Of a DNA stretch of 64,000 bases, positions 1 to 64,000 are shown in pieces. The stretch is from the IMG/VR virus record IMGVR_UViG_3300017716_002931, positions 1 to 64,000 of that record, one strand, 5' to 3'. The first letter of the stretch is position 1. Each line of letters begins with the position of its first letter. This stretch comes from a virus. The notes below the pieces were generated by a model. That model was given only the letters and a program-made list of their open reading frames with translations, made no database searches and was not told where the DNA came from. Both the position numbers and the translations under genes were made by a program.

Positions 1-129
1 GAACTACACAAAGATGATCCTGAACTAAAACCAAAGATTGTAGAACCAGACCCCGTAATACCTCTTACTGAAGAAAGATTGATGGTGATTGCAACAAATA
101 ACTCAAAAAACATGCGTCGTAAAATATGA
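1..129 (+). CDS. 3' end of hypothetical protein (truncated by window edge)
   Basis: Open frame from base 1 (ELHKDDPELK...MRRKI*); its TGA overlaps the thyA ATG (ATGA). Confidence 0.7.
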   Translation, partial: ELHKDDPELKPKIVEPDPVIPLTEERLMVIATNNSKNMRRKI

Positions 130-1331
130 ACAAAGTAGACACAGAATATTTCAGAATTGTCAATGATATTTTGACAAACGGAAAAGTTAAAAAGAACCGA
201 ACTGGTGTAGATACAATCGGTATTTTTGGTGCTCAAGCCAAATACGACGTTGACCTCAACGCATTTCCAATTCTAACAACCAAGAAAGTTCATTGGCCAG
301 CTATTGTTCATGAACTATTGTGGTTCATCAGTGGCGACACCAATATCAAATATCTTGTAGACAATAACGTTAGAATCTGGAACGAGTGGGCGTTTTCTCG
401 GTATCAGAAAGTCAAACCAACTTTGGGAGGAATAATGTTGGTAGATGAATTGTTGTTTACGAACCAAGAAAAACGAGTATTGTCTTCCAAGTTAGAACCA
501 GAAGATGTTGATGTGGTTGATATTGTCAAGAAATCAATACAAGAAAAACAAAATGCGTTTATTGACCGAATCAAAAATGATAATGAATTTGCCAAACAAT
601 GGGGTGAACTCGGTGAAGGAACATACGGAGGAATGTGGCGAGATTTTCCGTTTTATACCACTGTGAATGACAATGATGCAAGCACTTGTCCCAAAGGTAC
701 TGCAAGTGGAACAAAAGGTGATTATGCCGAATCGTGGTTTTTTGGTAGAATAGATCAACTACAAAAAGTAATTAACAAGCTCAAGTTCTATCCAGACGAT
801 AGACGTATGATTGTAAGTGCATGGCACCCTTATTGGGTAGATCACTGTGCTTTACCGCCTTGTCATTGTTTATTCCAGTTCCATACAGAAGAATTGACAT
901 TGGAAGAGAGAATTGAAATTTTACAAAAACAAGTTGGTCCTGTAAATCTTCCTAAATCGGAAATGTGGGTTATTCAAAAATTAGCCGAGGAAAATATTCC
1001 AAGCCGTCGTTTGAATTGTTTGTTGTACCAAAGATCGCAAGATACGGCATTAGGAAATCCATTTAACGTAGCTAGTTATTCACTATTAACTGCCATGATT
1101 GCACAGACGGTCAATATGACTACAGGTACATTCACACATTCAACCGGAGATACGCACATTTATGTGAATCATCTTGATGGATTGAAACTACAACTTACGA
1201 GAGAACCTAAAAAATTGCCGAATTTGTGGTTGAATCCAGAAGTCAAATCATTGTTTGATTTCAAATATGATGATATCAAACTACTTGATTACGAGTTTCA
1301 CCCGACAATTAAGTTTGATGTAGCAGTATGA
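126..1331 (+). CDS. thyA: Thymidylate synthase (ThyA type) with loop insertions
   Basis: NRTG, PILTTKKV, ELLWF, DDRRMIVSAW, catalytic LPPCH, YQRSQD..LGNPFN..SY, GDTHIYVNH, C-terminal VAV. Confidence 0.97.
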   Translation: MNKVDTEYFRIVNDILTNGKVKKNRTGVDTIGIFGAQAKYDVDLNAFPILTTKKVHWPAIVHELLWFISGDTNIKYLVDNNVRIWNEWAFSRYQKVKPTLGGIMLVDELLFTNQEKRVLSSKLEPEDVDVVDIVKKSIQEKQNAFIDRIKNDNEFAKQWGELGEGTYGGMWRDFPFYTTVNDNDASTCPKGTASGTKGDYAESWFFGRIDQLQKVINKLKFYPDDRRMIVSAWHPYWVDHCALPPCHCLFQFHTEELTLEERIEILQKQVGPVNLPKSEMWVIQKLAEENIPSRRLNCLLYQRSQDTALGNPFNVASYSLLTAMIAQTVNMTTGTFTHSTGDTHIYVNHLDGLKLQLTREPKKLPNLWLNPEVKSLFDFKYDDIKLLDYEFHPTIKFDVAV

Positions 1332-1666
1332 AATTACTTATTGGCGTAAGTCTACTAGTTTGTGTATACGTCGCCGGATGGTATCAACTACACGGTCAAT
1401 TCATAAGCCCATGGTTCAAGAAATACGAGTATCTATTGATATTTCTAAGCATACCAAGCACATATGTCTCTATACGTGCAATAAAAATAATCAGTGATCA
1501 CTTTCAAGGACAAGTTTGGCCAAATAGAATATTGACATTTGGCGTTGGATTGATTATGTTCACCATATTATCGTACTGTCATTTTAACGAGAAACTAGGA
1601 CTCAAAACACTAACCCTCATTGGATTGGCACTATTGATTGTAATACTGCAAGTTCTGTGGAAGTAA
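1328..1666 (+). CDS. Small four-helix membrane protein (DMT/SMR-like)
   Basis: 112 aa with four hydrophobic segments and an F-x-E motif before the last helix; coupled to thyA. Confidence 0.6.
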   Translation: MKLLIGVSLLVCVYVAGWYQLHGQFISPWFKKYEYLLIFLSIPSTYVSIRAIKIISDHFQGQVWPNRILTFGVGLIMFTILSYCHFNEKLGLKTLTLIGLALLIVILQVLWK

Positions 1667-1667
1667 C

Positions 1668-2315
1668 GTGCCTAACTATCTAAAAAAATCAATATCAGAG
1701 ATAACAAAACAGTCAAAAAAATTGACTGAATTGGAATTTTTGTTGGACATCATACCGCCCATGTCCGAAGATGGTCCGTGGATTGCAGGAGGATCGCTTC
1801 TAAGAACATATCTGAATCTTCCTCTAAAATCAGATCTTGACATATTCTTCAAAAATGAAGCACAGTTTCTAGCCTACAGAGATCAATTTAGACTAAAAAA
1901 CTCAGGTCGTGATTCCAATGGAAAATACACCATTGTAAAAGAAGAACAAAAAAGTTGGTTTACAATGGAAACCATAAAATGTTTTGATGCGCAAGAATAC
2001 AAAATACAACTTGTGTGTAAAAACTATTACACAGGAGCATGTGACTTATTGGATCACTTTGATCTTGATATTTGTCAATTGGCATACGACGGTAAAAACC
2101 TGTTTCTAGAACAAAATGTTCTTAAAAACATTGATTCACGTCAAATGCATCTAGTTAAAACAGCATATCCACAGAAATTCATGCAAAGGTGCATCAAATA
2201 TTCAAAATTAGGATTCAACATATCGCCAGAAGAAATTCAACGGTTTTTTGAAATGACTAAAACAATTCCACTTCCAACATTAGAAAAATCAGAAGAATCA
2301 TATGCAGAACAATAA
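1668..2315 (+). CDS. Nucleotidyltransferase, poly(A) polymerase/CCA head-domain-like
   Basis: WIAGGSL...SDLDIFF and FDLDICQLAYDG motifs; GTG start. Confidence 0.75.
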   Translation: MPNYLKKSISEITKQSKKLTELEFLLDIIPPMSEDGPWIAGGSLLRTYLNLPLKSDLDIFFKNEAQFLAYRDQFRLKNSGRDSNGKYTIVKEEQKSWFTMETIKCFDAQEYKIQLVCKNYYTGACDLLDHFDLDICQLAYDGKNLFLEQNVLKNIDSRQMHLVKTAYPQKFMQRCIKYSKLGFNISPEEIQRFFEMTKTIPLPTLEKSEESYAEQ

Positions 2316-2541
2316 CCAAGCTGGAAAAGGCGATAAACCAAGACCCGTAAAGAAAAGCGTCTACAATGACAATTACGATGACATCAACTGGGGAGACAAA
2401 CCCAAGAAAAAGTTGAAACTCAAAACCATCAATGAAGTTTGTAATAGAGCAGAAGGCACTTTTCAAGAGTATCTCAAGAAACACCAAGAAATGGAAGCAC
2501 AATCTTGGGTTGATCTAAAAAAGAGAATCAAAAAAGGTTGA
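2302..2541 (+). CDS. Hypothetical small basic phage protein
   Basis: 79 aa, overlaps upstream gene; GKGDKPRP...YxxNYDxIxW pattern. Confidence 0.6.
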   Translation: MQNNNQAGKGDKPRPVKKSVYNDNYDDINWGDKPKKKLKLKTINEVCNRAEGTFQEYLKKHQEMEAQSWVDLKKRIKKG

Positions 2542-2565
2542 CTTTTTCCAATACAGTGATACACT
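2538..2565 (+). promoter_or_regulatory. Sigma70-type promoter, probably leaderless
   Basis: TTGACT-16 nt-TACACT, then 6 nt to ATG 2572. Confidence 0.6.
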
Positions 2566-2571
2566 CATAGA

Positions 2572-3315
2572 ATGAACATTAGAACTGTAATCATTCCAGA
2601 TCTTCATCTGCATTGGCAGACTGCTGACAATATTATTGCTCATGAGGCTCCCGATAAAATCGTGTTTCTCGGCGACTATTTTGACAATTTTGATGACGAT
2701 GCCATCATGAATCAGGTGATGGCAGAATGGGTCAAGAATAGTATTAATCAGACTAATCGCATTCATATCATGGGAAACCATGACACCAATTATGCATTTC
2801 GTCATCGTAGTTACAAGTGTAGCGGATATACTTCTGTTAAAGAAGAGACGATCAATCTCATTTTGAAACAGAACGATTGGCGTAAAATGCAACTTTACAC
2901 GCAAGTAGGCAGTTGGCTATGCAGTCATGCTGGTGTTCATCATCACATGTATGACCACTATGGAAACGGACAAGATTTCAATAGTTGGTTGAAAAATACG
3001 TGTGAATTTGCACTTGAAAATGCGTTTTCCAATAAACCGTGTGTATCTATTCTACAAGCAGGTCGTAGCCGTGGTGGAATCGAAAAAGTGGGTGGAATCA
3101 ACTGGTGTGATGCTAATGAATTCTCTGGAATTCCAGGCATCAATCAGATTTTTGGTCATACTCCTCAGAAAAAACCTCGTTGGATCAACAAAGGTTCTTC
3201 TTTGAGCAAAGAATACAGCCAAAATCTGTGTTTGGATATTAGTCATGCTCATTATTATGCTATTCATGATTCTAAGGATGATAGTATCAAAACACACTGG
3301 ATTGGTGACTTGTAA
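2572..3315 (+). CDS. Calcineurin-like metallophosphoesterase
   Basis: DLH, GDYFD, GNHD, SHAG and GHT motifs. Confidence 0.92.
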   Translation: MNIRTVIIPDLHLHWQTADNIIAHEAPDKIVFLGDYFDNFDDDAIMNQVMAEWVKNSINQTNRIHIMGNHDTNYAFRHRSYKCSGYTSVKEETINLILKQNDWRKMQLYTQVGSWLCSHAGVHHHMYDHYGNGQDFNSWLKNTCEFALENAFSNKPCVSILQAGRSRGGIEKVGGINWCDANEFSGIPGINQIFGHTPQKKPRWINKGSSLSKEYSQNLCLDISHAHYYAIHDSKDDSIKTHWIGDL

Positions 3316-3974
3316 TGAATACACATGTAGTTGTAACACGATTCAAAGAAGATGTTGAGTGGGTTCGAAAAATCAATCATCCTGTTACTGTCTACGATAA
3401 ACAAAAATGTAGGATCAACGTCGGCAGTGACTTGTGGTCCAACCTTTCTTTTATAATCGACAATTACCACAACTTGCCGGATAAAATTCTATGTTTACAT
3501 GGACATGAAATGTCGTATCATCAAGACTACGAAGGATGGTATATTGCTAACAATCTAAATTGGAACTTGGATTACGTTAACGTTAACACCAGAATACAAG
3601 GAGAGCAATATTTTAGTATAATCTATGATTTTGAGGACACCGAGAAGTTTTACCGAAAAAGTTTTGCTTTGTGGATGGTTCCGGCATGGCATGATATGTT
3701 TGGCGACGATCTTGTCATGCCAGATACGTTGACTTTTATTGGTTGCAGTCAATTCTTGGTGTCCAAGAACCTTATTTTGCGACATCCAGTTGACTTTTAC
3801 AGACGTTTGTTGAATTGGTTGGAGACAACTAACATAGACAGAGAAATGTACGTAGGCAACCCACGTCTGTTCAATAGAGCCGCTTCATATGTGAGTGGCA
3901 GACTCATAGAATACACTTGGCATTATATTTTTACTGGTGACCCAGAAGAAAAAGTTGTAGATTTTCTATTGTGA
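3315..3974 (+). CDS. DUF3431-like putative glycosyltransferase
   Basis: VVVTRFKEDVEW, FIIDNYHNLPD...LHGH, QFLVSKxxI, GRLIEYTWHYIF. Confidence 0.75.
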   Translation: MNTHVVVTRFKEDVEWVRKINHPVTVYDKQKCRINVGSDLWSNLSFIIDNYHNLPDKILCLHGHEMSYHQDYEGWYIANNLNWNLDYVNVNTRIQGEQYFSIIYDFEDTEKFYRKSFALWMVPAWHDMFGDDLVMPDTLTFIGCSQFLVSKNLILRHPVDFYRRLLNWLETTNIDREMYVGNPRLFNRAASYVSGRLIEYTWHYIFTGDPEEKVVDFLL

Positions 3975-4030
3975 CATGGGCGTGACAATGCGTCCTTGAC
4001 GTGATTTAAAGCGTTTGATCTGATATTTTA

Positions 4031-4255
4031 GTGTGTAATATGAATGCACACTGTCTTTATTGTAACACCCAACTTATTTTTGCACGATCTTCATATGGTA
4101 TGCGATGCATGTGTGATGATGAACATCGATTTCTAAAAAAAGAAGACATTTTATTAGGATTTCATCAAGATAAAGTATATTTATTGAACGACGGACCTGA
4201 TAAAATGTATGATAACAAAACCGATCTACAAAAATATGTACCGGATGGGAGATGA
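4031..4255 (+). CDS. Hypothetical Cys-rich protein (uncertain)
   Basis: CxxC and CxC motifs; overlaps the clpP start by 47 nt. Confidence 0.35.
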   Translation: MCNMNAHCLYCNTQLIFARSSYGMRCMCDDEHRFLKKEDILLGFHQDKVYLLNDGPDKMYDNKTDLQKYVPDGR

Positions 4256-4829
4256 AGATTGTGATTCAGACTCAACGAAGCCGTCAAAAGAGAGTTCATC
4301 GCCGTTAGGAAGCAACCAAATATTTTTCTATGATGATGTTACTAAAGGTAGCATCTATAGTTTAAACAGACAATTGGATATTGCTGCAAAATCCGTACAA
4401 TTGTTGACTATCAATTACAATTTAAAAGAGGTAGTGCCCATCGAATTGTATATAGGAAGTGATGGTGGTGAAGTATTCAGTGCATTTAGTGCAGTAGATC
4501 GTATCAAATCAAGTGTTATTCCCGTTCACAGTTACGTTGAAGGCATGGCAGCAAGCGCAGCAACTCTATTGAGTGTTTGTGCTCACAAAAGATACATTCG
4601 AAAAAACAGTTTTATGTTGATTCATGAAGTTCGTAGTGCTGTTTGGGGTCCATTTGAAGACATCAAGGAAGAAGTAAAAAACCTTGAGTTGATCATGAAG
4701 TACATTCGTACACTCTACCTAGCTCATACCAAATTCACTGATAGTGATCTTGATGACATTCTAAAACAAGATATGTATTTGGATGCCAATGAGTGTTTGA
4801 AGTTTGGCTTGGTTGACGAGATTGTGTAA
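4209..4829 (+). CDS. clpP: ClpP-like serine protease
   Basis: IGSDGGEV, GMAASAAT (catalytic Ser), MLIHE (His), DMYLDANECLKFGLVD. Confidence 0.9.
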   Translation: MITKPIYKNMYRMGDEDCDSDSTKPSKESSSPLGSNQIFFYDDVTKGSIYSLNRQLDIAAKSVQLLTINYNLKEVVPIELYIGSDGGEVFSAFSAVDRIKSSVIPVHSYVEGMAASAATLLSVCAHKRYIRKNSFMLIHEVRSAVWGPFEDIKEEVKNLELIMKYIRTLYLAHTKFTDSDLDDILKQDMYLDANECLKFGLVDEIV

Positions 4830-4841
4830 TATGTATCCGTA

Positions 4842-5138
4842 ATGGATGGCGGATATCTGTACATAATAACCAACGATAGTTTTCCTGGCTGGATCAAGGT
4901 GGGAATCACCAAAGATCTTAATGCCAGACTAAACCACTATCAGACTGGTAGCCCCCATAGAAACTACAAATTGATCTATTCTATACGTCATCCAAAATAC
5001 TTGGAAGCGGAGAAAAAGATCAAAGATACCCTTAAACCTTTTGCCAAATCAATCAGAAACGAGTGGTACGAGGTGGATATAACAATGGCAAAACACCGAT
5101 TGAATGAACAATTGGAAGAATACCAAGAAAATTTTTAA
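4842..5138 (+). CDS. GIY-YIG / T5orf172-like nuclease domain protein
   Basis: GYLYII...WIKVGIT...RL..YQTGSP...E......NEWY. Confidence 0.85.
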   Translation: MDGGYLYIITNDSFPGWIKVGITKDLNARLNHYQTGSPHRNYKLIYSIRHPKYLEAEKKIKDTLKPFAKSIRNEWYEVDITMAKHRLNEQLEEYQENF

Positions 5139-5147
5139 AAAAAGTTA

Positions 5148-5175
5148 TTGACTTTGGTCATACTTATTGTATAGT
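5148..5175 (+). promoter_or_regulatory. Sigma70-type promoter, probably leaderless
   Basis: TTGACT-16 nt-TATAGT, then 6 nt to ATG 5182. Confidence 0.7.
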
Positions 5176-5181
5176 GACGTT

Positions 5182-5826
5182 ATGAATACTGTTGCAAATA
5201 AACTAATCTGTCTTAGCCTAAACGCTAACTGGCAGCCTATCGGTTACAAGACTGTTCAGGCTGCTATCATCGATTTGTGTGGTAGTGAAGCTGGTAACAA
5301 ACCGTCTTCATTGGCATTGGACATTGACTACAACATCTTGGACAACGGAGAACCCGACTTCTCCGAAGCCAAGAGCATGAATCCAGTGTGTTGGAGCGAA
5401 TGGATCAAACTTCCAATTCGTCCTTGGGATCTGGTGATCAACAGTGCTCATATGTCTGTGCGTGTTCCAACTGTTATCATCGCTACCAACTTCAAGAAGA
5501 TGCCGGTGAAACACTTCAGGGGAAAGCCAAGCAAAGATGCAATCTTTGCCCGAGATGGTGGACGTTGCCAGTACACCGGCAAGAAGCTTACCCGTGAACA
5601 GTTTACGGTTGACCACGTTGTTCCCAAGTCAAAGGGCGGACCTGATTCTTGGACCAACATGGCGGCGTGTGATCGAGATGTTAACTCACGAAAGGGCAAT
5701 ATGTCCAATGAAGAGGCTGGTCTCAACCTCTTGAAGACACCTATTGTTCCTTCGCCAATTCCTGTTTATGCTATGATCAAAGAAGCAAAACACGATGACT
5801 GGAAACATTTTTTGATCAAACAGTAA
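5182..5826 (+). CDS. HNH endonuclease (McrA-like); start re-called to ATG 5182
   Basis: LSLNANWQP N-terminus; RDGGRCQYTG...TVDHVVPKSKGG..SWTN..C...N..KGN. Confidence 0.9.
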   Translation: MNTVANKLICLSLNANWQPIGYKTVQAAIIDLCGSEAGNKPSSLALDIDYNILDNGEPDFSEAKSMNPVCWSEWIKLPIRPWDLVINSAHMSVRVPTVIIATNFKKMPVKHFRGKPSKDAIFARDGGRCQYTGKKLTREQFTVDHVVPKSKGGPDSWTNMAACDRDVNSRKGNMSNEEAGLNLLKTPIVPSPIPVYAMIKEAKHDDWKHFLIKQ

Positions 5827-5838
5827 AAAATTGAAAGC

Positions 5839-5879
5839 AAAGAAACTCTGAACGAATATTTATCGGTCAGAGTTTCTTT
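5839..5879. terminator. Hairpin, probable bidirectional intrinsic terminator
   Basis: AAAGAAACTCTGA...TCAGAGTTTCTTT 13-bp inverted repeat just after the HNH stop. Confidence 0.7.
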
Positions 5880-5881
5880 TT

Positions 5882-6049
5882 ATGCGTACCAAACCACCAT
5901 TCACAGTTGTCATTGATAATACCGAGGTTGTTATCACAGCCGAATTAATTGATGCGTACAAACAAAACACTTCTAAAAAAAGAGTCACGAAACGAGGAAT
6001 TGAAAAATTCTTCAATCGACTTTTTGAAGTAATGACCCGAGGTATCTAG
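5882..6049 (+). CDS. Small hypothetical protein, 55 aa (not in the ORF track)
   Basis: MRTKPPFTVVIDNTEVVITAELIDAYKQNTSKKRVTKRGIEKFFNRLFEVMTRGI*; fills the gap and has TATTTAT upstream. Confidence 0.65.
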   Translation: MRTKPPFTVVIDNTEVVITAELIDAYKQNTSKKRVTKRGIEKFFNRLFEVMTRGI

Positions 6050-6082
6050 TACAACTGTTGTTCCACGGACTATTTAGTCCCC

Positions 6083-7300
6083 TCACAATCCCACATCTTT
6101 TAGATCGGATGCAACCATCTTTTTGATGAGCGAATAAAAATCACTCTTTGGTTTCCAATCAAAATCACTTCTGAATCCACGGCTATTACCCAACAAAAGT
6201 TCTACTTCAGCGGGTCTGTAAAAATTTGGATTGATTTTGACCAACACTGAAGATGGAATATTCAATTCATTTGCTGATTGAGTGGTGAAACTGAACTCTT
6301 CATTCGTTCCGTCTCCGTGCCATACGCCGTCAATTCCAACAATTTTGAATGCCACCTCAACAAACTCTTTAATCGTATGAGTTTCATTACTACTCAACAC
6401 ATATTCTTGGATTTCCATGTTGCTGTCAAAATTCAGTCTGTATTTTTCTTGATTCAACATCATCCATACACATTCAACAAAGTCTTCACTGTCACTCCAA
6501 TCTCGTTTGGCGTTTACGTTACCCAACTCAATCGGTGAAAATTGAATGTGGTTCTTTATGCAGTACGCAATTCGAGCTACCCCCTTGGTAATCTTTCGAG
6601 TCACAAACTCTTCTCCTCGTCTAGGCCCCTCATGGTTGAACAACCAACTCTGAATAGCGTATAGGTTATAGCTATCACGATAAACCTTCACAATCTGTCG
6701 GGCAGCGGCTTTACTAGCCCCATATGGACTACGAGGACGAAGTGGATGAAGTTCATCTTGCGGACTATAACTCACATTACCAAATTCCTCAGATGATCCT
6801 GCGTTGTAGAACCGACACTTTGGTTGGTGGTGACGTATAGCTTCAAGAATATCCAACACGGAGGTACTGTTTGTTTGCCAAGTTTGACGGGCAAAATCCC
6901 AACTACTTGCCACAAAACTTTGGGCAGCAAAATTGATGAAATAATCGGGTTTCAGGTTTTCAATGATTGATGAGATTGCATGAGAGTCTGTAAGATCGAA
7001 ATTCACCAAGTGAAACCTATCATTTTTGACATGGGAGAGATTGTGGTGATTGTAAACACTTAGTCGTCGTACACCACCAAAAATCAAAGCGTTGGTATTC
7101 TTCAAAAGATAGTCAACCATGTAACTTCCGTCTTGACCTGTAACTCCGGTTACAACAATAACCGTGTTCGAGAAATTGTCAGTCAAGTTTTTCTGTCCAA
7201 CAAATTTGTTTCTAATTAGTTTAGCGTCTGAAATGTTTAGGATGTTTGCGGTATCAATTTTCTTACCGTAAAGCGTATCAATAATGTTTTTGGATTGCAT
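6083..7300 (-). CDS. gmd: GDP-mannose 4,6-dehydratase
   Basis: TGVTGQDGSY, AAQSFV, SSEEFG, PRSPYGASK, FNHEGPRRGEEFVTRKIT, RDW, YRPAEV. Confidence 0.95.
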   Translation of the reverse strand: MQSKNIIDTLYGKKIDTANILNISDAKLIRNKFVGQKNLTDNFSNTVIVVTGVTGQDGSYMVDYLLKNTNALIFGGVRRLSVYNHHNLSHVKNDRFHLVNFDLTDSHAISSIIENLKPDYFINFAAQSFVASSWDFARQTWQTNSTSVLDILEAIRHHQPKCRFYNAGSSEEFGNVSYSPQDELHPLRPRSPYGASKAAARQIVKVYRDSYNLYAIQSWLFNHEGPRRGEEFVTRKITKGVARIAYCIKNHIQFSPIELGNVNAKRDWSDSEDFVECVWMMLNQEKYRLNFDSNMEIQEYVLSSNETHTIKEFVEVAFKIVGIDGVWHGDGTNEEFSFTTQSANELNIPSSVLVKINPNFYRPAEVELLLGNSRGFRSDFDWKPKSDFYSLIKKMVASDLKDVGL

Positions 7301-7347
7301 ATTAAAATAACGACTGTGTGGTTACTCGATCATACATATTATTGAAT

Positions 7348-7707
7348 ATGAAAGAAGAATTGTTCTATTTGCTACTTGTCAACGACACGTTCAGTAACGA
7401 AGTCATTCGTAATTTTCCTGGCACGTACTCGTACATCACATCATTGAAGCAAAACGCTTCAAAAGAACATATAGAGAAGTGTAAGGAACGTATTTGGTCT
7501 TTTTACGAATCAAACGAATCATTTAAAAACCAATTCATTTCATTTTACTCCAATCTCAAAAACCGTCGTGCTGACGGAAAAGTAATTGAAGTAAAAGACA
7601 AAGAAGAATACACAAGACTAATTCTACGATCAAAAACCGAAAATTGGGTATATGATGGAATCAGTATAGTAGAAACACCCGATAAAATCAAGGTGTATTT
7701 TTACTAA
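7348..7707 (+). CDS. Hypothetical protein
   Basis: ORF divergent from gmd; ATG 7348 preceded by TACATAT. Confidence 0.6.
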   Translation: MKEELFYLLLVNDTFSNEVIRNFPGTYSYITSLKQNASKEHIEKCKERIWSFYESNESFKNQFISFYSNLKNRRADGKVIEVKDKEEYTRLILRSKTENWVYDGISIVETPDKIKVYFY

Positions 7708-8268
7708 TTAATATTCGTCGTCATCATCATCGTCATCGTCGTCGCCGTCATGGTCATGGTCGTCTTCGTCGTCGAAATCATCGTCATCCATCAAATTGTC
7801 GTTTTGAAACTTTTTGAAGTCAGAATCTCTTAATCCCAATCCGCTTACAATACGATGAATCAAAAAACACTTTTCTTCGGTTGTAGATTTTTGTTCTAGT
7901 ATCTTCCTTACAATTATTGTAGCAAAAAGTGTAAGTTTCGTCTTCTTATCTTCACTAAGTGCACTTTTTTTCTTGGAATTACGCGTTGATTTATTTGCAG
8001 GTTTATTTGGTGTTGGATCTTTTGGAATCACCTTACGCGGCAACTTCTCATTTGTGATCCATCCGGGAATTTTGTTGTTGTACACCGCAAGTTGAGTATC
8101 ACGTATAATCTGATTGTTCAAATGTGTTTTGAACTCTTGTGAGTTTTCATCGATATTAAGCTGTTTCACCATTTTCTTCAGTTGTGACTGAGTGATTCTC
8201 TTGGCTATGGTAAAACTTGCCATAATTCCGTGTTTTGCAAGTAAGTGATTTTGTGACGGGTAAATCAT
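7708..8268 (-). CDS. Hypothetical protein with Asp-rich C-terminal tail
   Basis: 186 aa; basic core and a tail of about 25 mostly acidic residues. Confidence 0.7.
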   Translation of the reverse strand: MIYPSQNHLLAKHGIMASFTIAKRITQSQLKKMVKQLNIDENSQEFKTHLNNQIIRDTQLAVYNNKIPGWITNEKLPRKVIPKDPTPNKPANKSTRNSKKKSALSEDKKTKLTLFATIIVRKILEQKSTTEEKCFLIHRIVSGLGLRDSDFKKFQNDNLMDDDDFDDEDDHDHDGDDDDDDDDDEY

Positions 8269-8282
8269 GTGTATAAATAGGT

Positions 8283-8996
8283 TTAAAACCTAGTCACAAA
8301 CAAATCTTTTGATCCTTGCATAACATCTGGATCAAATTGTTTGGTTCCACGTTTGATAAAACCCTTTCCTGCTACGAACGTACAGTTATAACACAACAAT
8401 TTGATGTTTTCTAATTTGTGGTTCTTTGGATTTCCATCTTCAAAATTCAATAAAAGAGGAATCTTACCATCAACAATTCTACGTTCTTTATATCCACACA
8501 TCTCACAACATGATTCCTTTGCTTTTGATCGAATCAACTTGTCTTTTAGCCTGTATACGGGGTACTCGGGAAATTTTCCATCAAGCAATTCCGTAATAGG
8601 ATACTTTCCCATATTAGGATCGACATTTTTCTTTATGCCTTTATTACTTTGATTGATCAATGTATGCATGCCATACATTCTTGCATATTTTCGATATGTC
8701 AAGTAACTGATTCCCAACTTTCGTGATGCTTCTCTTCCACTTCTGGAAACAGACTGAGCAATTTCTATTTCTGATTGAAGTAATGGTCGAGATCCACGGC
8801 CACGTTTTAGTTTGATCTTTAGTGAGTCTTGTTTGTCTCGCAAAAATGGAACATTTAGTTTTTCAGAAATCTCCCTTTGTATTTCGTCGGCAACAGATTC
8901 TCCAAGACCTTGAAGTTTCTTTATGTCGCGCACTTCTTGCTTGAGTTTATCCAACTCAGCAAGAATGTTGTGTGGTATGTTATCGGGTATATCCAT
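8283..8996 (-). CDS. HTH + degenerate HNH zinc-finger protein
   Basis: EASRKLGISYLTYRKY helix-turn-helix; CEMCG...LLLNFEDGN..N..LENIKLLCYNC. Confidence 0.7.
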   Translation of the reverse strand: MDIPDNIPHNILAELDKLKQEVRDIKKLQGLGESVADEIQREISEKLNVPFLRDKQDSLKIKLKRGRGSRPLLQSEIEIAQSVSRSGREASRKLGISYLTYRKYARMYGMHTLINQSNKGIKKNVDPNMGKYPITELLDGKFPEYPVYRLKDKLIRSKAKESCCEMCGYKERRIVDGKIPLLLNFEDGNPKNHKLENIKLLCYNCTFVAGKGFIKRGTKQFDPDVMQGSKDLFVTRF

Positions 8997-9006
8997 ATTA
9001 CTATTA

Positions 9007-9318
9007 CTATTTGGAACACACTGGCTCTTCTCTCAAATCTACTCCACTATCTTTTCTAAACTTTAACCTTAGATTTTCTGCTGGTTTGTGTAAACCACAG
9101 TTGACCAATATGATATATGAGTTGTAAATCTTTTCTTTTGAATTTTTTCGATCTAGTCTGGCTATCATAAAAGGTGGCAAAGACAATGGCGTTTCAATTG
9201 ACCGTTTCATTTCTACAACTCTGGTACAAGCTTCCATCATTGGATCATTGAAAAATCCCTCGATTTCTAAATTATAGAAATCTTTTGCTGACCTAACTAT
9301 TATTTTGTAACTTTTCAT
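9007..9318 (-). CDS. Hypothetical protein (start re-called to 9318)
   Basis: MKSYKIIVRS...; the longer track start lies inside the helicase gene. Confidence 0.6.
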   Translation of the reverse strand: MKSYKIIVRSAKDFYNLEIEGFFNDPMMEACTRVVEMKRSIETPLSLPPFMIARLDRKNSKEKIYNSYIILVNCGLHKPAENLRLKFRKDSGVDLREEPVCSK

Positions 9319-18751: not shown

Positions 18752-18894
18752 TCCCATATATACCGAAATAGATGATTTTTTTTATACCCGCACATTAAAT
18801 ATCGGCAAAACCCCAAATACTTTTATTTTAGGTGATTTTGAAGACGCGGTATGCGGCTTGAACCCCGAATGGTGATAACAACTGATTCTATATA

Positions 18895-19515
18895 TTATTT
18901 TTCCTTACGGTAGATTGAAAACACACTTTCCTTGAGGTCGTAACGCTTAATTAGGGTACAATATTTTTCAACAAAACGGATGGCAGTTTGAGTGGAATCC
19001 CAATTCACATCATCCATGATGAGGCAGCCTCCAACCTTGAGCTTGGGAAGCCAGTTGACGACATCGCTCGTAGACGGCCATTCAGCGTGGTTTGCATCGA
19101 TGTGAACCATGTCCATGTCTGGCAGGAATCGTGATGCGTCCCACGACGACATGCGGCAGAACTGGATATGTTTCACGACCTGCGCACGGACACAGTGGCC
19201 TACAAAAGCTTCGTAGTGGTTATCCAGATTGAGAGTTGCCCACCATTCTTGGTGGGTATTCGTCTCATCATCGAGGCAGTCCTCTTTTTTCCATGAGTCG
19301 ATTGCATAAACGGTTCCGCTTCCGTTCAGCTTGCAAGCTTGAGCAAGTGCGAGCGTAGATTTGCCTTCAAAAACGCCTACGTCAGCAATTCTTTGAGGCT
19401 TTGACTCAAAAACAATCTTCCCGATTTCTATCCCTTTTTCAAAATCACACCATCCTCCCATCTTGGGAAAATGATCCGAAATGAATTTAGTTAAACTATC
19501 TATATTTTCATTCAT
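18895..19515 (-). CDS. Class I SAM-dependent methyltransferase (Methyltransf_24-like)
   Basis: DVGVFEGKS, AIDSW, MVHIDANH, LKVGG..IMDD. Confidence 0.85.
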   Translation of the reverse strand: MNENIDSLTKFISDHFPKMGGWCDFEKGIEIGKIVFESKPQRIADVGVFEGKSTLALAQACKLNGSGTVYAIDSWKKEDCLDDETNTHQEWWATLNLDNHYEAFVGHCVRAQVVKHIQFCRMSSWDASRFLPDMDMVHIDANHAEWPSTSDVVNWLPKLKVGGCLIMDDVNWDSTQTAIRFVEKYCTLIKRYDLKESVFSIYRKEK

Positions 19516-19612
19516 TATAACTTGGTCCTATGTCTGTGTTTACTTGATCCGTCTCTTTCAATGTGAGACAAAACATTTTTGGAAAGTTGTGTTGTTCTTT
19601 ATATTCTTTCAA
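19508..19612 (-). pseudogene. Collapsed remnant of a probable GT25 glycosyltransferase
   Basis: TTG-start 34-aa ORF MKEYKEQHNFPKMFCLTLKETDQVNTDIGPSYNE*, overlapping both neighbours; FPKxFCLTLKET resembles a GT25 N-terminus. Confidence 0.45.
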
Positions 19613-20288
19613 GATTTATTTTTTGGTTTAAGTGTCGCATTGCACTGTTTATTTCTAGTATTGGCGACCCGGTAGCTTTTATTGCATCCATACAATTCAA
19701 ATGTTGTACACTGAGTTCGTATTGTTTGATTTGAATTTGGTTGTGGTACAAGTTTAGACTCATTGACACGTCCGCTGATTCAGTTTGGTAATTTTTGAAT
19801 GGAACAAGTTTACGTATGATATTCGAATGTACCAAAAACCCACCTCCTCCGGATAAATATTCAAAGTTATTAGGAACACGCGGATCTGTGAAGATTGGGT
19901 TTTCAATTGATATCGTTTTGTTTATGATAAGTCCATACACAAATCTTTCATCTAGTGAAGGCATCGATTTTTCAAAAGTTAATAAATCAACAAACGTGTC
20001 ACAATCACAAAAAAAGAACCAATTGTAAGTATCTAACAGATATTTCCCACAATTGGACCTAAGTGTAATCAACATATTTGTGATGTTGATTTGTTTTTCT
20101 TCAGCGCTTAGATAGTCTTTTTTTTCTGATGTTTTTATGATGTTGCGATGTACATCTTCGTGGTCCGATGCAAAGATACAATCTACAAACTCACCAATAG
20201 TGTCTCTGTATGTATTGATTCGCGTGTCATATTTTTCACACGTCAACACCACAAACAATACTTGTCTTTTTAGATTTTCAAATTTCAT
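19599..20288 (-). CDS. Fringe/GT31-like glycosyltransferase
   Basis: WFFFCDCDTFV (DxD), YLSGGGGFLV, ADVSMS. Confidence 0.7.
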   Translation of the reverse strand: MKFENLKRQVLFVVLTCEKYDTRINTYRDTIGEFVDCIFASDHEDVHRNIIKTSEKKDYLSAEEKQINITNMLITLRSNCGKYLLDTYNWFFFCDCDTFVDLLTFEKSMPSLDERFVYGLIINKTISIENPIFTDPRVPNNFEYLSGGGGFLVHSNIIRKLVPFKNYQTESADVSMSLNLYHNQIQIKQYELSVQHLNCMDAIKATGSPILEINSAMRHLNQKINLERI

Positions 20289-21652
20289 AGTTTTATAATG
20301 CCCGTTTTCTCATCATTCAAACCAAAACTGACAACAAACCTATTCTGATCATCAATGATAGATCCACATGGAAATATGACGAGTGGGTTATCATTTGGCA
20401 AAATCATTTGATCTGATTCATTTCCCCACAATATGGGTTCATTTGATATGTTTACAATTCGATACGGCGCAATAGGTTCAAACGAGTATTTACCCATTAC
20501 ATAACGTCTACGAGCACGTTTCCACGGAACACTACTATGGAAAAAAGAATGATAAAGGCCATCCTTCAGTATGGGATTTGTTCCGCCTCTACACTCCCCG
20601 TAAATCCATTTAGACTTTACATCAAAATGGGTTTTGTATTCACAAATTACATCTCCATCCCAATCAAGATGCAAAACCGTGTGTGGAGATATTTTGTATA
20701 TACACATTAGTTTATCGTCTTGTACAAAGAATATCCAATTTTTTTCTACACCGAGGTTTTCTAATATCGATTTTCCATTTTTTTTATATCGTATTGAAAT
20801 ACTATCAACATGTTTGAAGTTTTCATCAAAAACTAATATCTTCTGATGAATCAAGGATCTATCTCCATAAATATGATTTGCACAACTTACATACAACCGA
20901 TTATTATGAACAAATGCTCGAGGATCTTCATATTGTTCATCTTCATAAGTCGAGTTTATGATTAAATCAATTTCTTTCATAGTCTCAAATTCATAAAGAC
21001 GCAATTTATTCACTGAAACATTACGTAACAATTTTACAAAGTTGCGAGTGAGTATGTAAGTCTTTTGATTGAATTGGAATATACATGAATTGAACTGAAA
21101 GTTACGATCTGTATAATTGAACGGAACTATCTCAACGTCAGGTTTCTGTTTTGAAACCTCGATCTCCATGAAATGAACTTTTCTAGACTCCCAGTCATCG
21201 GTTTCTTTAATTTTTATTGATTCGATATCTTTTACATCTACAAACTCAACGTTATCTATATCAAGTGTGGACGGAAACAAGTTTTTAACACGGACGGCTA
21301 GATTACGAGTATCACCGTTTATGTTTGGAACGTGAAATTGAGTATAAAAAGAAATTGTTGGCTTATCCACAACAGGAATACTCAACACGTATTCTTTTCC
21401 TGCCTCTACAAATAGTTCCGTCTTTATGTTTTTTGTTTCGTTCTCAACGAAGACCACAAAAGGACTGTTAAACAAACTTATGAAATGAATACATACATTC
21501 TTTACCACTACTTGTGGTTTTACTTTGAATACTCCTTCTGTCCATCTGAACTTTGTTCCGTTCTGATCTTGTTCCAGTTCGAAAAAACCAAATAAATCAA
21601 AGATGTGTTCGTTAAACAGAGTGTATCTTTCCGTTTTTTCAATTTGATTCAT
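20285..21652 (-). CDS. Five-bladed beta-propeller glycoside hydrolase/transferase (GH130/DUF377/GT91-like) with N-terminal beta-sandwich
   Basis: YEDPR, EKNWIFF, RGGTNP, VIFPCG, VSFGLND. Confidence 0.7.
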   Translation of the reverse strand: MNQIEKTERYTLFNEHIFDLFGFFELEQDQNGTKFRWTEGVFKVKPQVVVKNVCIHFISLFNSPFVVFVENETKNIKTELFVEAGKEYVLSIPVVDKPTISFYTQFHVPNINGDTRNLAVRVKNLFPSTLDIDNVEFVDVKDIESIKIKETDDWESRKVHFMEIEVSKQKPDVEIVPFNYTDRNFQFNSCIFQFNQKTYILTRNFVKLLRNVSVNKLRLYEFETMKEIDLIINSTYEDEQYEDPRAFVHNNRLYVSCANHIYGDRSLIHQKILVFDENFKHVDSISIRYKKNGKSILENLGVEKNWIFFVQDDKLMCIYKISPHTVLHLDWDGDVICEYKTHFDVKSKWIYGECRGGTNPILKDGLYHSFFHSSVPWKRARRRYVMGKYSFEPIAPYRIVNISNEPILWGNESDQMILPNDNPLVIFPCGSIIDDQNRFVVSFGLNDEKTGIIKL

Positions 21653-22286
21653 AAAAAATATTACTTCGTTGGTCTTTGAATATAGCTTTCAGTCTTGTTG
21701 TTCCACTTCGGTTTATATACGAATTAGCATAATGTACCAATGGAGATGTCTCATATCCCGATGTATTGTATCGATGTTCCACCAAACACACAGTTTCGGC
21801 TTTGAACTTTTTGTCCATTATGTACAAATCCGATACATGAGGCGTAAAAACTCCATCTGATTCAAATCCATCCGTTTCGTCGGGAACATAACTTGTGATT
21901 GTTTCTACAACATTTTTGTAGAAATGTTCGTTTCCATAAATGGTAGATCCACCCATGCTACCTGTTGCTGATACCGTTTGTTCTCCAAAACTTATAGGTT
22001 TGAACGAGTAATTAATTACATCATAATCGGTACACCATCCTCTTTTATTCTCCATTGCAAGCCATCGGAGGTAACATATCATTTCATATTGTTTTTGGTT
22101 GATGGTTGGAAATGTATTACAAATGTCATAAAACTGTTGATATCTTGGATTTTTCTTAGAATCTTCCAAACTCAACACGATTGGGTTCCATCCATTATAC
22201 GTCCAGCTCTTTTTCCAAAGCTCCAGAAGCAATTTATTCTCATGGTTGACAGGAGTCAAGTTTTCATAAAATGTATAGATGTTCAT
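21639..22286 (-). CDS. Putative GT-A glycosyltransferase
   Basis: CYLRWLAM...GWCTDYDVINY (DxD); glycan island context. Confidence 0.55.
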   Translation of the reverse strand: MNIYTFYENLTPVNHENKLLLELWKKSWTYNGWNPIVLSLEDSKKNPRYQQFYDICNTFPTINQKQYEMICYLRWLAMENKRGWCTDYDVINYSFKPISFGEQTVSATGSMGGSTIYGNEHFYKNVVETITSYVPDETDGFESDGVFTPHVSDLYIMDKKFKAETVCLVEHRYNTSGYETSPLVHYANSYINRSGTTRLKAIFKDQRSNIFYESN

Positions 22287-22288
22287 AT

Positions 22289-25200
22289 TTAGTCTGAATA
22301 CTTGTATTGATGAATTGCCACCTTCATTTTGGATTTCAACATATAGTTTCTTTGATCTTGACTATAGAAGTTGTCACTGCATCCTGAATATGACGATGGT
22401 AACCACCCAACGTGTTTGAATGCATTTTCTTTTAAATCTTTCATGATTCTAACACCAAGACAATAATCCCACGGTCCTGTTTGGTTTACATGATTTGATT
22501 TGTCAGTAATCAAACCGTTCACTTCGGATGAAAAATACCCAATTGTTTTATCAGTGTTATAGAATGTCAATGCTCCATTAGTATAGATTGCAAAATCCGA
22601 TATATCTTCGACTAACATATCTACTTTGCACTGTTTTGCGTAGTTGTATCGATAATCTGTAGTTCCCATCATCATGTTTCCAGAACATAGTGATGGACAT
22701 TTCATTACAGGTGTGCCTGTTACAATCGGATCATATGGCCATGATAGATGTTCTTGCCACAGTGTATCATACCAATAATCACTTCCTACTTTACAATCCC
22801 ACTCATATCCAAAAAAGTAGTCCCATCCCAAATCTCTTGCAATTTTGAGTCCATCTACAAATGACCAGAACGAATACTTGTTTGATCTCTCATGAATTCC
22901 GGCGTTCATATATGGAATTTTATCGATCTTTACAAACTTGACGTTATATTTTGATGGAATATCAAGTTCAGTGTCGGAGTATACTACTACAGGCACATTG
23001 TATTGTGACATGTGGTAGTCTCTAAGATTATCTAAACACATCAAATGTTTTTTACTCAGATCAGGCAAATACAAAATCATTCCGTTAGTAATAGTCTTCT
23101 TGATGTAGAAGTCTTTTACCTTGGAGTATATCTGTTTGAATGACTTTTCTGAATTCAAATCAACGATAGTTGCACTTTCTATATGCGCTACACATTTGGA
23201 ACATACGGTAGGTGTTATAAAACATATATCGCTTTTGTTTTCGGTAAAATACAACCATATGAATATATCGTTTCCTACCACGAACGTGGGTCGTTTGTAG
23301 AATTCAGTATTGTTTCCAAATTCAGTTTCCCATTTTGATAAACAGTCAATCAATTTCTTAGTAGGAAATACACCGTGAATAGGGGAAATAGTCAGAGGAT
23401 ATTTCTGAATGAGATCACGAACCACCTTTGTAGAATATGTTCCTCTGCGCACACACAAATCTATGGTTTTATTTTCTTCAATTTGGTCGGACGGTGTTAT
23501 TTCTACTACACCGTTCCATATTCCAAATGAGTGTGTTTCATTCAAGTATGAAAGTTCATCGGTGATGTTTTTGGTTAGAATATCATCGTCGTGTAGTATG
23601 ATAGACCACTTGGTGTTAATAACACGTAATCCCTCAATCCAACATAGATTATTAGATTTGTCTTCGTTGATAATGACCACAGACTTTTTCTGTTCATCAT
23701 TTAGACTGACTGCCCAATCAATGTATTCTTGATTGTTTCCTGATACTACAAGTACCACGTTTTTTATACCAGAGTCCAACACCGACGAGTATGCTCGCTT
23801 TCCGAAGTTTACTCTGTCACCGTGACATGTGATCAACACCGTTACATTATTAACCGTGGCTTCAAATGGCGTTGTGTTATGCATTTGAAAGTAGGCATCC
23901 GTTTTGTCCACCAAGATTTTAGGGCTTATGATGTCGAGCGGCACATCTTTAATATCCCTCAATTGGTGAACATACGAATTTTCATTACGACCAAATACAA
24001 ACTCGTTGATGTACAATGACAATTTTCTCTTGTCTTCGCTTAGATTTACTTCGGATGGACAAAAGCAATCACTTACAATCTTTATTTCTTCGACGTTATC
24101 AAGAGAAATGGTAACATTAACCAATTGTCCTATGCTGTATTGTTGTTCGTGGACAGATTCATATTCATGTTTGTTCTTTCGTTTTACCAAAAATACAATC
24201 ACTTTATCTGTGTATTGATTTGTGGTCGTAATATTGAGTGTTTCCCATCCATCTTTGTTGACAACAAAAATTTCAGACGCAATGCTAGTCCACCTGTAGA
24301 CCAATCCGTTTTTATTTTTTTCTTTTGCGTACCAACCTCTACCCAAATATACAATGTTGTTCATGCTTGCGACTTCTTTTTTCTCCACACGACTTTTGTA
24401 CGTAGTTTTTATGGCTGTGATAGCACTATCTTTATCTGGATGTGACCAAAACTGATTGTCAAGATCCATACCGAAGTTCAAATCGTCTTCAGCAGGATGC
24501 AGTTTATACTCCACAAAATGAATGCCTTCAAATTGATTCAGATACTCTTTTTGTGCACCATATCCTGTAATGATTACTTGTTTTTTATAGTTTGCAGCAG
24601 CTAATGCGCCCAATCCTATTCCTTCAGATTTCGTCATTGAAAGATATACATCGCCAGCAGAGTGTATGTTGTACAATTCTGTATTTGATAACTGTTTGGT
24701 TATCAAATATATCGGTGGACAGTTTGGATATTTGGCTACAATAGATTTGATTCTATCATGACAGATGTTAATGTCAAATTCGGTATGATGAAGGTAATTC
24801 GTTTTTAGTATCAGTGCAACGTTTTCGTTCGACTGAAATGATGCACAAAAATATTCTATCGTTTCTGTCACTCCTTTTCGCTGCGTCCATTGCCCGATGC
24901 TATAGTAATTTAACGATGACTGTAAACAATTAGTTTTACCATATAACACCGAATTACTTTCTACAAACTTTATAGACTCCAATCTATCCGTCAGTTTTTC
25001 TGGCAATCTAGGGGTATATTTTTTCAATTCAATGTTTCTTGTCACCCCACATTCAAGAAATGTTGTCTTATTCCATTCCGAACAAACAATAAGTCCAGTA
25101 CAATACTGGTTTATTTGACGAATATAATCGGGATGCACATATTCAGACTCCCATAGTGGAAATCCATATACGGCTTTGTTTTTTACTCTTTCAGATAAAA

Positions 25201-25531
25201 AATCTCGATGGAGTGTTTCAAATATAAAAGGAGGGGTATTGATGATATAACACGTCGATTCAGCCTCGTCAAATTGATCTGTATAGATTTCATCATAAAA
25301 CCCTTTGTCATGTTCGACGTTTTCATTTCCGTATGGCAGATAGTTTACCAAATATCCTTCTTTTCTAAGAGACAAAACCGTGTCTTTTGCTAGAATAGAA
25401 TATCCGCACGTTCCAGCAATACCGACAAACACAATCTTGTCGTGTTTGTATATTGGACGATCATTTACAATTGACGGCGAGTATATTTTTCTAACGATTG
25501 TTGGAAGGATATCGAAATTATTAGTCATCAT
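22289..25531 (-). CDS. 1080-aa multidomain glycosyltransferase (GT4 + beta-sandwich + GT2 + GT-A-like)
   Basis: GQW..RKG, SMTKSEGIGL (GT4); VTVLITCH...IILHDDD (GT2); DYFFGYEWDC. Confidence 0.8.
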   Translation of the reverse strand: MMTNNFDILPTIVRKIYSPSIVNDRPIYKHDKIVFVGIAGTCGYSILAKDTVLSLRKEGYLVNYLPYGNENVEHDKGFYDEIYTDQFDEAESTCYIINTPPFIFETLHRDFLSERVKNKAVYGFPLWESEYVHPDYIRQINQYCTGLIVCSEWNKTTFLECGVTRNIELKKYTPRLPEKLTDRLESIKFVESNSVLYGKTNCLQSSLNYYSIGQWTQRKGVTETIEYFCASFQSNENVALILKTNYLHHTEFDINICHDRIKSIVAKYPNCPPIYLITKQLSNTELYNIHSAGDVYLSMTKSEGIGLGALAAANYKKQVIITGYGAQKEYLNQFEGIHFVEYKLHPAEDDLNFGMDLDNQFWSHPDKDSAITAIKTTYKSRVEKKEVASMNNIVYLGRGWYAKEKNKNGLVYRWTSIASEIFVVNKDGWETLNITTTNQYTDKVIVFLVKRKNKHEYESVHEQQYSIGQLVNVTISLDNVEEIKIVSDCFCPSEVNLSEDKRKLSLYINEFVFGRNENSYVHQLRDIKDVPLDIISPKILVDKTDAYFQMHNTTPFEATVNNVTVLITCHGDRVNFGKRAYSSVLDSGIKNVVLVVSGNNQEYIDWAVSLNDEQKKSVVIINEDKSNNLCWIEGLRVINTKWSIILHDDDILTKNITDELSYLNETHSFGIWNGVVEITPSDQIEENKTIDLCVRRGTYSTKVVRDLIQKYPLTISPIHGVFPTKKLIDCLSKWETEFGNNTEFYKRPTFVVGNDIFIWLYFTENKSDICFITPTVCSKCVAHIESATIVDLNSEKSFKQIYSKVKDFYIKKTITNGMILYLPDLSKKHLMCLDNLRDYHMSQYNVPVVVYSDTELDIPSKYNVKFVKIDKIPYMNAGIHERSNKYSFWSFVDGLKIARDLGWDYFFGYEWDCKVGSDYWYDTLWQEHLSWPYDPIVTGTPVMKCPSLCSGNMMMGTTDYRYNYAKQCKVDMLVEDISDFAIYTNGALTFYNTDKTIGYFSSEVNGLITDKSNHVNQTGPWDYCLGVRIMKDLKENAFKHVGWLPSSYSGCSDNFYSQDQRNYMLKSKMKVAIHQYKYSD

Positions 25532-25551
25532 ACGATATAATAATCATAACA

Positions 25552-25758
25552 TCAGTCTTGTTTCACAGCCTTAACTTCATACTGAATTTCTGGATATTTT
25601 CCCATAAAAATACGAAACTGTGGCATTTCTAGTGTAGGATAGTAGTGTACGTCAACAACAATCTTGTTGGATTGTTCGTTTTCATAATTGGCATACTTGA
25701 ACCATTCTTTTTTTGCCCAAGTATCCCACAGTTGTTTTAGTATCGCTCTTTTATTCAT
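25552..25758 (-). CDS. Small hypothetical protein, paralogue of 26138-26323
   Basis: Shared KxWF...YYPxxE...VKA pattern. Confidence 0.6.
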   Translation of the reverse strand: MNKRAILKQLWDTWAKKEWFKYANYENEQSNKIVVDVHYYPTLEMPQFRIFMGKYPEIQYEVKAVKQD

Positions 25759-26122
25759 ATTGTGTTTTTACCTCAATTAGTTTTCCATCAAAAAATTTCT
25801 CTTGCAGTTTCTTCTTACAAAAGAACCGCTCCATGTTTGTATTATCAATGTCTTTCCCAATAGACACTTCATCACTAGCACGAATTGTGTCCACCAAATA
25901 GAATGTCTTCTCATTTGCATAACGCAAATGTTTATACTCGTCTGATTGGATAATGTCAATCATTCTAGCAGACCCAATACTCTTTGCCAAATCGACATAG
26001 AGCTTTTTGTATGCATCTTTGCTTATATCAACCTTAAACGGATCTTTACAGTTACGAATTTTCACATCGTAAATACTCAGAATATCAAACGCATACGCTT
26101 CATCAACGTGTATTTCAACCAT
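25751..26122 (-). CDS. DUF6165-like helical protein
   Basis: AFDILSIYDVK...L..ANEKTF...NMERF..KKKL. Confidence 0.55.
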   Translation of the reverse strand: MVEIHVDEAYAFDILSIYDVKIRNCKDPFKVDISKDAYKKLYVDLAKSIGSARMIDIIQSDEYKHLRYANEKTFYLVDTIRASDEVSIGKDIDNTNMERFFCKKKLQEKFFDGKLIEVKTQYE

Positions 26123-26137
26123 AACACATATACATAA

Positions 26138-26323
26138 TCACCCAAGAGCTTTCACATTTATTTTAATCCCCATACTTTTTGCGAAACAATGAACTTCTTC
26201 GACTTCAGTATATGGATAGTAATTAGCGTAAATCACATACTCTTTTTTGTAAAACCCGTTTTCAATACGATTGAACCACTTGCGTTTTTCATATTGTTTT
26301 TTGATTTTATCTATAGTCTTCAT
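26138..26323 (-). CDS. Small hypothetical protein, paralogue of 25552-25758
   Basis: RKWFNR...NYYPYTE...VKAL; ATGA overlap with the clamp loader gene. Confidence 0.6.
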   Translation of the reverse strand: MKTIDKIKKQYEKRKWFNRIENGFYKKEYVIYANYYPYTEVEEVHCFAKSMGIKINVKALG

Positions 26324-27285
26324 TTGCGTAGATCCGTCAACAGTTTACTGATACATGCCATGAAGGAAATTTCTTTCAACGCACTCACCACCAAAGCACT
26401 CTGATACATATACTCAGCAATAACAACCGTAGCAATCACTTGTTTGCCTGGAGCATATTCGTCCACCTTGTTATACAACAACTCAAAATACTCATCAAAC
26501 TGATTGATGTCTGCGTCAGCAATAAATTGTCTGATCTCGTTGAACGCCGAAGGTTTTCCAATTCCATTCTTGAGTTGAAAAATCAACTTTTCATGAATAT
26601 CAGTTTTTGCAGCATTTTCTTTAGCAATCTTGATCTTTCCATTCACAACGCTCTGTTGAGAAAAATTGATCACCTTACGAATGTCAGGATAATACGTGTT
26701 AACAATATATCCAATGTCATCGGGTGTGTAACTCACCTTCTCAGTATCAAGAATCTTGGTCAAATGAACCGCAACCTCTTTCTTTGAAATCGGATTGATT
26801 TGATAAACCTGACATCGTGAAATCAATGCCGGAGTGATCTTCTCATAGTAATTACAAGTAATAATGAACCTAGTAAACGCTGAAAACGTCTCCATAAGGT
26901 TACGAAGACACGCCTGAGAAGCAGAAGACAGATAGTCTCCCTCGTCAAGAATCACAACCTTAAGCGGTTTAAATCCAGCAGACGACGCAAACGTCTTTAG
27001 ACGATTTCTAATATTGTCAACGCCCGTTTCATCTGATGCGTTGATGTAAATAACATCACAGTTGATGTTCTTGGTGATTAACTTTGCCAAAGTAGTTTTT
27101 CCTGTTCCAGCACCACCATACAACAACAAATGTGGAATGTCGTTCTTTTCAAGAAACGTGTCTACTGTCTGTTTAAGTTGTTCGTTGCCAATATACTTAT
27201 CCAACCCCGATGGACGATACTTCTCAACCCACAAACTATGAACAGGTTGTTCATCTCTCACTTCCTCTTCAAATAGATCGGTCAT
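26320..27285 (-). CDS. Clamp loader AAA+ subunit (gp44/RFC-like)
   Basis: WVEKYRP, GGAGTGKT, INASD, ILDEGD, SRC. Confidence 0.95.
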   Translation of the reverse strand: MTDLFEEEVRDEQPVHSLWVEKYRPSGLDKYIGNEQLKQTVDTFLEKNDIPHLLLYGGAGTGKTTLAKLITKNINCDVIYINASDETGVDNIRNRLKTFASSAGFKPLKVVILDEGDYLSSASQACLRNLMETFSAFTRFIITCNYYEKITPALISRCQVYQINPISKKEVAVHLTKILDTEKVSYTPDDIGYIVNTYYPDIRKVINFSQQSVVNGKIKIAKENAAKTDIHEKLIFQLKNGIGKPSAFNEIRQFIADADINQFDEYFELLYNKVDEYAPGKQVIATVVIAEYMYQSALVVSALKEISFMACISKLLTDLRK

Positions 27286-27291
27286 AGTATA

Positions 27292-28035
27292 TTAGTCAGC
27301 AGACTGAATCTTGGTCATGTGATATGTAGCAGTGAAATCACCACAAACAAACTGAACTGAGGCCAGTCCCGACTCTGCGACACGAAGAACAGCGTTTTCA
27401 CAGTCTCCATTAGCATCCAAAATTGACTTGAAATAGTTGGCATTGAAACTCAATTCACTTTTAATTGAATCCTTGCCGTCTAGAGCAGGAACATCCAACG
27501 TGATACGATTGCTGTTGATAGAAGAGTAGCCCAACACCATTTGAATCTTCTTGGACTTCTTTCCCATCAAAAAGGTAAGCTTCTCTTCATCAGACAAAGC
27601 ATCCTTTGCGCTCTTGAACTTGGACGTGAAATCCTTGGTCAATTCGATTTCAACCTCATATGGAGGAGTCTTCTTCAACGAAGAGGACTTGGGAATAACA
27701 GATAATTCAGCTGTCATAAACTGAATCTCAGTGTTTCTGTCGGACAATCCTAGAGATGTAATCTTTCCATCAACATCATTGACTTCAACTGTAATTTCCT
27801 CGGATAGAGCCTTCAACATCTTTTCCAGCTTGTCTGTCTCATACACGCCGATTTCAATGTCCTTGTCAATGTCAACAAAATTGTTCCAAACAATATCAAC
27901 AAGAAGAGTTTTGTCTTCTGTGATTGCTTTGACATTCAATGTTTTATCAGCGGAGGCTACGCCCCACTTGACTGCGTTAATGGTTCCCTTGAGGGAATAC
28001 TTGGTAATGAATTTTTGTAGATTTGTCTTTGTCAT
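27292..28035 (-). CDS. DNA sliding clamp (gp45/PCNA-like)
   Basis: About 250 aa beta-rich; lies next to the clamp loader; FNANYFKSIL...GLASVQF. Confidence 0.8.
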   Translation of the reverse strand: MTKTNLQKFITKYSLKGTINAVKWGVASADKTLNVKAITEDKTLLVDIVWNNFVDIDKDIEIGVYETDKLEKMLKALSEEITVEVNDVDGKITSLGLSDRNTEIQFMTAELSVIPKSSSLKKTPPYEVEIELTKDFTSKFKSAKDALSDEEKLTFLMGKKSKKIQMVLGYSSINSNRITLDVPALDGKDSIKSELSFNANYFKSILDANGDCENAVLRVAESGLASVQFVCGDFTATYHMTKIQSAD

Positions 28036-28057
28036 AATCGTAACTTTTACTTTCTGT

Positions 28058-28086
28058 AGTATACACCGTAAGATACACGTTGTCTA
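28058..28086 (-). promoter_or_regulatory. Sigma70-type promoter for clamp/clamp loader
   Basis: TAGACA-17 nt-TATACT. Confidence 0.65.
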
Positions 28087-28533
28087 TTATTTATAGTGAG
28101 ATTCCCATTCGTGAACGAAATCCGTACACACGGCTTTACACCGATCCACGTCTCCTAACCATCCCATTTCAGGCATCACACATATGCTGCCCGGAAACAA
28201 CTGTTTCTTTGGATACGTCCATATATTTCCTTTGCTTGTGAGAACAAAATCCTCGGTGGTATGCCAAAAAACGTTTATGTCTTTGTCTTGCAATAGGTTA
28301 TAATAAGCTTCCGGATTTTTGGCATGAATCCAAAGTTGAGGATTCAACAGAAACTCATATTGAATCGTAAAATATTGAGGAAAATCGTGACCCAAACAAT
28401 ACTGATTGTCTACGAACCAAACATCTATTTCAACATCATATCCTAATTTGAGTGCGTCATTGATATATGAAGGATCATTTTCTTTGGATGGATTAGGACC
28501 GTTTAAATTGCCTCTATGAGATATTAATTTCAT
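28087..28533 (-). CDS. PLC/GDPD-like phosphodiesterase
   Basis: ISHRGN...EN...DVEIDVW...LGHD...WIHAKN. Confidence 0.8.
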   Translation of the reverse strand: MKLISHRGNLNGPNPSKENDPSYINDALKLGYDVEIDVWFVDNQYCLGHDFPQYFTIQYEFLLNPQLWIHAKNPEAYYNLLQDKDINVFWHTTEDFVLTSKGNIWTYPKKQLFPGSICVMPEMGWLGDVDRCKAVCTDFVHEWESHYK

Positions 28534-28673
28534 GGATTATTCACAATCCAAAACCGTCTTGTATTGTCTATGTATACTTTTGAATTCAAATCGGGCCAAT
28601 CATATGTATGAGTATGGACCAAAAATTTAATACGATTATTTTGCCAATTGGAATGATATTCAGTGTTTTTCAT
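28530..28673 (-). pseudogene. 47-aa mini-ORF, probable collapsed gene remnant
   Basis: MKNTEYHSNWQNNRIKFLVHTHTYDWPDLNSKVYIDNTRRFWIVNNP*; overlaps both neighbours, ATGA junction. Confidence 0.4.
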
Positions 28674-30030
28674 AATTTTTCAGAAAGTGTTCCAAGTCTT
28701 CCGGAGTTCCAAGTCCCCACATCTTTTCAATGTTAAACGTACTAATCTTCTTGCCATCACCAATAGCTTCATTGAACACAGGTGCAACATAAAATTCATT
28801 GTTCACTCTAATGTTTTTTTCAATCATCTGTTCGGCATACTTTACGTAATCGCTTCCACGCCTCCAATAGTATATGCCTGCGGTTGCCACGTCACTTATA
28901 GGACGTTTTTCTGCTACTTCTGTCACATGACCCATTTCATTCAATTTGACAAAACTCCATTTTGGGTGAGTTGCTTTGAATGTAAGTATGTTCGCGTCAA
29001 TATTACTAGTAGAACAGCTATACATATACTCATCACTATTCCATTCTAAAAATTGATCACTGTTAGCTATAATCAACGGTTCGTTGTTGTCAACATATTG
29101 TTTTGCTAGAAGCGTTGTGCATGCAGCTCCTTCTGTGATTCCATCGATCTGTATAATTTCACTATTCGGACAAAAATTAGATAGTGTGTCTTTGAGATTA
29201 TACTTTTCAAAATGACTCTTCTGTACTATGAAGATGTATTTGGCTTCAATATTTAAATTGTCAACGACCCATTGAATCATTGGCTTTCCACGGACCTCAA
29301 TCAGAGGTTTTGGAAACGTGTATCCTGCTTTTTCAAATCTACTACCTGCGCCTGCTATTGGTATTAAAACATTCATTTTTCCTCCTTGCCATTTGGGCTT
29401 TTTGTAATTCATATTGATGCTGTTTACATAGTTTATTATGTTTTCATAAACTACTTCTTTTGGATTATTTATTCCATATAGATATCCTCCACTTTCATTC
29501 GCGGAGTGTCTTCCTATCACACTATCTTCAATAATCATCGTTTCTTTCGGTGATACTCCTGCTTCGATCATCGATTTAAGATAGATTTCCGGATTTGGTT
29601 TTGGGTTTTTTACATCTTGATTTGATAAAAAGAAATCAACATACTCAAGAAATCCCAACCTTAACAAAGTTATTTTTACAGTATCTCTAATACTATTACT
29701 TGCAACCGAAACAATGTACTTGTCTTTTTTAAGTCTACTAAGAATTTCAGATATTCTGTAATCTGTTTTTAACTCTTTCAACAATTCAAAAGTGTAATGT
29801 TGTTTGTCTTCCCAAATTTTGTCGTAGTATTCAGATGATAAACCTTTTTCCTTGGTAAGCAATTTTAGCTTTTTGCGGGTACTCATACCATCATACTTGG
29901 AAAGATGTTCTTTTTCTGTTATAACATACTTTGGGTCTACAGATATCAACGCTCGATTTAATGCGTGAAAATGTAATTCTTTGGTTTCCACCAACACCCC
30001 GTCAAGATCAAATACTATTAGTTTAATCAT
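28660..30030 (-). CDS. HAD phosphatase fused to sugar-phosphate nucleotidyltransferase
   Basis: FDLDGVL, KPNP, IIEDS; then IPIAGAGSRF..AGY..PKPLI, ANSDQ, EK, GLGTPEDL. Confidence 0.9.
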   Translation of the reverse strand: MIKLIVFDLDGVLVETKELHFHALNRALISVDPKYVITEKEHLSKYDGMSTRKKLKLLTKEKGLSSEYYDKIWEDKQHYTFELLKELKTDYRISEILSRLKKDKYIVSVASNSIRDTVKITLLRLGFLEYVDFFLSNQDVKNPKPNPEIYLKSMIEAGVSPKETMIIEDSVIGRHSANESGGYLYGINNPKEVVYENIINYVNSINMNYKKPKWQGGKMNVLIPIAGAGSRFEKAGYTFPKPLIEVRGKPMIQWVVDNLNIEAKYIFIVQKSHFEKYNLKDTLSNFCPNSEIIQIDGITEGAACTTLLAKQYVDNNEPLIIANSDQFLEWNSDEYMYSCSTSNIDANILTFKATHPKWSFVKLNEMGHVTEVAEKRPISDVATAGIYYWRRGSDYVKYAEQMIEKNIRVNNEFYVAPVFNEAIGDGKKISTFNIEKMWGLGTPEDLEHFLKNYEKH

Positions 30031-30057
30031 AAATGTAGTCTACACTGAAATTCACAA

Positions 30058-30870
30058 TCACCACGTATTTTTTACTGGATCAAACGTATCGAACATATAT
30101 GCAAAATATTCCCAAGCACCGTCTGGTCTTGAAAATTTAAGTGTAGAATTTGGTTTAACTGTTTTTATGCCAAGTCGTTCAAATTCCTTTTGCAGAATTA
30201 TGTGCACTATAGCAGACTCGTATTTAGTTGTTAACTCAACTATGTTTTGATATAATCCACAATATACCCTAAACACATCCTTTTTGGCAAGACAAAAATT
30301 ATCATCAACCCATCCATTTGCACAACCATATAGGTATCCACCTGAAACTACTTCATCTACACGTACATTTCTTCTCTGACCATCTATAAAATGAACAATT
30401 TGATCCACATGTGTCACAATTGTTTTATCGTTGATTTGGTCAATGAGAGATAAATCTATAGGCCGGGATAGTGATACATCAGGTCGATTTCGAATGTACA
30501 AATCGTAATTTCCATTTTTTTCTTCGTACAATTCCATAATTTTGAATGCACGATTTATTTTGTACATCCAATAAATTTGATTATCAGGATTTTGTTCTCC
30601 CAACCCATATTGTTTTGCAAGTCGAGAATATTCTTTGATTGGTTCCATAACCGCAGAGGTATACGGTGTAAAATTCTCTACATCCACAACTCTCAAATAA
30701 GGACTGTATACCTCCATCAAAAGTTTGTTTGATGGTCCATCCCATATGGACGCAAATATATCAACGCTATGTCCAGCGTGAATTTAAGGTCGCATCAACG
30801 TATTTATATTTGTTTGATACGCAGATTCAAAATTATCAGTTCTGCCGGATAACAATATAGCAATTTTCAT
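30058..30870 (-). pseudogene. Putative glycosyltransferase with an in-frame TAA at codon 29 (30784-30786)
   Basis: MKIAILLSGR...MRP*IHAGHSVDIFASIWD continues in frame into the 220-aa track ORF (YDLYIRNRPD). Confidence 0.75.
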
Positions 30871-30899
30871 ACTTCAATAACTTTTTTCGTCATAATTTA

Positions 30900-31165
30900 T
30901 TATATGTAAAGAGTTGGATGTTTACGAAAAAATTCACCGTAATGAGAACTAAATATTTTTATATAGGAATTCATATCATTAACGTTGTTATTTGACCTCA
31001 CATCGATAAATGAGCGACATTATATGGTCCTTGAATTATAAACGTGAAATCACTCATTGATTGTACTTGTTTAACTGAATCAGGTTGAACTTCTTTTACA
31101 GGATACGTCGTTATATTCCATGATCTTGCTGTAATCTTTTTGTTTACATCTAATTTAACTATCAT
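30900..31165 (-). pseudogene. Internally deleted WavE-like gene remnant
   Basis: 55-aa ORF ending DFTFIIQGPYNVAHLSM*; an out-of-frame open tail FIDVRSNN...HPTLYI* follows. Confidence 0.55.
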
Positions 31166-31198
31166 GTCTTTTTTATAACAATTTACGTTTCGTAAAAA

Positions 31199-33865
31199 TT
31201 AGAAATCAAAAAACTCTGATGCAGCAGCGGTGTTTTCACTTGGATAATCCCACTTCAAAACGTTATAGAAATCAATTAATTTGCTCTTCAATTCATGTTC
31301 ATACAACGCGTCTCTGTCAATGTATTTCTCAATAAACTGTAGAATCTTATCTGGATCCGTTCCGTCCGCTTTCAAAGCAATACATTCAATTCCATACTCG
31401 TTTCGTTTTACATAAACCCACTTGATCTTTTGTCCGTGGAAAATTGGAGGAATAATCTTGGTAAGATCGAACTGATCCAACAAGTCATTGTAACCTAACG
31501 CTGCCTTTACTTGTGCAGGTGCTCCTCCAATCATTTGAAACGGTTGACGCTTCTTTGGATTATAGTCTTTCTTTTTGTCTCCACTATGAAACTTGACACT
31601 GGTGTTCTTTGCAATATCAACCACACTCAAATCTTTCATGGATGCTTTAAAATCCAAAATGTTCTTGTCAATCACCGTCCTATCAACCTTCTTTAGGATA
31701 TCAATCAAAAATGATCCCATGAACGTTCTGAACTTGGCAGGAAACGATGTTCTAACCACGTCGATTCCTTTGACTTCTAATTCATCACATACAAGTCCGC
31801 CCTTGTTGATGATTAACTGACAATAACGTTTCTTAGCAAGCCAAAAACTTGTCTTAGCAATAACTTCCTGTTTTGCATCAAAACGATGTCGTTCAACATT
31901 AAACATTCGTTTTGCCATGATTGTGAACATTGTGTTCACATACGACTGAGTTTCACCACATACTTTCAAAATAGCCTCGGTCATCTTCTTTTCATCGTTG
32001 GTATCAAGATCAGGCATAGTCTTCTGAATGATAGGCAATGCACTAGCAAAACACGAATCGGTGTCCACATAGATAACATAGTCTGTGTTAACGCCATCTT
32101 TTATTACCGACTTATAATACTGATTGACCGATTTACTCGCAGTTTTAATGATATCAACACCCGTCAAAGTAACCGCCTCTGCATTGTCCTTATCATAGAA
32201 TCGAAACACCGGAAGACCCAAACATCCATAAATGGAGTTGAGCAAAATCTTCTGCACTTTCTGACGTTGATCAAAAAACTCGTACTTTTCAATGTCTCCT
32301 TCTGCATGATACTTGGTTGCCAACTTACGCATTTCTTTACGTTCATTGAACCACTTGATAAGAATACTTGGAATTGTACCCTCTTTACCATCTTCACTTG
32401 AAAGTCTGTAAATAGCGCCATTGCTTGCTATACTCATATTAGAATCAATCAATAGACTCGACAACTCTTTGTGTGTATAAGCAGTGGAACCGACAAAATA
32501 CTTGTTGACTTTTCCTTGAGAAAACATACGAGCGTTGTAACTATACAAACGTTGATCAATGTATTGTTCCAATGAAGTGTCTTTTTTAGCTGAATCGCTC
32601 AAATTGTTGTGACTTTCAGTGAGTTCCAATTTTCTTTCGTCAATGTAACAGTCATCATATTCAATACGACCAATAACACCTACTTTAGTCTCAGGAGAAA
32701 TGTTAAGTGAGATGATGATATTTGGATACATCGATGTAAGATCCAAATCGTACACCCACTCGTAACGGCCAGGAATAGGATCTTTAACGTATGCTCCCTC
32801 AAATCCTTCTTCATTGTCTTCCAATCTTTGTTCATATTCCTCACGTCCTTCAATAGGTTTATTTGGAGCAACACGTCCGTGTCTACGCAAATACATTAGA
32901 ATTGCGCCTTCAAGATATCTAGATGAAGTTCCAAACTGTTCATAACCAACATGTCCCGTATGACAAATACGTCGGGCCAAATCAATAAACTGAACTTTCT
33001 TGTCAATGGCAACAACAATCTTAACGTCATTCAAGTTGTAGTCAATATACTTCTGAATGTCTTCTTTATATAGATCATTCAAACTACCTCTGTAGCTAAT
33101 CTTTTCCATCTTGACTACTTTTTTACCAATAGCACCAAGAGCGTAACTCGGTTCATTCTTTCCACTGAACTTCTGATACAGTGTCAAATAGTCCATGCTC
33201 GATACACCGGCAATTACTATTCTTTTAGAGAATGTGTTATAGTAACATTCTTGAATCGGACTCAATCTCTTGGCAAATGAACTACCCATCACTCGCTTGA
33301 TTCGATTGTACAAATAAGGAATGTCGAAGCCATCAACATTCCACCCCGTGATGATGGTTGGTTGAATCTCTTCCCACTTGGTCATGAAATGTCCAATTAG
33401 AGTTTCTTCATCTTGAAAACTCAAAATTACCGTCTCTTCCGTCTCAGAGTCTTGAAGCTTGCCTTCTTTGTCTAGAATATATGCCAAATACTTCTTTGAG
33501 ATATTGTCATACAAAGCAATAGCAGTGATTTCCTTGTCACCCTCTTCGATATTTGGAAATCCTCCTTCGGTACTTACCTCAATGTCAAAAAACAATATAC
33601 GATGTCCTTTAGACGGTTCATCGCTATCTTCATAAGCATCAATCAACACGCGAGTTTCAGTGGGAACATCTCCTTCAAAAATACTCGGATCATTACGATT
33701 GAAAAATGTTACCTTTTCCAATTCATCACCCCAAACCGAACGATATCGTCCACCAGCCTTCTTACGATACGCATACTTTGGCATCTTAAATTGAAGATAC
33801 CCCTTTTCATCATCCCATAGGTGGACGATTTCATTCTTTTTGTCGATATAAATGTTTTGATACAT
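31199..33865 (-). CDS. polB: Family B DNA polymerase (gp43-like)
   Basis: Exonuclease FFDIE, GWN...FDIPYL, YNLND; polymerase DLTSMYP, KILLNSIYG, YVDTDS, KKRY. Confidence 0.97.
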   Translation of the reverse strand: MYQNIYIDKKNEIVHLWDDEKGYLQFKMPKYAYRKKAGGRYRSVWGDELEKVTFFNRNDPSIFEGDVPTETRVLIDAYEDSDEPSKGHRILFFDIEVSTEGGFPNIEEGDKEITAIALYDNISKKYLAYILDKEGKLQDSETEETVILSFQDEETLIGHFMTKWEEIQPTIITGWNVDGFDIPYLYNRIKRVMGSSFAKRLSPIQECYYNTFSKRIVIAGVSSMDYLTLYQKFSGKNEPSYALGAIGKKVVKMEKISYRGSLNDLYKEDIQKYIDYNLNDVKIVVAIDKKVQFIDLARRICHTGHVGYEQFGTSSRYLEGAILMYLRRHGRVAPNKPIEGREEYEQRLEDNEEGFEGAYVKDPIPGRYEWVYDLDLTSMYPNIIISLNISPETKVGVIGRIEYDDCYIDERKLELTESHNNLSDSAKKDTSLEQYIDQRLYSYNARMFSQGKVNKYFVGSTAYTHKELSSLLIDSNMSIASNGAIYRLSSEDGKEGTIPSILIKWFNERKEMRKLATKYHAEGDIEKYEFFDQRQKVQKILLNSIYGCLGLPVFRFYDKDNAEAVTLTGVDIIKTASKSVNQYYKSVIKDGVNTDYVIYVDTDSCFASALPIIQKTMPDLDTNDEKKMTEAILKVCGETQSYVNTMFTIMAKRMFNVERHRFDAKQEVIAKTSFWLAKKRYCQLIINKGGLVCDELEVKGIDVVRTSFPAKFRTFMGSFLIDILKKVDRTVIDKNILDFKASMKDLSVVDIAKNTSVKFHSGDKKKDYNPKKRQPFQMIGGAPAQVKAALGYNDLLDQFDLTKIIPPIFHGQKIKWVYVKRNEYGIECIALKADGTDPDKILQFIEKYIDRDALYEHELKSKLIDFYNVLKWDYPSENTAAASEFFDF

Positions 33866-33870
33866 AACTT

Positions 33871-34098
33871 TTAATTCATACCCATCTTGGATTTCAATCC
33901 ATCATAAATGGGTCTATGTTCTTCTTTGATCAACGATTCTGCTGTTGATACACGATCCATCAACCGTTGTTTATTGATTGATGGGAACAGTGGCGGATCC
34001 AATTCAACCGTGGAAAGTATAGGATTAACCTTGTTGATGACATACCACAACATTGCGGTTTCATCTTCATTTAAAGAATGTAGCTGTTCTAACGTCAT
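33871..34098 (-). CDS. Hypothetical protein
   Basis: 75 aa; first gene of the polymerase operon. Confidence 0.65.
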   Translation of the reverse strand: MTLEQLHSLNEDETAMLWYVINKVNPILSTVELDPPLFPSINKQRLMDRVSTAESLIKEEHRPIYDGLKSKMGMN

Positions 34099-34104
34099 TC
34101 TATC

Positions 34105-34133
34105 AGGCTAGTCCACACCGTATCACTTGTCAA
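34105..34133 (-). promoter_or_regulatory. Sigma70-type promoter, probably leaderless
   Basis: TTGACA-17 nt-TAGCCT, then 6 nt to ATG 34098. Confidence 0.65.
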
Positions 34134-34888
34134 TTTATTCTAACTCCCATGACTGTTTTATCCACCACAATAAATCTAAATTGAATGGCAGATTCCTCGA
34201 TTGAGTTCACACCCAATAGATAGGATTCAGCATCCGCATTTGCTGTTTCTTTTATTGTGAAAATATTACCTCTCTTGAATGAGGTATCTACGCCACGACC
34301 TTGAAACTTAGGAGCGGGAACAATGACGGCGGTGTGTTTGGCCTTCACAGTTTCCTTTTTCTTAGAAGAATTGTCCAAAACCAATACTGATCCATCCAGA
34401 ACAACAATCACCGTTGTGCGGTCATCTGCGCTTATTACGTACTTGCCTTTAGTGAGCATCACAGAAACCAATGTGGTGTTGATAGTAGCCAAAGCGTCGG
34501 CACCATCTTTTTGTTGAGATACTACCTCCAATTCACCTTCAATCAAAGACAGAGAACTTACATATGATGAATATTGAACTTTTGCTGGCAGACTATCAAT
34601 GTTGGATATGGTTTGATCGAAATTATCAAAAGTCAAATGTGTGGATTCTTTTGCTTTGATATATATGTCATTTGAAAGAAACACGGTCACCTCTGAGTTT
34701 GTTCCAGTTTTAACCGCATAGTTTTGTTTGTTTATTGAATATGTCTGTCCTACCGTTGGGGCATTGGTTGACAAAACATTGTTTACGACGTTCTCAAGAG
34801 AAACGGTTCCGTTTTGTTTTTCTACAAAAAACACTCCCTGTGCCATGATGTTGAGAGTGAAAAGAAATGTAAGTATTATGGTTTTCAT
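34130..34888 (-). CDS. Secreted FecR-like beta-domain protein (start re-called to 34888)
   Basis: Signal peptide MKTIILTFLFTLNIMA-Q; VKTG.NS..., LSLIEG, T.IVVLDGSV.V. Confidence 0.65.
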   Translation of the reverse strand: MKTIILTFLFTLNIMAQGVFFVEKQNGTVSLENVVNNVLSTNAPTVGQTYSINKQNYAVKTGTNSEVTVFLSNDIYIKAKESTHLTFDNFDQTISNIDSLPAKVQYSSYVSSLSLIEGELEVVSQQKDGADALATINTTLVSVMLTKGKYVISADDRTTVIVVLDGSVLVLDNSSKKKETVKAKHTAVIVPAPKFQGRGVDTSFKRGNIFTIKETANADAESYLLGVNSIEESAIQFRFIVVDKTVMGVRIN

Positions 34889-34901
34889 TGGATATAAGTA
34901 G

Positions 34902-34930
34902 TAGACTTTACGATTTGACTGTGGTACAGT
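34902..34930 (+). promoter_or_regulatory. Sigma70-type promoter, probably leaderless
   Basis: TAGACT-17 nt-TACAGT, then 6 nt to ATG 34937. Confidence 0.6.
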
Positions 34931-34936
34931 ATAAAT

Positions 34937-35833
34937 ATGTCTGATAAAATAGAAGAAAAAAACAAAAAGCGGGTCAGTTTTTCCCAATATTCTGGTTGGT
35001 TCAAATGCCCACATAGTTGGTACTTGAACTATTTGAAAGGTTTGCGTGTTTACGAAGCTAGTTTAAACACCTGTTTCGGTACAGCCATACACAACACACT
35101 TCAGAATTATATCAAAACCCTTTACACCGAGGGCGTTGAGAAAGCTGATGAAATCAATCTAAACGCTGAATTCCGTGTGGATTTCAAGAAAATTCTAGAT
35201 GAAAACAAAGAGATCCTTCAATACACAGAAGATGAATTCAAAGAGTTTTCTTTCGACGGAGAAGATATTCTTAACACGTTCATGAGTTCTGCCAATAGAC
35301 TCAAACATTTTCCGAGTCGCAAATACGAATTCATTGGAGTTGAAGTTCCCATCGAACTTACAATCAAGAACAACATTGATTTCATTGCATACGTTGATCT
35401 TATTCTGAAAGATAAGACAACCGGTCGATACAAGATTTGGGATTTCAAGACCAGTTCCAGTGGATGGAATAGTTACATGAAAGAAGATGAGAGCAAGTAT
35501 TCTCAGTTGCTTTTGTACAAGGCATTTTATTCAAAGAAGTTTGAAGTTCCGCTTGATAAGATTGATGTCGAGTTTTACATCCTCAAGCGAAAACTGTTTG
35601 AGAACAGCAATTTTCCACAAAACCGCATTCAAATTTTTGAACCGTCTCATGGAAAACAGTTCATTTCTAAATCAGTTGTGAACTTCACTCAGTTTATCGA
35701 TGAGTGTTTTACAAAAGAAGGTCAATACAATGAAACTGGAAGTTATCCGAAAGTTCCAGGCAAAAACAAAAAACATTGTAAGTATTGCAGTCACTACAAA
35801 AAGAATTGTGATGCGAAGGCAGATAAAGACTAA
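34937..35833 (+). CDS. PD-(D/E)XK nuclease, Cas4/AddB-like
   Basis: SFSQ..W..CP, FGTAIH, E...YVD...IWDFKT, QL..Y; C-terminal CKYC..Y...C. Confidence 0.9.
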   Translation: MSDKIEEKNKKRVSFSQYSGWFKCPHSWYLNYLKGLRVYEASLNTCFGTAIHNTLQNYIKTLYTEGVEKADEINLNAEFRVDFKKILDENKEILQYTEDEFKEFSFDGEDILNTFMSSANRLKHFPSRKYEFIGVEVPIELTIKNNIDFIAYVDLILKDKTTGRYKIWDFKTSSSGWNSYMKEDESKYSQLLLYKAFYSKKFEVPLDKIDVEFYILKRKLFENSNFPQNRIQIFEPSHGKQFISKSVVNFTQFIDECFTKEGQYNETGSYPKVPGKNKKHCKYCSHYKKNCDAKADKD

Positions 35834-35852
35834 TTAAAAAAACCAAACATCG

Positions 35853-35866
35853 TATATGCGCATATA
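35853..35866. promoter_or_regulatory. Perfect 14-bp palindrome, candidate operator
   Basis: TATATGCGCATATA immediately upstream of an RHH-like gene. Confidence 0.45.
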
Positions 35867-35869
35867 TGT

Positions 35870-36115
35870 ATGATGAACGTTATGTCATCAAAAGCATTTA
35901 CTAGTGTTAAGGTCGATAAAGAGGCCTACGAACAATTCAAACAACTATCTCAAGTTAAGAAGTTCCATCTACAAGACTTGGTAAACAGATCATTGCATTT
36001 GTTTACCAAGGATTCTTTATTTAGAGATCAAATCTACAACTATCAGGTGCCGGTACTGTCTGAAGAAAGTCAGGCAACTATTCTACCGTCAACTACAACC
36101 GAACAGTCTTCGTAA
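35870..36115 (+). CDS. Ribbon-helix-helix-like small DNA-binding protein
   Basis: TSVKVD beta strand followed by two helices (YEQFKQLS, LQDLVNRSLHLF). Confidence 0.55.
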   Translation: MMNVMSSKAFTSVKVDKEAYEQFKQLSQVKKFHLQDLVNRSLHLFTKDSLFRDQIYNYQVPVLSEESQATILPSTTTEQSS

Positions 36116-36117
36116 TT

Positions 36118-36660
36118 ATGGCAAAGAAAAAGATACTACTATTAAGCGACGATCTTAGAATGCACAGCGGTGTATCAACCATGTCAAGGGAACTTATAAT
36201 GGGGTCAGTACATCATTATGATTGGGTTCAAATTGGTGGTGCAAGAGAACACCCAGATGCAGGAAAAGTATTTGATCTCAACGATCAGGCCAGAAAACAA
36301 ACAGGTGTGCAAGACGCATACGTGATGGTTTATGCAACAAAGGGTTATGGTAGCGAAGATTTATTGTTTTCAGTCATGGCCAAAGAAAAGCCCGATGCAA
36401 TCATGCACTTCACCGATCCAAGATATTGGAGGTGGTTGTATGCTCTCGAACGGGAAATCAGAAAGAAGACTCCCATCACATATTTAAACATTTGGGACGA
36501 TCTTCCATATCCAATGTGGAACAAACCGTTTTATCAAAGTTGTGACTCATTGTTTAGTATCAGCAAACAGACCTACAACATCAACAAGTGGGTTCTCGGA
36601 CCAGAAAATTGTACCACCGTTAATGGAGATCTCGATAAAGAAGGAAATCTATGTCAGTAA
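36118..36660 (+). CDS. GT4 glycosyltransferase, N-terminal half
   Basis: KILLLSDD....SGV, KPDAIMHFTDPR, YLNIWD. Confidence 0.8.
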   Translation: MAKKKILLLSDDLRMHSGVSTMSRELIMGSVHHYDWVQIGGAREHPDAGKVFDLNDQARKQTGVQDAYVMVYATKGYGSEDLLFSVMAKEKPDAIMHFTDPRYWRWLYALEREIRKKTPITYLNIWDDLPYPMWNKPFYQSCDSLFSISKQTYNINKWVLGPENCTTVNGDLDKEGNLCQ

Positions 36661-37634
36661 AAGGAAAAACACTATTACATTACGTACCACACGGAATCAA
36701 CGAAAACGTATTTAAACCTCTACCAGAGAATGACAAAGCGTTGAGTGAGGGTAAGAAACGTTTCTATAATGGAAAGACATATGATTATGCTGTGTTTTTC
36801 AATAGTAGAAACACAAAACGAAAACAAGTATCAAACCTGATTCTCGCATTTAAACTATTCTGTGATAGTTTACCAAAAGCAAAATCAGAACGATGCTGTT
36901 TGATTTTGCATACAGAAATCATTGGTCAACACGGTCATGGTACAGATTTGCTTGCAGTTAAAGAAGCAATTTGTAGAGATTATGCGGTGTATTTTTCCCA
37001 AAAGAAAATCACTCCAGATGAAATGAATCTCATGTACAATTTGGCAGATGTTACCATTAGTATTTCTAGCAATGAAGGATTTGGACTTAGTATTGCTGAA
37101 TCTATCATGGCTGGTACTCCTGTTATTACAAATGTTACGGGTGGTCTTCAAGATCAAATCGGTCAACTAAATGACGAAGGAACCCCCGTGGAATTTACCC
37201 GTGAGTTTGGTTCTAACAACTGTGGTAGATACAAAACGCATGGTGTGTGGGCAAAACCTGTTTGGCCTTCGGCAATCGACATGCATGGAAGTGTTGAAAC
37301 TCCATATATTTTTGACGATATGTTATACACATCAGATGTTGCTGACGCACTCATGTATTGGTATCTCGCGGGCTCTGAAACCCGTGAGAAGTGTGGGGTT
37401 GAAGGACGCAGATGGGCACTAAATGAAGGTGGATTGAATGCACGTAACATGTGTGATCAATTGATCAAAGCAATGGACTTTACCATTGAAAACTTTGTTC
37501 CTGTATCTTCGTTCAGTATTCATAATACCGATGAGTATGTAAACCAAGTACAGCCAGAAAATCAAATTGGAGTGCCGTTCCGACCTGTGGATATCAACAA
37601 AATTCAAGAAGAGGTAAATAAGAAATTAGTATGA
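36651..37634 (+). CDS. GT4 glycosyltransferase, C-terminal half
   Basis: YVPHGIN...F.P, RN..RK, SSNEGFGLSIAESIMAGTPVI...TGG. Confidence 0.85.
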   Translation: MSVKGKTLLHYVPHGINENVFKPLPENDKALSEGKKRFYNGKTYDYAVFFNSRNTKRKQVSNLILAFKLFCDSLPKAKSERCCLILHTEIIGQHGHGTDLLAVKEAICRDYAVYFSQKKITPDEMNLMYNLADVTISISSNEGFGLSIAESIMAGTPVITNVTGGLQDQIGQLNDEGTPVEFTREFGSNNCGRYKTHGVWAKPVWPSAIDMHGSVETPYIFDDMLYTSDVADALMYWYLAGSETREKCGVEGRRWALNEGGLNARNMCDQLIKAMDFTIENFVPVSSFSIHNTDEYVNQVQPENQIGVPFRPVDINKIQEEVNKKLV

Positions 37635-38221
37635 ACATCAAAAAATTATCTGAAAAAGCAGTGATTCCGACCAAAGGCAGTTCTGGTGCTGCTGGTTATG
37701 ACTTGTACACCACGGAGTCATACGAATTAAAGCCCGGCGAACGTAAAGCATTCAAAACAGATGTTGCAATTGCAATTCCCGAGGGATTCTACGGTAGAGT
37801 TGCTCCACGCAGTGGACTTGCTGTAAAACATGGAATAGACGTACTAGCCGGTGTCATTGACAGTGATTATCGTGGAGAGATTCTGGTAGCACTTATCAAC
37901 CTAAGTGATACTCCAATCTTACTTCCTATAATTAAAGATGGCAAGGAAACAGCTGTCGCACAAATCATATTTGAATCGTGTGCAACAGTCGTCAACGGAT
38001 TCAGTGTAGTTGATGATTTAACTGATACACAACGTGGTACGGATGGATTTGGAAGCAGCGACAACAAAAAGGTTGTTGATAACGCTGTTCCGTCAAACAA
38101 TTCCAATCCTTCACGTAAAACTATTGAAGATCTACTCAAACAAAAAGAAGTAGAATTTCAGGTGGGTCAAAAATATTCAGAAGCAATTCGTGATAGAGAC
38201 AATAAACTTTTCAACAAATAA
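37631..38221 (+). CDS. dut: Trimeric dUTPase with C-terminal extension
   Basis: AGYDL, PRSGLA, GVIDSDYRGE, AQ, RGTDGFGSS. Confidence 0.95.
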   Translation: MNIKKLSEKAVIPTKGSSGAAGYDLYTTESYELKPGERKAFKTDVAIAIPEGFYGRVAPRSGLAVKHGIDVLAGVIDSDYRGEILVALINLSDTPILLPIIKDGKETAVAQIIFESCATVVNGFSVVDDLTDTQRGTDGFGSSDNKKVVDNAVPSNNSNPSRKTIEDLLKQKEVEFQVGQKYSEAIRDRDNKLFNK

Positions 38222-38222
38222 T

Positions 38223-40307
38223 ATGAGCAAACCATTGTGTGTTATACAAGCACCAGTCTTTAGTCGTAGTGGATACGGAGATTGGTCAAAAGAAGTTGTC
38301 AAAAGCGTTATTCGATATGACAAGTTTGATGTACGAATCGCTGCAACAAAGTGGGGTGGAAACGTAATCAAACGTACCGATGAAGAATTGGATCCATCAG
38401 ATCCAATGAACAAGGTGTTGTTTGAAAAGACACTTCGAGAACCACTTAATAGACAACCAGACGTGTTTATTCAAATCTCCATTCCAAACGAATTCAATCC
38501 AATTGGCAAGTACAACATTGGTATGACAGCAGGAATTGAAACCACAGCTGCAGCGGGTGAGTGGATTGAAGGATTGAACCGTATGAACGTGAACATCGTC
38601 ACCTCAAAACATTCAAAAAAGGTGTTTGTTGAGGCGGATTATACCCGAGAATACAAAGACGGCAGCGGAAGAAAGGAACCACTGCGTTCAGAAAAACCAA
38701 TGGAAGTATGTTTCTGGGGTGCTAATACCAACGTATATAAACGCACCGACGAGAAGGTTGAGTCAATCGAAAAGATTATGTCAACCATTCCTGAGACGTT
38801 TGCGTTCTTGTTTGTTGGTCAGTGGACAAGTGCGGGTGCGTTTCACGATAGAAAAGATATTGGAAACCTAATAAAGACATTTCTAGAAACATTCAAGGAT
38901 CGTGATCAAAAACCGTGTTTGATTTTAAAGACGAGTGGAACAAATTTCTCAAAAATAGATCTCAACGAAACTCTCAACCGAATCAAGGTTGTAGAAACAA
39001 TGGTACAAGGAGATTTGCCAAAGGTATATTTGGTTCATGGTGAATTGAATGATGTAGAAATGAACGCACTCTATAACCATGAAAAAGTCAAGTGTCACAT
39101 ATCGTTCACGCACGGTGAAGGATTTGGTCACCCACTACTACTTGCCTCTTTGAGTGGAAAACCCGTTCTTGCACCAAACTGGAGTGGCCAGTTGGACTTT
39201 TTGTCGTCAGTTCCAGATAACCTTTTTCAAGGTAAACTTGAACAACTAAATCCGGCATCAGTAAACCAATGGTTGATCAAAGACTCTGCTTGGTTCGTAG
39301 TATCAAACGGACTCGCAGAAGATAAACTAAAACGAGCGTTTTTTGGTATGACTCAGAAGTCAAAAGACAAGTCAATTGAACTTGCTGAAAAAAACTCAAA
39401 AGACTTTTCGTTAGAATCGATGGACAAAGTTCTCCACGGAATTCTCGACACGTATGTTCCCGAGTTCGCTGTTGAACAAAAAATTGTGATTCCACGACTG
39501 ATATTACCAACTTCTAACTCACCATCACTCGAATTTTTACAAGAAATCATCACATATAATTTAAATCAACCAAAAATTAGGTTTGGCAGAGAACAAGATG
39601 GTGGATATGTGTTATCAAATTATAAACTGGATGAAATAGAATCGGTTTATAGTTTTGGTGTGGATTGTGAAATGGAAATGGAAAAACAATTTAATAAAAT
39701 TAATCCTAAAGCAAAAATACATTTATATGACCCAGCGGAAAAAATAGGATATTCTAGGTTCGATCATACCAAACACACAGAATTTCTAAAAAATCTACCA
39801 AGAGAATATTGTACATTTGAAAGTATCGGTGTATGTGCAGAAAAAAATTCTTCTGATGTATTAAAATCATTAAATTATTTAATTGATAAAAATGGAGATT
39901 CAAATAAGAAATTACTTCTTAAAATGGACATTGAAGGTGGTGAATTTGAAGTATTAAATGATGTAAAAAATGAAGTCTTAAACAAATTTCAACAGATGAC
40001 TATTGAATTTCATTTTGATTTATCTGGAAATGATTCAACGTTTTCCTTATATAGAAACGTATTCAAGAAATTGAATTCCATCTTTAATATATTTCATATT
40101 CATGCCAACAACTATGGAATGGTTAAAAATATAAACGGTTATGACATACCAAGTGTTATGGAAATAAGTTTTGCGAATAAATCACTATTCACAAACTCTG
40201 TTTTATCAAAAACATCAAACGAAGGAACTGAATATTTAGATTTTCCTAATAATGTGAATGCTCCCGAAATACAATTGGTGTCTTGGCCGTTTGTTAGAAA
40301 TGTATAA
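38223..40307 (+). CDS. GT4 glycosyltransferase fused to FkbM/Methyltransf_22-like domain
   Basis: SRSGYG, DRKD, HGEGFG.PL; then RFG...DGGY, YSFGV, LKMDIEGGE, QMTIEFH, HIHANN. Confidence 0.85.
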   Translation: MSKPLCVIQAPVFSRSGYGDWSKEVVKSVIRYDKFDVRIAATKWGGNVIKRTDEELDPSDPMNKVLFEKTLREPLNRQPDVFIQISIPNEFNPIGKYNIGMTAGIETTAAAGEWIEGLNRMNVNIVTSKHSKKVFVEADYTREYKDGSGRKEPLRSEKPMEVCFWGANTNVYKRTDEKVESIEKIMSTIPETFAFLFVGQWTSAGAFHDRKDIGNLIKTFLETFKDRDQKPCLILKTSGTNFSKIDLNETLNRIKVVETMVQGDLPKVYLVHGELNDVEMNALYNHEKVKCHISFTHGEGFGHPLLLASLSGKPVLAPNWSGQLDFLSSVPDNLFQGKLEQLNPASVNQWLIKDSAWFVVSNGLAEDKLKRAFFGMTQKSKDKSIELAEKNSKDFSLESMDKVLHGILDTYVPEFAVEQKIVIPRLILPTSNSPSLEFLQEIITYNLNQPKIRFGREQDGGYVLSNYKLDEIESVYSFGVDCEMEMEKQFNKINPKAKIHLYDPAEKIGYSRFDHTKHTEFLKNLPREYCTFESIGVCAEKNSSDVLKSLNYLIDKNGDSNKKLLLKMDIEGGEFEVLNDVKNEVLNKFQQMTIEFHFDLSGNDSTFSLYRNVFKKLNSIFNIFHIHANNYGMVKNINGYDIPSVMEISFANKSLFTNSVLSKTSNEGTEYLDFPNNVNAPEIQLVSWPFVRNV

Positions 40308-40309
40308 TC

Positions 40310-40969
40310 ATGAATAATTCCCCATTTATATCATTTTTAGTAACGTGTCATAACGAGGGTGAACAACTCCGTCGTTTGTTGAATCTTCTTACAAAATACA
40401 ACGATGGTAATGAGATAGTGATATTGGATGATTACTCTGATGACAAAGATACAGCGGACGTATTACATGAATATCAATCAGTTGTTGGTGTCAAATTGGT
40501 TGCGCATCATCTCGACAAAAACTACGGAGAACATAAAAATTACGGAAACTCTTATTGTAAAGGAAAATACATCTTTCAAATTGACGCAGATGAACTTCCC
40601 AACGAGGTTCTACTTGATAATCTAAAATCCATTCTAGAATCAAACTCTGCAACCGAGATGTTTTGGGTTTCCAGGGCAAATAACTTTGTTGGAATAACTC
40701 CACTGGATATTAAAACATGGGGATGGAGAGTCAATGATCGTAATCATGTAAACTGGCCTGATTATCAGTCTCGTATTTACAAAAATCTATCCCATATCAA
40801 ATGGGAGAGAAAATTGCACGAAACCATTATTGGAATGAAGAGTTTTGCAAAGTTACCTGCACAAGAAGAACTATCTTTATATCACGAAAAAACTATAGAG
40901 AAACAACGTAGTGATAACCAACGATACACAAAAGATTTTAACGTTAACGACAACATTAGGAAAAAATGA
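40310..40969 (+). CDS. GT2 glycosyltransferase
   Basis: ISFLVTCHNE, ILDDYS, FQIDADE. Confidence 0.88.
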   Translation: MNNSPFISFLVTCHNEGEQLRRLLNLLTKYNDGNEIVILDDYSDDKDTADVLHEYQSVVGVKLVAHHLDKNYGEHKNYGNSYCKGKYIFQIDADELPNEVLLDNLKSILESNSATEMFWVSRANNFVGITPLDIKTWGWRVNDRNHVNWPDYQSRIYKNLSHIKWERKLHETIIGMKSFAKLPAQEELSLYHEKTIEKQRSDNQRYTKDFNVNDNIRKK

Positions 40970-41781
40970 TTACATGTGATATAGGACCACACGGTAGATT
41001 GGGAAACCAAATGTTTCAATATGCATCATTGTTGGGCATTGCAACAAAACAAGGGTTGGAATATGGAATTGATTACAATCTCGGAGATAATCTATCTTGG
41101 AGAGAAAATGCAATAGAACAATGCTCTCAAAAATTGACACTTGATAAGTGTTTTGATCTTTCCGCTAAACACTCAACGCCACCCTCCAAAACCATATATG
41201 AAGGGGCAGATGAGTATCATTTTCAAGAAAAGTTCTTTCATACAGGTGATGATGTAAAGATTCGTGGGTATTTTCAAACCAACAAGTATTTTGATCACAT
41301 TGAAGATCAAATACGATCTGAATTCAAATTCAAACAAGATATCGTAGATGAATCGTCACACTTTTTGTCTTCAAAAAGACAAAACGAGTTGGTGTCTGTA
41401 CACGTTAGACGAGGTGATTATCTACAATACACATGGCACGGAGTTTGTTCAAATCAGTATTATGGAAACGCATTGTCATCTCACTTCAGTGATAAATCGT
41501 ACAACTTTGTTGTTTTGACTGATGACATTCCTTGGGCAAAAACAACGTTTTCTGGCAGTGAAAATATCTTTATATCAGAGACGCAAAATCAATATGTTGA
41601 TCTATGTATAATGATGTTATGTGATCATCACGTTATATCAAACAGTTCTTTTAGTTGGTGGGGAAGTTGGTTGAATCGTTCAAAAAATAAAAAAATCGTG
41701 GCACCTTCGACTTGGTTTAGAGAGCAACTTAAATCCTTAGATACCAAAGATTTATATCAACCCAATTGGATTATAATATGA
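40966..41781 (+). CDS. GT11 alpha-1,2-fucosyltransferase-like
   Basis: GRLGNQMFQYA, GYFQ..KYF, VHVRRGDY, NSSFSWW. Confidence 0.92.
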   Translation: MITCDIGPHGRLGNQMFQYASLLGIATKQGLEYGIDYNLGDNLSWRENAIEQCSQKLTLDKCFDLSAKHSTPPSKTIYEGADEYHFQEKFFHTGDDVKIRGYFQTNKYFDHIEDQIRSEFKFKQDIVDESSHFLSSKRQNELVSVHVRRGDYLQYTWHGVCSNQYYGNALSSHFSDKSYNFVVLTDDIPWAKTTFSGSENIFISETQNQYVDLCIMMLCDHHVISNSSFSWWGSWLNRSKNKKIVAPSTWFREQLKSLDTKDLYQPNWIII

Positions 41782-42782
41782 AATCGTATAACGTAAACAA
41801 ACTATATAGTGACCTGAAAATATCATCAAAAAATATGGAATCTCCCATGGAAAAACAATGGAGACGAAACGCCGATCCGTCTCTTCTTAAAAAACTTCAA
41901 GAAAATACACTTGACGTGAAAGAAATATCTGTTTTACCTACACCTAACGTCGGAGAAATATCTGTTTCGACGATACACTCTACCACCGGTGGAAAAGTAA
42001 ATCTAAGAGATGTGACATTTATCATTCCAATCAAAATTGACAACAACGACCGATTGGAAAACTTCTACACCACGTTTGAATATTTAACTCAAAACCTAGA
42101 TACCAACATCATTATTTATGAAGCAGATTCAAAATCACAGATTGGAGATAAGTTAAATGGTAAAGTAACCTACATTTTTGAAAAAAATGATGGGCCGATA
42201 TTCCACAGAACTAGATACTTGAACCATATGTTGAATATGGTCAACACGCCTGTAACCGTTAACTATGACATCGATGTTCTTTTGCCAATTGATTCGTATG
42301 TAACGGCTAGAGATCGTATTATTAAAGATGAACTAGAGTTGGTGTATCCATATTGTTATGGTAATTGTCAACACAGAGTTAACCATAACGGCCGTAATAG
42401 TGTAAAAAATGGAAAATCTCTTGAAAACTTAGAAAATTCAGACTTTCAGGAAAAATCATTTTTGAGTTGGTATGGTCATTGTCAGTTTTTTAACACCGAT
42501 GTATACAAGAAATATGGTTGGGAAAATGAATACTTCATATCATATGGTCCAGAAGATTTAGAACGGTATCACAGATTTGTTAAACTAGATCGTAAAGTAG
42601 AACATTTGGATGGACGTATTGTTTATCATCTAGAACATGAACGTGGAAACAACTCGTCATCACAAAATCCATACTTTTCTCAAAACCATAAGTTGTTCGG
42701 TACGCTACAATCGTTTACCAAAACGCAGTTGATCGACTACTATAATTCAGTGGAATACATCTCGAAATATATTACTCTATGA
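41778..42782 (+). CDS. GT2/GT7C galactosyltransferase-like
   Basis: TFIIPIKID..DR, NYDIDV, WENEYFISYGPED, YHLEH. Confidence 0.8.
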   Translation: MKSYNVNKLYSDLKISSKNMESPMEKQWRRNADPSLLKKLQENTLDVKEISVLPTPNVGEISVSTIHSTTGGKVNLRDVTFIIPIKIDNNDRLENFYTTFEYLTQNLDTNIIIYEADSKSQIGDKLNGKVTYIFEKNDGPIFHRTRYLNHMLNMVNTPVTVNYDIDVLLPIDSYVTARDRIIKDELELVYPYCYGNCQHRVNHNGRNSVKNGKSLENLENSDFQEKSFLSWYGHCQFFNTDVYKKYGWENEYFISYGPEDLERYHRFVKLDRKVEHLDGRIVYHLEHERGNNSSSQNPYFSQNHKLFGTLQSFTKTQLIDYYNSVEYISKYITL

Positions 42783-43453
42783 ATATTAATTTTGTTACAT
42801 TTTCAAATTACAAATATACATCACAACAACAAAAACTCAATGAGTTTGCAAAAACATTGGGATTGAACTGCTTTCCGTATACATTCGACGAAATAAAATC
42901 CACCGACTTTTATCTGTCACATTCAAAAATCCTTGATAGAGAAAAAGGCAGTGGATTTTGTCTTTGGAAACCGTACATCATACTTGAAACACTGAAAAAA
43001 ATAGGCAACAATGAAATTTTGTTTTATATAGACAGTGCAGACATCTTTACAAAAGATGCATTAGAAATCATAGAGAAGGAACTTACATCAAAATCTATGT
43101 GCTTTCTACAAGGAGGATATCAGAATCAAATGTATACAAAACGTGATACGTTTCATTACATGGGATGTGATTACGATAAATATTGGAAGGCAAATCAATG
43201 TGAAGCGGGCGTGTTGGCCGTAAAAAACAATAACCACACCATCGATTTTGTATCTGAATGGTTTGAATATTGCAAAGATGAAAGAATCATAACAGATGAT
43301 CCAAACACTTGCGGTCTACCCAACTTACCAATATACGTAGATCACAGATACGATCAAAGTATTTTGTCTAATTTAATCGTTAACCACAACCAACTATATT
43401 TTCACAATGGCATTCGTAATTATATTAGATGTAACGTAAACAATTGTGACTAA
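42779..43453 (+). CDS. Putative GT-A glycosyltransferase
   Basis: GFCLWKPYII, FYIDS, YTKRD, DHRYDQSILS. Confidence 0.7.
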   Translation: MNINFVTFSNYKYTSQQQKLNEFAKTLGLNCFPYTFDEIKSTDFYLSHSKILDREKGSGFCLWKPYIILETLKKIGNNEILFYIDSADIFTKDALEIIEKELTSKSMCFLQGGYQNQMYTKRDTFHYMGCDYDKYWKANQCEAGVLAVKNNNHTIDFVSEWFEYCKDERIITDDPNTCGLPNLPIYVDHRYDQSILSNLIVNHNQLYFHNGIRNYIRCNVNNCD

Positions 43454-43458
43454 CAACT

Positions 43459-44268
43459 ATGATTAGCGTAAATTTAACTGTGCACAACAAAGCATTTCTT
43501 TTAGAAAGAGTTTTAGAAGGAATTAAAATAAATACTGTTGGATCATATGAATTGGTCGTGGTTCTTGATGGGTGTACGGATGAATCAGAACTCATTCTTG
43601 ACAACTTCATTGCGTCAAATCATTCAATACACATAAAGAAGTTCTATGCACCCAATGTATTTGAAACCAAATCAAACAACATTGCTGCAAGAAACAGCGA
43701 GGGCGATCATATCATTATTGTTCAAGACGACATGATAGTTAAAGAACACGGATGGAATGTCAGAATGTTGAAGCCAATACAAGCATTCAGTGATGTTTTT
43801 GCTGTTACGTCTAGAACCGCCCACAATTGGATATTAAACCCAAATTCAAAAGACGTTAACAAAGATGACTTTCATGGAAATGGTTGGGCAGACATTCTGT
43901 TTCATATGGATCACGCTGATAGAAACAACATAAACCGTGAGACTTTTGCTCTACGAGATTCAGTGAATAGAGGTCCGTTGTTGTTGAAACATAATGTGTT
44001 ACAAGAGTTGGATTATTTTGACGAAGAATTTTCTCCACAAGACATGGACGATCACGATCTGTGTTATAGAGCTTTTAAAAAAGGTTATAAATCCGGTTGT
44101 TATTGGATAGATTTTGAATCTCAAGATTCTTGGGGTGGAACAAGAGAAAATAACAAACCAAGGAAGTGGTTGTTGATGTCAAATTTCAAGAACAGCAAAA
44201 TTCTTCTATCCAGACACAGAGATTTAATCTGTGGATCAAAACGCAATCAAAACTTACATCTTCCATGA
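43459..44268 (+). CDS. GT2 glycosyltransferase
   Basis: VVLDGCTD, IIVQDD, YFDEEF....DDHDLCYRA. Confidence 0.85.
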   Translation: MISVNLTVHNKAFLLERVLEGIKINTVGSYELVVVLDGCTDESELILDNFIASNHSIHIKKFYAPNVFETKSNNIAARNSEGDHIIIVQDDMIVKEHGWNVRMLKPIQAFSDVFAVTSRTAHNWILNPNSKDVNKDDFHGNGWADILFHMDHADRNNINRETFALRDSVNRGPLLLKHNVLQELDYFDEEFSPQDMDDHDLCYRAFKKGYKSGCYWIDFESQDSWGGTRENNKPRKWLLMSNFKNSKILLSRHRDLICGSKRNQNLHLP

Positions 44269-44873
44269 AATTTTCAGATACATTCAAACAACAATATTAT
44301 CCTCAGATGTTCAGACCTGCACATCCTGCAAATCCAATTCGTAATAGAGGAGACAATTTTCAGTTCGTATTTGAGTATTTGGAGAAAATCAAAAATCCCG
44401 TTATACTTGAAACTGGAGTTATGCGTTCAGATCACGGAGACATGGCATTTGGCGATGATGGATGTAGTTCATTTTTGTTTGATCAGTTCATAAATGTTCA
44501 TGGTGGATTTTTTACATCTGTTGATATCAATGAAAACAATTGTCGTCATGCTAGATCAAAAGTAAGCAACAGATCAACTATAGTGTGTTCTGACTCCATA
44601 CCGTTTCTGTGGAATTACAAAGAAAAAGTTGATATGGTATATCTCGATTCATTCGATCTTGATTTAAAAAATCCAAATCCATCACAAATTCATCATCTCA
44701 AAGAATTATGCGCAATAGTTAAAAACCTACAGAGTCACACTTTGATTGTAATTGATGATCACATGACCCGAGATAATATGGGAAAAGGGTATCTGATCAA
44801 AGAATTTATGGCACAAATAGGAAAAACTCCTATTTTTGAAAACTACCAACTTGGTTTTATTTTTGGAGACTAA
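44265..44873 (+). CDS. Class I SAM-dependent methyltransferase (start re-called to 44265)
   Basis: ILETG, SVDI, CSDS..FL, DMVYLDSFD, IVIDD. Confidence 0.8.
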   Translation: MKFSDTFKQQYYPQMFRPAHPANPIRNRGDNFQFVFEYLEKIKNPVILETGVMRSDHGDMAFGDDGCSSFLFDQFINVHGGFFTSVDINENNCRHARSKVSNRSTIVCSDSIPFLWNYKEKVDMVYLDSFDLDLKNPNPSQIHHLKELCAIVKNLQSHTLIVIDDHMTRDNMGKGYLIKEFMAQIGKTPIFENYQLGFIFGD

Positions 44874-44880
44874 CACTTTT

Positions 44881-44941
44881 ATGGAAAACATTGAGATATA
44901 CCATGAGTGATTTGCTTCAGTATTGGTTAAACAAAATATAA
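44881..44941 (+). pseudogene. Collapsed remnant: gene start plus SDR-like C-terminus
   Basis: MENIEIYHE* overlapped by (T)MSDLLQYWLNKI*, which ends in a TAATG junction with the next gene. Confidence 0.4.
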
Positions 44942-45648
44942 TGACGCACGGCATAAAATCTTTTTTTGGAGGATTAGGAGACACGCTTCAATTCTCTACG
45001 TTACCTGAAATGTTTCACGAACAAGGCCATGATGTTTTTCTCACAGACGATGCCCCGTTCAGAAGTCCGCATACACGTTCACTGGTTTGGGATCTAAATC
45101 CATACGTTAAAGGCCAATCAAACGTGCCTTGGACCTTAGGCGACATTCCAGGCCGTGTATATGAGAATAGATTCGATGACTTCATAAAGAATTGGGAATA
45201 CGTTCATGGACTCATCCCCAAAAATAGCTTTCCAAAGATATACTACACACCAAAAAATGACATATCCAACATAGATACGTTAATTGATCTTGGATCCATA
45301 ACAGTGAGTTATGATTTACCAAAAGTTGTAAACTATATCAAATCCACTTATTCAAACATAAAACTAGTAATCAATCCTCATTCTTCGATTGATACGTTTG
45401 GATTTCAAACAATAGAAGCAGATACGTTAACCAAATATGTTGATCTGATTAACTGTTGTAAAACCTTTGTATCTTTGAGTTCGGGGCCACATATGCTTGC
45501 TGGTTCGATTCGTCACGTCAATACTAACTTCAACCAAGTATGTATAATGTCGTCACATAAATGTCCACATTCAAATGAAAATTGGTATAATTATCAAATG
45601 AGCAGAAAATTCTTTGTTCTTCCTTTAGTAAATTACATAAAAATATGA
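44941..45648 (+). CDS. GT9-like putative glycosyltransferase
   Basis: GGLGDTLQFS...NPYV; FVSLSSGPHMLA. Confidence 0.6.
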   Translation: MTHGIKSFFGGLGDTLQFSTLPEMFHEQGHDVFLTDDAPFRSPHTRSLVWDLNPYVKGQSNVPWTLGDIPGRVYENRFDDFIKNWEYVHGLIPKNSFPKIYYTPKNDISNIDTLIDLGSITVSYDLPKVVNYIKSTYSNIKLVINPHSSIDTFGFQTIEADTLTKYVDLINCCKTFVSLSSGPHMLAGSIRHVNTNFNQVCIMSSHKCPHSNENWYNYQMSRKFFVLPLVNYIKI

Positions 45649-46631
45649 GTCACTATACTATGAATATTTCAGTAACCGGCGATGTAGATGGATGTCGGTA
45701 TGACAAAAACAAAATGCTTGGGTTTATCGATGCATTTTCAAATGTACCTAATGTAAATTTTAGCTACATAAAACCTCACTTGAGTCATAACATCCCAAAA
45801 AATAAACAGATGGATATATTGTTTGGAGAATCGGGTGATTTCGATAAAATTTCATATGATGGAATCAAAAATGCGTTCATATGGGCGCTGATTGATGTTG
45901 AAAGTCTGGCAAAGAACAATCCTAACACAAACTTTTACATGTGTTCGAAAAGCATATTGCATGATTGGGACGTAATTGATGAATATTTGAGATTGGGGTT
46001 TTCGCCAAACTACCTACAATGGGGATTGGAAAATGTAAATGTTGTTGATTTCAAGAAGAAAATTCAAGATTCTAAAAAGATTTCTAATGATACCTATCAG
46101 TTATCTGACAATTTCTATTATATGTATCTTCCATGTTGTTTGGCTCAATCTACTATCAGACAATCAATCCCAAAAGATATAGATATCACGTACTTCGGAA
46201 CTCTTCACAATAGACCAAACGTAGTACACATGCTCAAAGTTCTTGAAAGTTCCGGCCTAAATGTTTCATACAACAAAAACGGTTATATCAGTCCAGAAGA
46301 ATGTATAAGTTGTTATAATCGTTCGATTGTCACTCTCCACGAAAATGTTGGTCCGGTTTATTTGGATTTTACAGTTAGATGTGGTGAGGCTCCAATGTGC
46401 AATTCAAAAATCTTCATGCTCAATAGAATAAGTGGAATGAAAGACTTTGCCAAGAAGCATGAAACTGTACCTGAGTGTGAGTCATTTGACAATGTAGATC
46501 ATATGATTTTCTCTATAAAATCATACATCCAAGACTATAAGAATGGAATAAATCAATACGTAAACGAAAAACCCAATACATATAGACATTATGCAAATAT
46601 GGTAGTCGATTTATGCAAACAAAAACAGTAA
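45645..46631 (+). CDS. GT-B (CgeB-like) putative glycosyltransferase
   Basis: DIDITYFGT....R, YNRS.VTLH, R..EAPMC. Confidence 0.55.
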   Translation: MSHYTMNISVTGDVDGCRYDKNKMLGFIDAFSNVPNVNFSYIKPHLSHNIPKNKQMDILFGESGDFDKISYDGIKNAFIWALIDVESLAKNNPNTNFYMCSKSILHDWDVIDEYLRLGFSPNYLQWGLENVNVVDFKKKIQDSKKISNDTYQLSDNFYYMYLPCCLAQSTIRQSIPKDIDITYFGTLHNRPNVVHMLKVLESSGLNVSYNKNGYISPEECISCYNRSIVTLHENVGPVYLDFTVRCGEAPMCNSKIFMLNRISGMKDFAKKHETVPECESFDNVDHMIFSIKSYIQDYKNGINQYVNEKPNTYRHYANMVVDLCKQKQ

Positions 46632-47614
46632 AAATTGTTGGATGTGGACTTGCTGGCGCTACAGCAGCTGCAGTTTTAAAAGAAAAGGGGTATCGTACAA
46701 TTATTTTTGAGAGCCGTAGTCATATAGGCGGTAATTGTTATGATTGTAATGTTAACGGTGTAATGTTGCATAATTACGGTCCTCATATCTTTCACACAAA
46801 CAACGATGAAGCGTTCAACTTTCTATCCAACTATACGGAGTGGATTCCATTTGAAGTCAAGCCAAAAGGCAAGACAAAGTTAGGCACTATATCTCTTCCG
46901 TATAGTAAAAAAACAAGAAAAGAATTGGGGCGAGATTTGACTTTTGAAGAGTTGGCTGATTTGATATACAAAGACTATTCTGAAAAACAGTGGGGTATAC
47001 CATATGAAAATCTACCAAAGTCTATAATCAGCAAACTCCCAAATACGTCCGACCTAGAAGATCCTACATGGTTTGGAACTCAAAAGCATCAGTGTCTACC
47101 AAAAAAAGGATACACTGCAATGTTTGAAAACATGCTTGATGGAATTGAAGTCAAACTTAACTGTTCTAAAAATGATTGGATAGATTATCCGGCAGATCTA
47201 ACAATTTATACTGGTCGAATAGACGAATACTTTAAGTTCTGTTTCGGCAAACTTCCTTATAGATCTTTGAAGTTCAAACACGAAGTCACCAGTGAAAAAA
47301 TGCCACACTTTTTAGAAAATTCAAATACCCACGAAAATCAGTATACCAGAAAATACGATCATAGTTATTTTACGCCTGGTCATAATGGAATTACTGTAAT
47401 TACAGAAGAATATCCTATTACATGTGGTGACAATGACATTCCATATTATCCGTTGTCTTTTAACGGCGGACCAGAACTGTATCAAAAGTATAAAGAGTTG
47501 ACACAACAAGAAAAAGACGTTATATTTACGGGAACTTTAGCAACATATGCGTATTTGGATATGGCTTTGGTAGTTGGCCAGGTATTGTCCAAACTTAAAA
47601 ACGTAACTTTGTGA
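46613..47614 (+). CDS. glf: Divergent UDP-galactopyranose mutase-like flavoprotein
   Basis: GCGLAG, IGGNCYD, H.YGPHIFHT, YSEKQWG, LPYRSL, PYYP, Y.YLDM. Confidence 0.85.
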   Translation: MQTKTVKIVGCGLAGATAAAVLKEKGYRTIIFESRSHIGGNCYDCNVNGVMLHNYGPHIFHTNNDEAFNFLSNYTEWIPFEVKPKGKTKLGTISLPYSKKTRKELGRDLTFEELADLIYKDYSEKQWGIPYENLPKSIISKLPNTSDLEDPTWFGTQKHQCLPKKGYTAMFENMLDGIEVKLNCSKNDWIDYPADLTIYTGRIDEYFKFCFGKLPYRSLKFKHEVTSEKMPHFLENSNTHENQYTRKYDHSYFTPGHNGITVITEEYPITCGDNDIPYYPLSFNGGPELYQKYKELTQQEKDVIFTGTLATYAYLDMALVVGQVLSKLKNVTL

Positions 47615-47630
47615 TTGAGAATAAAACAAC

Positions 47631-48569
47631 ATGACTAGTATCAAAAACAAAAAAATCTTCATCACCGGTGGCGCGGGTTATCTCGGAAAAGAGTTAATAA
47701 AATATTTCTATTCGGACAACCAAATAACCATATATTCGCGGGACGAAGCTAAACACTACTTCTTAAAAAAACAATACCCAAACCTAAATTGTGTAATAGG
47801 TGACGTGAGAAATTATGAATTGTTAAAGAGGTCATCCAAAAACAACGATGTAGGTATTTTTGCAGCATCTCTAAAACAAATCGAAGCATGTCATAACAAT
47901 TATGAAGAGGCAGAAGAAGTAATTGTTAAAGGAGCATTTAATAGTAGAAAAATATCTGAAGACCATAGTTTTGAATCGGCATGTTTTATTTCCAGTGATA
48001 AAAGTAGATCGGCTACAACCATTTACGGTGCCATGAAGTACGTGGCTGGAGAATCTTTTATATCCGGCACTTCAAACGTTTTGTTATCAACGGCTATTTA
48101 TGGTAATATAGTGAATAGCACCGGAAGTATACTACCATTGATATGGAACAGTATAAACAATAAACTACCCATCACTTTGTATGATCCTGAGATGACTAGG
48201 TTTCTCCTAACAATAGGAGACGCCGTGTCAGTTGTGGAAAAGTCACTGAAGTATACGAATGTAAATGTGATTCCTGTTGCTAAAAGTTTCTTTATATCAG
48301 ATCTATTTGATATCTTCAAAGACAAGTATGGATTAAAATTCAACATTTCTAAACCAAGAAGTGGTGAAAAGATCCATGAAATCATGGCGTCAAGTGAGGA
48401 AATTCCAAGAATGGAGTTTATAGAAAAAGATGACATCTATCTATTACACCAAGAAAAAACTTTTTGTAAACCAAGTTTTCCCAACAACGAATACTCATCG
48501 AGAGACAATTGTCTTTCAAAGAAAGACCTCGACCGGTTTTTGAAAACCCACAACTATTTTAAGCCATAA
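47631..48569 (+). CDS. UDP-GlcNAc 4,6-dehydratase-like (PseB/FnlA family)
   Basis: TGGAGYLG, YSRDE, GDVR, ISSDK, YGAMK, YGN..NS.GS, MTRF, GEKIHE. Confidence 0.85.
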   Translation: MTSIKNKKIFITGGAGYLGKELIKYFYSDNQITIYSRDEAKHYFLKKQYPNLNCVIGDVRNYELLKRSSKNNDVGIFAASLKQIEACHNNYEEAEEVIVKGAFNSRKISEDHSFESACFISSDKSRSATTIYGAMKYVAGESFISGTSNVLLSTAIYGNIVNSTGSILPLIWNSINNKLPITLYDPEMTRFLLTIGDAVSVVEKSLKYTNVNVIPVAKSFFISDLFDIFKDKYGLKFNISKPRSGEKIHEIMASSEEIPRMEFIEKDDIYLLHQEKTFCKPSFPNNEYSSRDNCLSKKDLDRFLKTHNYFKP

Positions 48570-48570
48570 T

Positions 48571-49371
48571 ATGCGAATTTTTATTTTAGGTTCGTCCGGC
48601 ATGCTCGGAACATATTTGAAACAACTGTTCAAATCAAAATACGAAACAATATGTCCAGACAGAAACGATGTTGATTTTTGTGATGATGAAAGTAAAATCT
48701 GCGATTTTTTTCAGCGTAATTCAATAAATGAACATGATATCATCATTAACTCTGCTGGTATAATCAAACAGAGGAAATCAAGTTTGGTGGAAATGGTGAA
48801 AGTTAACAGCTTGCTTCCTCATGTATTGACAAAAATCAAAGAAAAAAGCAACTGTCAAGTAATTCATGTAACTACAGATTGCGTGTTTAGTGGGAAAAAA
48901 GGAAGATATATAGAAACAGATGTACACGATTGTGAAGACGAATATGGAAAGAGTAAATCTTTGGGAGAAAACACCTCCTTAACAATAATCAGAACTTCAA
49001 TTATCGGGGAAGAGTTGAAAAACAAATTGTCACTGTGTGAGTGGGTCAAATCTCAGAACAATAAAACTGTAAATGGTTTTACCAACCACTACTGGAACGG
49101 ATTAACGTGTTTGGAATTAGCTAAAACAATAGATCAAATCATAACAAACAATGACTTTTGGAAAGGTGTTAGACATTTGTACTCTCCAAATACCGTTTCT
49201 AAATACGAACTTATAGAAAGTATCGCAAAACATTTCAATATTACATTAAAAATCAATGCAGTTCAATCAAACGATTGTTTTAGAAATCTAGATTCGATAC
49301 ATCAGTCAAAATACACAATTCGAGACTTGAATAAACAAATAAACGAGTTATCAAAATATGAACTGTTATGA
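48571..49371 (+). CDS. RmlD-like NDP-4-keto-sugar reductase
   Basis: GSSGMLG, TTDCVFSG..G.Y.E.D, YGKSK, RTSIIG. Confidence 0.85.
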   Translation: MRIFILGSSGMLGTYLKQLFKSKYETICPDRNDVDFCDDESKICDFFQRNSINEHDIIINSAGIIKQRKSSLVEMVKVNSLLPHVLTKIKEKSNCQVIHVTTDCVFSGKKGRYIETDVHDCEDEYGKSKSLGENTSLTIIRTSIIGEELKNKLSLCEWVKSQNNKTVNGFTNHYWNGLTCLELAKTIDQIITNNDFWKGVRHLYSPNTVSKYELIESIAKHFNITLKINAVQSNDCFRNLDSIHQSKYTIRDLNKQINELSKYELL

Positions 49372-50461
49372 TCTTCTAATAGTAGGAAGTGGTGTATTTG
49401 GAAGTGTTTTTGCTCAACAAGCAACAGAACACGGATTAAAATGTCTCATCATCGACAAACGTTCACATAATGCCGGAAATGCTTATACGGAAAACGTCCA
49501 TGGCATCAATGTTCACAAATATGGTCCTCATATTTTCTGGACACCAAACACAGAAGTTTGGGAATACGCAAATCGTTTTGCAAAATTTAATCACTTCACA
49601 AATCGTGTAAAAGTAAATAACCAAAACAAGATCTACTCATTTCCAATAAACCTGTTAACCATGCATCAGATGTTTGGGTGTAATACGCCCGAAGAAGCGG
49701 TTGCAAAGTTAGACTCTGTTCGTCTTAAAATAGAAAATCCATCGAACTTGGAAGAACATCTACTATCAACTGTAGGTGAAGAAATTTACCACAAGTTTTT
49801 TTACGGATACACCAAAAAACAGTGGGGTAGAGAACCAAGAGAGTTGCCCAAAAGCATCATAACTAGAATTCCTATCAGAACAAACTTTGACGACAATTAC
49901 TTATTCGATTGTCATCAGGGAATTCCAATCGGCGGTTACACAAAAATGTTGGAGAACATGCAAGTTGGGTGTGATCTGATTCTCAATGAAGACTATTTGC
50001 AAAATAGAGAATCGTGGGACAACGTGGCAAAGAAGGTGGTGTATACCGGTGCTCTTGATGAATTTTGTGATTACAAGTACGGAGAACTCGAATATCGTAG
50101 TTTGAGATTCGAAGAGTCTATACTTAACAAAAAGGATTATCAGGGATGTGCAATAATGAACTTCACAGAAGAGTCAGTCCCTTATACTCGCATCGTCGAA
50201 CATAAACACTTTGAATTTGGAAAGCAAGATGTTACAGTCATATCAAAAGAGTTTCCTCAGTCGTGGGAACGTGGTAAGGAAAAATACTATCCGATCAACG
50301 ATGAAAAAAATACGTATCTTTACCAACAATATAGATCTCTTTTCTCGGATGACTCAAAATACATTTTTGGTGGACGACTCGCAGAATACCGATACTACGA
50401 CATGCACCAAGTGATTTCCTCAGCAATTCATAAATTCAAAAAATTCATAGGTAAACCATGA
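49358..50461 (+). CDS. glf: UDP-galactopyranose mutase
   Basis: GSGVFG, HKYGPHIF, YTKKQWG, RIPIR, LEYRSL, YTRIVEHKHF, GRLAEYRYYDM. Confidence 0.92.
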   Translation: MNCYDLLIVGSGVFGSVFAQQATEHGLKCLIIDKRSHNAGNAYTENVHGINVHKYGPHIFWTPNTEVWEYANRFAKFNHFTNRVKVNNQNKIYSFPINLLTMHQMFGCNTPEEAVAKLDSVRLKIENPSNLEEHLLSTVGEEIYHKFFYGYTKKQWGREPRELPKSIITRIPIRTNFDDNYLFDCHQGIPIGGYTKMLENMQVGCDLILNEDYLQNRESWDNVAKKVVYTGALDEFCDYKYGELEYRSLRFEESILNKKDYQGCAIMNFTEESVPYTRIVEHKHFEFGKQDVTVISKEFPQSWERGKEKYYPINDEKNTYLYQQYRSLFSDDSKYIFGGRLAEYRYYDMHQVISSAIHKFKKFIGKP

Positions 50462-51354
50462 AAATTCAAATAGTTACACACCTGCTTCCACACGAATTGG
50501 ACGAGTTTGAACGTCAATTGTGCGTATTGAGTTCATATCCAATAACTGACGATGAAGTTATTCTTGATGTTACATTGAACGTAAACACCGTTGATTGGGA
50601 TAATGCAAAGATTCCAATTGAGTTCTTCGTAGAGAAGTTCAATAAGCTTCAAAACTACGTCACTAAAACAAATTGGTGTAAACAAGCTTTGTTTGATGTA
50701 GATGACACAGGAAAATGTAAAGGAATAAATGACAAACGCCGTAACAGTATTCGTCAATATGCTGATACCGTCGATGCGTTTGTGTATTTGGACTCAGACT
50801 TGGTATTTCAAGACTACACTCTTCCTTATTTGATTCATTGTGCTAAGACTGTCAAGAACAAATACTTCATACTAACCCCACAAATTCCAAAGATTTGGGA
50901 TGCCACATGGGATCATCTAGTCAACACTCGTTATATCGATAACCCATATGGAAGTGAACGATCATTCAATCCATATTATGGAACAAAAACAATTTCAGAT
51001 GAAGTAACGCTCATCAAATCGCCACAAATAAAACTCGGCGGAGGATGGTTCAACCTGTTTAGTTCCAATTTGTTGAAGTATACTGACATTCCTGATATTT
51101 TGGGCCCATACGGTGTGGATGACACTTATGTAATGTTCGCTGCCCAAATCATGCGACTCAATGGTGAAGATATAGAACAGTATATATTGAAGAATGTGAT
51201 AGTAGCAGAGAACTATCTACTTAGAAACAATCCGTACAAAGAGTTTATTCCGTATAAAACAGGTAGAGAAGATTACAAATCAATAGCAGAACAGAATTTG
51301 CGTGGATGTCTCAACGACTTTCAAGTAAAACATTCATATGTATTGAAAAAATGA
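50458..51354 (+). CDS. Putative GT-A glycosyltransferase
   Basis: FVYLDSD (DxD), YG.DDT; island context. Confidence 0.55.
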   Translation: MKIQIVTHLLPHELDEFERQLCVLSSYPITDDEVILDVTLNVNTVDWDNAKIPIEFFVEKFNKLQNYVTKTNWCKQALFDVDDTGKCKGINDKRRNSIRQYADTVDAFVYLDSDLVFQDYTLPYLIHCAKTVKNKYFILTPQIPKIWDATWDHLVNTRYIDNPYGSERSFNPYYGTKTISDEVTLIKSPQIKLGGGWFNLFSSNLLKYTDIPDILGPYGVDDTYVMFAAQIMRLNGEDIEQYILKNVIVAENYLLRNNPYKEFIPYKTGREDYKSIAEQNLRGCLNDFQVKHSYVLKK

Positions 51355-51689
51355 ACGACGTAAATTCAATATGTTTCACAGTTGTATGTTTGTTGCTTTG
51401 GTTTCATACTGAAACCGTACTTTCTTATGCGCAACTATTCAGGTTGAGAAAGTTATTCAAAATATCCGACTTTGAAGAAGATAGAACGCATGATTTTACT
51501 ATTGAATACCCTCAGTGGTTATATAAGAAACATCCTGGCTTTTTAACAAAACTATTGAGTTGCCCTTGGTGTATAGGATTTTGGATATGCTTATCATCCT
51601 GTTTATTCTGTAACACGACCGACATGTTTTTTGCGGAATATTTGATATCAATGATCACATACTTTTTTGTATCAAATAAAATACTATGA
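51351..51689 (+). CDS. DUF1360-like membrane protein
   Basis: KLLSCPWCIGFW with flanking hydrophobic helices. Confidence 0.6.
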   Translation: MNDVNSICFTVVCLLLWFHTETVLSYAQLFRLRKLFKISDFEEDRTHDFTIEYPQWLYKKHPGFLTKLLSCPWCIGFWICLSSCLFCNTTDMFFAEYLISMITYFFVSNKIL

Positions 51690-51979
51690 ATGTAGGCAAC
51701 TTCACAGAATTTTATAACCTGTTGAAAAACAATGATGCTATAACCAACACAATTCCACATCTTAGAGATTTTGTTGTGTTGGCAGAAACCTATCGTGATA
51801 TGTGTTCTTGTGATCGTAAATCAGAAAAACTACGATTGAAAACCGAGTGTGAATCTCAGTACAGAATACTTGTGACCACTGTTATTACCGCAAACATAAA
51901 TGTATTCTTTACCGTACTAAAACAATCTCACATTCGGTTCATTCATAACTGCGCCGTTATTCGAGAGTTTTCTCAGTAG
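51686..51979 (+). CDS. Hypothetical protein
   Basis: 97 aa, CSC motif, ATGA-coupled. Confidence 0.6.
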
Positions 51980-53306
51980 ATTTGAAAATATATCGATCCT
52001 TGGTTAAGATGATACGAGGATCTTCTCTCAAAGCATTTCGATATGGTGTGAATGAAATCTGTCGTCCCCACCCCAAGTCGTCAAGGATTTCTCTCTTTGT
52101 TACAGATACATTCTTTTCAATATACTTGACAATATCAACATACACCTTGCTGCGTTTGATGATTTCGTAGTCATCGAAGATGTTCCAGTTATCAAACCAA
52201 GTCAAAACAGTGTTCTTGATATTGAGACTATCAGCAATTTCTTCTAGTTTATTACGATGATCCAATTTGAAATTCTTGTTGTCCAATGCATGTTCTAACT
52301 TGTTCAAAAACTCAGTTTCATTTTCATAGAACAAGGGATAATCAATACCAACCATTTCAGGATAACACAACTTCTTTGGAAGAAGATATGGCAAACCCCT
52401 CGTTAAGCCGTCTGTAACACTCAAGGACCACGCAGAATATGTTTGGAAGTATCCAACACCAACATGCATCTGTTTGATAAAGTCAAAATACTTGTTTCTC
52501 TCAAGTTCAACTCTCTTGATGTAGGGCCTAGACTCTTCTGCCAATGTCACGTACACCGTGAAATCTTGCCGTTTTGCCCACAACTTATCCATTACAGATA
52601 CAAAATCATTCCATCCTGTATAATCGTTGGGTCGATGGTTGAAGAAAATGCTCTTATCGATGGTCTTATCGTCACTGAAATCACTGTCAGCAGGAAGATA
52701 GTGAGGTTGAATAATACGATTGAGCTTATTGATAACATCAGCACTAAAGTTGTCCGCTGCTCTATCAAGAATCAAATCCTTCAGCCACCTAGAATTTACT
52801 CCACACTCTTCCATCTCAAGAGTCCCAAGAATGTTCAAATCAAACACGTCCTTTGGATATCCGGTGTTTTCAGCTACCTCATACCAATGGCAATATCCAA
52901 CAAACTTTGGTCTGATACCAGCGTTGTTGTAAAAATAATTTGCTAGTTGAAGAGTTTGTTCCGGAAGATGTGAATAGATTATGTCATAATCCTTATTATG
53001 CACATCAAGAAGATCAGATACTTTATCCACATTGAAATGAATACGCATTGTATTCGGATAGCTAGGGAACTTATAGTAAATTTGTTCGGTGTTATCATAT
53101 TGAAGCAATTTTGTGTGAGAAGGAGTTACTATAGTCCAAAAGATATCATCACGAATAGAACGTAGTGCTCGAATCACACTAGCCAATACAATTACATAAG
53201 AATCCTTCTCAAGATTTTCAGAGTATGTTATATTTGGCCATACCAAAATCTTGTGTTTGTATTCCTTATCCAGCTCAGATTGTTCCGTTTCAAAAAATTC
53301 ACTCAT
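51957..53306 (-). CDS. GT-B glycosyltransferase with C-terminal winged-helix-like domain
   Basis: [28 protein letters not shown]...P...YPEM; tail [22 protein letters not shown]. Confidence 0.7.
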
Positions 53307-54256
53307 GTTGTGTATGACACTATAGTCTTTTTCATTGAGTCTGTAAAGTTGTTATACTCAATCTTTCCAAGTTTATTGGTGTAGTCTTCAGTATTAATAG
53401 CATATCTAAAATCATGACCTTTTCTATCACCAACAAACTTTATGAAGTCATAATCAACTGTTTGGCCAGTTACCTCTTCATAACATTGCTTGATAATATA
53501 TACCAACAACAGATTAGATAGTTCACGATCTCCTCCGATTAAATACTGTTCACCAATTTCTCCTTTTTCCAAAATGTTGATCAACGCATTGACGTGATCT
53601 TTAACATAAATCCAGTCACGGACATTTTTGCCATCGCCGTATACCGGTACTGGCAACCGTCGCATAAAGTGATCGATGCAGGTTGGTATCATTTTCTCTT
53701 TATACTGCCGTGAACCAAAATTGTTGCTACAGTTTGTTATGATTGTGGGAAGTTTATGGGTTACATTATAACTCCTTACCAACAAATCGCTAGCAGCTTT
53801 ACTGGCTGCATAGGGGCTATTGGGTCTATAGGGAGAGTTTACTGTGAACGGCGAATCATTCGGTCCCAAACTACCAAACACTTCGTCTGTTGACACGTGG
53901 ATAAACTTTTTGAGGTGATCAATAGAACGAACGCATTCTAGTAGATTGTGTGTTCCGACCACATTGGTTTGAATAAATGGGGCAGAGTTTTTAATGCTGT
54001 TGTCCACGTGACTTTCAGCAGCAAAATGAACCACGTAATTCACATGAAAGGTTTTGAGTATAAACAAAACAAAATCTTTGGTGATATCTACGCTGAACTG
54101 TTTGTACCGAGAATCCAATTCAAACGGAAGATTCTTATTGGCAGCATATGTCATTGAATCAATGTTAACAACCTGTTCAACATCGTCACGTTTAAGAATC
54201 TCTTCTATAAAGTGAGATCCTATGAATCCACATCCTCCAGTTACCAATATTCTCAT
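53303..54256 (-). CDS. rmlB: dTDP-glucose 4,6-dehydratase
   Basis: [57 protein letters not shown]. Confidence 0.95.
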
Positions 54257-55491
54257 ATCACCTCAAACTTTGGACATGGAACAATGAAGTGACCTCCCTC
54301 TTGTAGATACTTAACTTCACGTTTTTTGAATTCGTCGATGAAATGCCATGGAAGAACCAATAGATACTTGGGTTTAGCCTGTCTCATTTCTTCTTCTGAG
54401 TAGATTGGAATGTTTGTTCCCACCGTTTTTAATCCAAACTTGTATGGACTTCTTTCAGCTGCACCATCAATTAGGGTATTATCCAAACCGAAATATTGTA
54501 GAAGCGTGTTTCCCTTGGTAGACGCTCCATACACCCACACTTTGTCTCCTTGTGATTTTTTTAACGTAACAAACTCATGAACCGTATTTTTTAATTCACG
54601 CAACTTGTCGTAAAAATTGAGATAAAACTCAATGGTGTTTGCACCAATCTTGTTCTCATATTCAAACAATGAATTTACACGATATTGTGCAACATCTCTG
54701 TATGGCGCATTTGCAAATGACGTAAATGATGCGTCATTTTTTTGTAGATACACTCTGAATGATCCACCATTTACATCGTTTAGTTCACAATCGACAATCT
54801 TGAATTGGGTTTGTTGAAGAACATATGACAAAGAATGTAGAGTATAATACATCAGATGTTCATGACAAATATTGTCAAAAGCCATTTGTTGGATCATCAA
54901 TGGGGTGTAACTCATTTGAATTATGAACATTCCGTCGTCCTTTAGAACCTCGTACACATCATTCAAAAATGATACGGGATCGGGCAAGTCATAAAACATT
55001 GCGATACACGTGACAATATCACACTTACGTCCTTTGAATGTGCTTTTATCAAACGATTCTTTGGTAAAATAATCTTGTACAATTTCATCTGCAAATTTCT
55101 TGCTCTCTTTTGTATAAGACTCATTAGCAGGATCGATACCAATTTTTTCGTAGGTGTCAGGAACAAAACTCAATAGAGTTCCGTCATTACATGCAATGTC
55201 CAACCACAACGGTTGTTCGGTTGACTTATGTACAGACACACAACTATCCACAACGTTTTTAAGTTGGTTACGCATGGTTTGATTGGTGCCGGATCGATAC
55301 CAATATCGACCATACATTTTATTAGGATCAGCAGATTGTTCGAGTTGAACTAGTTTAGATGTTTTTGAGAACATCAACTTGAGTTCACTCTTATACTCAT
55401 CGGGTGGCTGTTGTTGTACAAAATCTGATATGAACAAATTTCCGAGAGAAAACAGTTCGACCAATTCATCGTTGGCGACTCTACATTTCAT
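54253..55491 (-). CDS. NDP-hexose C-methyltransferase (Methyltransf_13/14-like)
   Basis: Y.YRSG, DIACNDGTLL, FDNICHEH, GGS.R, YGASTKGNTLL, VLPWHF. Confidence 0.88.
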   Translation of the reverse strand: MKCRVANDELVELFSLGNLFISDFVQQQPPDEYKSELKLMFSKTSKLVQLEQSADPNKMYGRYWYRSGTNQTMRNQLKNVVDSCVSVHKSTEQPLWLDIACNDGTLLSFVPDTYEKIGIDPANESYTKESKKFADEIVQDYFTKESFDKSTFKGRKCDIVTCIAMFYDLPDPVSFLNDVYEVLKDDGMFIIQMSYTPLMIQQMAFDNICHEHLMYYTLHSLSYVLQQTQFKIVDCELNDVNGGSFRVYLQKNDASFTSFANAPYRDVAQYRVNSLFEYENKIGANTIEFYLNFYDKLRELKNTVHEFVTLKKSQGDKVWVYGASTKGNTLLQYFGLDNTLIDGAAERSPYKFGLKTVGTNIPIYSEEEMRQAKPKYLLVLPWHFIDEFKKREVKYLQEGGHFIVPCPKFEVI

Positions 55492-55495
55492 ATTA

Positions 55496-56359
55496 TTAAT
55501 TCCAATTGTTTAAACAGTAGTCTAGTGCTTCGTTTACATCCCTCATTTTAATTCCCGTATCCAATAGTTTTTTATTACTCATCACACAATTAGAACGAGG
55601 AGTTTTTGCCGCTGTCTTATAGAAATCTTCCTCGTTATCAAAAAATTCAAACTCCCTATCTTTGGCGATTGTGTTTTTTATCTTCTCAATAACTTGTTTG
55701 GTTGTAACATGACCAGTGTTAGTTACGTTGTAAGTCCCATATGGAACCTTCTTAAGAACACATTCAACACAAGCACGAACAAAATCTTCCTTATTAGAAA
55801 TAGAGTTCTCAGCATCCAAAAGTTTTTTGTAATTCAACATTTTGGATAGATAATTCCTTGGATTATGATTTTCTTCAAAAGGAATCCTAAGTCTCCAAAT
55901 ATAGTGATTGTCGCCATTTCTACGAATCAAATCTTCTGCCAATGCTTTTGTTCCGCTATAAAAACTACAATTGTTGTGTTCAAAACTGAAATTAGGACGA
56001 TCAATTTCCGTGAACGGGCTACCGTCGTTATTTCTTCCTGTGTAAATACATCCTGATGATACATGACCAAATGTTATATTGTGATCGTTACAAAAGATAG
56101 AAATCATGTCTGGTACACTGACATTTCCATAAATTGTATTGTGTTTGTCCGTCTCACACGCATCTACATTTGGTTTTCCAGTATATCCTGCGCAATTGAT
56201 GATCGATGTCAAACCCAACGCACCATGCAACAGTTTAAGCTGATTATATGTAAGTTCTTTTGTTGGGACGGAACAATTTCGAGTATCCACTCCTTTTTTG
56301 AAAAGTTGTTTATGAAACTCTTGTCCAATATATCCCGACGACCCTAGTAATAATATCAT
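55496..56359 (-). CDS. NDP-4-keto-6-deoxyglucose 3,5-epimerase/4-reductase (UER1-like RmlD family)
   Basis: GSSGYIG, NCAGYTGKPNVDACE, SSGCIY, SFYSGTK, LRIP. Confidence 0.8.
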   Translation of the reverse strand: MILLLGSSGYIGQEFHKQLFKKGVDTRNCSVPTKELTYNQLKLLHGALGLTSIINCAGYTGKPNVDACETDKHNTIYGNVSVPDMISIFCNDHNITFGHVSSGCIYTGRNNDGSPFTEIDRPNFSFEHNNCSFYSGTKALAEDLIRRNGDNHYIWRLRIPFEENHNPRNYLSKMLNYKKLLDAENSISNKEDFVRACVECVLKKVPYGTYNVTNTGHVTTKQVIEKIKNTIAKDREFEFFDNEEDFYKTAAKTPRSNCVMSNKKLLDTGIKMRDVNEALDYCLNNWN

Positions 56360-57195
56360 AATGATTCCAAGTAAGTTCTATATTCTGATTTTGGCATTTT
56401 ATTTACCAACTTAGTTAACTGTGATCTATCTATAAATCCTTGATTCAGGCAATCTTCTTCAATACATGCAACTTTACATCCTTGACGGTCCTGAACCGTT
56501 TGTACGTAATTACTAGCCTGAGATAGAGTTGTTGGTGATCCTGCATCCAACCAAGCCGTTCCTTTCGGCATTTTAATGACATTTAAGTTACCTGATTCCA
56601 AGTATTTACGGTTGATGTCGGTGATTTCAAGTTCTCCTCGTTTGGAGGGTTTTATACTCTTTGCATAATCTATCACTTTACCGTCGTAGAAATATAGGCC
56701 AGGAACGGCGTATTTACTCTTAGGCGACGTTGGTTTCTCTTCTATGATCAACGCCTTGCCCGCGTCATCAAACTCAACCACACCGTATTCTTGTGGGTTG
56801 TTGACTTTATAGGCAAATATCACCGCACCTGTAAAGTCTACCCTCATTTTATTGAATCCGTGAAAAACGTTGTCTCCCAAGATCAATGCAATATTTTGTA
56901 GATCTATGAAATCTTCAGCAATAAGAAACGATTGTGCAATTCCTTCTGGTTTTGGTTGGGCTTTGTATTCAATGTTTAATCCCAAATGATTTCCATCGCC
57001 AAACAACTTTTCATATAGTGGAAGGAAATTGAAAGAAGAAATGATACAAATGTCTTTGATTCCACACGAAATCAATGTGGACAAAGGATAGTAGATCATC
57101 GGTTTGTCGTAAACAGGCAATAGTTGTTTGTTCACCACCGTTGTAAGTGGATACAGTCTACTACCCGTTCCTCCCGATAAAATAATACCCTTCAT
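56356..57195 (-). CDS. rmlA: Glucose-1-phosphate thymidylyltransferase
   Basis: GIILSGGTGSRLYPLT...KQLLPVYDKPMIYYPL, LGDN, EEKP, RGELEITD, WLDAG. Confidence 0.96.
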   Translation of the reverse strand: MKGIILSGGTGSRLYPLTTVVNKQLLPVYDKPMIYYPLSTLISCGIKDICIISSFNFLPLYEKLFGDGNHLGLNIEYKAQPKPEGIAQSFLIAEDFIDLQNIALILGDNVFHGFNKMRVDFTGAVIFAYKVNNPQEYGVVEFDDAGKALIIEEKPTSPKSKYAVPGLYFYDGKVIDYAKSIKPSKRGELEITDINRKYLESGNLNVIKMPKGTAWLDAGSPTTLSQASNYVQTVQDRQGCKVACIEEDCLNQGFIDRSQLTKLVNKMPKSEYRTYLESL

Positions 57196-57857
57196 TTATT
57201 AATCAACTTTTCGTACACGTTTCCAACGATCAAATTCAACTCTTCATTTGCAACAATTTCCTCGTATGTCTTTCCATTCGAAGACACATGTTGCCATTCC
57301 ACTTGAAAATCCGCTGCTGCCTTGACTTTAGGATCGTTCCAACGTTCGTGATCATTTGCCGGTTCAACCCAAATCTTCTGATTGGTACTGGCAATGTCAC
57401 TACGGATGCGTCTTCCCTCCGTTGGAAATCCGTATGTGTATTTTGAGACGTGGATTAACGATCCGTTCAAATCGTTCTTGATCCAACCCACTTCATCTTT
57501 GGGATAAAAATCATAACGGATATCAGTGACAAAAACAACATCTGAATTGTCTTTCTCAATATCGGATTGAAGCTTCTCTACCCAATATCTTCCGTTGGTT
57601 TGTTTTCGTTTTACGTCTCCATACCAAACCAACATTTCTCTAAAAACTTTCTTTTGATCTGTGTTTTCCGTAAACACATCCAATCCCAGCTTATCCTTGA
57701 TAAACTCTTTACAGTCATTCTTCAAATAGAATGCCAAAGCATATGAACTGCATGTTAGTCCATACTTTTCTGTTAGAATCTTTTTTGATATGTCACAAAA
57801 CAGATTTTTACCTGCTCTTGCTACTCCTGAAATTCCAATATAACGTTTGTTACTCAT
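57192..57857 (-). CDS. Deoxynucleoside monophosphate kinase (T4 gp1-like)
   Basis: IGISGVARAGKN P-loop, R..L...G...R, VTDIRY...E. Confidence 0.8.
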   Translation of the reverse strand: MSNKRYIGISGVARAGKNLFCDISKKILTEKYGLTCSSYALAFYLKNDCKEFIKDKLGLDVFTENTDQKKVFREMLVWYGDVKRKQTNGRYWVEKLQSDIEKDNSDVVFVTDIRYDFYPKDEVGWIKNDLNGSLIHVSKYTYGFPTEGRRIRSDIASTNQKIWVEPANDHERWNDPKVKAAADFQVEWQHVSSNGKTYEEIVANEELNLIVGNVYEKLINK

Positions 57858-58362
57858 ATGTCATTATTGACTCGACTTCTTTATCTGTCAATCCGTATGC
57901 TTTACATATGGATTTTAATTCGATAACACCGCTTTCATCTTTCATATAAAGATGACAGTATTCCTTGGCTTCTGACTTGGACACCTCAAACCTTTTTGAC
58001 ACCAAATTTAACAAATCAGAGGTAAATCCTTTGGAGTTGGACTTGACATATGGAAAATATGTGGATGATTGATTTGTGACAGCGGTACACAACGTATAAA
58101 AATTACGTGACGGTATATCGGATTGGTATTTGGCTATACTCGATATGCTATCAATCGAACTACGATCCATAGACAAAAAACGCAGAATCATGAAGTGATT
58201 AAACGACTTCTTGTCTGCGTCTGATAACTTGTCGTAATAGTCAGAAGATTGTACTTTCCTGATATGGTTCACATGGTCAAACAATCCCAATGCTTTGGGG
58301 ATTGGATTTCCATTTTCATCGATCTCTACTTTCTTAGATTTTGTTGCCGGTTTTTTTGCCAT
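57850..58362 (-). CDS. Clamp loader small subunit (gp62-like)
   Basis: LFD.VN.I, FN.FMI.RFLSM, YFPYVK, FEVS..EA..Y. Confidence 0.75.
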   Translation of the reverse strand: MAKKPATKSKKVEIDENGNPIPKALGLFDHVNHIRKVQSSDYYDKLSDADKKSFNHFMILRFLSMDRSSIDSISSIAKYQSDIPSRNFYTLCTAVTNQSSTYFPYVKSNSKGFTSDLLNLVSKRFEVSKSEAKEYCHLYMKDESGVIELKSICKAYGLTDKEVESIMTYE

Positions 58363-58612
58363 GTTTATCGATAATAGATTTGAACGTCTTGATATCAGAT
58401 ACTAAACGTTTCTGATTGTTAAGTAAAGATGTTATACTATTGTTTACATCTTCCGTGTTTTTGTCTATTACATCCTTGTTAACCAACAATATCTTGTGCA
58501 TCTTATACAAGAAAAATGCCACTAGGATAAACCCTAGTGGCACTAGCACGGGAAATTTATAGGTCAACAATGCAAATACTCCAATAGCAATTTGTATTGT
58601 TATTTTATACAT
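58334..58612 (-). CDS. Small membrane protein with coiled coil (start re-called to 58612)
   Basis: Two hydrophobic segments followed by a heptad tail. Confidence 0.55.
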   Translation of the reverse strand: MYKITIQIAIGVFALLTYKFPVLVPLGFILVAFFLYKMHKILLVNKDVIDKNTEDVNNSITSLLNNQKRLVSDIKTFKSIIDKHGKKTGNKI

Positions 58613-58751
58613 TTTTTTCTTCGGATTCAACCTCAAATTGAGTTGTCTTTTTTGACTTATTCTTCTTTGATGTATTATTTACCTTGAACTTGTTTTTGCT
58701 CTTACGAGCCCGCTCAAAGGCATCCGAATCACGTTTATACGTCTTGCCCAT
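58605..58751 (-). CDS. Small basic protein, 48 aa (not in the ORF track)
   Basis: MGKTYKRDSDAFERARKSKNKFK...EEKNV*; SD-like GGGGTGA upstream; overlaps the next start. Confidence 0.6.
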   Translation of the reverse strand: MGKTYKRDSDAFERARKSKNKFKVNNTSKKNKSKKTTQFEVESEEKNV

Positions 58752-58764
58752 AAATTTCACCCCC

Positions 58765-59076
58765 TTATCGATTAACAGTATCAGACTTATTAGTCATCGA
58801 AGACTTTACAGCCTTCTTAGGCGTCTCAGTCTTCTTAGGCTTGTCAGTCTTCTTAGGCTTGTCAGTCTTCTTGAGACGAGTAATCTCATTGCTCTTCGAG
58901 AGAACGCCATGAAGAGCGCGAACCTGACGACCGTTAAGTCCAATGGTGCTCTTTCCATCACTAATAGTGAGGGAAGTTGCACGATGAGCGCCGGCAAACG
59001 GCACTACAAACCGGGCAGCCAAACCAGCGGTCTTACATTGAATGATGTGTTGTCTATTTTGTGTCTTTATCTTCAT
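58765..59076 (-). CDS. Basic protein with KKTDKP repeats
   Basis: 103 aa; Lys-rich repeated tail; has its own promoter. Confidence 0.7.
   Translation of the reverse strand: MKIKTQNRQHIIQCKTAGLAARFVVPFAGAHRATSLTISDGKSTIGLNGRQVRALHGVLSKSNEITRLKKTDKPKKTDKPKKTETPKKAVKSSMTNKSDTVNR
58813..58873. repeat. 18-nt tandem repeat, about 3.4 copies
   Basis: CTTCTTAGGC(TTG/GTC)TCAGT units at 58813, 58831, 58849 and a partial unit at 58867. Confidence 0.9.
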
Positions 59077-59128
59077 ATAACTTATTTTTTGTTTTTTAGT
59101 CTAGGTTAGTATGTAACTAACTTCTACC

Positions 59129-59156
59129 ATCATATCATACATAGAATATTCGTCAA
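59129..59156 (-). promoter_or_regulatory. Sigma70-type promoter
   Basis: TTGACG-16 nt-TATGAT; short 5' hairpin GTTAGT/ACTAAC downstream. Confidence 0.6.
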
Positions 59157-59170
59157 CAAAAATCGTATTT

Positions 59171-60109
59171 TTAATTAGGTTGTTTTGCCATAGATTCTTC
59201 AAACATAGTTATGGCATAATCTTTGGCTTTGAACTCCATTTCAAGATCCAACGGACGATGTTCATTGAAGTATTCGATAGGAAAGGTTCTCACATAGTCA
59301 GTATGAGCACGTTCGTTGGAATTACCCACAATATTGTCGCTAAAATGAAACAACGGAATAGCTGTCGTCCACGTAGATCTGGCCATATCATACGCCTCTT
59401 GAGCTGTTTGACGGCCACGATTGCATCGATAATGGAGATTATCATACGTAATTGGAATACCTGTTTGTTGATAAACGTGGGTATAAAGTTGTTCAACATT
59501 CCAACTATTGCCCTTGTCTTCATTCTCTAATACCAACCTTGACATTACCGACACATCCAAAGCCTTCCACACGTCAATAAAACGCTTTGCAACGTCTTTT
59601 AGATCAGCCCCCTTGAAACAATTCATGTGAATGTTGATGGGAGAGTTATAGTCTTGACTAAGACCCAAAAAATCCATCATTTTTCCATGACTGTTCAACT
59701 CAATAATAGATATTTCTACCACTTTGGAATTGGCACTGGCAGGAACCACAAATTGATCAGGATGTGTAGAACAACGAATGTTGTGTTTTTTGATGAGACC
59801 ATTACACAACTTGAACTCGGTTTGAATTTTGTCAAAGTTATAGGTGCTTTCAATAGACAAATTGGCGTCAGGAAGAGTTTCCAAAGGCATCAACCCGCTA
59901 CTAATACGATAGTTCCATTTTTTGGCAGCGCACAATTCTAGGGTTTTACGAACAACATACACGTTTTGAAGTGTACGATCTGCTACAATTGTCTCAGCTT
60001 CCTTGCGTTCCAATTTAAGGAACCGAGTTTTTGTCATGGTAGTGGATTTGATTCCTTGCTCTTGGAGAGACAAAGAAATACAACAAAGACTGAGGCGTAT
60101 ATTTTTCAT
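59171..60109 (-). CDS. uvsE: UV damage endonuclease UvsE/UVDE
   Basis: LCCI, YRISS, R.STHPDQF, INIH, RLVLENEDK, PITYDNLH, HFS, RAH.DY, E.KAK. Confidence 0.93.
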   Translation of the reverse strand: MKNIRLSLCCISLSLQEQGIKSTTMTKTRFLKLERKEAETIVADRTLQNVYVVRKTLELCAAKKWNYRISSGLMPLETLPDANLSIESTYNFDKIQTEFKLCNGLIKKHNIRCSTHPDQFVVPASANSKVVEISIIELNSHGKMMDFLGLSQDYNSPINIHMNCFKGADLKDVAKRFIDVWKALDVSVMSRLVLENEDKGNSWNVEQLYTHVYQQTGIPITYDNLHYRCNRGRQTAQEAYDMARSTWTTAIPLFHFSDNIVGNSNERAHTDYVRTFPIEYFNEHRPLDLEMEFKAKDYAITMFEESMAKQPN

Positions 60110-60115
60110 ACACCT

Positions 60116-60144
60116 ACTTTACCACACCCACTACCGAAAGTAAA
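60116..60144 (-). promoter_or_regulatory. Sigma70-type promoter with extended -10, probably leaderless
   Basis: TTTACT-17 nt (ending TGG)-TAAAGT, then 6 nt to ATG 60109. Confidence 0.6.
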
Positions 60145-60152
60145 GGGTTTTT

Positions 60153-60788
60153 TTAATAGTAGACGGTTAGTTCTACTCTCTTCCACTTGGTGCCATCGTG
60201 AACGTAAATATAGTTTTCACAGATGATGATTTCACCGTAATATCCAGTCGTAGTTTCGTCCGGTTCACACTTTGCTCGATTGTCAATAATCAAAGTTTCA
60301 ACTTGCAAGTAATAAACACTCAAGTACGTGAAATTTGGAGTAGGTGTCGGAGTAGGTGTGTTAGTTGGCGTCGGAGTAGGCGGGACAAAATACGTAACCA
60401 CCGGAGTGAGACATGGTGATGATGGAACAATCTCACAAATCTGACATGAACTTGTATTGGCTCCTCTGTTTTGCCAAGAAGTTCCTGTTTGACTATCCAT
60501 TTTAACCCATGTGGCGTTTTTGTTTACACCACGATTTAAAATCACTCCATACTTGTTTAGAAGATTGCCTATGCTTGTGCTAGCATAGTTCAATATGGTG
60601 AAATTGACATCGCCGGGGTACTTGTATGACAGTACATTTCCACTCTTTTGTAGAATTGTACCTTGTGGTCCCGTGAATATGCCGTTTGGAGAATTGTCAA
60701 CAGAATTTGGATCGGTAATGGTTTCAGAAACCGTTACCAATCTGTTGACAAACGAATTGATTCTGTTGTATGCGATGAAATCTAACAC
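60153..60788 (-). CDS. Probable virion protein with Pro/Thr linker
   Basis: PTPTPTNTPTPTPTP; C-terminal GYYGEIIICENYIYVHDGTKWKRVEL fibre-type motif. Confidence 0.55.
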   Translation of the reverse strand: MLDFIAYNRINSFVNRLVTVSETITDPNSVDNSPNGIFTGPQGTILQKSGNVLSYKYPGDVNFTILNYASTSIGNLLNKYGVILNRGVNKNATWVKMDSQTGTSWQNRGANTSSCQICEIVPSSPCLTPVVTYFVPPTPTPTNTPTPTPTPNFTYLSVYYLQVETLIIDNRAKCEPDETTTGYYGEIIICENYIYVHDGTKWKRVELTVYY

Positions 60789-60825
60789 AGGTATACCCTT
60801 CTATATTCAGGGTATAAATATAGGG

Positions 60826-62010
60826 TCACCGTCCAACTTCGTTAAAAAAGTTGTTTTTAGCATCGGTATATGACATTCCTATCATTTTGTTATAAAAAAG
60901 AGTGTCTGTTTTGAGATTTCCTTCTGTTTTTAACTTCAAATATCGATCTTTAGCTTTTGGTTTCCACCAATCAAATATGGCCTTCTTATCATCAACAAAC
61001 AGTTGCTTCATAACCAACTGATCGTCAGTGATTTTACCACACAAATACTCCTTAGTATTGTTATAGAATGGACTATAGTAAACTCCACGTTCGTATCCAT
61101 GAACATAGTCTTGAGTTTTGATGTTTAAAGTTTGAAAAATCATAGATATGACTCTCTGTTTTGCACCTGTAACAGGCCCAGATACATTTTCCTTCTGAGT
61201 CATCTTCTTATCATACTCCACAGATCGATTTTCCTTAATCCAATCGTGCCATATCTTATATACGGTGTCATCCGGCTTAATTGGTATCTTGCCAGTAGAA
61301 GATCCACACTTGTGCCACCACTTCAAACTGTTGTACATACTGTAACTTCCGTACAAACTTGTCGTAGTCATGCCCGCCAATGTCTGGCCATAGAGCTTTT
61401 TCCATACATCTCGTACAACAGATGATGTAACCAAACATGCCACCAGCTTGCCACCAAGAAAATTGTATCCAAACGGTTGTGTACTCATAATGCAGCTGCC
61501 AATAGCACTATGAACCAACTTTTTATCTATCAGTTTGTTCTCCGAAGTCCACCCAATGTACTTGTCTCTAGTAGTAATGGTGATTACGTCACTCGAAACA
61601 GATGTAGCACCAAGATACCGAGGGTTATCTTCGTTGCCATCGGTGATCAAGAACTTCAAAAACCTACCAGGCGTCTGACTGAACTCCATTGTGTGACAAA
61701 ATACCCGAACCATCAACCACGCAAACTCCTGAGCCTCAGTTTCTACGTGGACGATAGTAGGATTCAGTTCGTCCAACTCCTTTAGAGTCAATTCTTCGTT
61801 GTTAATGTCGGTAGGCGCCCAAATCTTAGCTTTGATCAACGCACTTTTTGATATAGATGGTCGATATTCCTGAACTTCTTCGTATTTTTTGTAAAACGTG
61901 GCTTCTTCAACGGTCATAGCCTTGAGAAAGTCGATATTTTTGACAAACTTCTTCTTCTCAAGTTCAAAATCAAACTCGTCAATATTAAAAAATTCGTGTG
62001 CGGCGCTCAT
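60826..62010 (-). CDS. DUF4338 / DruA-like protein
   Basis: PGRFLKFLITD...YLG, RDKYIGW, QPFGYNFLGGKLVA, TTTSLYG..S.YN. Confidence 0.75.
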   Translation of the reverse strand: MSAAHEFFNIDEFDFELEKKKFVKNIDFLKAMTVEEATFYKKYEEVQEYRPSISKSALIKAKIWAPTDINNEELTLKELDELNPTIVHVETEAQEFAWLMVRVFCHTMEFSQTPGRFLKFLITDGNEDNPRYLGATSVSSDVITITTRDKYIGWTSENKLIDKKLVHSAIGSCIMSTQPFGYNFLGGKLVACLVTSSVVRDVWKKLYGQTLAGMTTTSLYGSYSMYNSLKWWHKCGSSTGKIPIKPDDTVYKIWHDWIKENRSVEYDKKMTQKENVSGPVTGAKQRVISMIFQTLNIKTQDYVHGYERGVYYSPFYNNTKEYLCGKITDDQLVMKQLFVDDKKAIFDWWKPKAKDRYLKLKTEGNLKTDTLFYNKMIGMSYTDAKNNFFNEVGR

Positions 62011-62288
62011 TAGGTTTTATTCTCAGGTTTGTATAAGGTGAAGTTCTTTGTTAGATACTTCTTAAAGACAATTTCAAATACAGATCCATCTTTTGCCAAC
62101 TTAACATCCTTCAACTCATAGTACATGATTACACAGTCACTTGGAAGTTCTTTGATTTTATTTTTAACAGTGCGTTCATCTCCTATAGAAAGAATTGACT
62201 TTGGATCAGAAAAATCTTTTCCGTTTGCCGCATCATATAGTACGTATGCCGCTCCTTTACACAATTGGATGTAGTGATAGTTTTTCAT
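62010..62288 (-). CDS. Hypothetical protein
   Basis: 92 aa; TAATG-coupled to the DUF4338 gene. Confidence 0.6.
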   Translation of the reverse strand: MKNYHYIQLCKGAAYVLYDAANGKDFSDPKSILSIGDERTVKNKIKELPSDCVIMYYELKDVKLAKDGSVFEIVFKKYLTKNFTLYKPENKT

Positions 62289-62376
62289 ATAGTGACTTTG
62301 AGTTTATATTTAGAATACTCTTTGTCATTATACATAGACCGGCCAAACTCGTTTTCGATATTTTTACGCAAAGAAT

Positions 62377-62418
62377 AGGTGTTGTATATAACAATATTAT
62401 TTGTTTTACACAACACCT
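62377..62418. terminator. Long hairpin, probable terminator
   Basis: AGGTGTTGT.ATATAACAA-loop-TTGTTTTAC.ACAACACCT with A/T-rich flanks. Confidence 0.65.
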
Positions 62419-62439
62419 TTTTCTTCGTATCTAAACAAG

Positions 62440-62850
62440 TTATGCGTTGACTGTCGAATGACTGGTCTCGACCGCCGGCATAGTTTCAACCGCCTCAGTG
62501 GTATCAACAGAGATATTGGTGTCGGACACATTGGTATCGGATGCCTTGATATCCATGACTGGAACCACATTGATAATGGATTCATCAAGAAAAACTCCGG
62601 CGTTCTTGGCGGAGGTAATCGTCTCAGCGGAAACAGGAGCAGTAGAAAACACCAACTTGGGACGACCCTTTGAACCCTTTAGAGTTCCTAGAGTAGCGAG
62701 TGCCTTCTCCTTAAGGGCGTTACCAACTCGGACGCGAAGAGTAATCTTCACAAAATCAGAGTTATCGGCCAATAGGGAGTCCACGGTAAACCAACCCTTA
62801 GGCCAGTTGACGACGAGGTTTGTCTTGTTCTTACGGTTTGTCTTTTTCAT
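62440..62850 (-). CDS. Winged-helix-like DNA-binding protein
   Basis: FTVDSL...TLRVRV.NAL....KGRPKLVF; strong promoter and AAGGA SD. Confidence 0.5.
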   Translation of the reverse strand: MKKTNRKNKTNLVVNWPKGWFTVDSLLADNSDFVKITLRVRVGNALKEKALATLGTLKGSKGRPKLVFSTAPVSAETITSAKNAGVFLDESIINVVPVMDIKASDTNVSDTNISVDTTEAVETMPAVETSHSTVNA

Positions 62851-62895
62851 GTTTTATTCCTTTTATTTTATTGTTGTTAATTTACTCTCAAACTT

Positions 62896-62924
62896 ATTCT
62901 ATACTATTGTACAAAGTATGTCAA
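62896..62924 (-). promoter_or_regulatory. Near-consensus sigma70 promoter
   Basis: TTGACA-17 nt-TAGAAT. Confidence 0.75.
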
Positions 62925-64000
62925 CTAGATTTTGTTTTCTTTTTCAAGAAACATTTGATTCATGGTTCTGGCAATTCCAATAATATTGGTGACATCAACA
63001 AAAGATGCGTCCTGTCCATACATCGTCTTGAAACAACGTTCACTGGTTCCATTGAACACACCATATTGCTGAGACCCACGACTATATTCTCGAATGAAAT
63101 ACGCCAACACTTTATATCCCTTGCTTCGGATATTATTCACCTGACGACGAGTATGAAGACTGCCAGTATTTGAGTCGTATAAGAACGAAGACGCTCCGGA
63201 ATGATAACAATATGCTGGTTCTCCATCAGAGAAATTGAGGAAGTAATAATCCTCGTCATTAGATGACTCTCCAAGAGAATCCATGATTGCTTCATAACAA
63301 AGACCCTCAGGCGTGCTTCCCTCGGCTGATAGGTACGGAAACATTGTTCGAACCTTTGTGAATGAATCCTTAGCAGAGTCATACACAATCGCGACATATG
63401 GCAGATTGTTTGAACTGTTGTTTGAAGTGGACCGTAGACTCACAGATACCCTGAGATTGTTGATCATAGAGGCTGCCTTACAAATGGCGGTGACGACGGT
63501 AAGAGTGTTAATCCACTTTTCACCGCACATACTAGAACTTGCGTCAACTGAAATGTGAATCACAGCAGACTTGAACTTATCAACATCCAAACGATAAAAC
63601 ACATTTTCGTTATCGAAGCCAAGTTCAGAAAGAACTCGACGATCAATACGGCCAGTTGACTTTCTCATATATTTGGTAGTATTGATTTCACTACGAACCT
63701 TGAGTTTACGGCCAAGCACGGTTCCCAATTGAATTCCTCTATTTACGGCATTCAAATGTGCAGTCAATGGCATCTGTTTGCGATCCATTGCCTTACATGG
63801 AAATTGATTGGAAAACAACAGTTCTTTTGTAAGGTTCTTGACGAATACACAATCAACGCCAGTTGTAAGAGGAAGGCCATCGGAAATTACCGTCCCTACA
63901 TTCACAATAGTAACACCAGCGTTATCAAGCTGAGTCAAAGCGGTTCTTTGCTTTCCAGAGACCTTCTTCTTCTTAATTTGACCCGAGACAAAAACCTTCT
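62925..64000 (-). CDS. vWA (MIDAS) domain protein, CobT-like; 5' end outside the window
   Basis: GRIDRR.L, SVDASSSM, TPEG, FSDGEP; the frame stays open to the window edge. Confidence 0.85.
   Translation of the reverse strand, partial: KVFVSGQIKKKKVSGKQRTALTQLDNAGVTIVNVGTVISDGLPLTTGVDCVFVKNLTKELLFSNQFPCKAMDRKQMPLTAHLNAVNRGIQLGTVLGRKLKVRSEINTTKYMRKSTGRIDRRVLSELGFDNENVFYRLDVDKFKSAVIHISVDASSSMCGEKWINTLTVVTAICKAASMINNLRVSVSLRSTSNNSSNNLPYVAIVYDSAKDSFTKVRTMFPYLSAEGSTPEGLCYEAIMDSLGESSNDEDYYFLNFSDGEPAYCYHSGASSFLYDSNTGSLHTRRQVNNIRSKGYKVLAYFIREYSRGSQQYGVFNGTSERCFKTMYGQDASFVDVTNIIGIARTMNQMFLEKENKI

Follow-up and report, generated by a model that had tools for sequence, protein, structure and literature searches.

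What does a glycosyltransferase (GT) modify when it is joined to a winged-helix-like domain and specified among the replication genes of a T4-like phage? The question is raised by a 64,000-nucleotide stretch of IMGVR_UViG_3300017716_002931 (positions 1–64,000, the window), which is part of a 95-kb fragment from an uncultured freshwater (lake-water) T4-like phage related to the Kyanoviridae. The fragment amounts to about 31% of the phage genome, the remaining 69% being unsampled. The initial annotation of this locus proposed that dTDP-rhamnose or a C-methyl sugar is transferred onto DNA in the manner of the T-even phages. The donor genes, the GT/winged-helix fusion and the link to replication all stand, but the T-even chemistry does not.

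The operon and its dTDP-sugar cassette

Seven ORFs occupy the minus strand from 58362 to 51957, exactly where the initial annotation had placed them. They specify, in order, a gp62-like clamp-loader subunit, a dNMP-kinase-like protein, RmlA, an NRS/ER-type short-chain reductase (SDR), a 3-C-methyltransferase, RmlB and a 449-aa GT. The tight coupling claimed for this run is evident in ATGA overlaps at four junctions (dNMP kinase/RmlA, RmlA/SDR, methyltransferase/RmlB and RmlB/GT) and an 8-nt overlap between the clamp-loader and dNMP kinase genes; a gap of 4 nt separates the SDR and methyltransferase genes. The run is translationally coupled. Its first product (57850–58362) is recognized as a gp62-like clamp-loader small subunit by phrog_225 [3e-12], Pfam Phage_clamp_A being matched at only E 0.009. 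The dNMP-kinase-like P-loop protein (57192–57857) owes its identity solely to phrog_139 [2.7e-12, residues 1–140], a PDB sequence search having returned no match at E≤1. Its gene also adjoins gp62 in relatives which have no rml genes nearby.

The next four genes are predicted to form a self-sufficient dTDP-6-deoxyhexose cassette. RmlA (56356–57195, minus strand) is a glucose-1-phosphate thymidylyltransferase [TIGR01207, 387.4 bits, cut-off 360.65; PF00483, 2e-59], and RmlB (53303–54256, minus strand) a dTDP-glucose 4,6-dehydratase [TIGR01181, 360.7 bits, below the cut-off of 365.1; PF16363, ~1e-64 to 7e-64]. The putative 3,5-epimerase/4-reductase SDR (55496–56359, minus strand) has as its best PDB matches Arabidopsis NRS/ER [1.9e-27, 4qqr] and Mimivirus UDP-L-rhamnose synthase [1.2e-18, 7jid]; since both precede RmlD [1e-10], the label “UER-type” which it had been given holds. 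No RmlC (PF00908) was found in the 95 kb, and the SDR probably stands in for RmlC and RmlD together, as does the bifunctional NRS/ER-type enzyme of giant viruses (Mimivirus L780, 7jid). There the carrier is UDP, whereas the presence of RmlA and RmlB points to dTDP in this tailed phage.

The putative NDP-hexose 3-C-methyltransferase (54253–55491, minus strand) [PF08484, 1e-42, with the PF08421 zinc domain] matches 4rv9 [1e-36], TcaB9 [1e-29] and KijD1. It has the architecture (zinc domain, SAM domain, PF08484) of TylC3, TcaB9 and KijD1 from actinomycete antibiotic pathways. The substrates of these three are 2,6-dideoxy or 3-amino sugars, whereas neither a 2,3-dehydratase nor an aminotransferase occurs here, and the substrate is likely dTDP-4-keto-6-deoxyglucose or its epimer. 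The gene is a variable member of the cassette, missing in two relatives (L006 and L009). RmlA would produce dTDP-glucose and RmlB dTDP-4-keto-6-deoxyglucose; the TylC3/TcaB9-type enzyme would add a methyl group at C3, and the SDR would carry out 3,5-epimerisation and 4-reduction without RmlC. Because the RmlB and GT genes share an ATGA at their junction, we infer from this translational coupling that the cassette supplies dTDP-L-rhamnose or its 3-C-methyl form to the GT.

The rml genes adjoin the GT gene in only 7 of 80 loci, those of the closest relatives; the cassette is therefore a recent insertion, confined to one lineage, between the dNMP kinase gene and an older, phage-only GT gene. Most members of the GT family have no sugar-nucleotide genes nearby, so that the donor link is lineage-specific. 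One might suppose instead that the cassette serves the convergent glycan island or host glycans and lies beside the GT by chance, the latter using a host NDP-sugar in a separate role: glycosylation of RNA or tRNA, synthesis of a small molecule, or regulation of genes in response to sugar via the winged helix. The scarcity of sugar-nucleotide genes near other family members would suit this, as would locus G004, in which RmlA and GT2 genes lie about 20 kb from the GT, and the plasticity of the zone between the replication and baseplate modules, where the island is inverted relative to loci L012–L018. However, the cassette sits directly upstream of the GT and is ATGA-coupled to it in all seven relatives which possess it. 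Furthermore, in a second lineage (L013, L015 and L017) the first five island genes are co-directional with the GT and directly downstream of it, an arrangement that speaks for a functional link of the GT with the glycan genes. We regard this reading of the cassette as serving other glycans as possible, though less likely than not.

The glycosyltransferase and its C-terminal domain

The 449-aa protein (51957–53306, minus strand) has no match in Pfam, PHROG or NCBIfam. AlphaFold2 modelled it with a GT-B fold (pLDDT 88), of which residues 15–382 (52161–53264, minus strand) would constitute a GT4-like catalytic core. Foldseek matched this core to GT4 enzymes at E 1e-10, with the DNA GT of phage HY126 in rank 2, and VIA gave Z scores of 26.0 for BshA, 25.8 for sucrose-phosphate synthase and 24.9 for PglA. 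Structurally it is matched best by GT4 enzymes that act on small molecules (BshA, MshA and sucrose-phosphate synthase, for example), a further point in favor of the separate role considered above. The proposed comparison with the T4 enzymes had a divided outcome: the GT-B fold was confirmed and AGT was matched (Z 18.6, rank 28), but generic GT4 enzymes scored higher and BGT was not among the best 50 VIA matches listed. The DNA arabinosyltransferase of HY126 reached Z 21.4. As modelled, the core appears nearer to GT4 enzymes for small molecules, lipids and glycans (Z 24–26) than to DNA glycosyltransferases. PF00534 is present in 68–92% of the members of the Atlas clusters to which its relatives belong, and the best viral structural matches outside the family are Arthrobacter phage glycosyltransferases [1e-18 to 1e-20, TMq 0.69–0.79]. 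With a median pI of 5.4 and a net charge of −8, the N-terminal (acceptor) domain is acidic.

Residues 383–445 (51972–52160, minus strand) fall beyond the point, at about residue 375–384, where all structural alignments with solved GTs end. Within this segment, residues 387–441 of the model show the canonical DSSP order a1-b1-a2-a3-b2-b3 at pLDDT 85–96. Basic in character (median pI 9.9 and net charge +7 over 45 homologues), the domain contains the invariant residues K404, W413, Y422, R423, L426, R427 and Y439 and, in helix 3, an invariant YRNxLR motif; it is retained in relatives down to 18–30% identity. Its language-model neighbours are exclusively wHTH families, at weak scores (<0.82). Topology, charge and these weak leads suggest a domain of winged-helix type, in agreement with the tail of about 60 aa that had been noticed in the sequence.

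Pyrimidine metabolism and the T-even comparison

Every known DNA O-glycosylation, those described in PMC13326640 included, requires a hydroxylated base as its handle. The initial annotation had cautioned that no enzyme making such a base was visible in the window, and rightly so. It had overlooked a thymidylate synthase (TS) homologue at 126–1331 (plus strand), with about 100 aa of insertions, which scores above the NCBIfam equivalog cut-offs [NF002496, 342 bits, cut-off 325; TIGR03284, 331 bits]. TS enzymes account for each of its best 60 PDB matches, and it has the TS-type residue at every diagnostic position (L143, D169 and N177). We rejected it as a pyrimidine hydroxylase on these grounds, and its sequence identifies it as a true TS which would supply dTMP. 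No second TS homologue was found. GT-bearing contigs at 79% and 89% completeness have ThyX and no TS homologue, TS and ThyX alternating among these phages. A recommended search beyond the window for a hydroxymethylase or TET/JBP was likewise negative as far as it reached: five contigs, those just mentioned among them, yielded no TET/JBP, DpdA/TGT or QueC.

Could the hydroxylase of a T-even-style pathway, acting on hydroxymethyl- or hydroxy-pyrimidine DNA, be encoded in the 69% of the genome that lies beyond the fragment? The small share sampled, the presence of dUTPase and dNMP-kinase-like genes, and the occurrence of the HY126 GT and T4 AGT among the matches of a GT-B fold would all allow it. 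Against it are the contigs of 79% and 89% completeness with ThyX only, the TS-type residues of those TS homologues which do occur, the failure to find Tet_JBP and a dUTPase which is canonical dut [TIGR00576, 142 bits]; we consider it distinctly improbable. With AGT scoring below generic GT4 enzymes and the rml genes a lineage-specific insertion, the T-even analogy fails, and we conclude that a T-even-type pathway is not present. In T4, which employs AGT, BGT, gp42 dCMP hydroxymethylase, gp56 and gp1, a GT-B enzyme is also found among early or replication genes, and dNMP-kinase-like and dUTPase-family genes are common to both phages. The T4 enzymes, which draw on UDP-glucose from the host, differ from the protein described here in lacking a winged helix, and no hydroxymethylase was found here.

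Another parallel might be sought in T4-like phages in which GT-B enzymes are encoded beside phage genes for activated sugars (PMC13326640). Such DNA-glycosylation clusters encode the supply of NDP-sugar themselves, may include several GTs and a UDP-galactose mutase, and yield arabinosyl-5hoC in RB69, DLP3 and HY126 and hexosyl-5hoC in Rhizobium phage RL38JI (PMC13326640). They need a TS homologue with D169N which makes 5-hydroxy-dCMP, whereas D169 and N177 are TS-type here; their donors are UDP-pentose or UDP-hexose rather than a dTDP-6-deoxyhexose, and the winged helix is an addition of the present GT.

Glycan island, gene neighbours and the acceptor

The operon converges with an island of about 16 kb (36118–51979, plus strand), the two overlapping by 23 nt at 51957–51979. 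Pfam identified GT4, dUTPase, GT+FkbM, two GT2, GT11-like, GT7C/GT34-like, two Glf, a CapD-like dehydratase and a reductase, in all at least nine GTs, several methyltransferases (including the FkbM type) and at least four sugar pathways. There is a 705-aa GT–methyltransferase fusion at 38190–40307, and GDP-mannose dehydratase is specified at 6083–7300. The opposed orientation had been described correctly, but the designation “surface-glycan” finds no support in an island which encodes no protein with more than two predicted TM segments and no Wzx/Wzy/WecA-like polytopic protein. Islands of envelope-glycan genes are common in aquatic T4-like phages, and GT4, GT2 and rml are typical O-antigen genes. 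One might thus envisage remodelling of host LPS, capsule or S-layer glycan during infection, through host lipid carriers and exporters. The island, however, has no priming phosphoglycosyl transferase, flippase or polymerase, the GT bears a winged helix, and the genes sit within the replisome cluster; this we think improbable.

By analogy the island resembles giant-virus capsid-glycan machinery, with soluble GTs and no membrane export genes; the fusion recalls the multi-domain GT/methyltransferases of chloroviruses, and methylated deoxysugars would be expected. Chloroviruses, mimiviruses and actinobacteriophages are known for protein glycosylation of this sort. The GT might accordingly prime a glycan in the cytoplasm, independently of membranes, on proteins of the capsid or tail or on DNA-associated ones, to be extended by the hypervariable island GTs, the winged helix binding protein or merely positioning the enzyme in the replication/packaging zone. 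A conserved primer with variable elongating GTs matches the observed pattern of conservation. The island's enzymes, the giant-virus-type SDR, the Arthrobacter phage matches and the position of the GT at the baseplate-module border in about 50 loci agree with this, and an acidic acceptor domain would suit a basic protein. On the other hand, it is not obvious what a strongly basic winged helix, its recognition helix bearing invariant Arg, Asn and Tyr, would do on a capsid protein; the GT is co-transcribed with replication rather than structural genes; and its distant relatives occur in conflict islands of bacteria, which involve no virion. Protein is a possible acceptor, though one we do not put ahead of DNA.

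The association with replication genes is older than could be seen from the window, and recurs across relatives. The family occurs in at least 221 viral contigs, and its close members are restricted to viruses apart from 2 short MAG contigs in a set of 185,579 species genomes; distant relatives with the same winged helix are found in bacteria, in neighbourhoods of the conflict type that also encode a CHAT protease, a metallophosphoesterase, a patatin and an integrase. Across 70 loci, the GT gene almost always starts within its upstream neighbour or immediately after it. Replisome genes and the gene for a DruA/DUF4338 GNAT protein are its older, repeatedly encountered neighbours, the GT lying between gp45-like and gp44-like genes or adjoining gp62/dNMP kinase: the order is gp45-like, DruA-like, GT, gp44-like, Mom-like, gp62-like in L073–L076, and gp62, dNMP kinase, short DruA, GT in L012–L018. 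DruA-family genes, long or short, adjoin the GT in four different contexts.

Phage Mu Mom acylates adenine in DNA. Here the DruA-family protein (60826–62010, minus strand) [PF14236, 82.5 bits; pLDDT 90] has a predicted GNAT core whose best VIA match is Mom [8bv8, Z 9.9], within 1 of generic GNATs (Z 8–9), and a separate Mom-like gene occurs at genome positions 67596–68378 [phrog_1384, 8e-40]. DUF4338 has been termed a GNAT (PMC10853773). Literature searches found no description of a link between GNATs and DNA glycosyltransferases.

In weighing a DNA acceptor we counted for it the donor pathway, its insertion beside an older GT, the coupling, the winged helix, the embedding in the replisome, the Mom-like GNATs, the virus-only close family, the distant conflict-type neighbourhoods and the precedents for DNA glycosylation. 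Counted against it were the missing hydroxylated-base enzyme, the acidic acceptor domain, the generic GT4-like core, the lineage-specific donor link, a winged helix predicted from topology and charge, and an island content far beyond the needs of any known DNA glycan. Glycosylation of phage DNA, by whatever chemistry, is reasonable but unproven, because no enzyme for the usual attachment point was found, and we advance it tentatively. As acceptor, DNA stands only marginally ahead of protein; other targets share what likelihood these two leave. In a DNA-modifying role the GT would be produced together with the replication genes and held on nucleic acid by its winged helix. It would transfer its sugar to phage DNA via a handle other than a hydroxymethyl- or hydroxy-pyrimidine, and the neighbouring DruA-family or Mom-like GNAT enzymes may provide that handle by installing a side chain.

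The sugar-donor operon and its contig

The IMG/VR viral contig that carries the window spans 95,212 bp and is approximately 31% complete (CheckV), the window being its first 64 kb. It specifies T4-like replication genes for DNA polymerase B (31199–33865), a sliding-clamp-like protein (27292–28035) and a gp44-like clamp loader (26320–27285) and, past the window end, NrdAB, a DnaB-like helicase, UvsX and a gp32-like protein. Also among the replication genes are a PD-(D/E)XK (Cas4/RecB-like) nuclease (34937–35833) and a UvdE-type UV endonuclease (59171–60109). Judged by the DruA-like gene, the nearest cultured relatives are Kyanoviridae: Pelagibacter phages Mosig and HTVC008M, and Synechococcus phages.

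Freshwater and lake metagenomes contain near-identical DNA that covers all or some of the stretch (20 runs from 17 studies among the matches listed), and in 14 of these 20 runs half or more of the sampled words of the stretch were present. Two lake metatranscriptome libraries contain short exact pieces of the 449-aa glycosyltransferase (GT), C-methyltransferase, RmlA, dNMP kinase and DruA-like genes and of the glycosyltransferase island, though contigs in RNA libraries are not proof of transcription. The stretch with the highest contig depth in two such libraries is 58600–59080 (minus strand), part of some 530 bp occupied by small genes between the UvdE and clamp-loader genes. One of these specifies a 103-aa protein (58765–59076, minus strand) with a basic tail of KKTDKPKK repeats; residues 1–67 of the protein are kept in the related loci L006–L011 and L014. 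A terminator-like hairpin (58515–58544) lies inside a small ORF. An Rfam search of the window gave no match, while sigma-70-type promoter matches and the occurrence of TATAAATA were at chance level.

The seven minus-strand ORFs between 58362 and 51957 are present as described in the initial annotation, and our assignments agree: gp62-like protein, dNMP kinase, RmlA, short-chain dehydrogenase/reductase (SDR), C-methyltransferase, RmlB and GT. Four of the junctions are ATGA overlaps, another is an overlap of 8 nt and the remaining one a gap of 4 nt. Megablast of the operon nucleotides against phages gave no match. The dNMP kinase is the weakest annotation, with one PHROG match and no match among PDB sequences.

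RmlA exceeds the TIGR01207 cut-off, and RmlB scores 360.7 bits against a TIGR01181 cut-off of 365.1 [Pfam E 7e-64]; the two enzymes with which the dTDP-L-rhamnose pathway begins are hence both encoded. The separate RmlC 3,5-epimerase and RmlD reductase of the RmlABCD set are lacking from the contig, since PF00908 (RmlC) has no match in the whole 95 kb and the SDR reaches only 70 bits against the TIGR01214 (RmlD) cut-off of 224. Similarity searches agree with the earlier call of the SDR as a UER-type enzyme. Among solved structures it comes closest to Arabidopsis NRS/ER [4qqr, E 2e-27], then to Mimivirus UDP-L-rhamnose synthase [7jid, E 1e-18], with RmlD [E 1e-10] behind both. Here it would presumably act on dTDP- rather than UDP-sugars. 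The C-methyltransferase possesses the three domains of the TylC3/TcaB9 type, that is, N-terminal zinc [PF08421, 23.8 bits, under the cut-off], SAM [PF13489] and C-terminal [PF08484, 145.9 bits], aligns over its full length to 4rv9 and TcaB9, and is a relative of the sugar 3-C-methyltransferases TylC3/4rv9, TcaB9 and KijD1. From this set of enzymes, the expected product of the operon would be dTDP-L-rhamnose or a 3-C-methyl-6-deoxyhexose.

The 449-aa glycosyltransferase

The product of the last operon gene (51957–53306, minus strand) has no Pfam (E ≤ 0.01), PHROG or NCBIfam match. Its homologues number 594 among 5.8 billion proteins, nearly all of 440–450 aa, and in the Atlas PF00534 is annotated for 92%, 68% and 10% of the proteins in its close viral clusters. 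A tblastn search with it found no match in 50,697 deposited phage records, even at E 5, nor did one with a distant member, and a whole-family profile gave no significant match to PDB sequences.

An AlphaFold2 model built with an alignment of 45 homologues (pLDDT 88, pTM 0.85) predicts a GT-B fold for residues 15–382, composed of two Rossmann-like domains of which the C-terminal would contain the donor site. GT4 enzymes come first by Foldseek [E 1e-10] and by VIA-align, where 16 GT4-type enzymes exceed a Z of 22, including BshA [Z 26.0, rmsd 3.2, 332 aligned], sucrose-phosphate synthase [25.8] and PglA [24.9]. The initial annotation had drawn an analogy to T-even phages and proposed comparison with T4 AGT and BGT. 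In this comparison the core looks like a generic GT4 enzyme, and known DNA glycosyltransferases fit less well, the HY126 arabinosyltransferase ranking 17th [Z 21.4] and T4 AGT 28th [1y6f, Z 18.6], below many unrelated GT4 enzymes; T4 BGT is absent from the best 50 matches listed. The catalytic N-domain is acidic (median pI 5.4). Both the generic core and an acidic acceptor domain count against DNA as the acceptor. A complex prediction that paired the GT and the DruA-like protein scored 0.00, which gives no verdict and speaks neither for nor against binding.

The C-terminus had been read as a winged helix. All structural alignments stop near residue 380, and at 387–441 the model displays the winged-helix order of elements: helix 387–399, strand 401–402, helices 404–411 and 420–428, and strands 432–434 and 439–441 (DSSP; pLDDT 85–96), a predicted α1-β1-α2-α3-β2-wing-β3 topology, which winged helices show within about 60–70 residues. 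The tail is basic in all homologues examined (median pI 9.9, net +7), carries an invariant YRNxLR in its third helix, and is kept in family members of only 18–30% identity. Element order, basicity and conservation favour the original reading. A profile of the C-terminal domain found nothing significant among PDB sequences, and the named language-model neighbours are all wHTH families at low scores (0.77–0.79). The assignment is supported by the model, and a basic, conserved winged helix is a point in favour of a nucleic-acid-linked role.

Gene neighbourhoods and GNAT-like neighbours

We rebuilt the neighbourhoods of 80 of the at least 221 IMG/VR loci that encode this family by calling and then clustering ORFs. 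Only the seven closest relatives (72–98% identity) among the 80 have rml genes next to the GT, and two of the seven are without the C-methyltransferase. Loci L012–L018 (57–59% identity) have gp62, then dNMP kinase, a DruA-family gene of the short kind and the GT, followed by co-directional homologues of the island start (orf180, GT4, dUTPase, GT+FkbM and GT2). At approximately 50% identity no sugar genes surround the GT; a long DruA-like gene lies upstream, directly or 1–3 small ORFs away, and downstream is either an HD-like protein with a baseplate module or a gp44-like clamp loader. Loci L073–L076 have the order gp45-like, DruA-like, GT, gp44-like, Mom-like and gp62-like. The GT start codon overlaps the stop of the preceding gene, or directly adjoins it, at nearly every locus. 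Close family members are all but restricted to viruses: among 185,579 species genomes, two short MAG contigs carry them.

By this comparison of 80 loci, the GT has long belonged to the replisome cluster. The rml cassette was inserted recently, immediately upstream of the GT, and the large island grew or was rearranged beside it. Embedding among replisome genes and coupling with them is a second point for a nucleic-acid-linked role. In another reading the GT has a separate function and the cassette serves other glycosyltransferases. The sugar-free neighbourhoods agree with this, the overlapping junctions of cassette and GT less so, and we consider it rather unlikely.

Two observations concern gene order. 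In L012–L018 a second DruA-family paralogue (254 aa, at about 9240–10008) occupies the place of the window's rml cassette, directly upstream of the GT. The block orf180, GT4, dUTPase, GT+FkbM and GT2 keeps its order in two phage lineages, and in the window it runs in the opposite sense to the winged-helix GT; its dUTPase (37631–38221) is canonical but for some 50 extra aa at the C-terminus, and occurs also in L013, L015 and L017 at about 13.4–13.7 kb.

The 394-aa neighbour at 60826–62010 (minus strand) belongs to the DruA/DUF4338 family [PF14236, 82.5 bits, cut-off 27]. Its AlphaFold2 model (pLDDT 90) has a GNAT core, the best VIA match being phage Mu Mom [8bv8, Z 9.9, 162 residues aligned], with many GNATs next at Z 8–9; DUF4338 has independently been called a GNAT (PMC10853773). 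A separate Mom-like gene [phrog_1384, E 8e-40] is located in the replication module beyond the window (genome 67596–68378), and many relatives encode a Mom-like homologue no more than 10 kb from the GT. Such neighbours are a further point for a role linked to nucleic acid. Since cultured Kyanoviridae carry DruA-like genes without the GT, the association is one-sided, and inherited gene order may be part of its cause.

A subfamily of about 27% identity with the same winged-helix signature was found by metagenome scan on bacterial contigs (L093–L109), one of which is 311 kb long and includes a gene for a PAS/GAF sensor, while a second carries a tyrosine integrase; single-protein and small-alignment searches found no such members in viral contigs. 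Its neighbours include a CHAT protease, a related 230–270-aa protein, a metallophosphoesterase, a patatin-like lipase and a subtilase, and no DruA-like gene was seen nearby. These surroundings look like a conflict or defence neighbourhood and may represent an undescribed module of that kind. This suggests that the broader family acts in phage–host conflict rather than in building structures, and it too counts for a nucleic-acid-linked role.

Acceptor and possible functions

Phage DNA glycosylation is a major escape from restriction and CRISPR. To our knowledge all known cases begin at a hydroxylated pyrimidine. The initial annotation saw no enzyme for such a base, and a search for a pyrimidine hydroxymethylase or TET/JBP on the 95-kb contig and the related contigs likewise found none; what the annotation had missed is a thymidylate synthase (TS) homologue of 401 aa (126–1331), which proved to be a genuine TS. 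This protein exceeds two NCBIfam TS equivalog cut-offs, and its best 60 PDB matches are all TS. L143, D169 and N177, the positions that separate TS from hydroxymethylases and 5-hydroxy-dCMP synthases (PMC13326640), are all TS-type in the window's protein and those of three related contigs; the Asp equivalent to D169 is kept in the window (YQRSQD) and in contigs G001, G002 and G005, and the D169N signature of 5hodCMP synthase is absent. Its length had raised suspicion of a hydroxymethylase, which the diagnostic residues and equivalog scores rule out. About 100 of its residues are small-domain insertions, and the TS of related contigs are similarly long (378–403 aa). As the single TS homologue on a genome about 31% complete, it leaves no dCMP/dUMP hydroxymethylase of the TS family on the contig.

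Two GT-bearing contigs (79% and 89% complete) encode ThyX and no TS homologue, which is the pattern to be expected if dTMP is made by either ThyA or ThyX. Tet_JBP [PF12851] has no match at E ≤ 0.1 in contigs G000–G004. A 7-deazaguanine route was also considered and is ruled against by the absence of TGT/DpdA and QueC from five contigs. Taken together, the genuine TS, the ThyX alternation and these negative searches leave a T-even-type or 5hoC-type pathway not supported by the sequences, though it keeps a small probability in view of incomplete contigs and possible unrecognised oxygenases. The lack of a known route to a DNA handle counts against DNA as the acceptor, and the T-even-like version of DNA glycosylation appears highly improbable.

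The island (36–52 kb, plus strand) contains at least nine GT-like genes, a 705-aa fusion of GT and FkbM methyltransferase, a GT11-like enzyme, a CapD-like dehydratase and a reductase. Two UDP-galactopyranose mutase paralogues (46613–47614 and 49358–50461) suggest that furanose sugars may be made. Outside it are a GDP-mannose dehydratase (6083–7300), a Fringe-like GT with a methyltransferase (18.9–20.3 kb) and, adjoining the DNA polymerase, a 456-aa fusion of HAD phosphatase and MobA/IspD-like nucleotidyltransferase (28660–30030), a pairing reminiscent of the sugar-activation enzymes of phage arabinosyl-DNA pathways. No island protein has more than two predicted membrane segments, and no surface-polysaccharide primer, flippase or polymerase is found in the island. 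The lack of membrane-export genes argues for a cytoplasmic acceptor; remodelling of the host envelope is very unlikely.

In size and enzyme types the island is nearer to giant-virus capsid-glycan systems than to any known DNA glycan, and its complexity counts against a DNA acceptor. Pootjesviridae do show that DNA glycosylation can draw on a mutase and three GTs (PMC13326640). Glycosylation of a protein or of the virion would suit the island and the acidic acceptor domain, and leaves the basic winged helix and replisome setting to be accounted for; we hold it possible, on the doubtful side. DNA glycosylation by any chemistry, which would account for the latter two features, is likewise only a tentative possibility, if the foremost one. 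Within it, a different chemistry can be proposed. In it, a base of the replicating phage DNA would first receive an acyl or aminoacyl side chain from a GNAT of the Mom or DruA type. The GT, tethered by its winged helix, would cap this side chain with phage-made L-rhamnose or 3-C-methyl-rhamnose, and the island GTs might lengthen it. We regard such capping as improbable.

The operon and the fusion of glycosyltransferase and predicted winged helix are real. What they reveal is a widespread, phage-only GT with a nucleic-acid-type winged helix in the replisome cluster beside Mom-like GNATs, which in one lineage has gained a rhamnose or branched-sugar cassette. The family, with at least 221 viral loci, is currently without annotation, and its tail, replisome setting, GNAT neighbours and cassette make it a tangible candidate for a different chemistry, and one that can be cloned. 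If the proposed capping is true, it would be the first DNA modified with a deoxyhexose or branched sugar, and the first DNA glycosylation to start without a C5-hydroxylated pyrimidine. If the target is instead protein, an abundant lake phage would possess a giant-virus-like, membrane-independent glycosylation.
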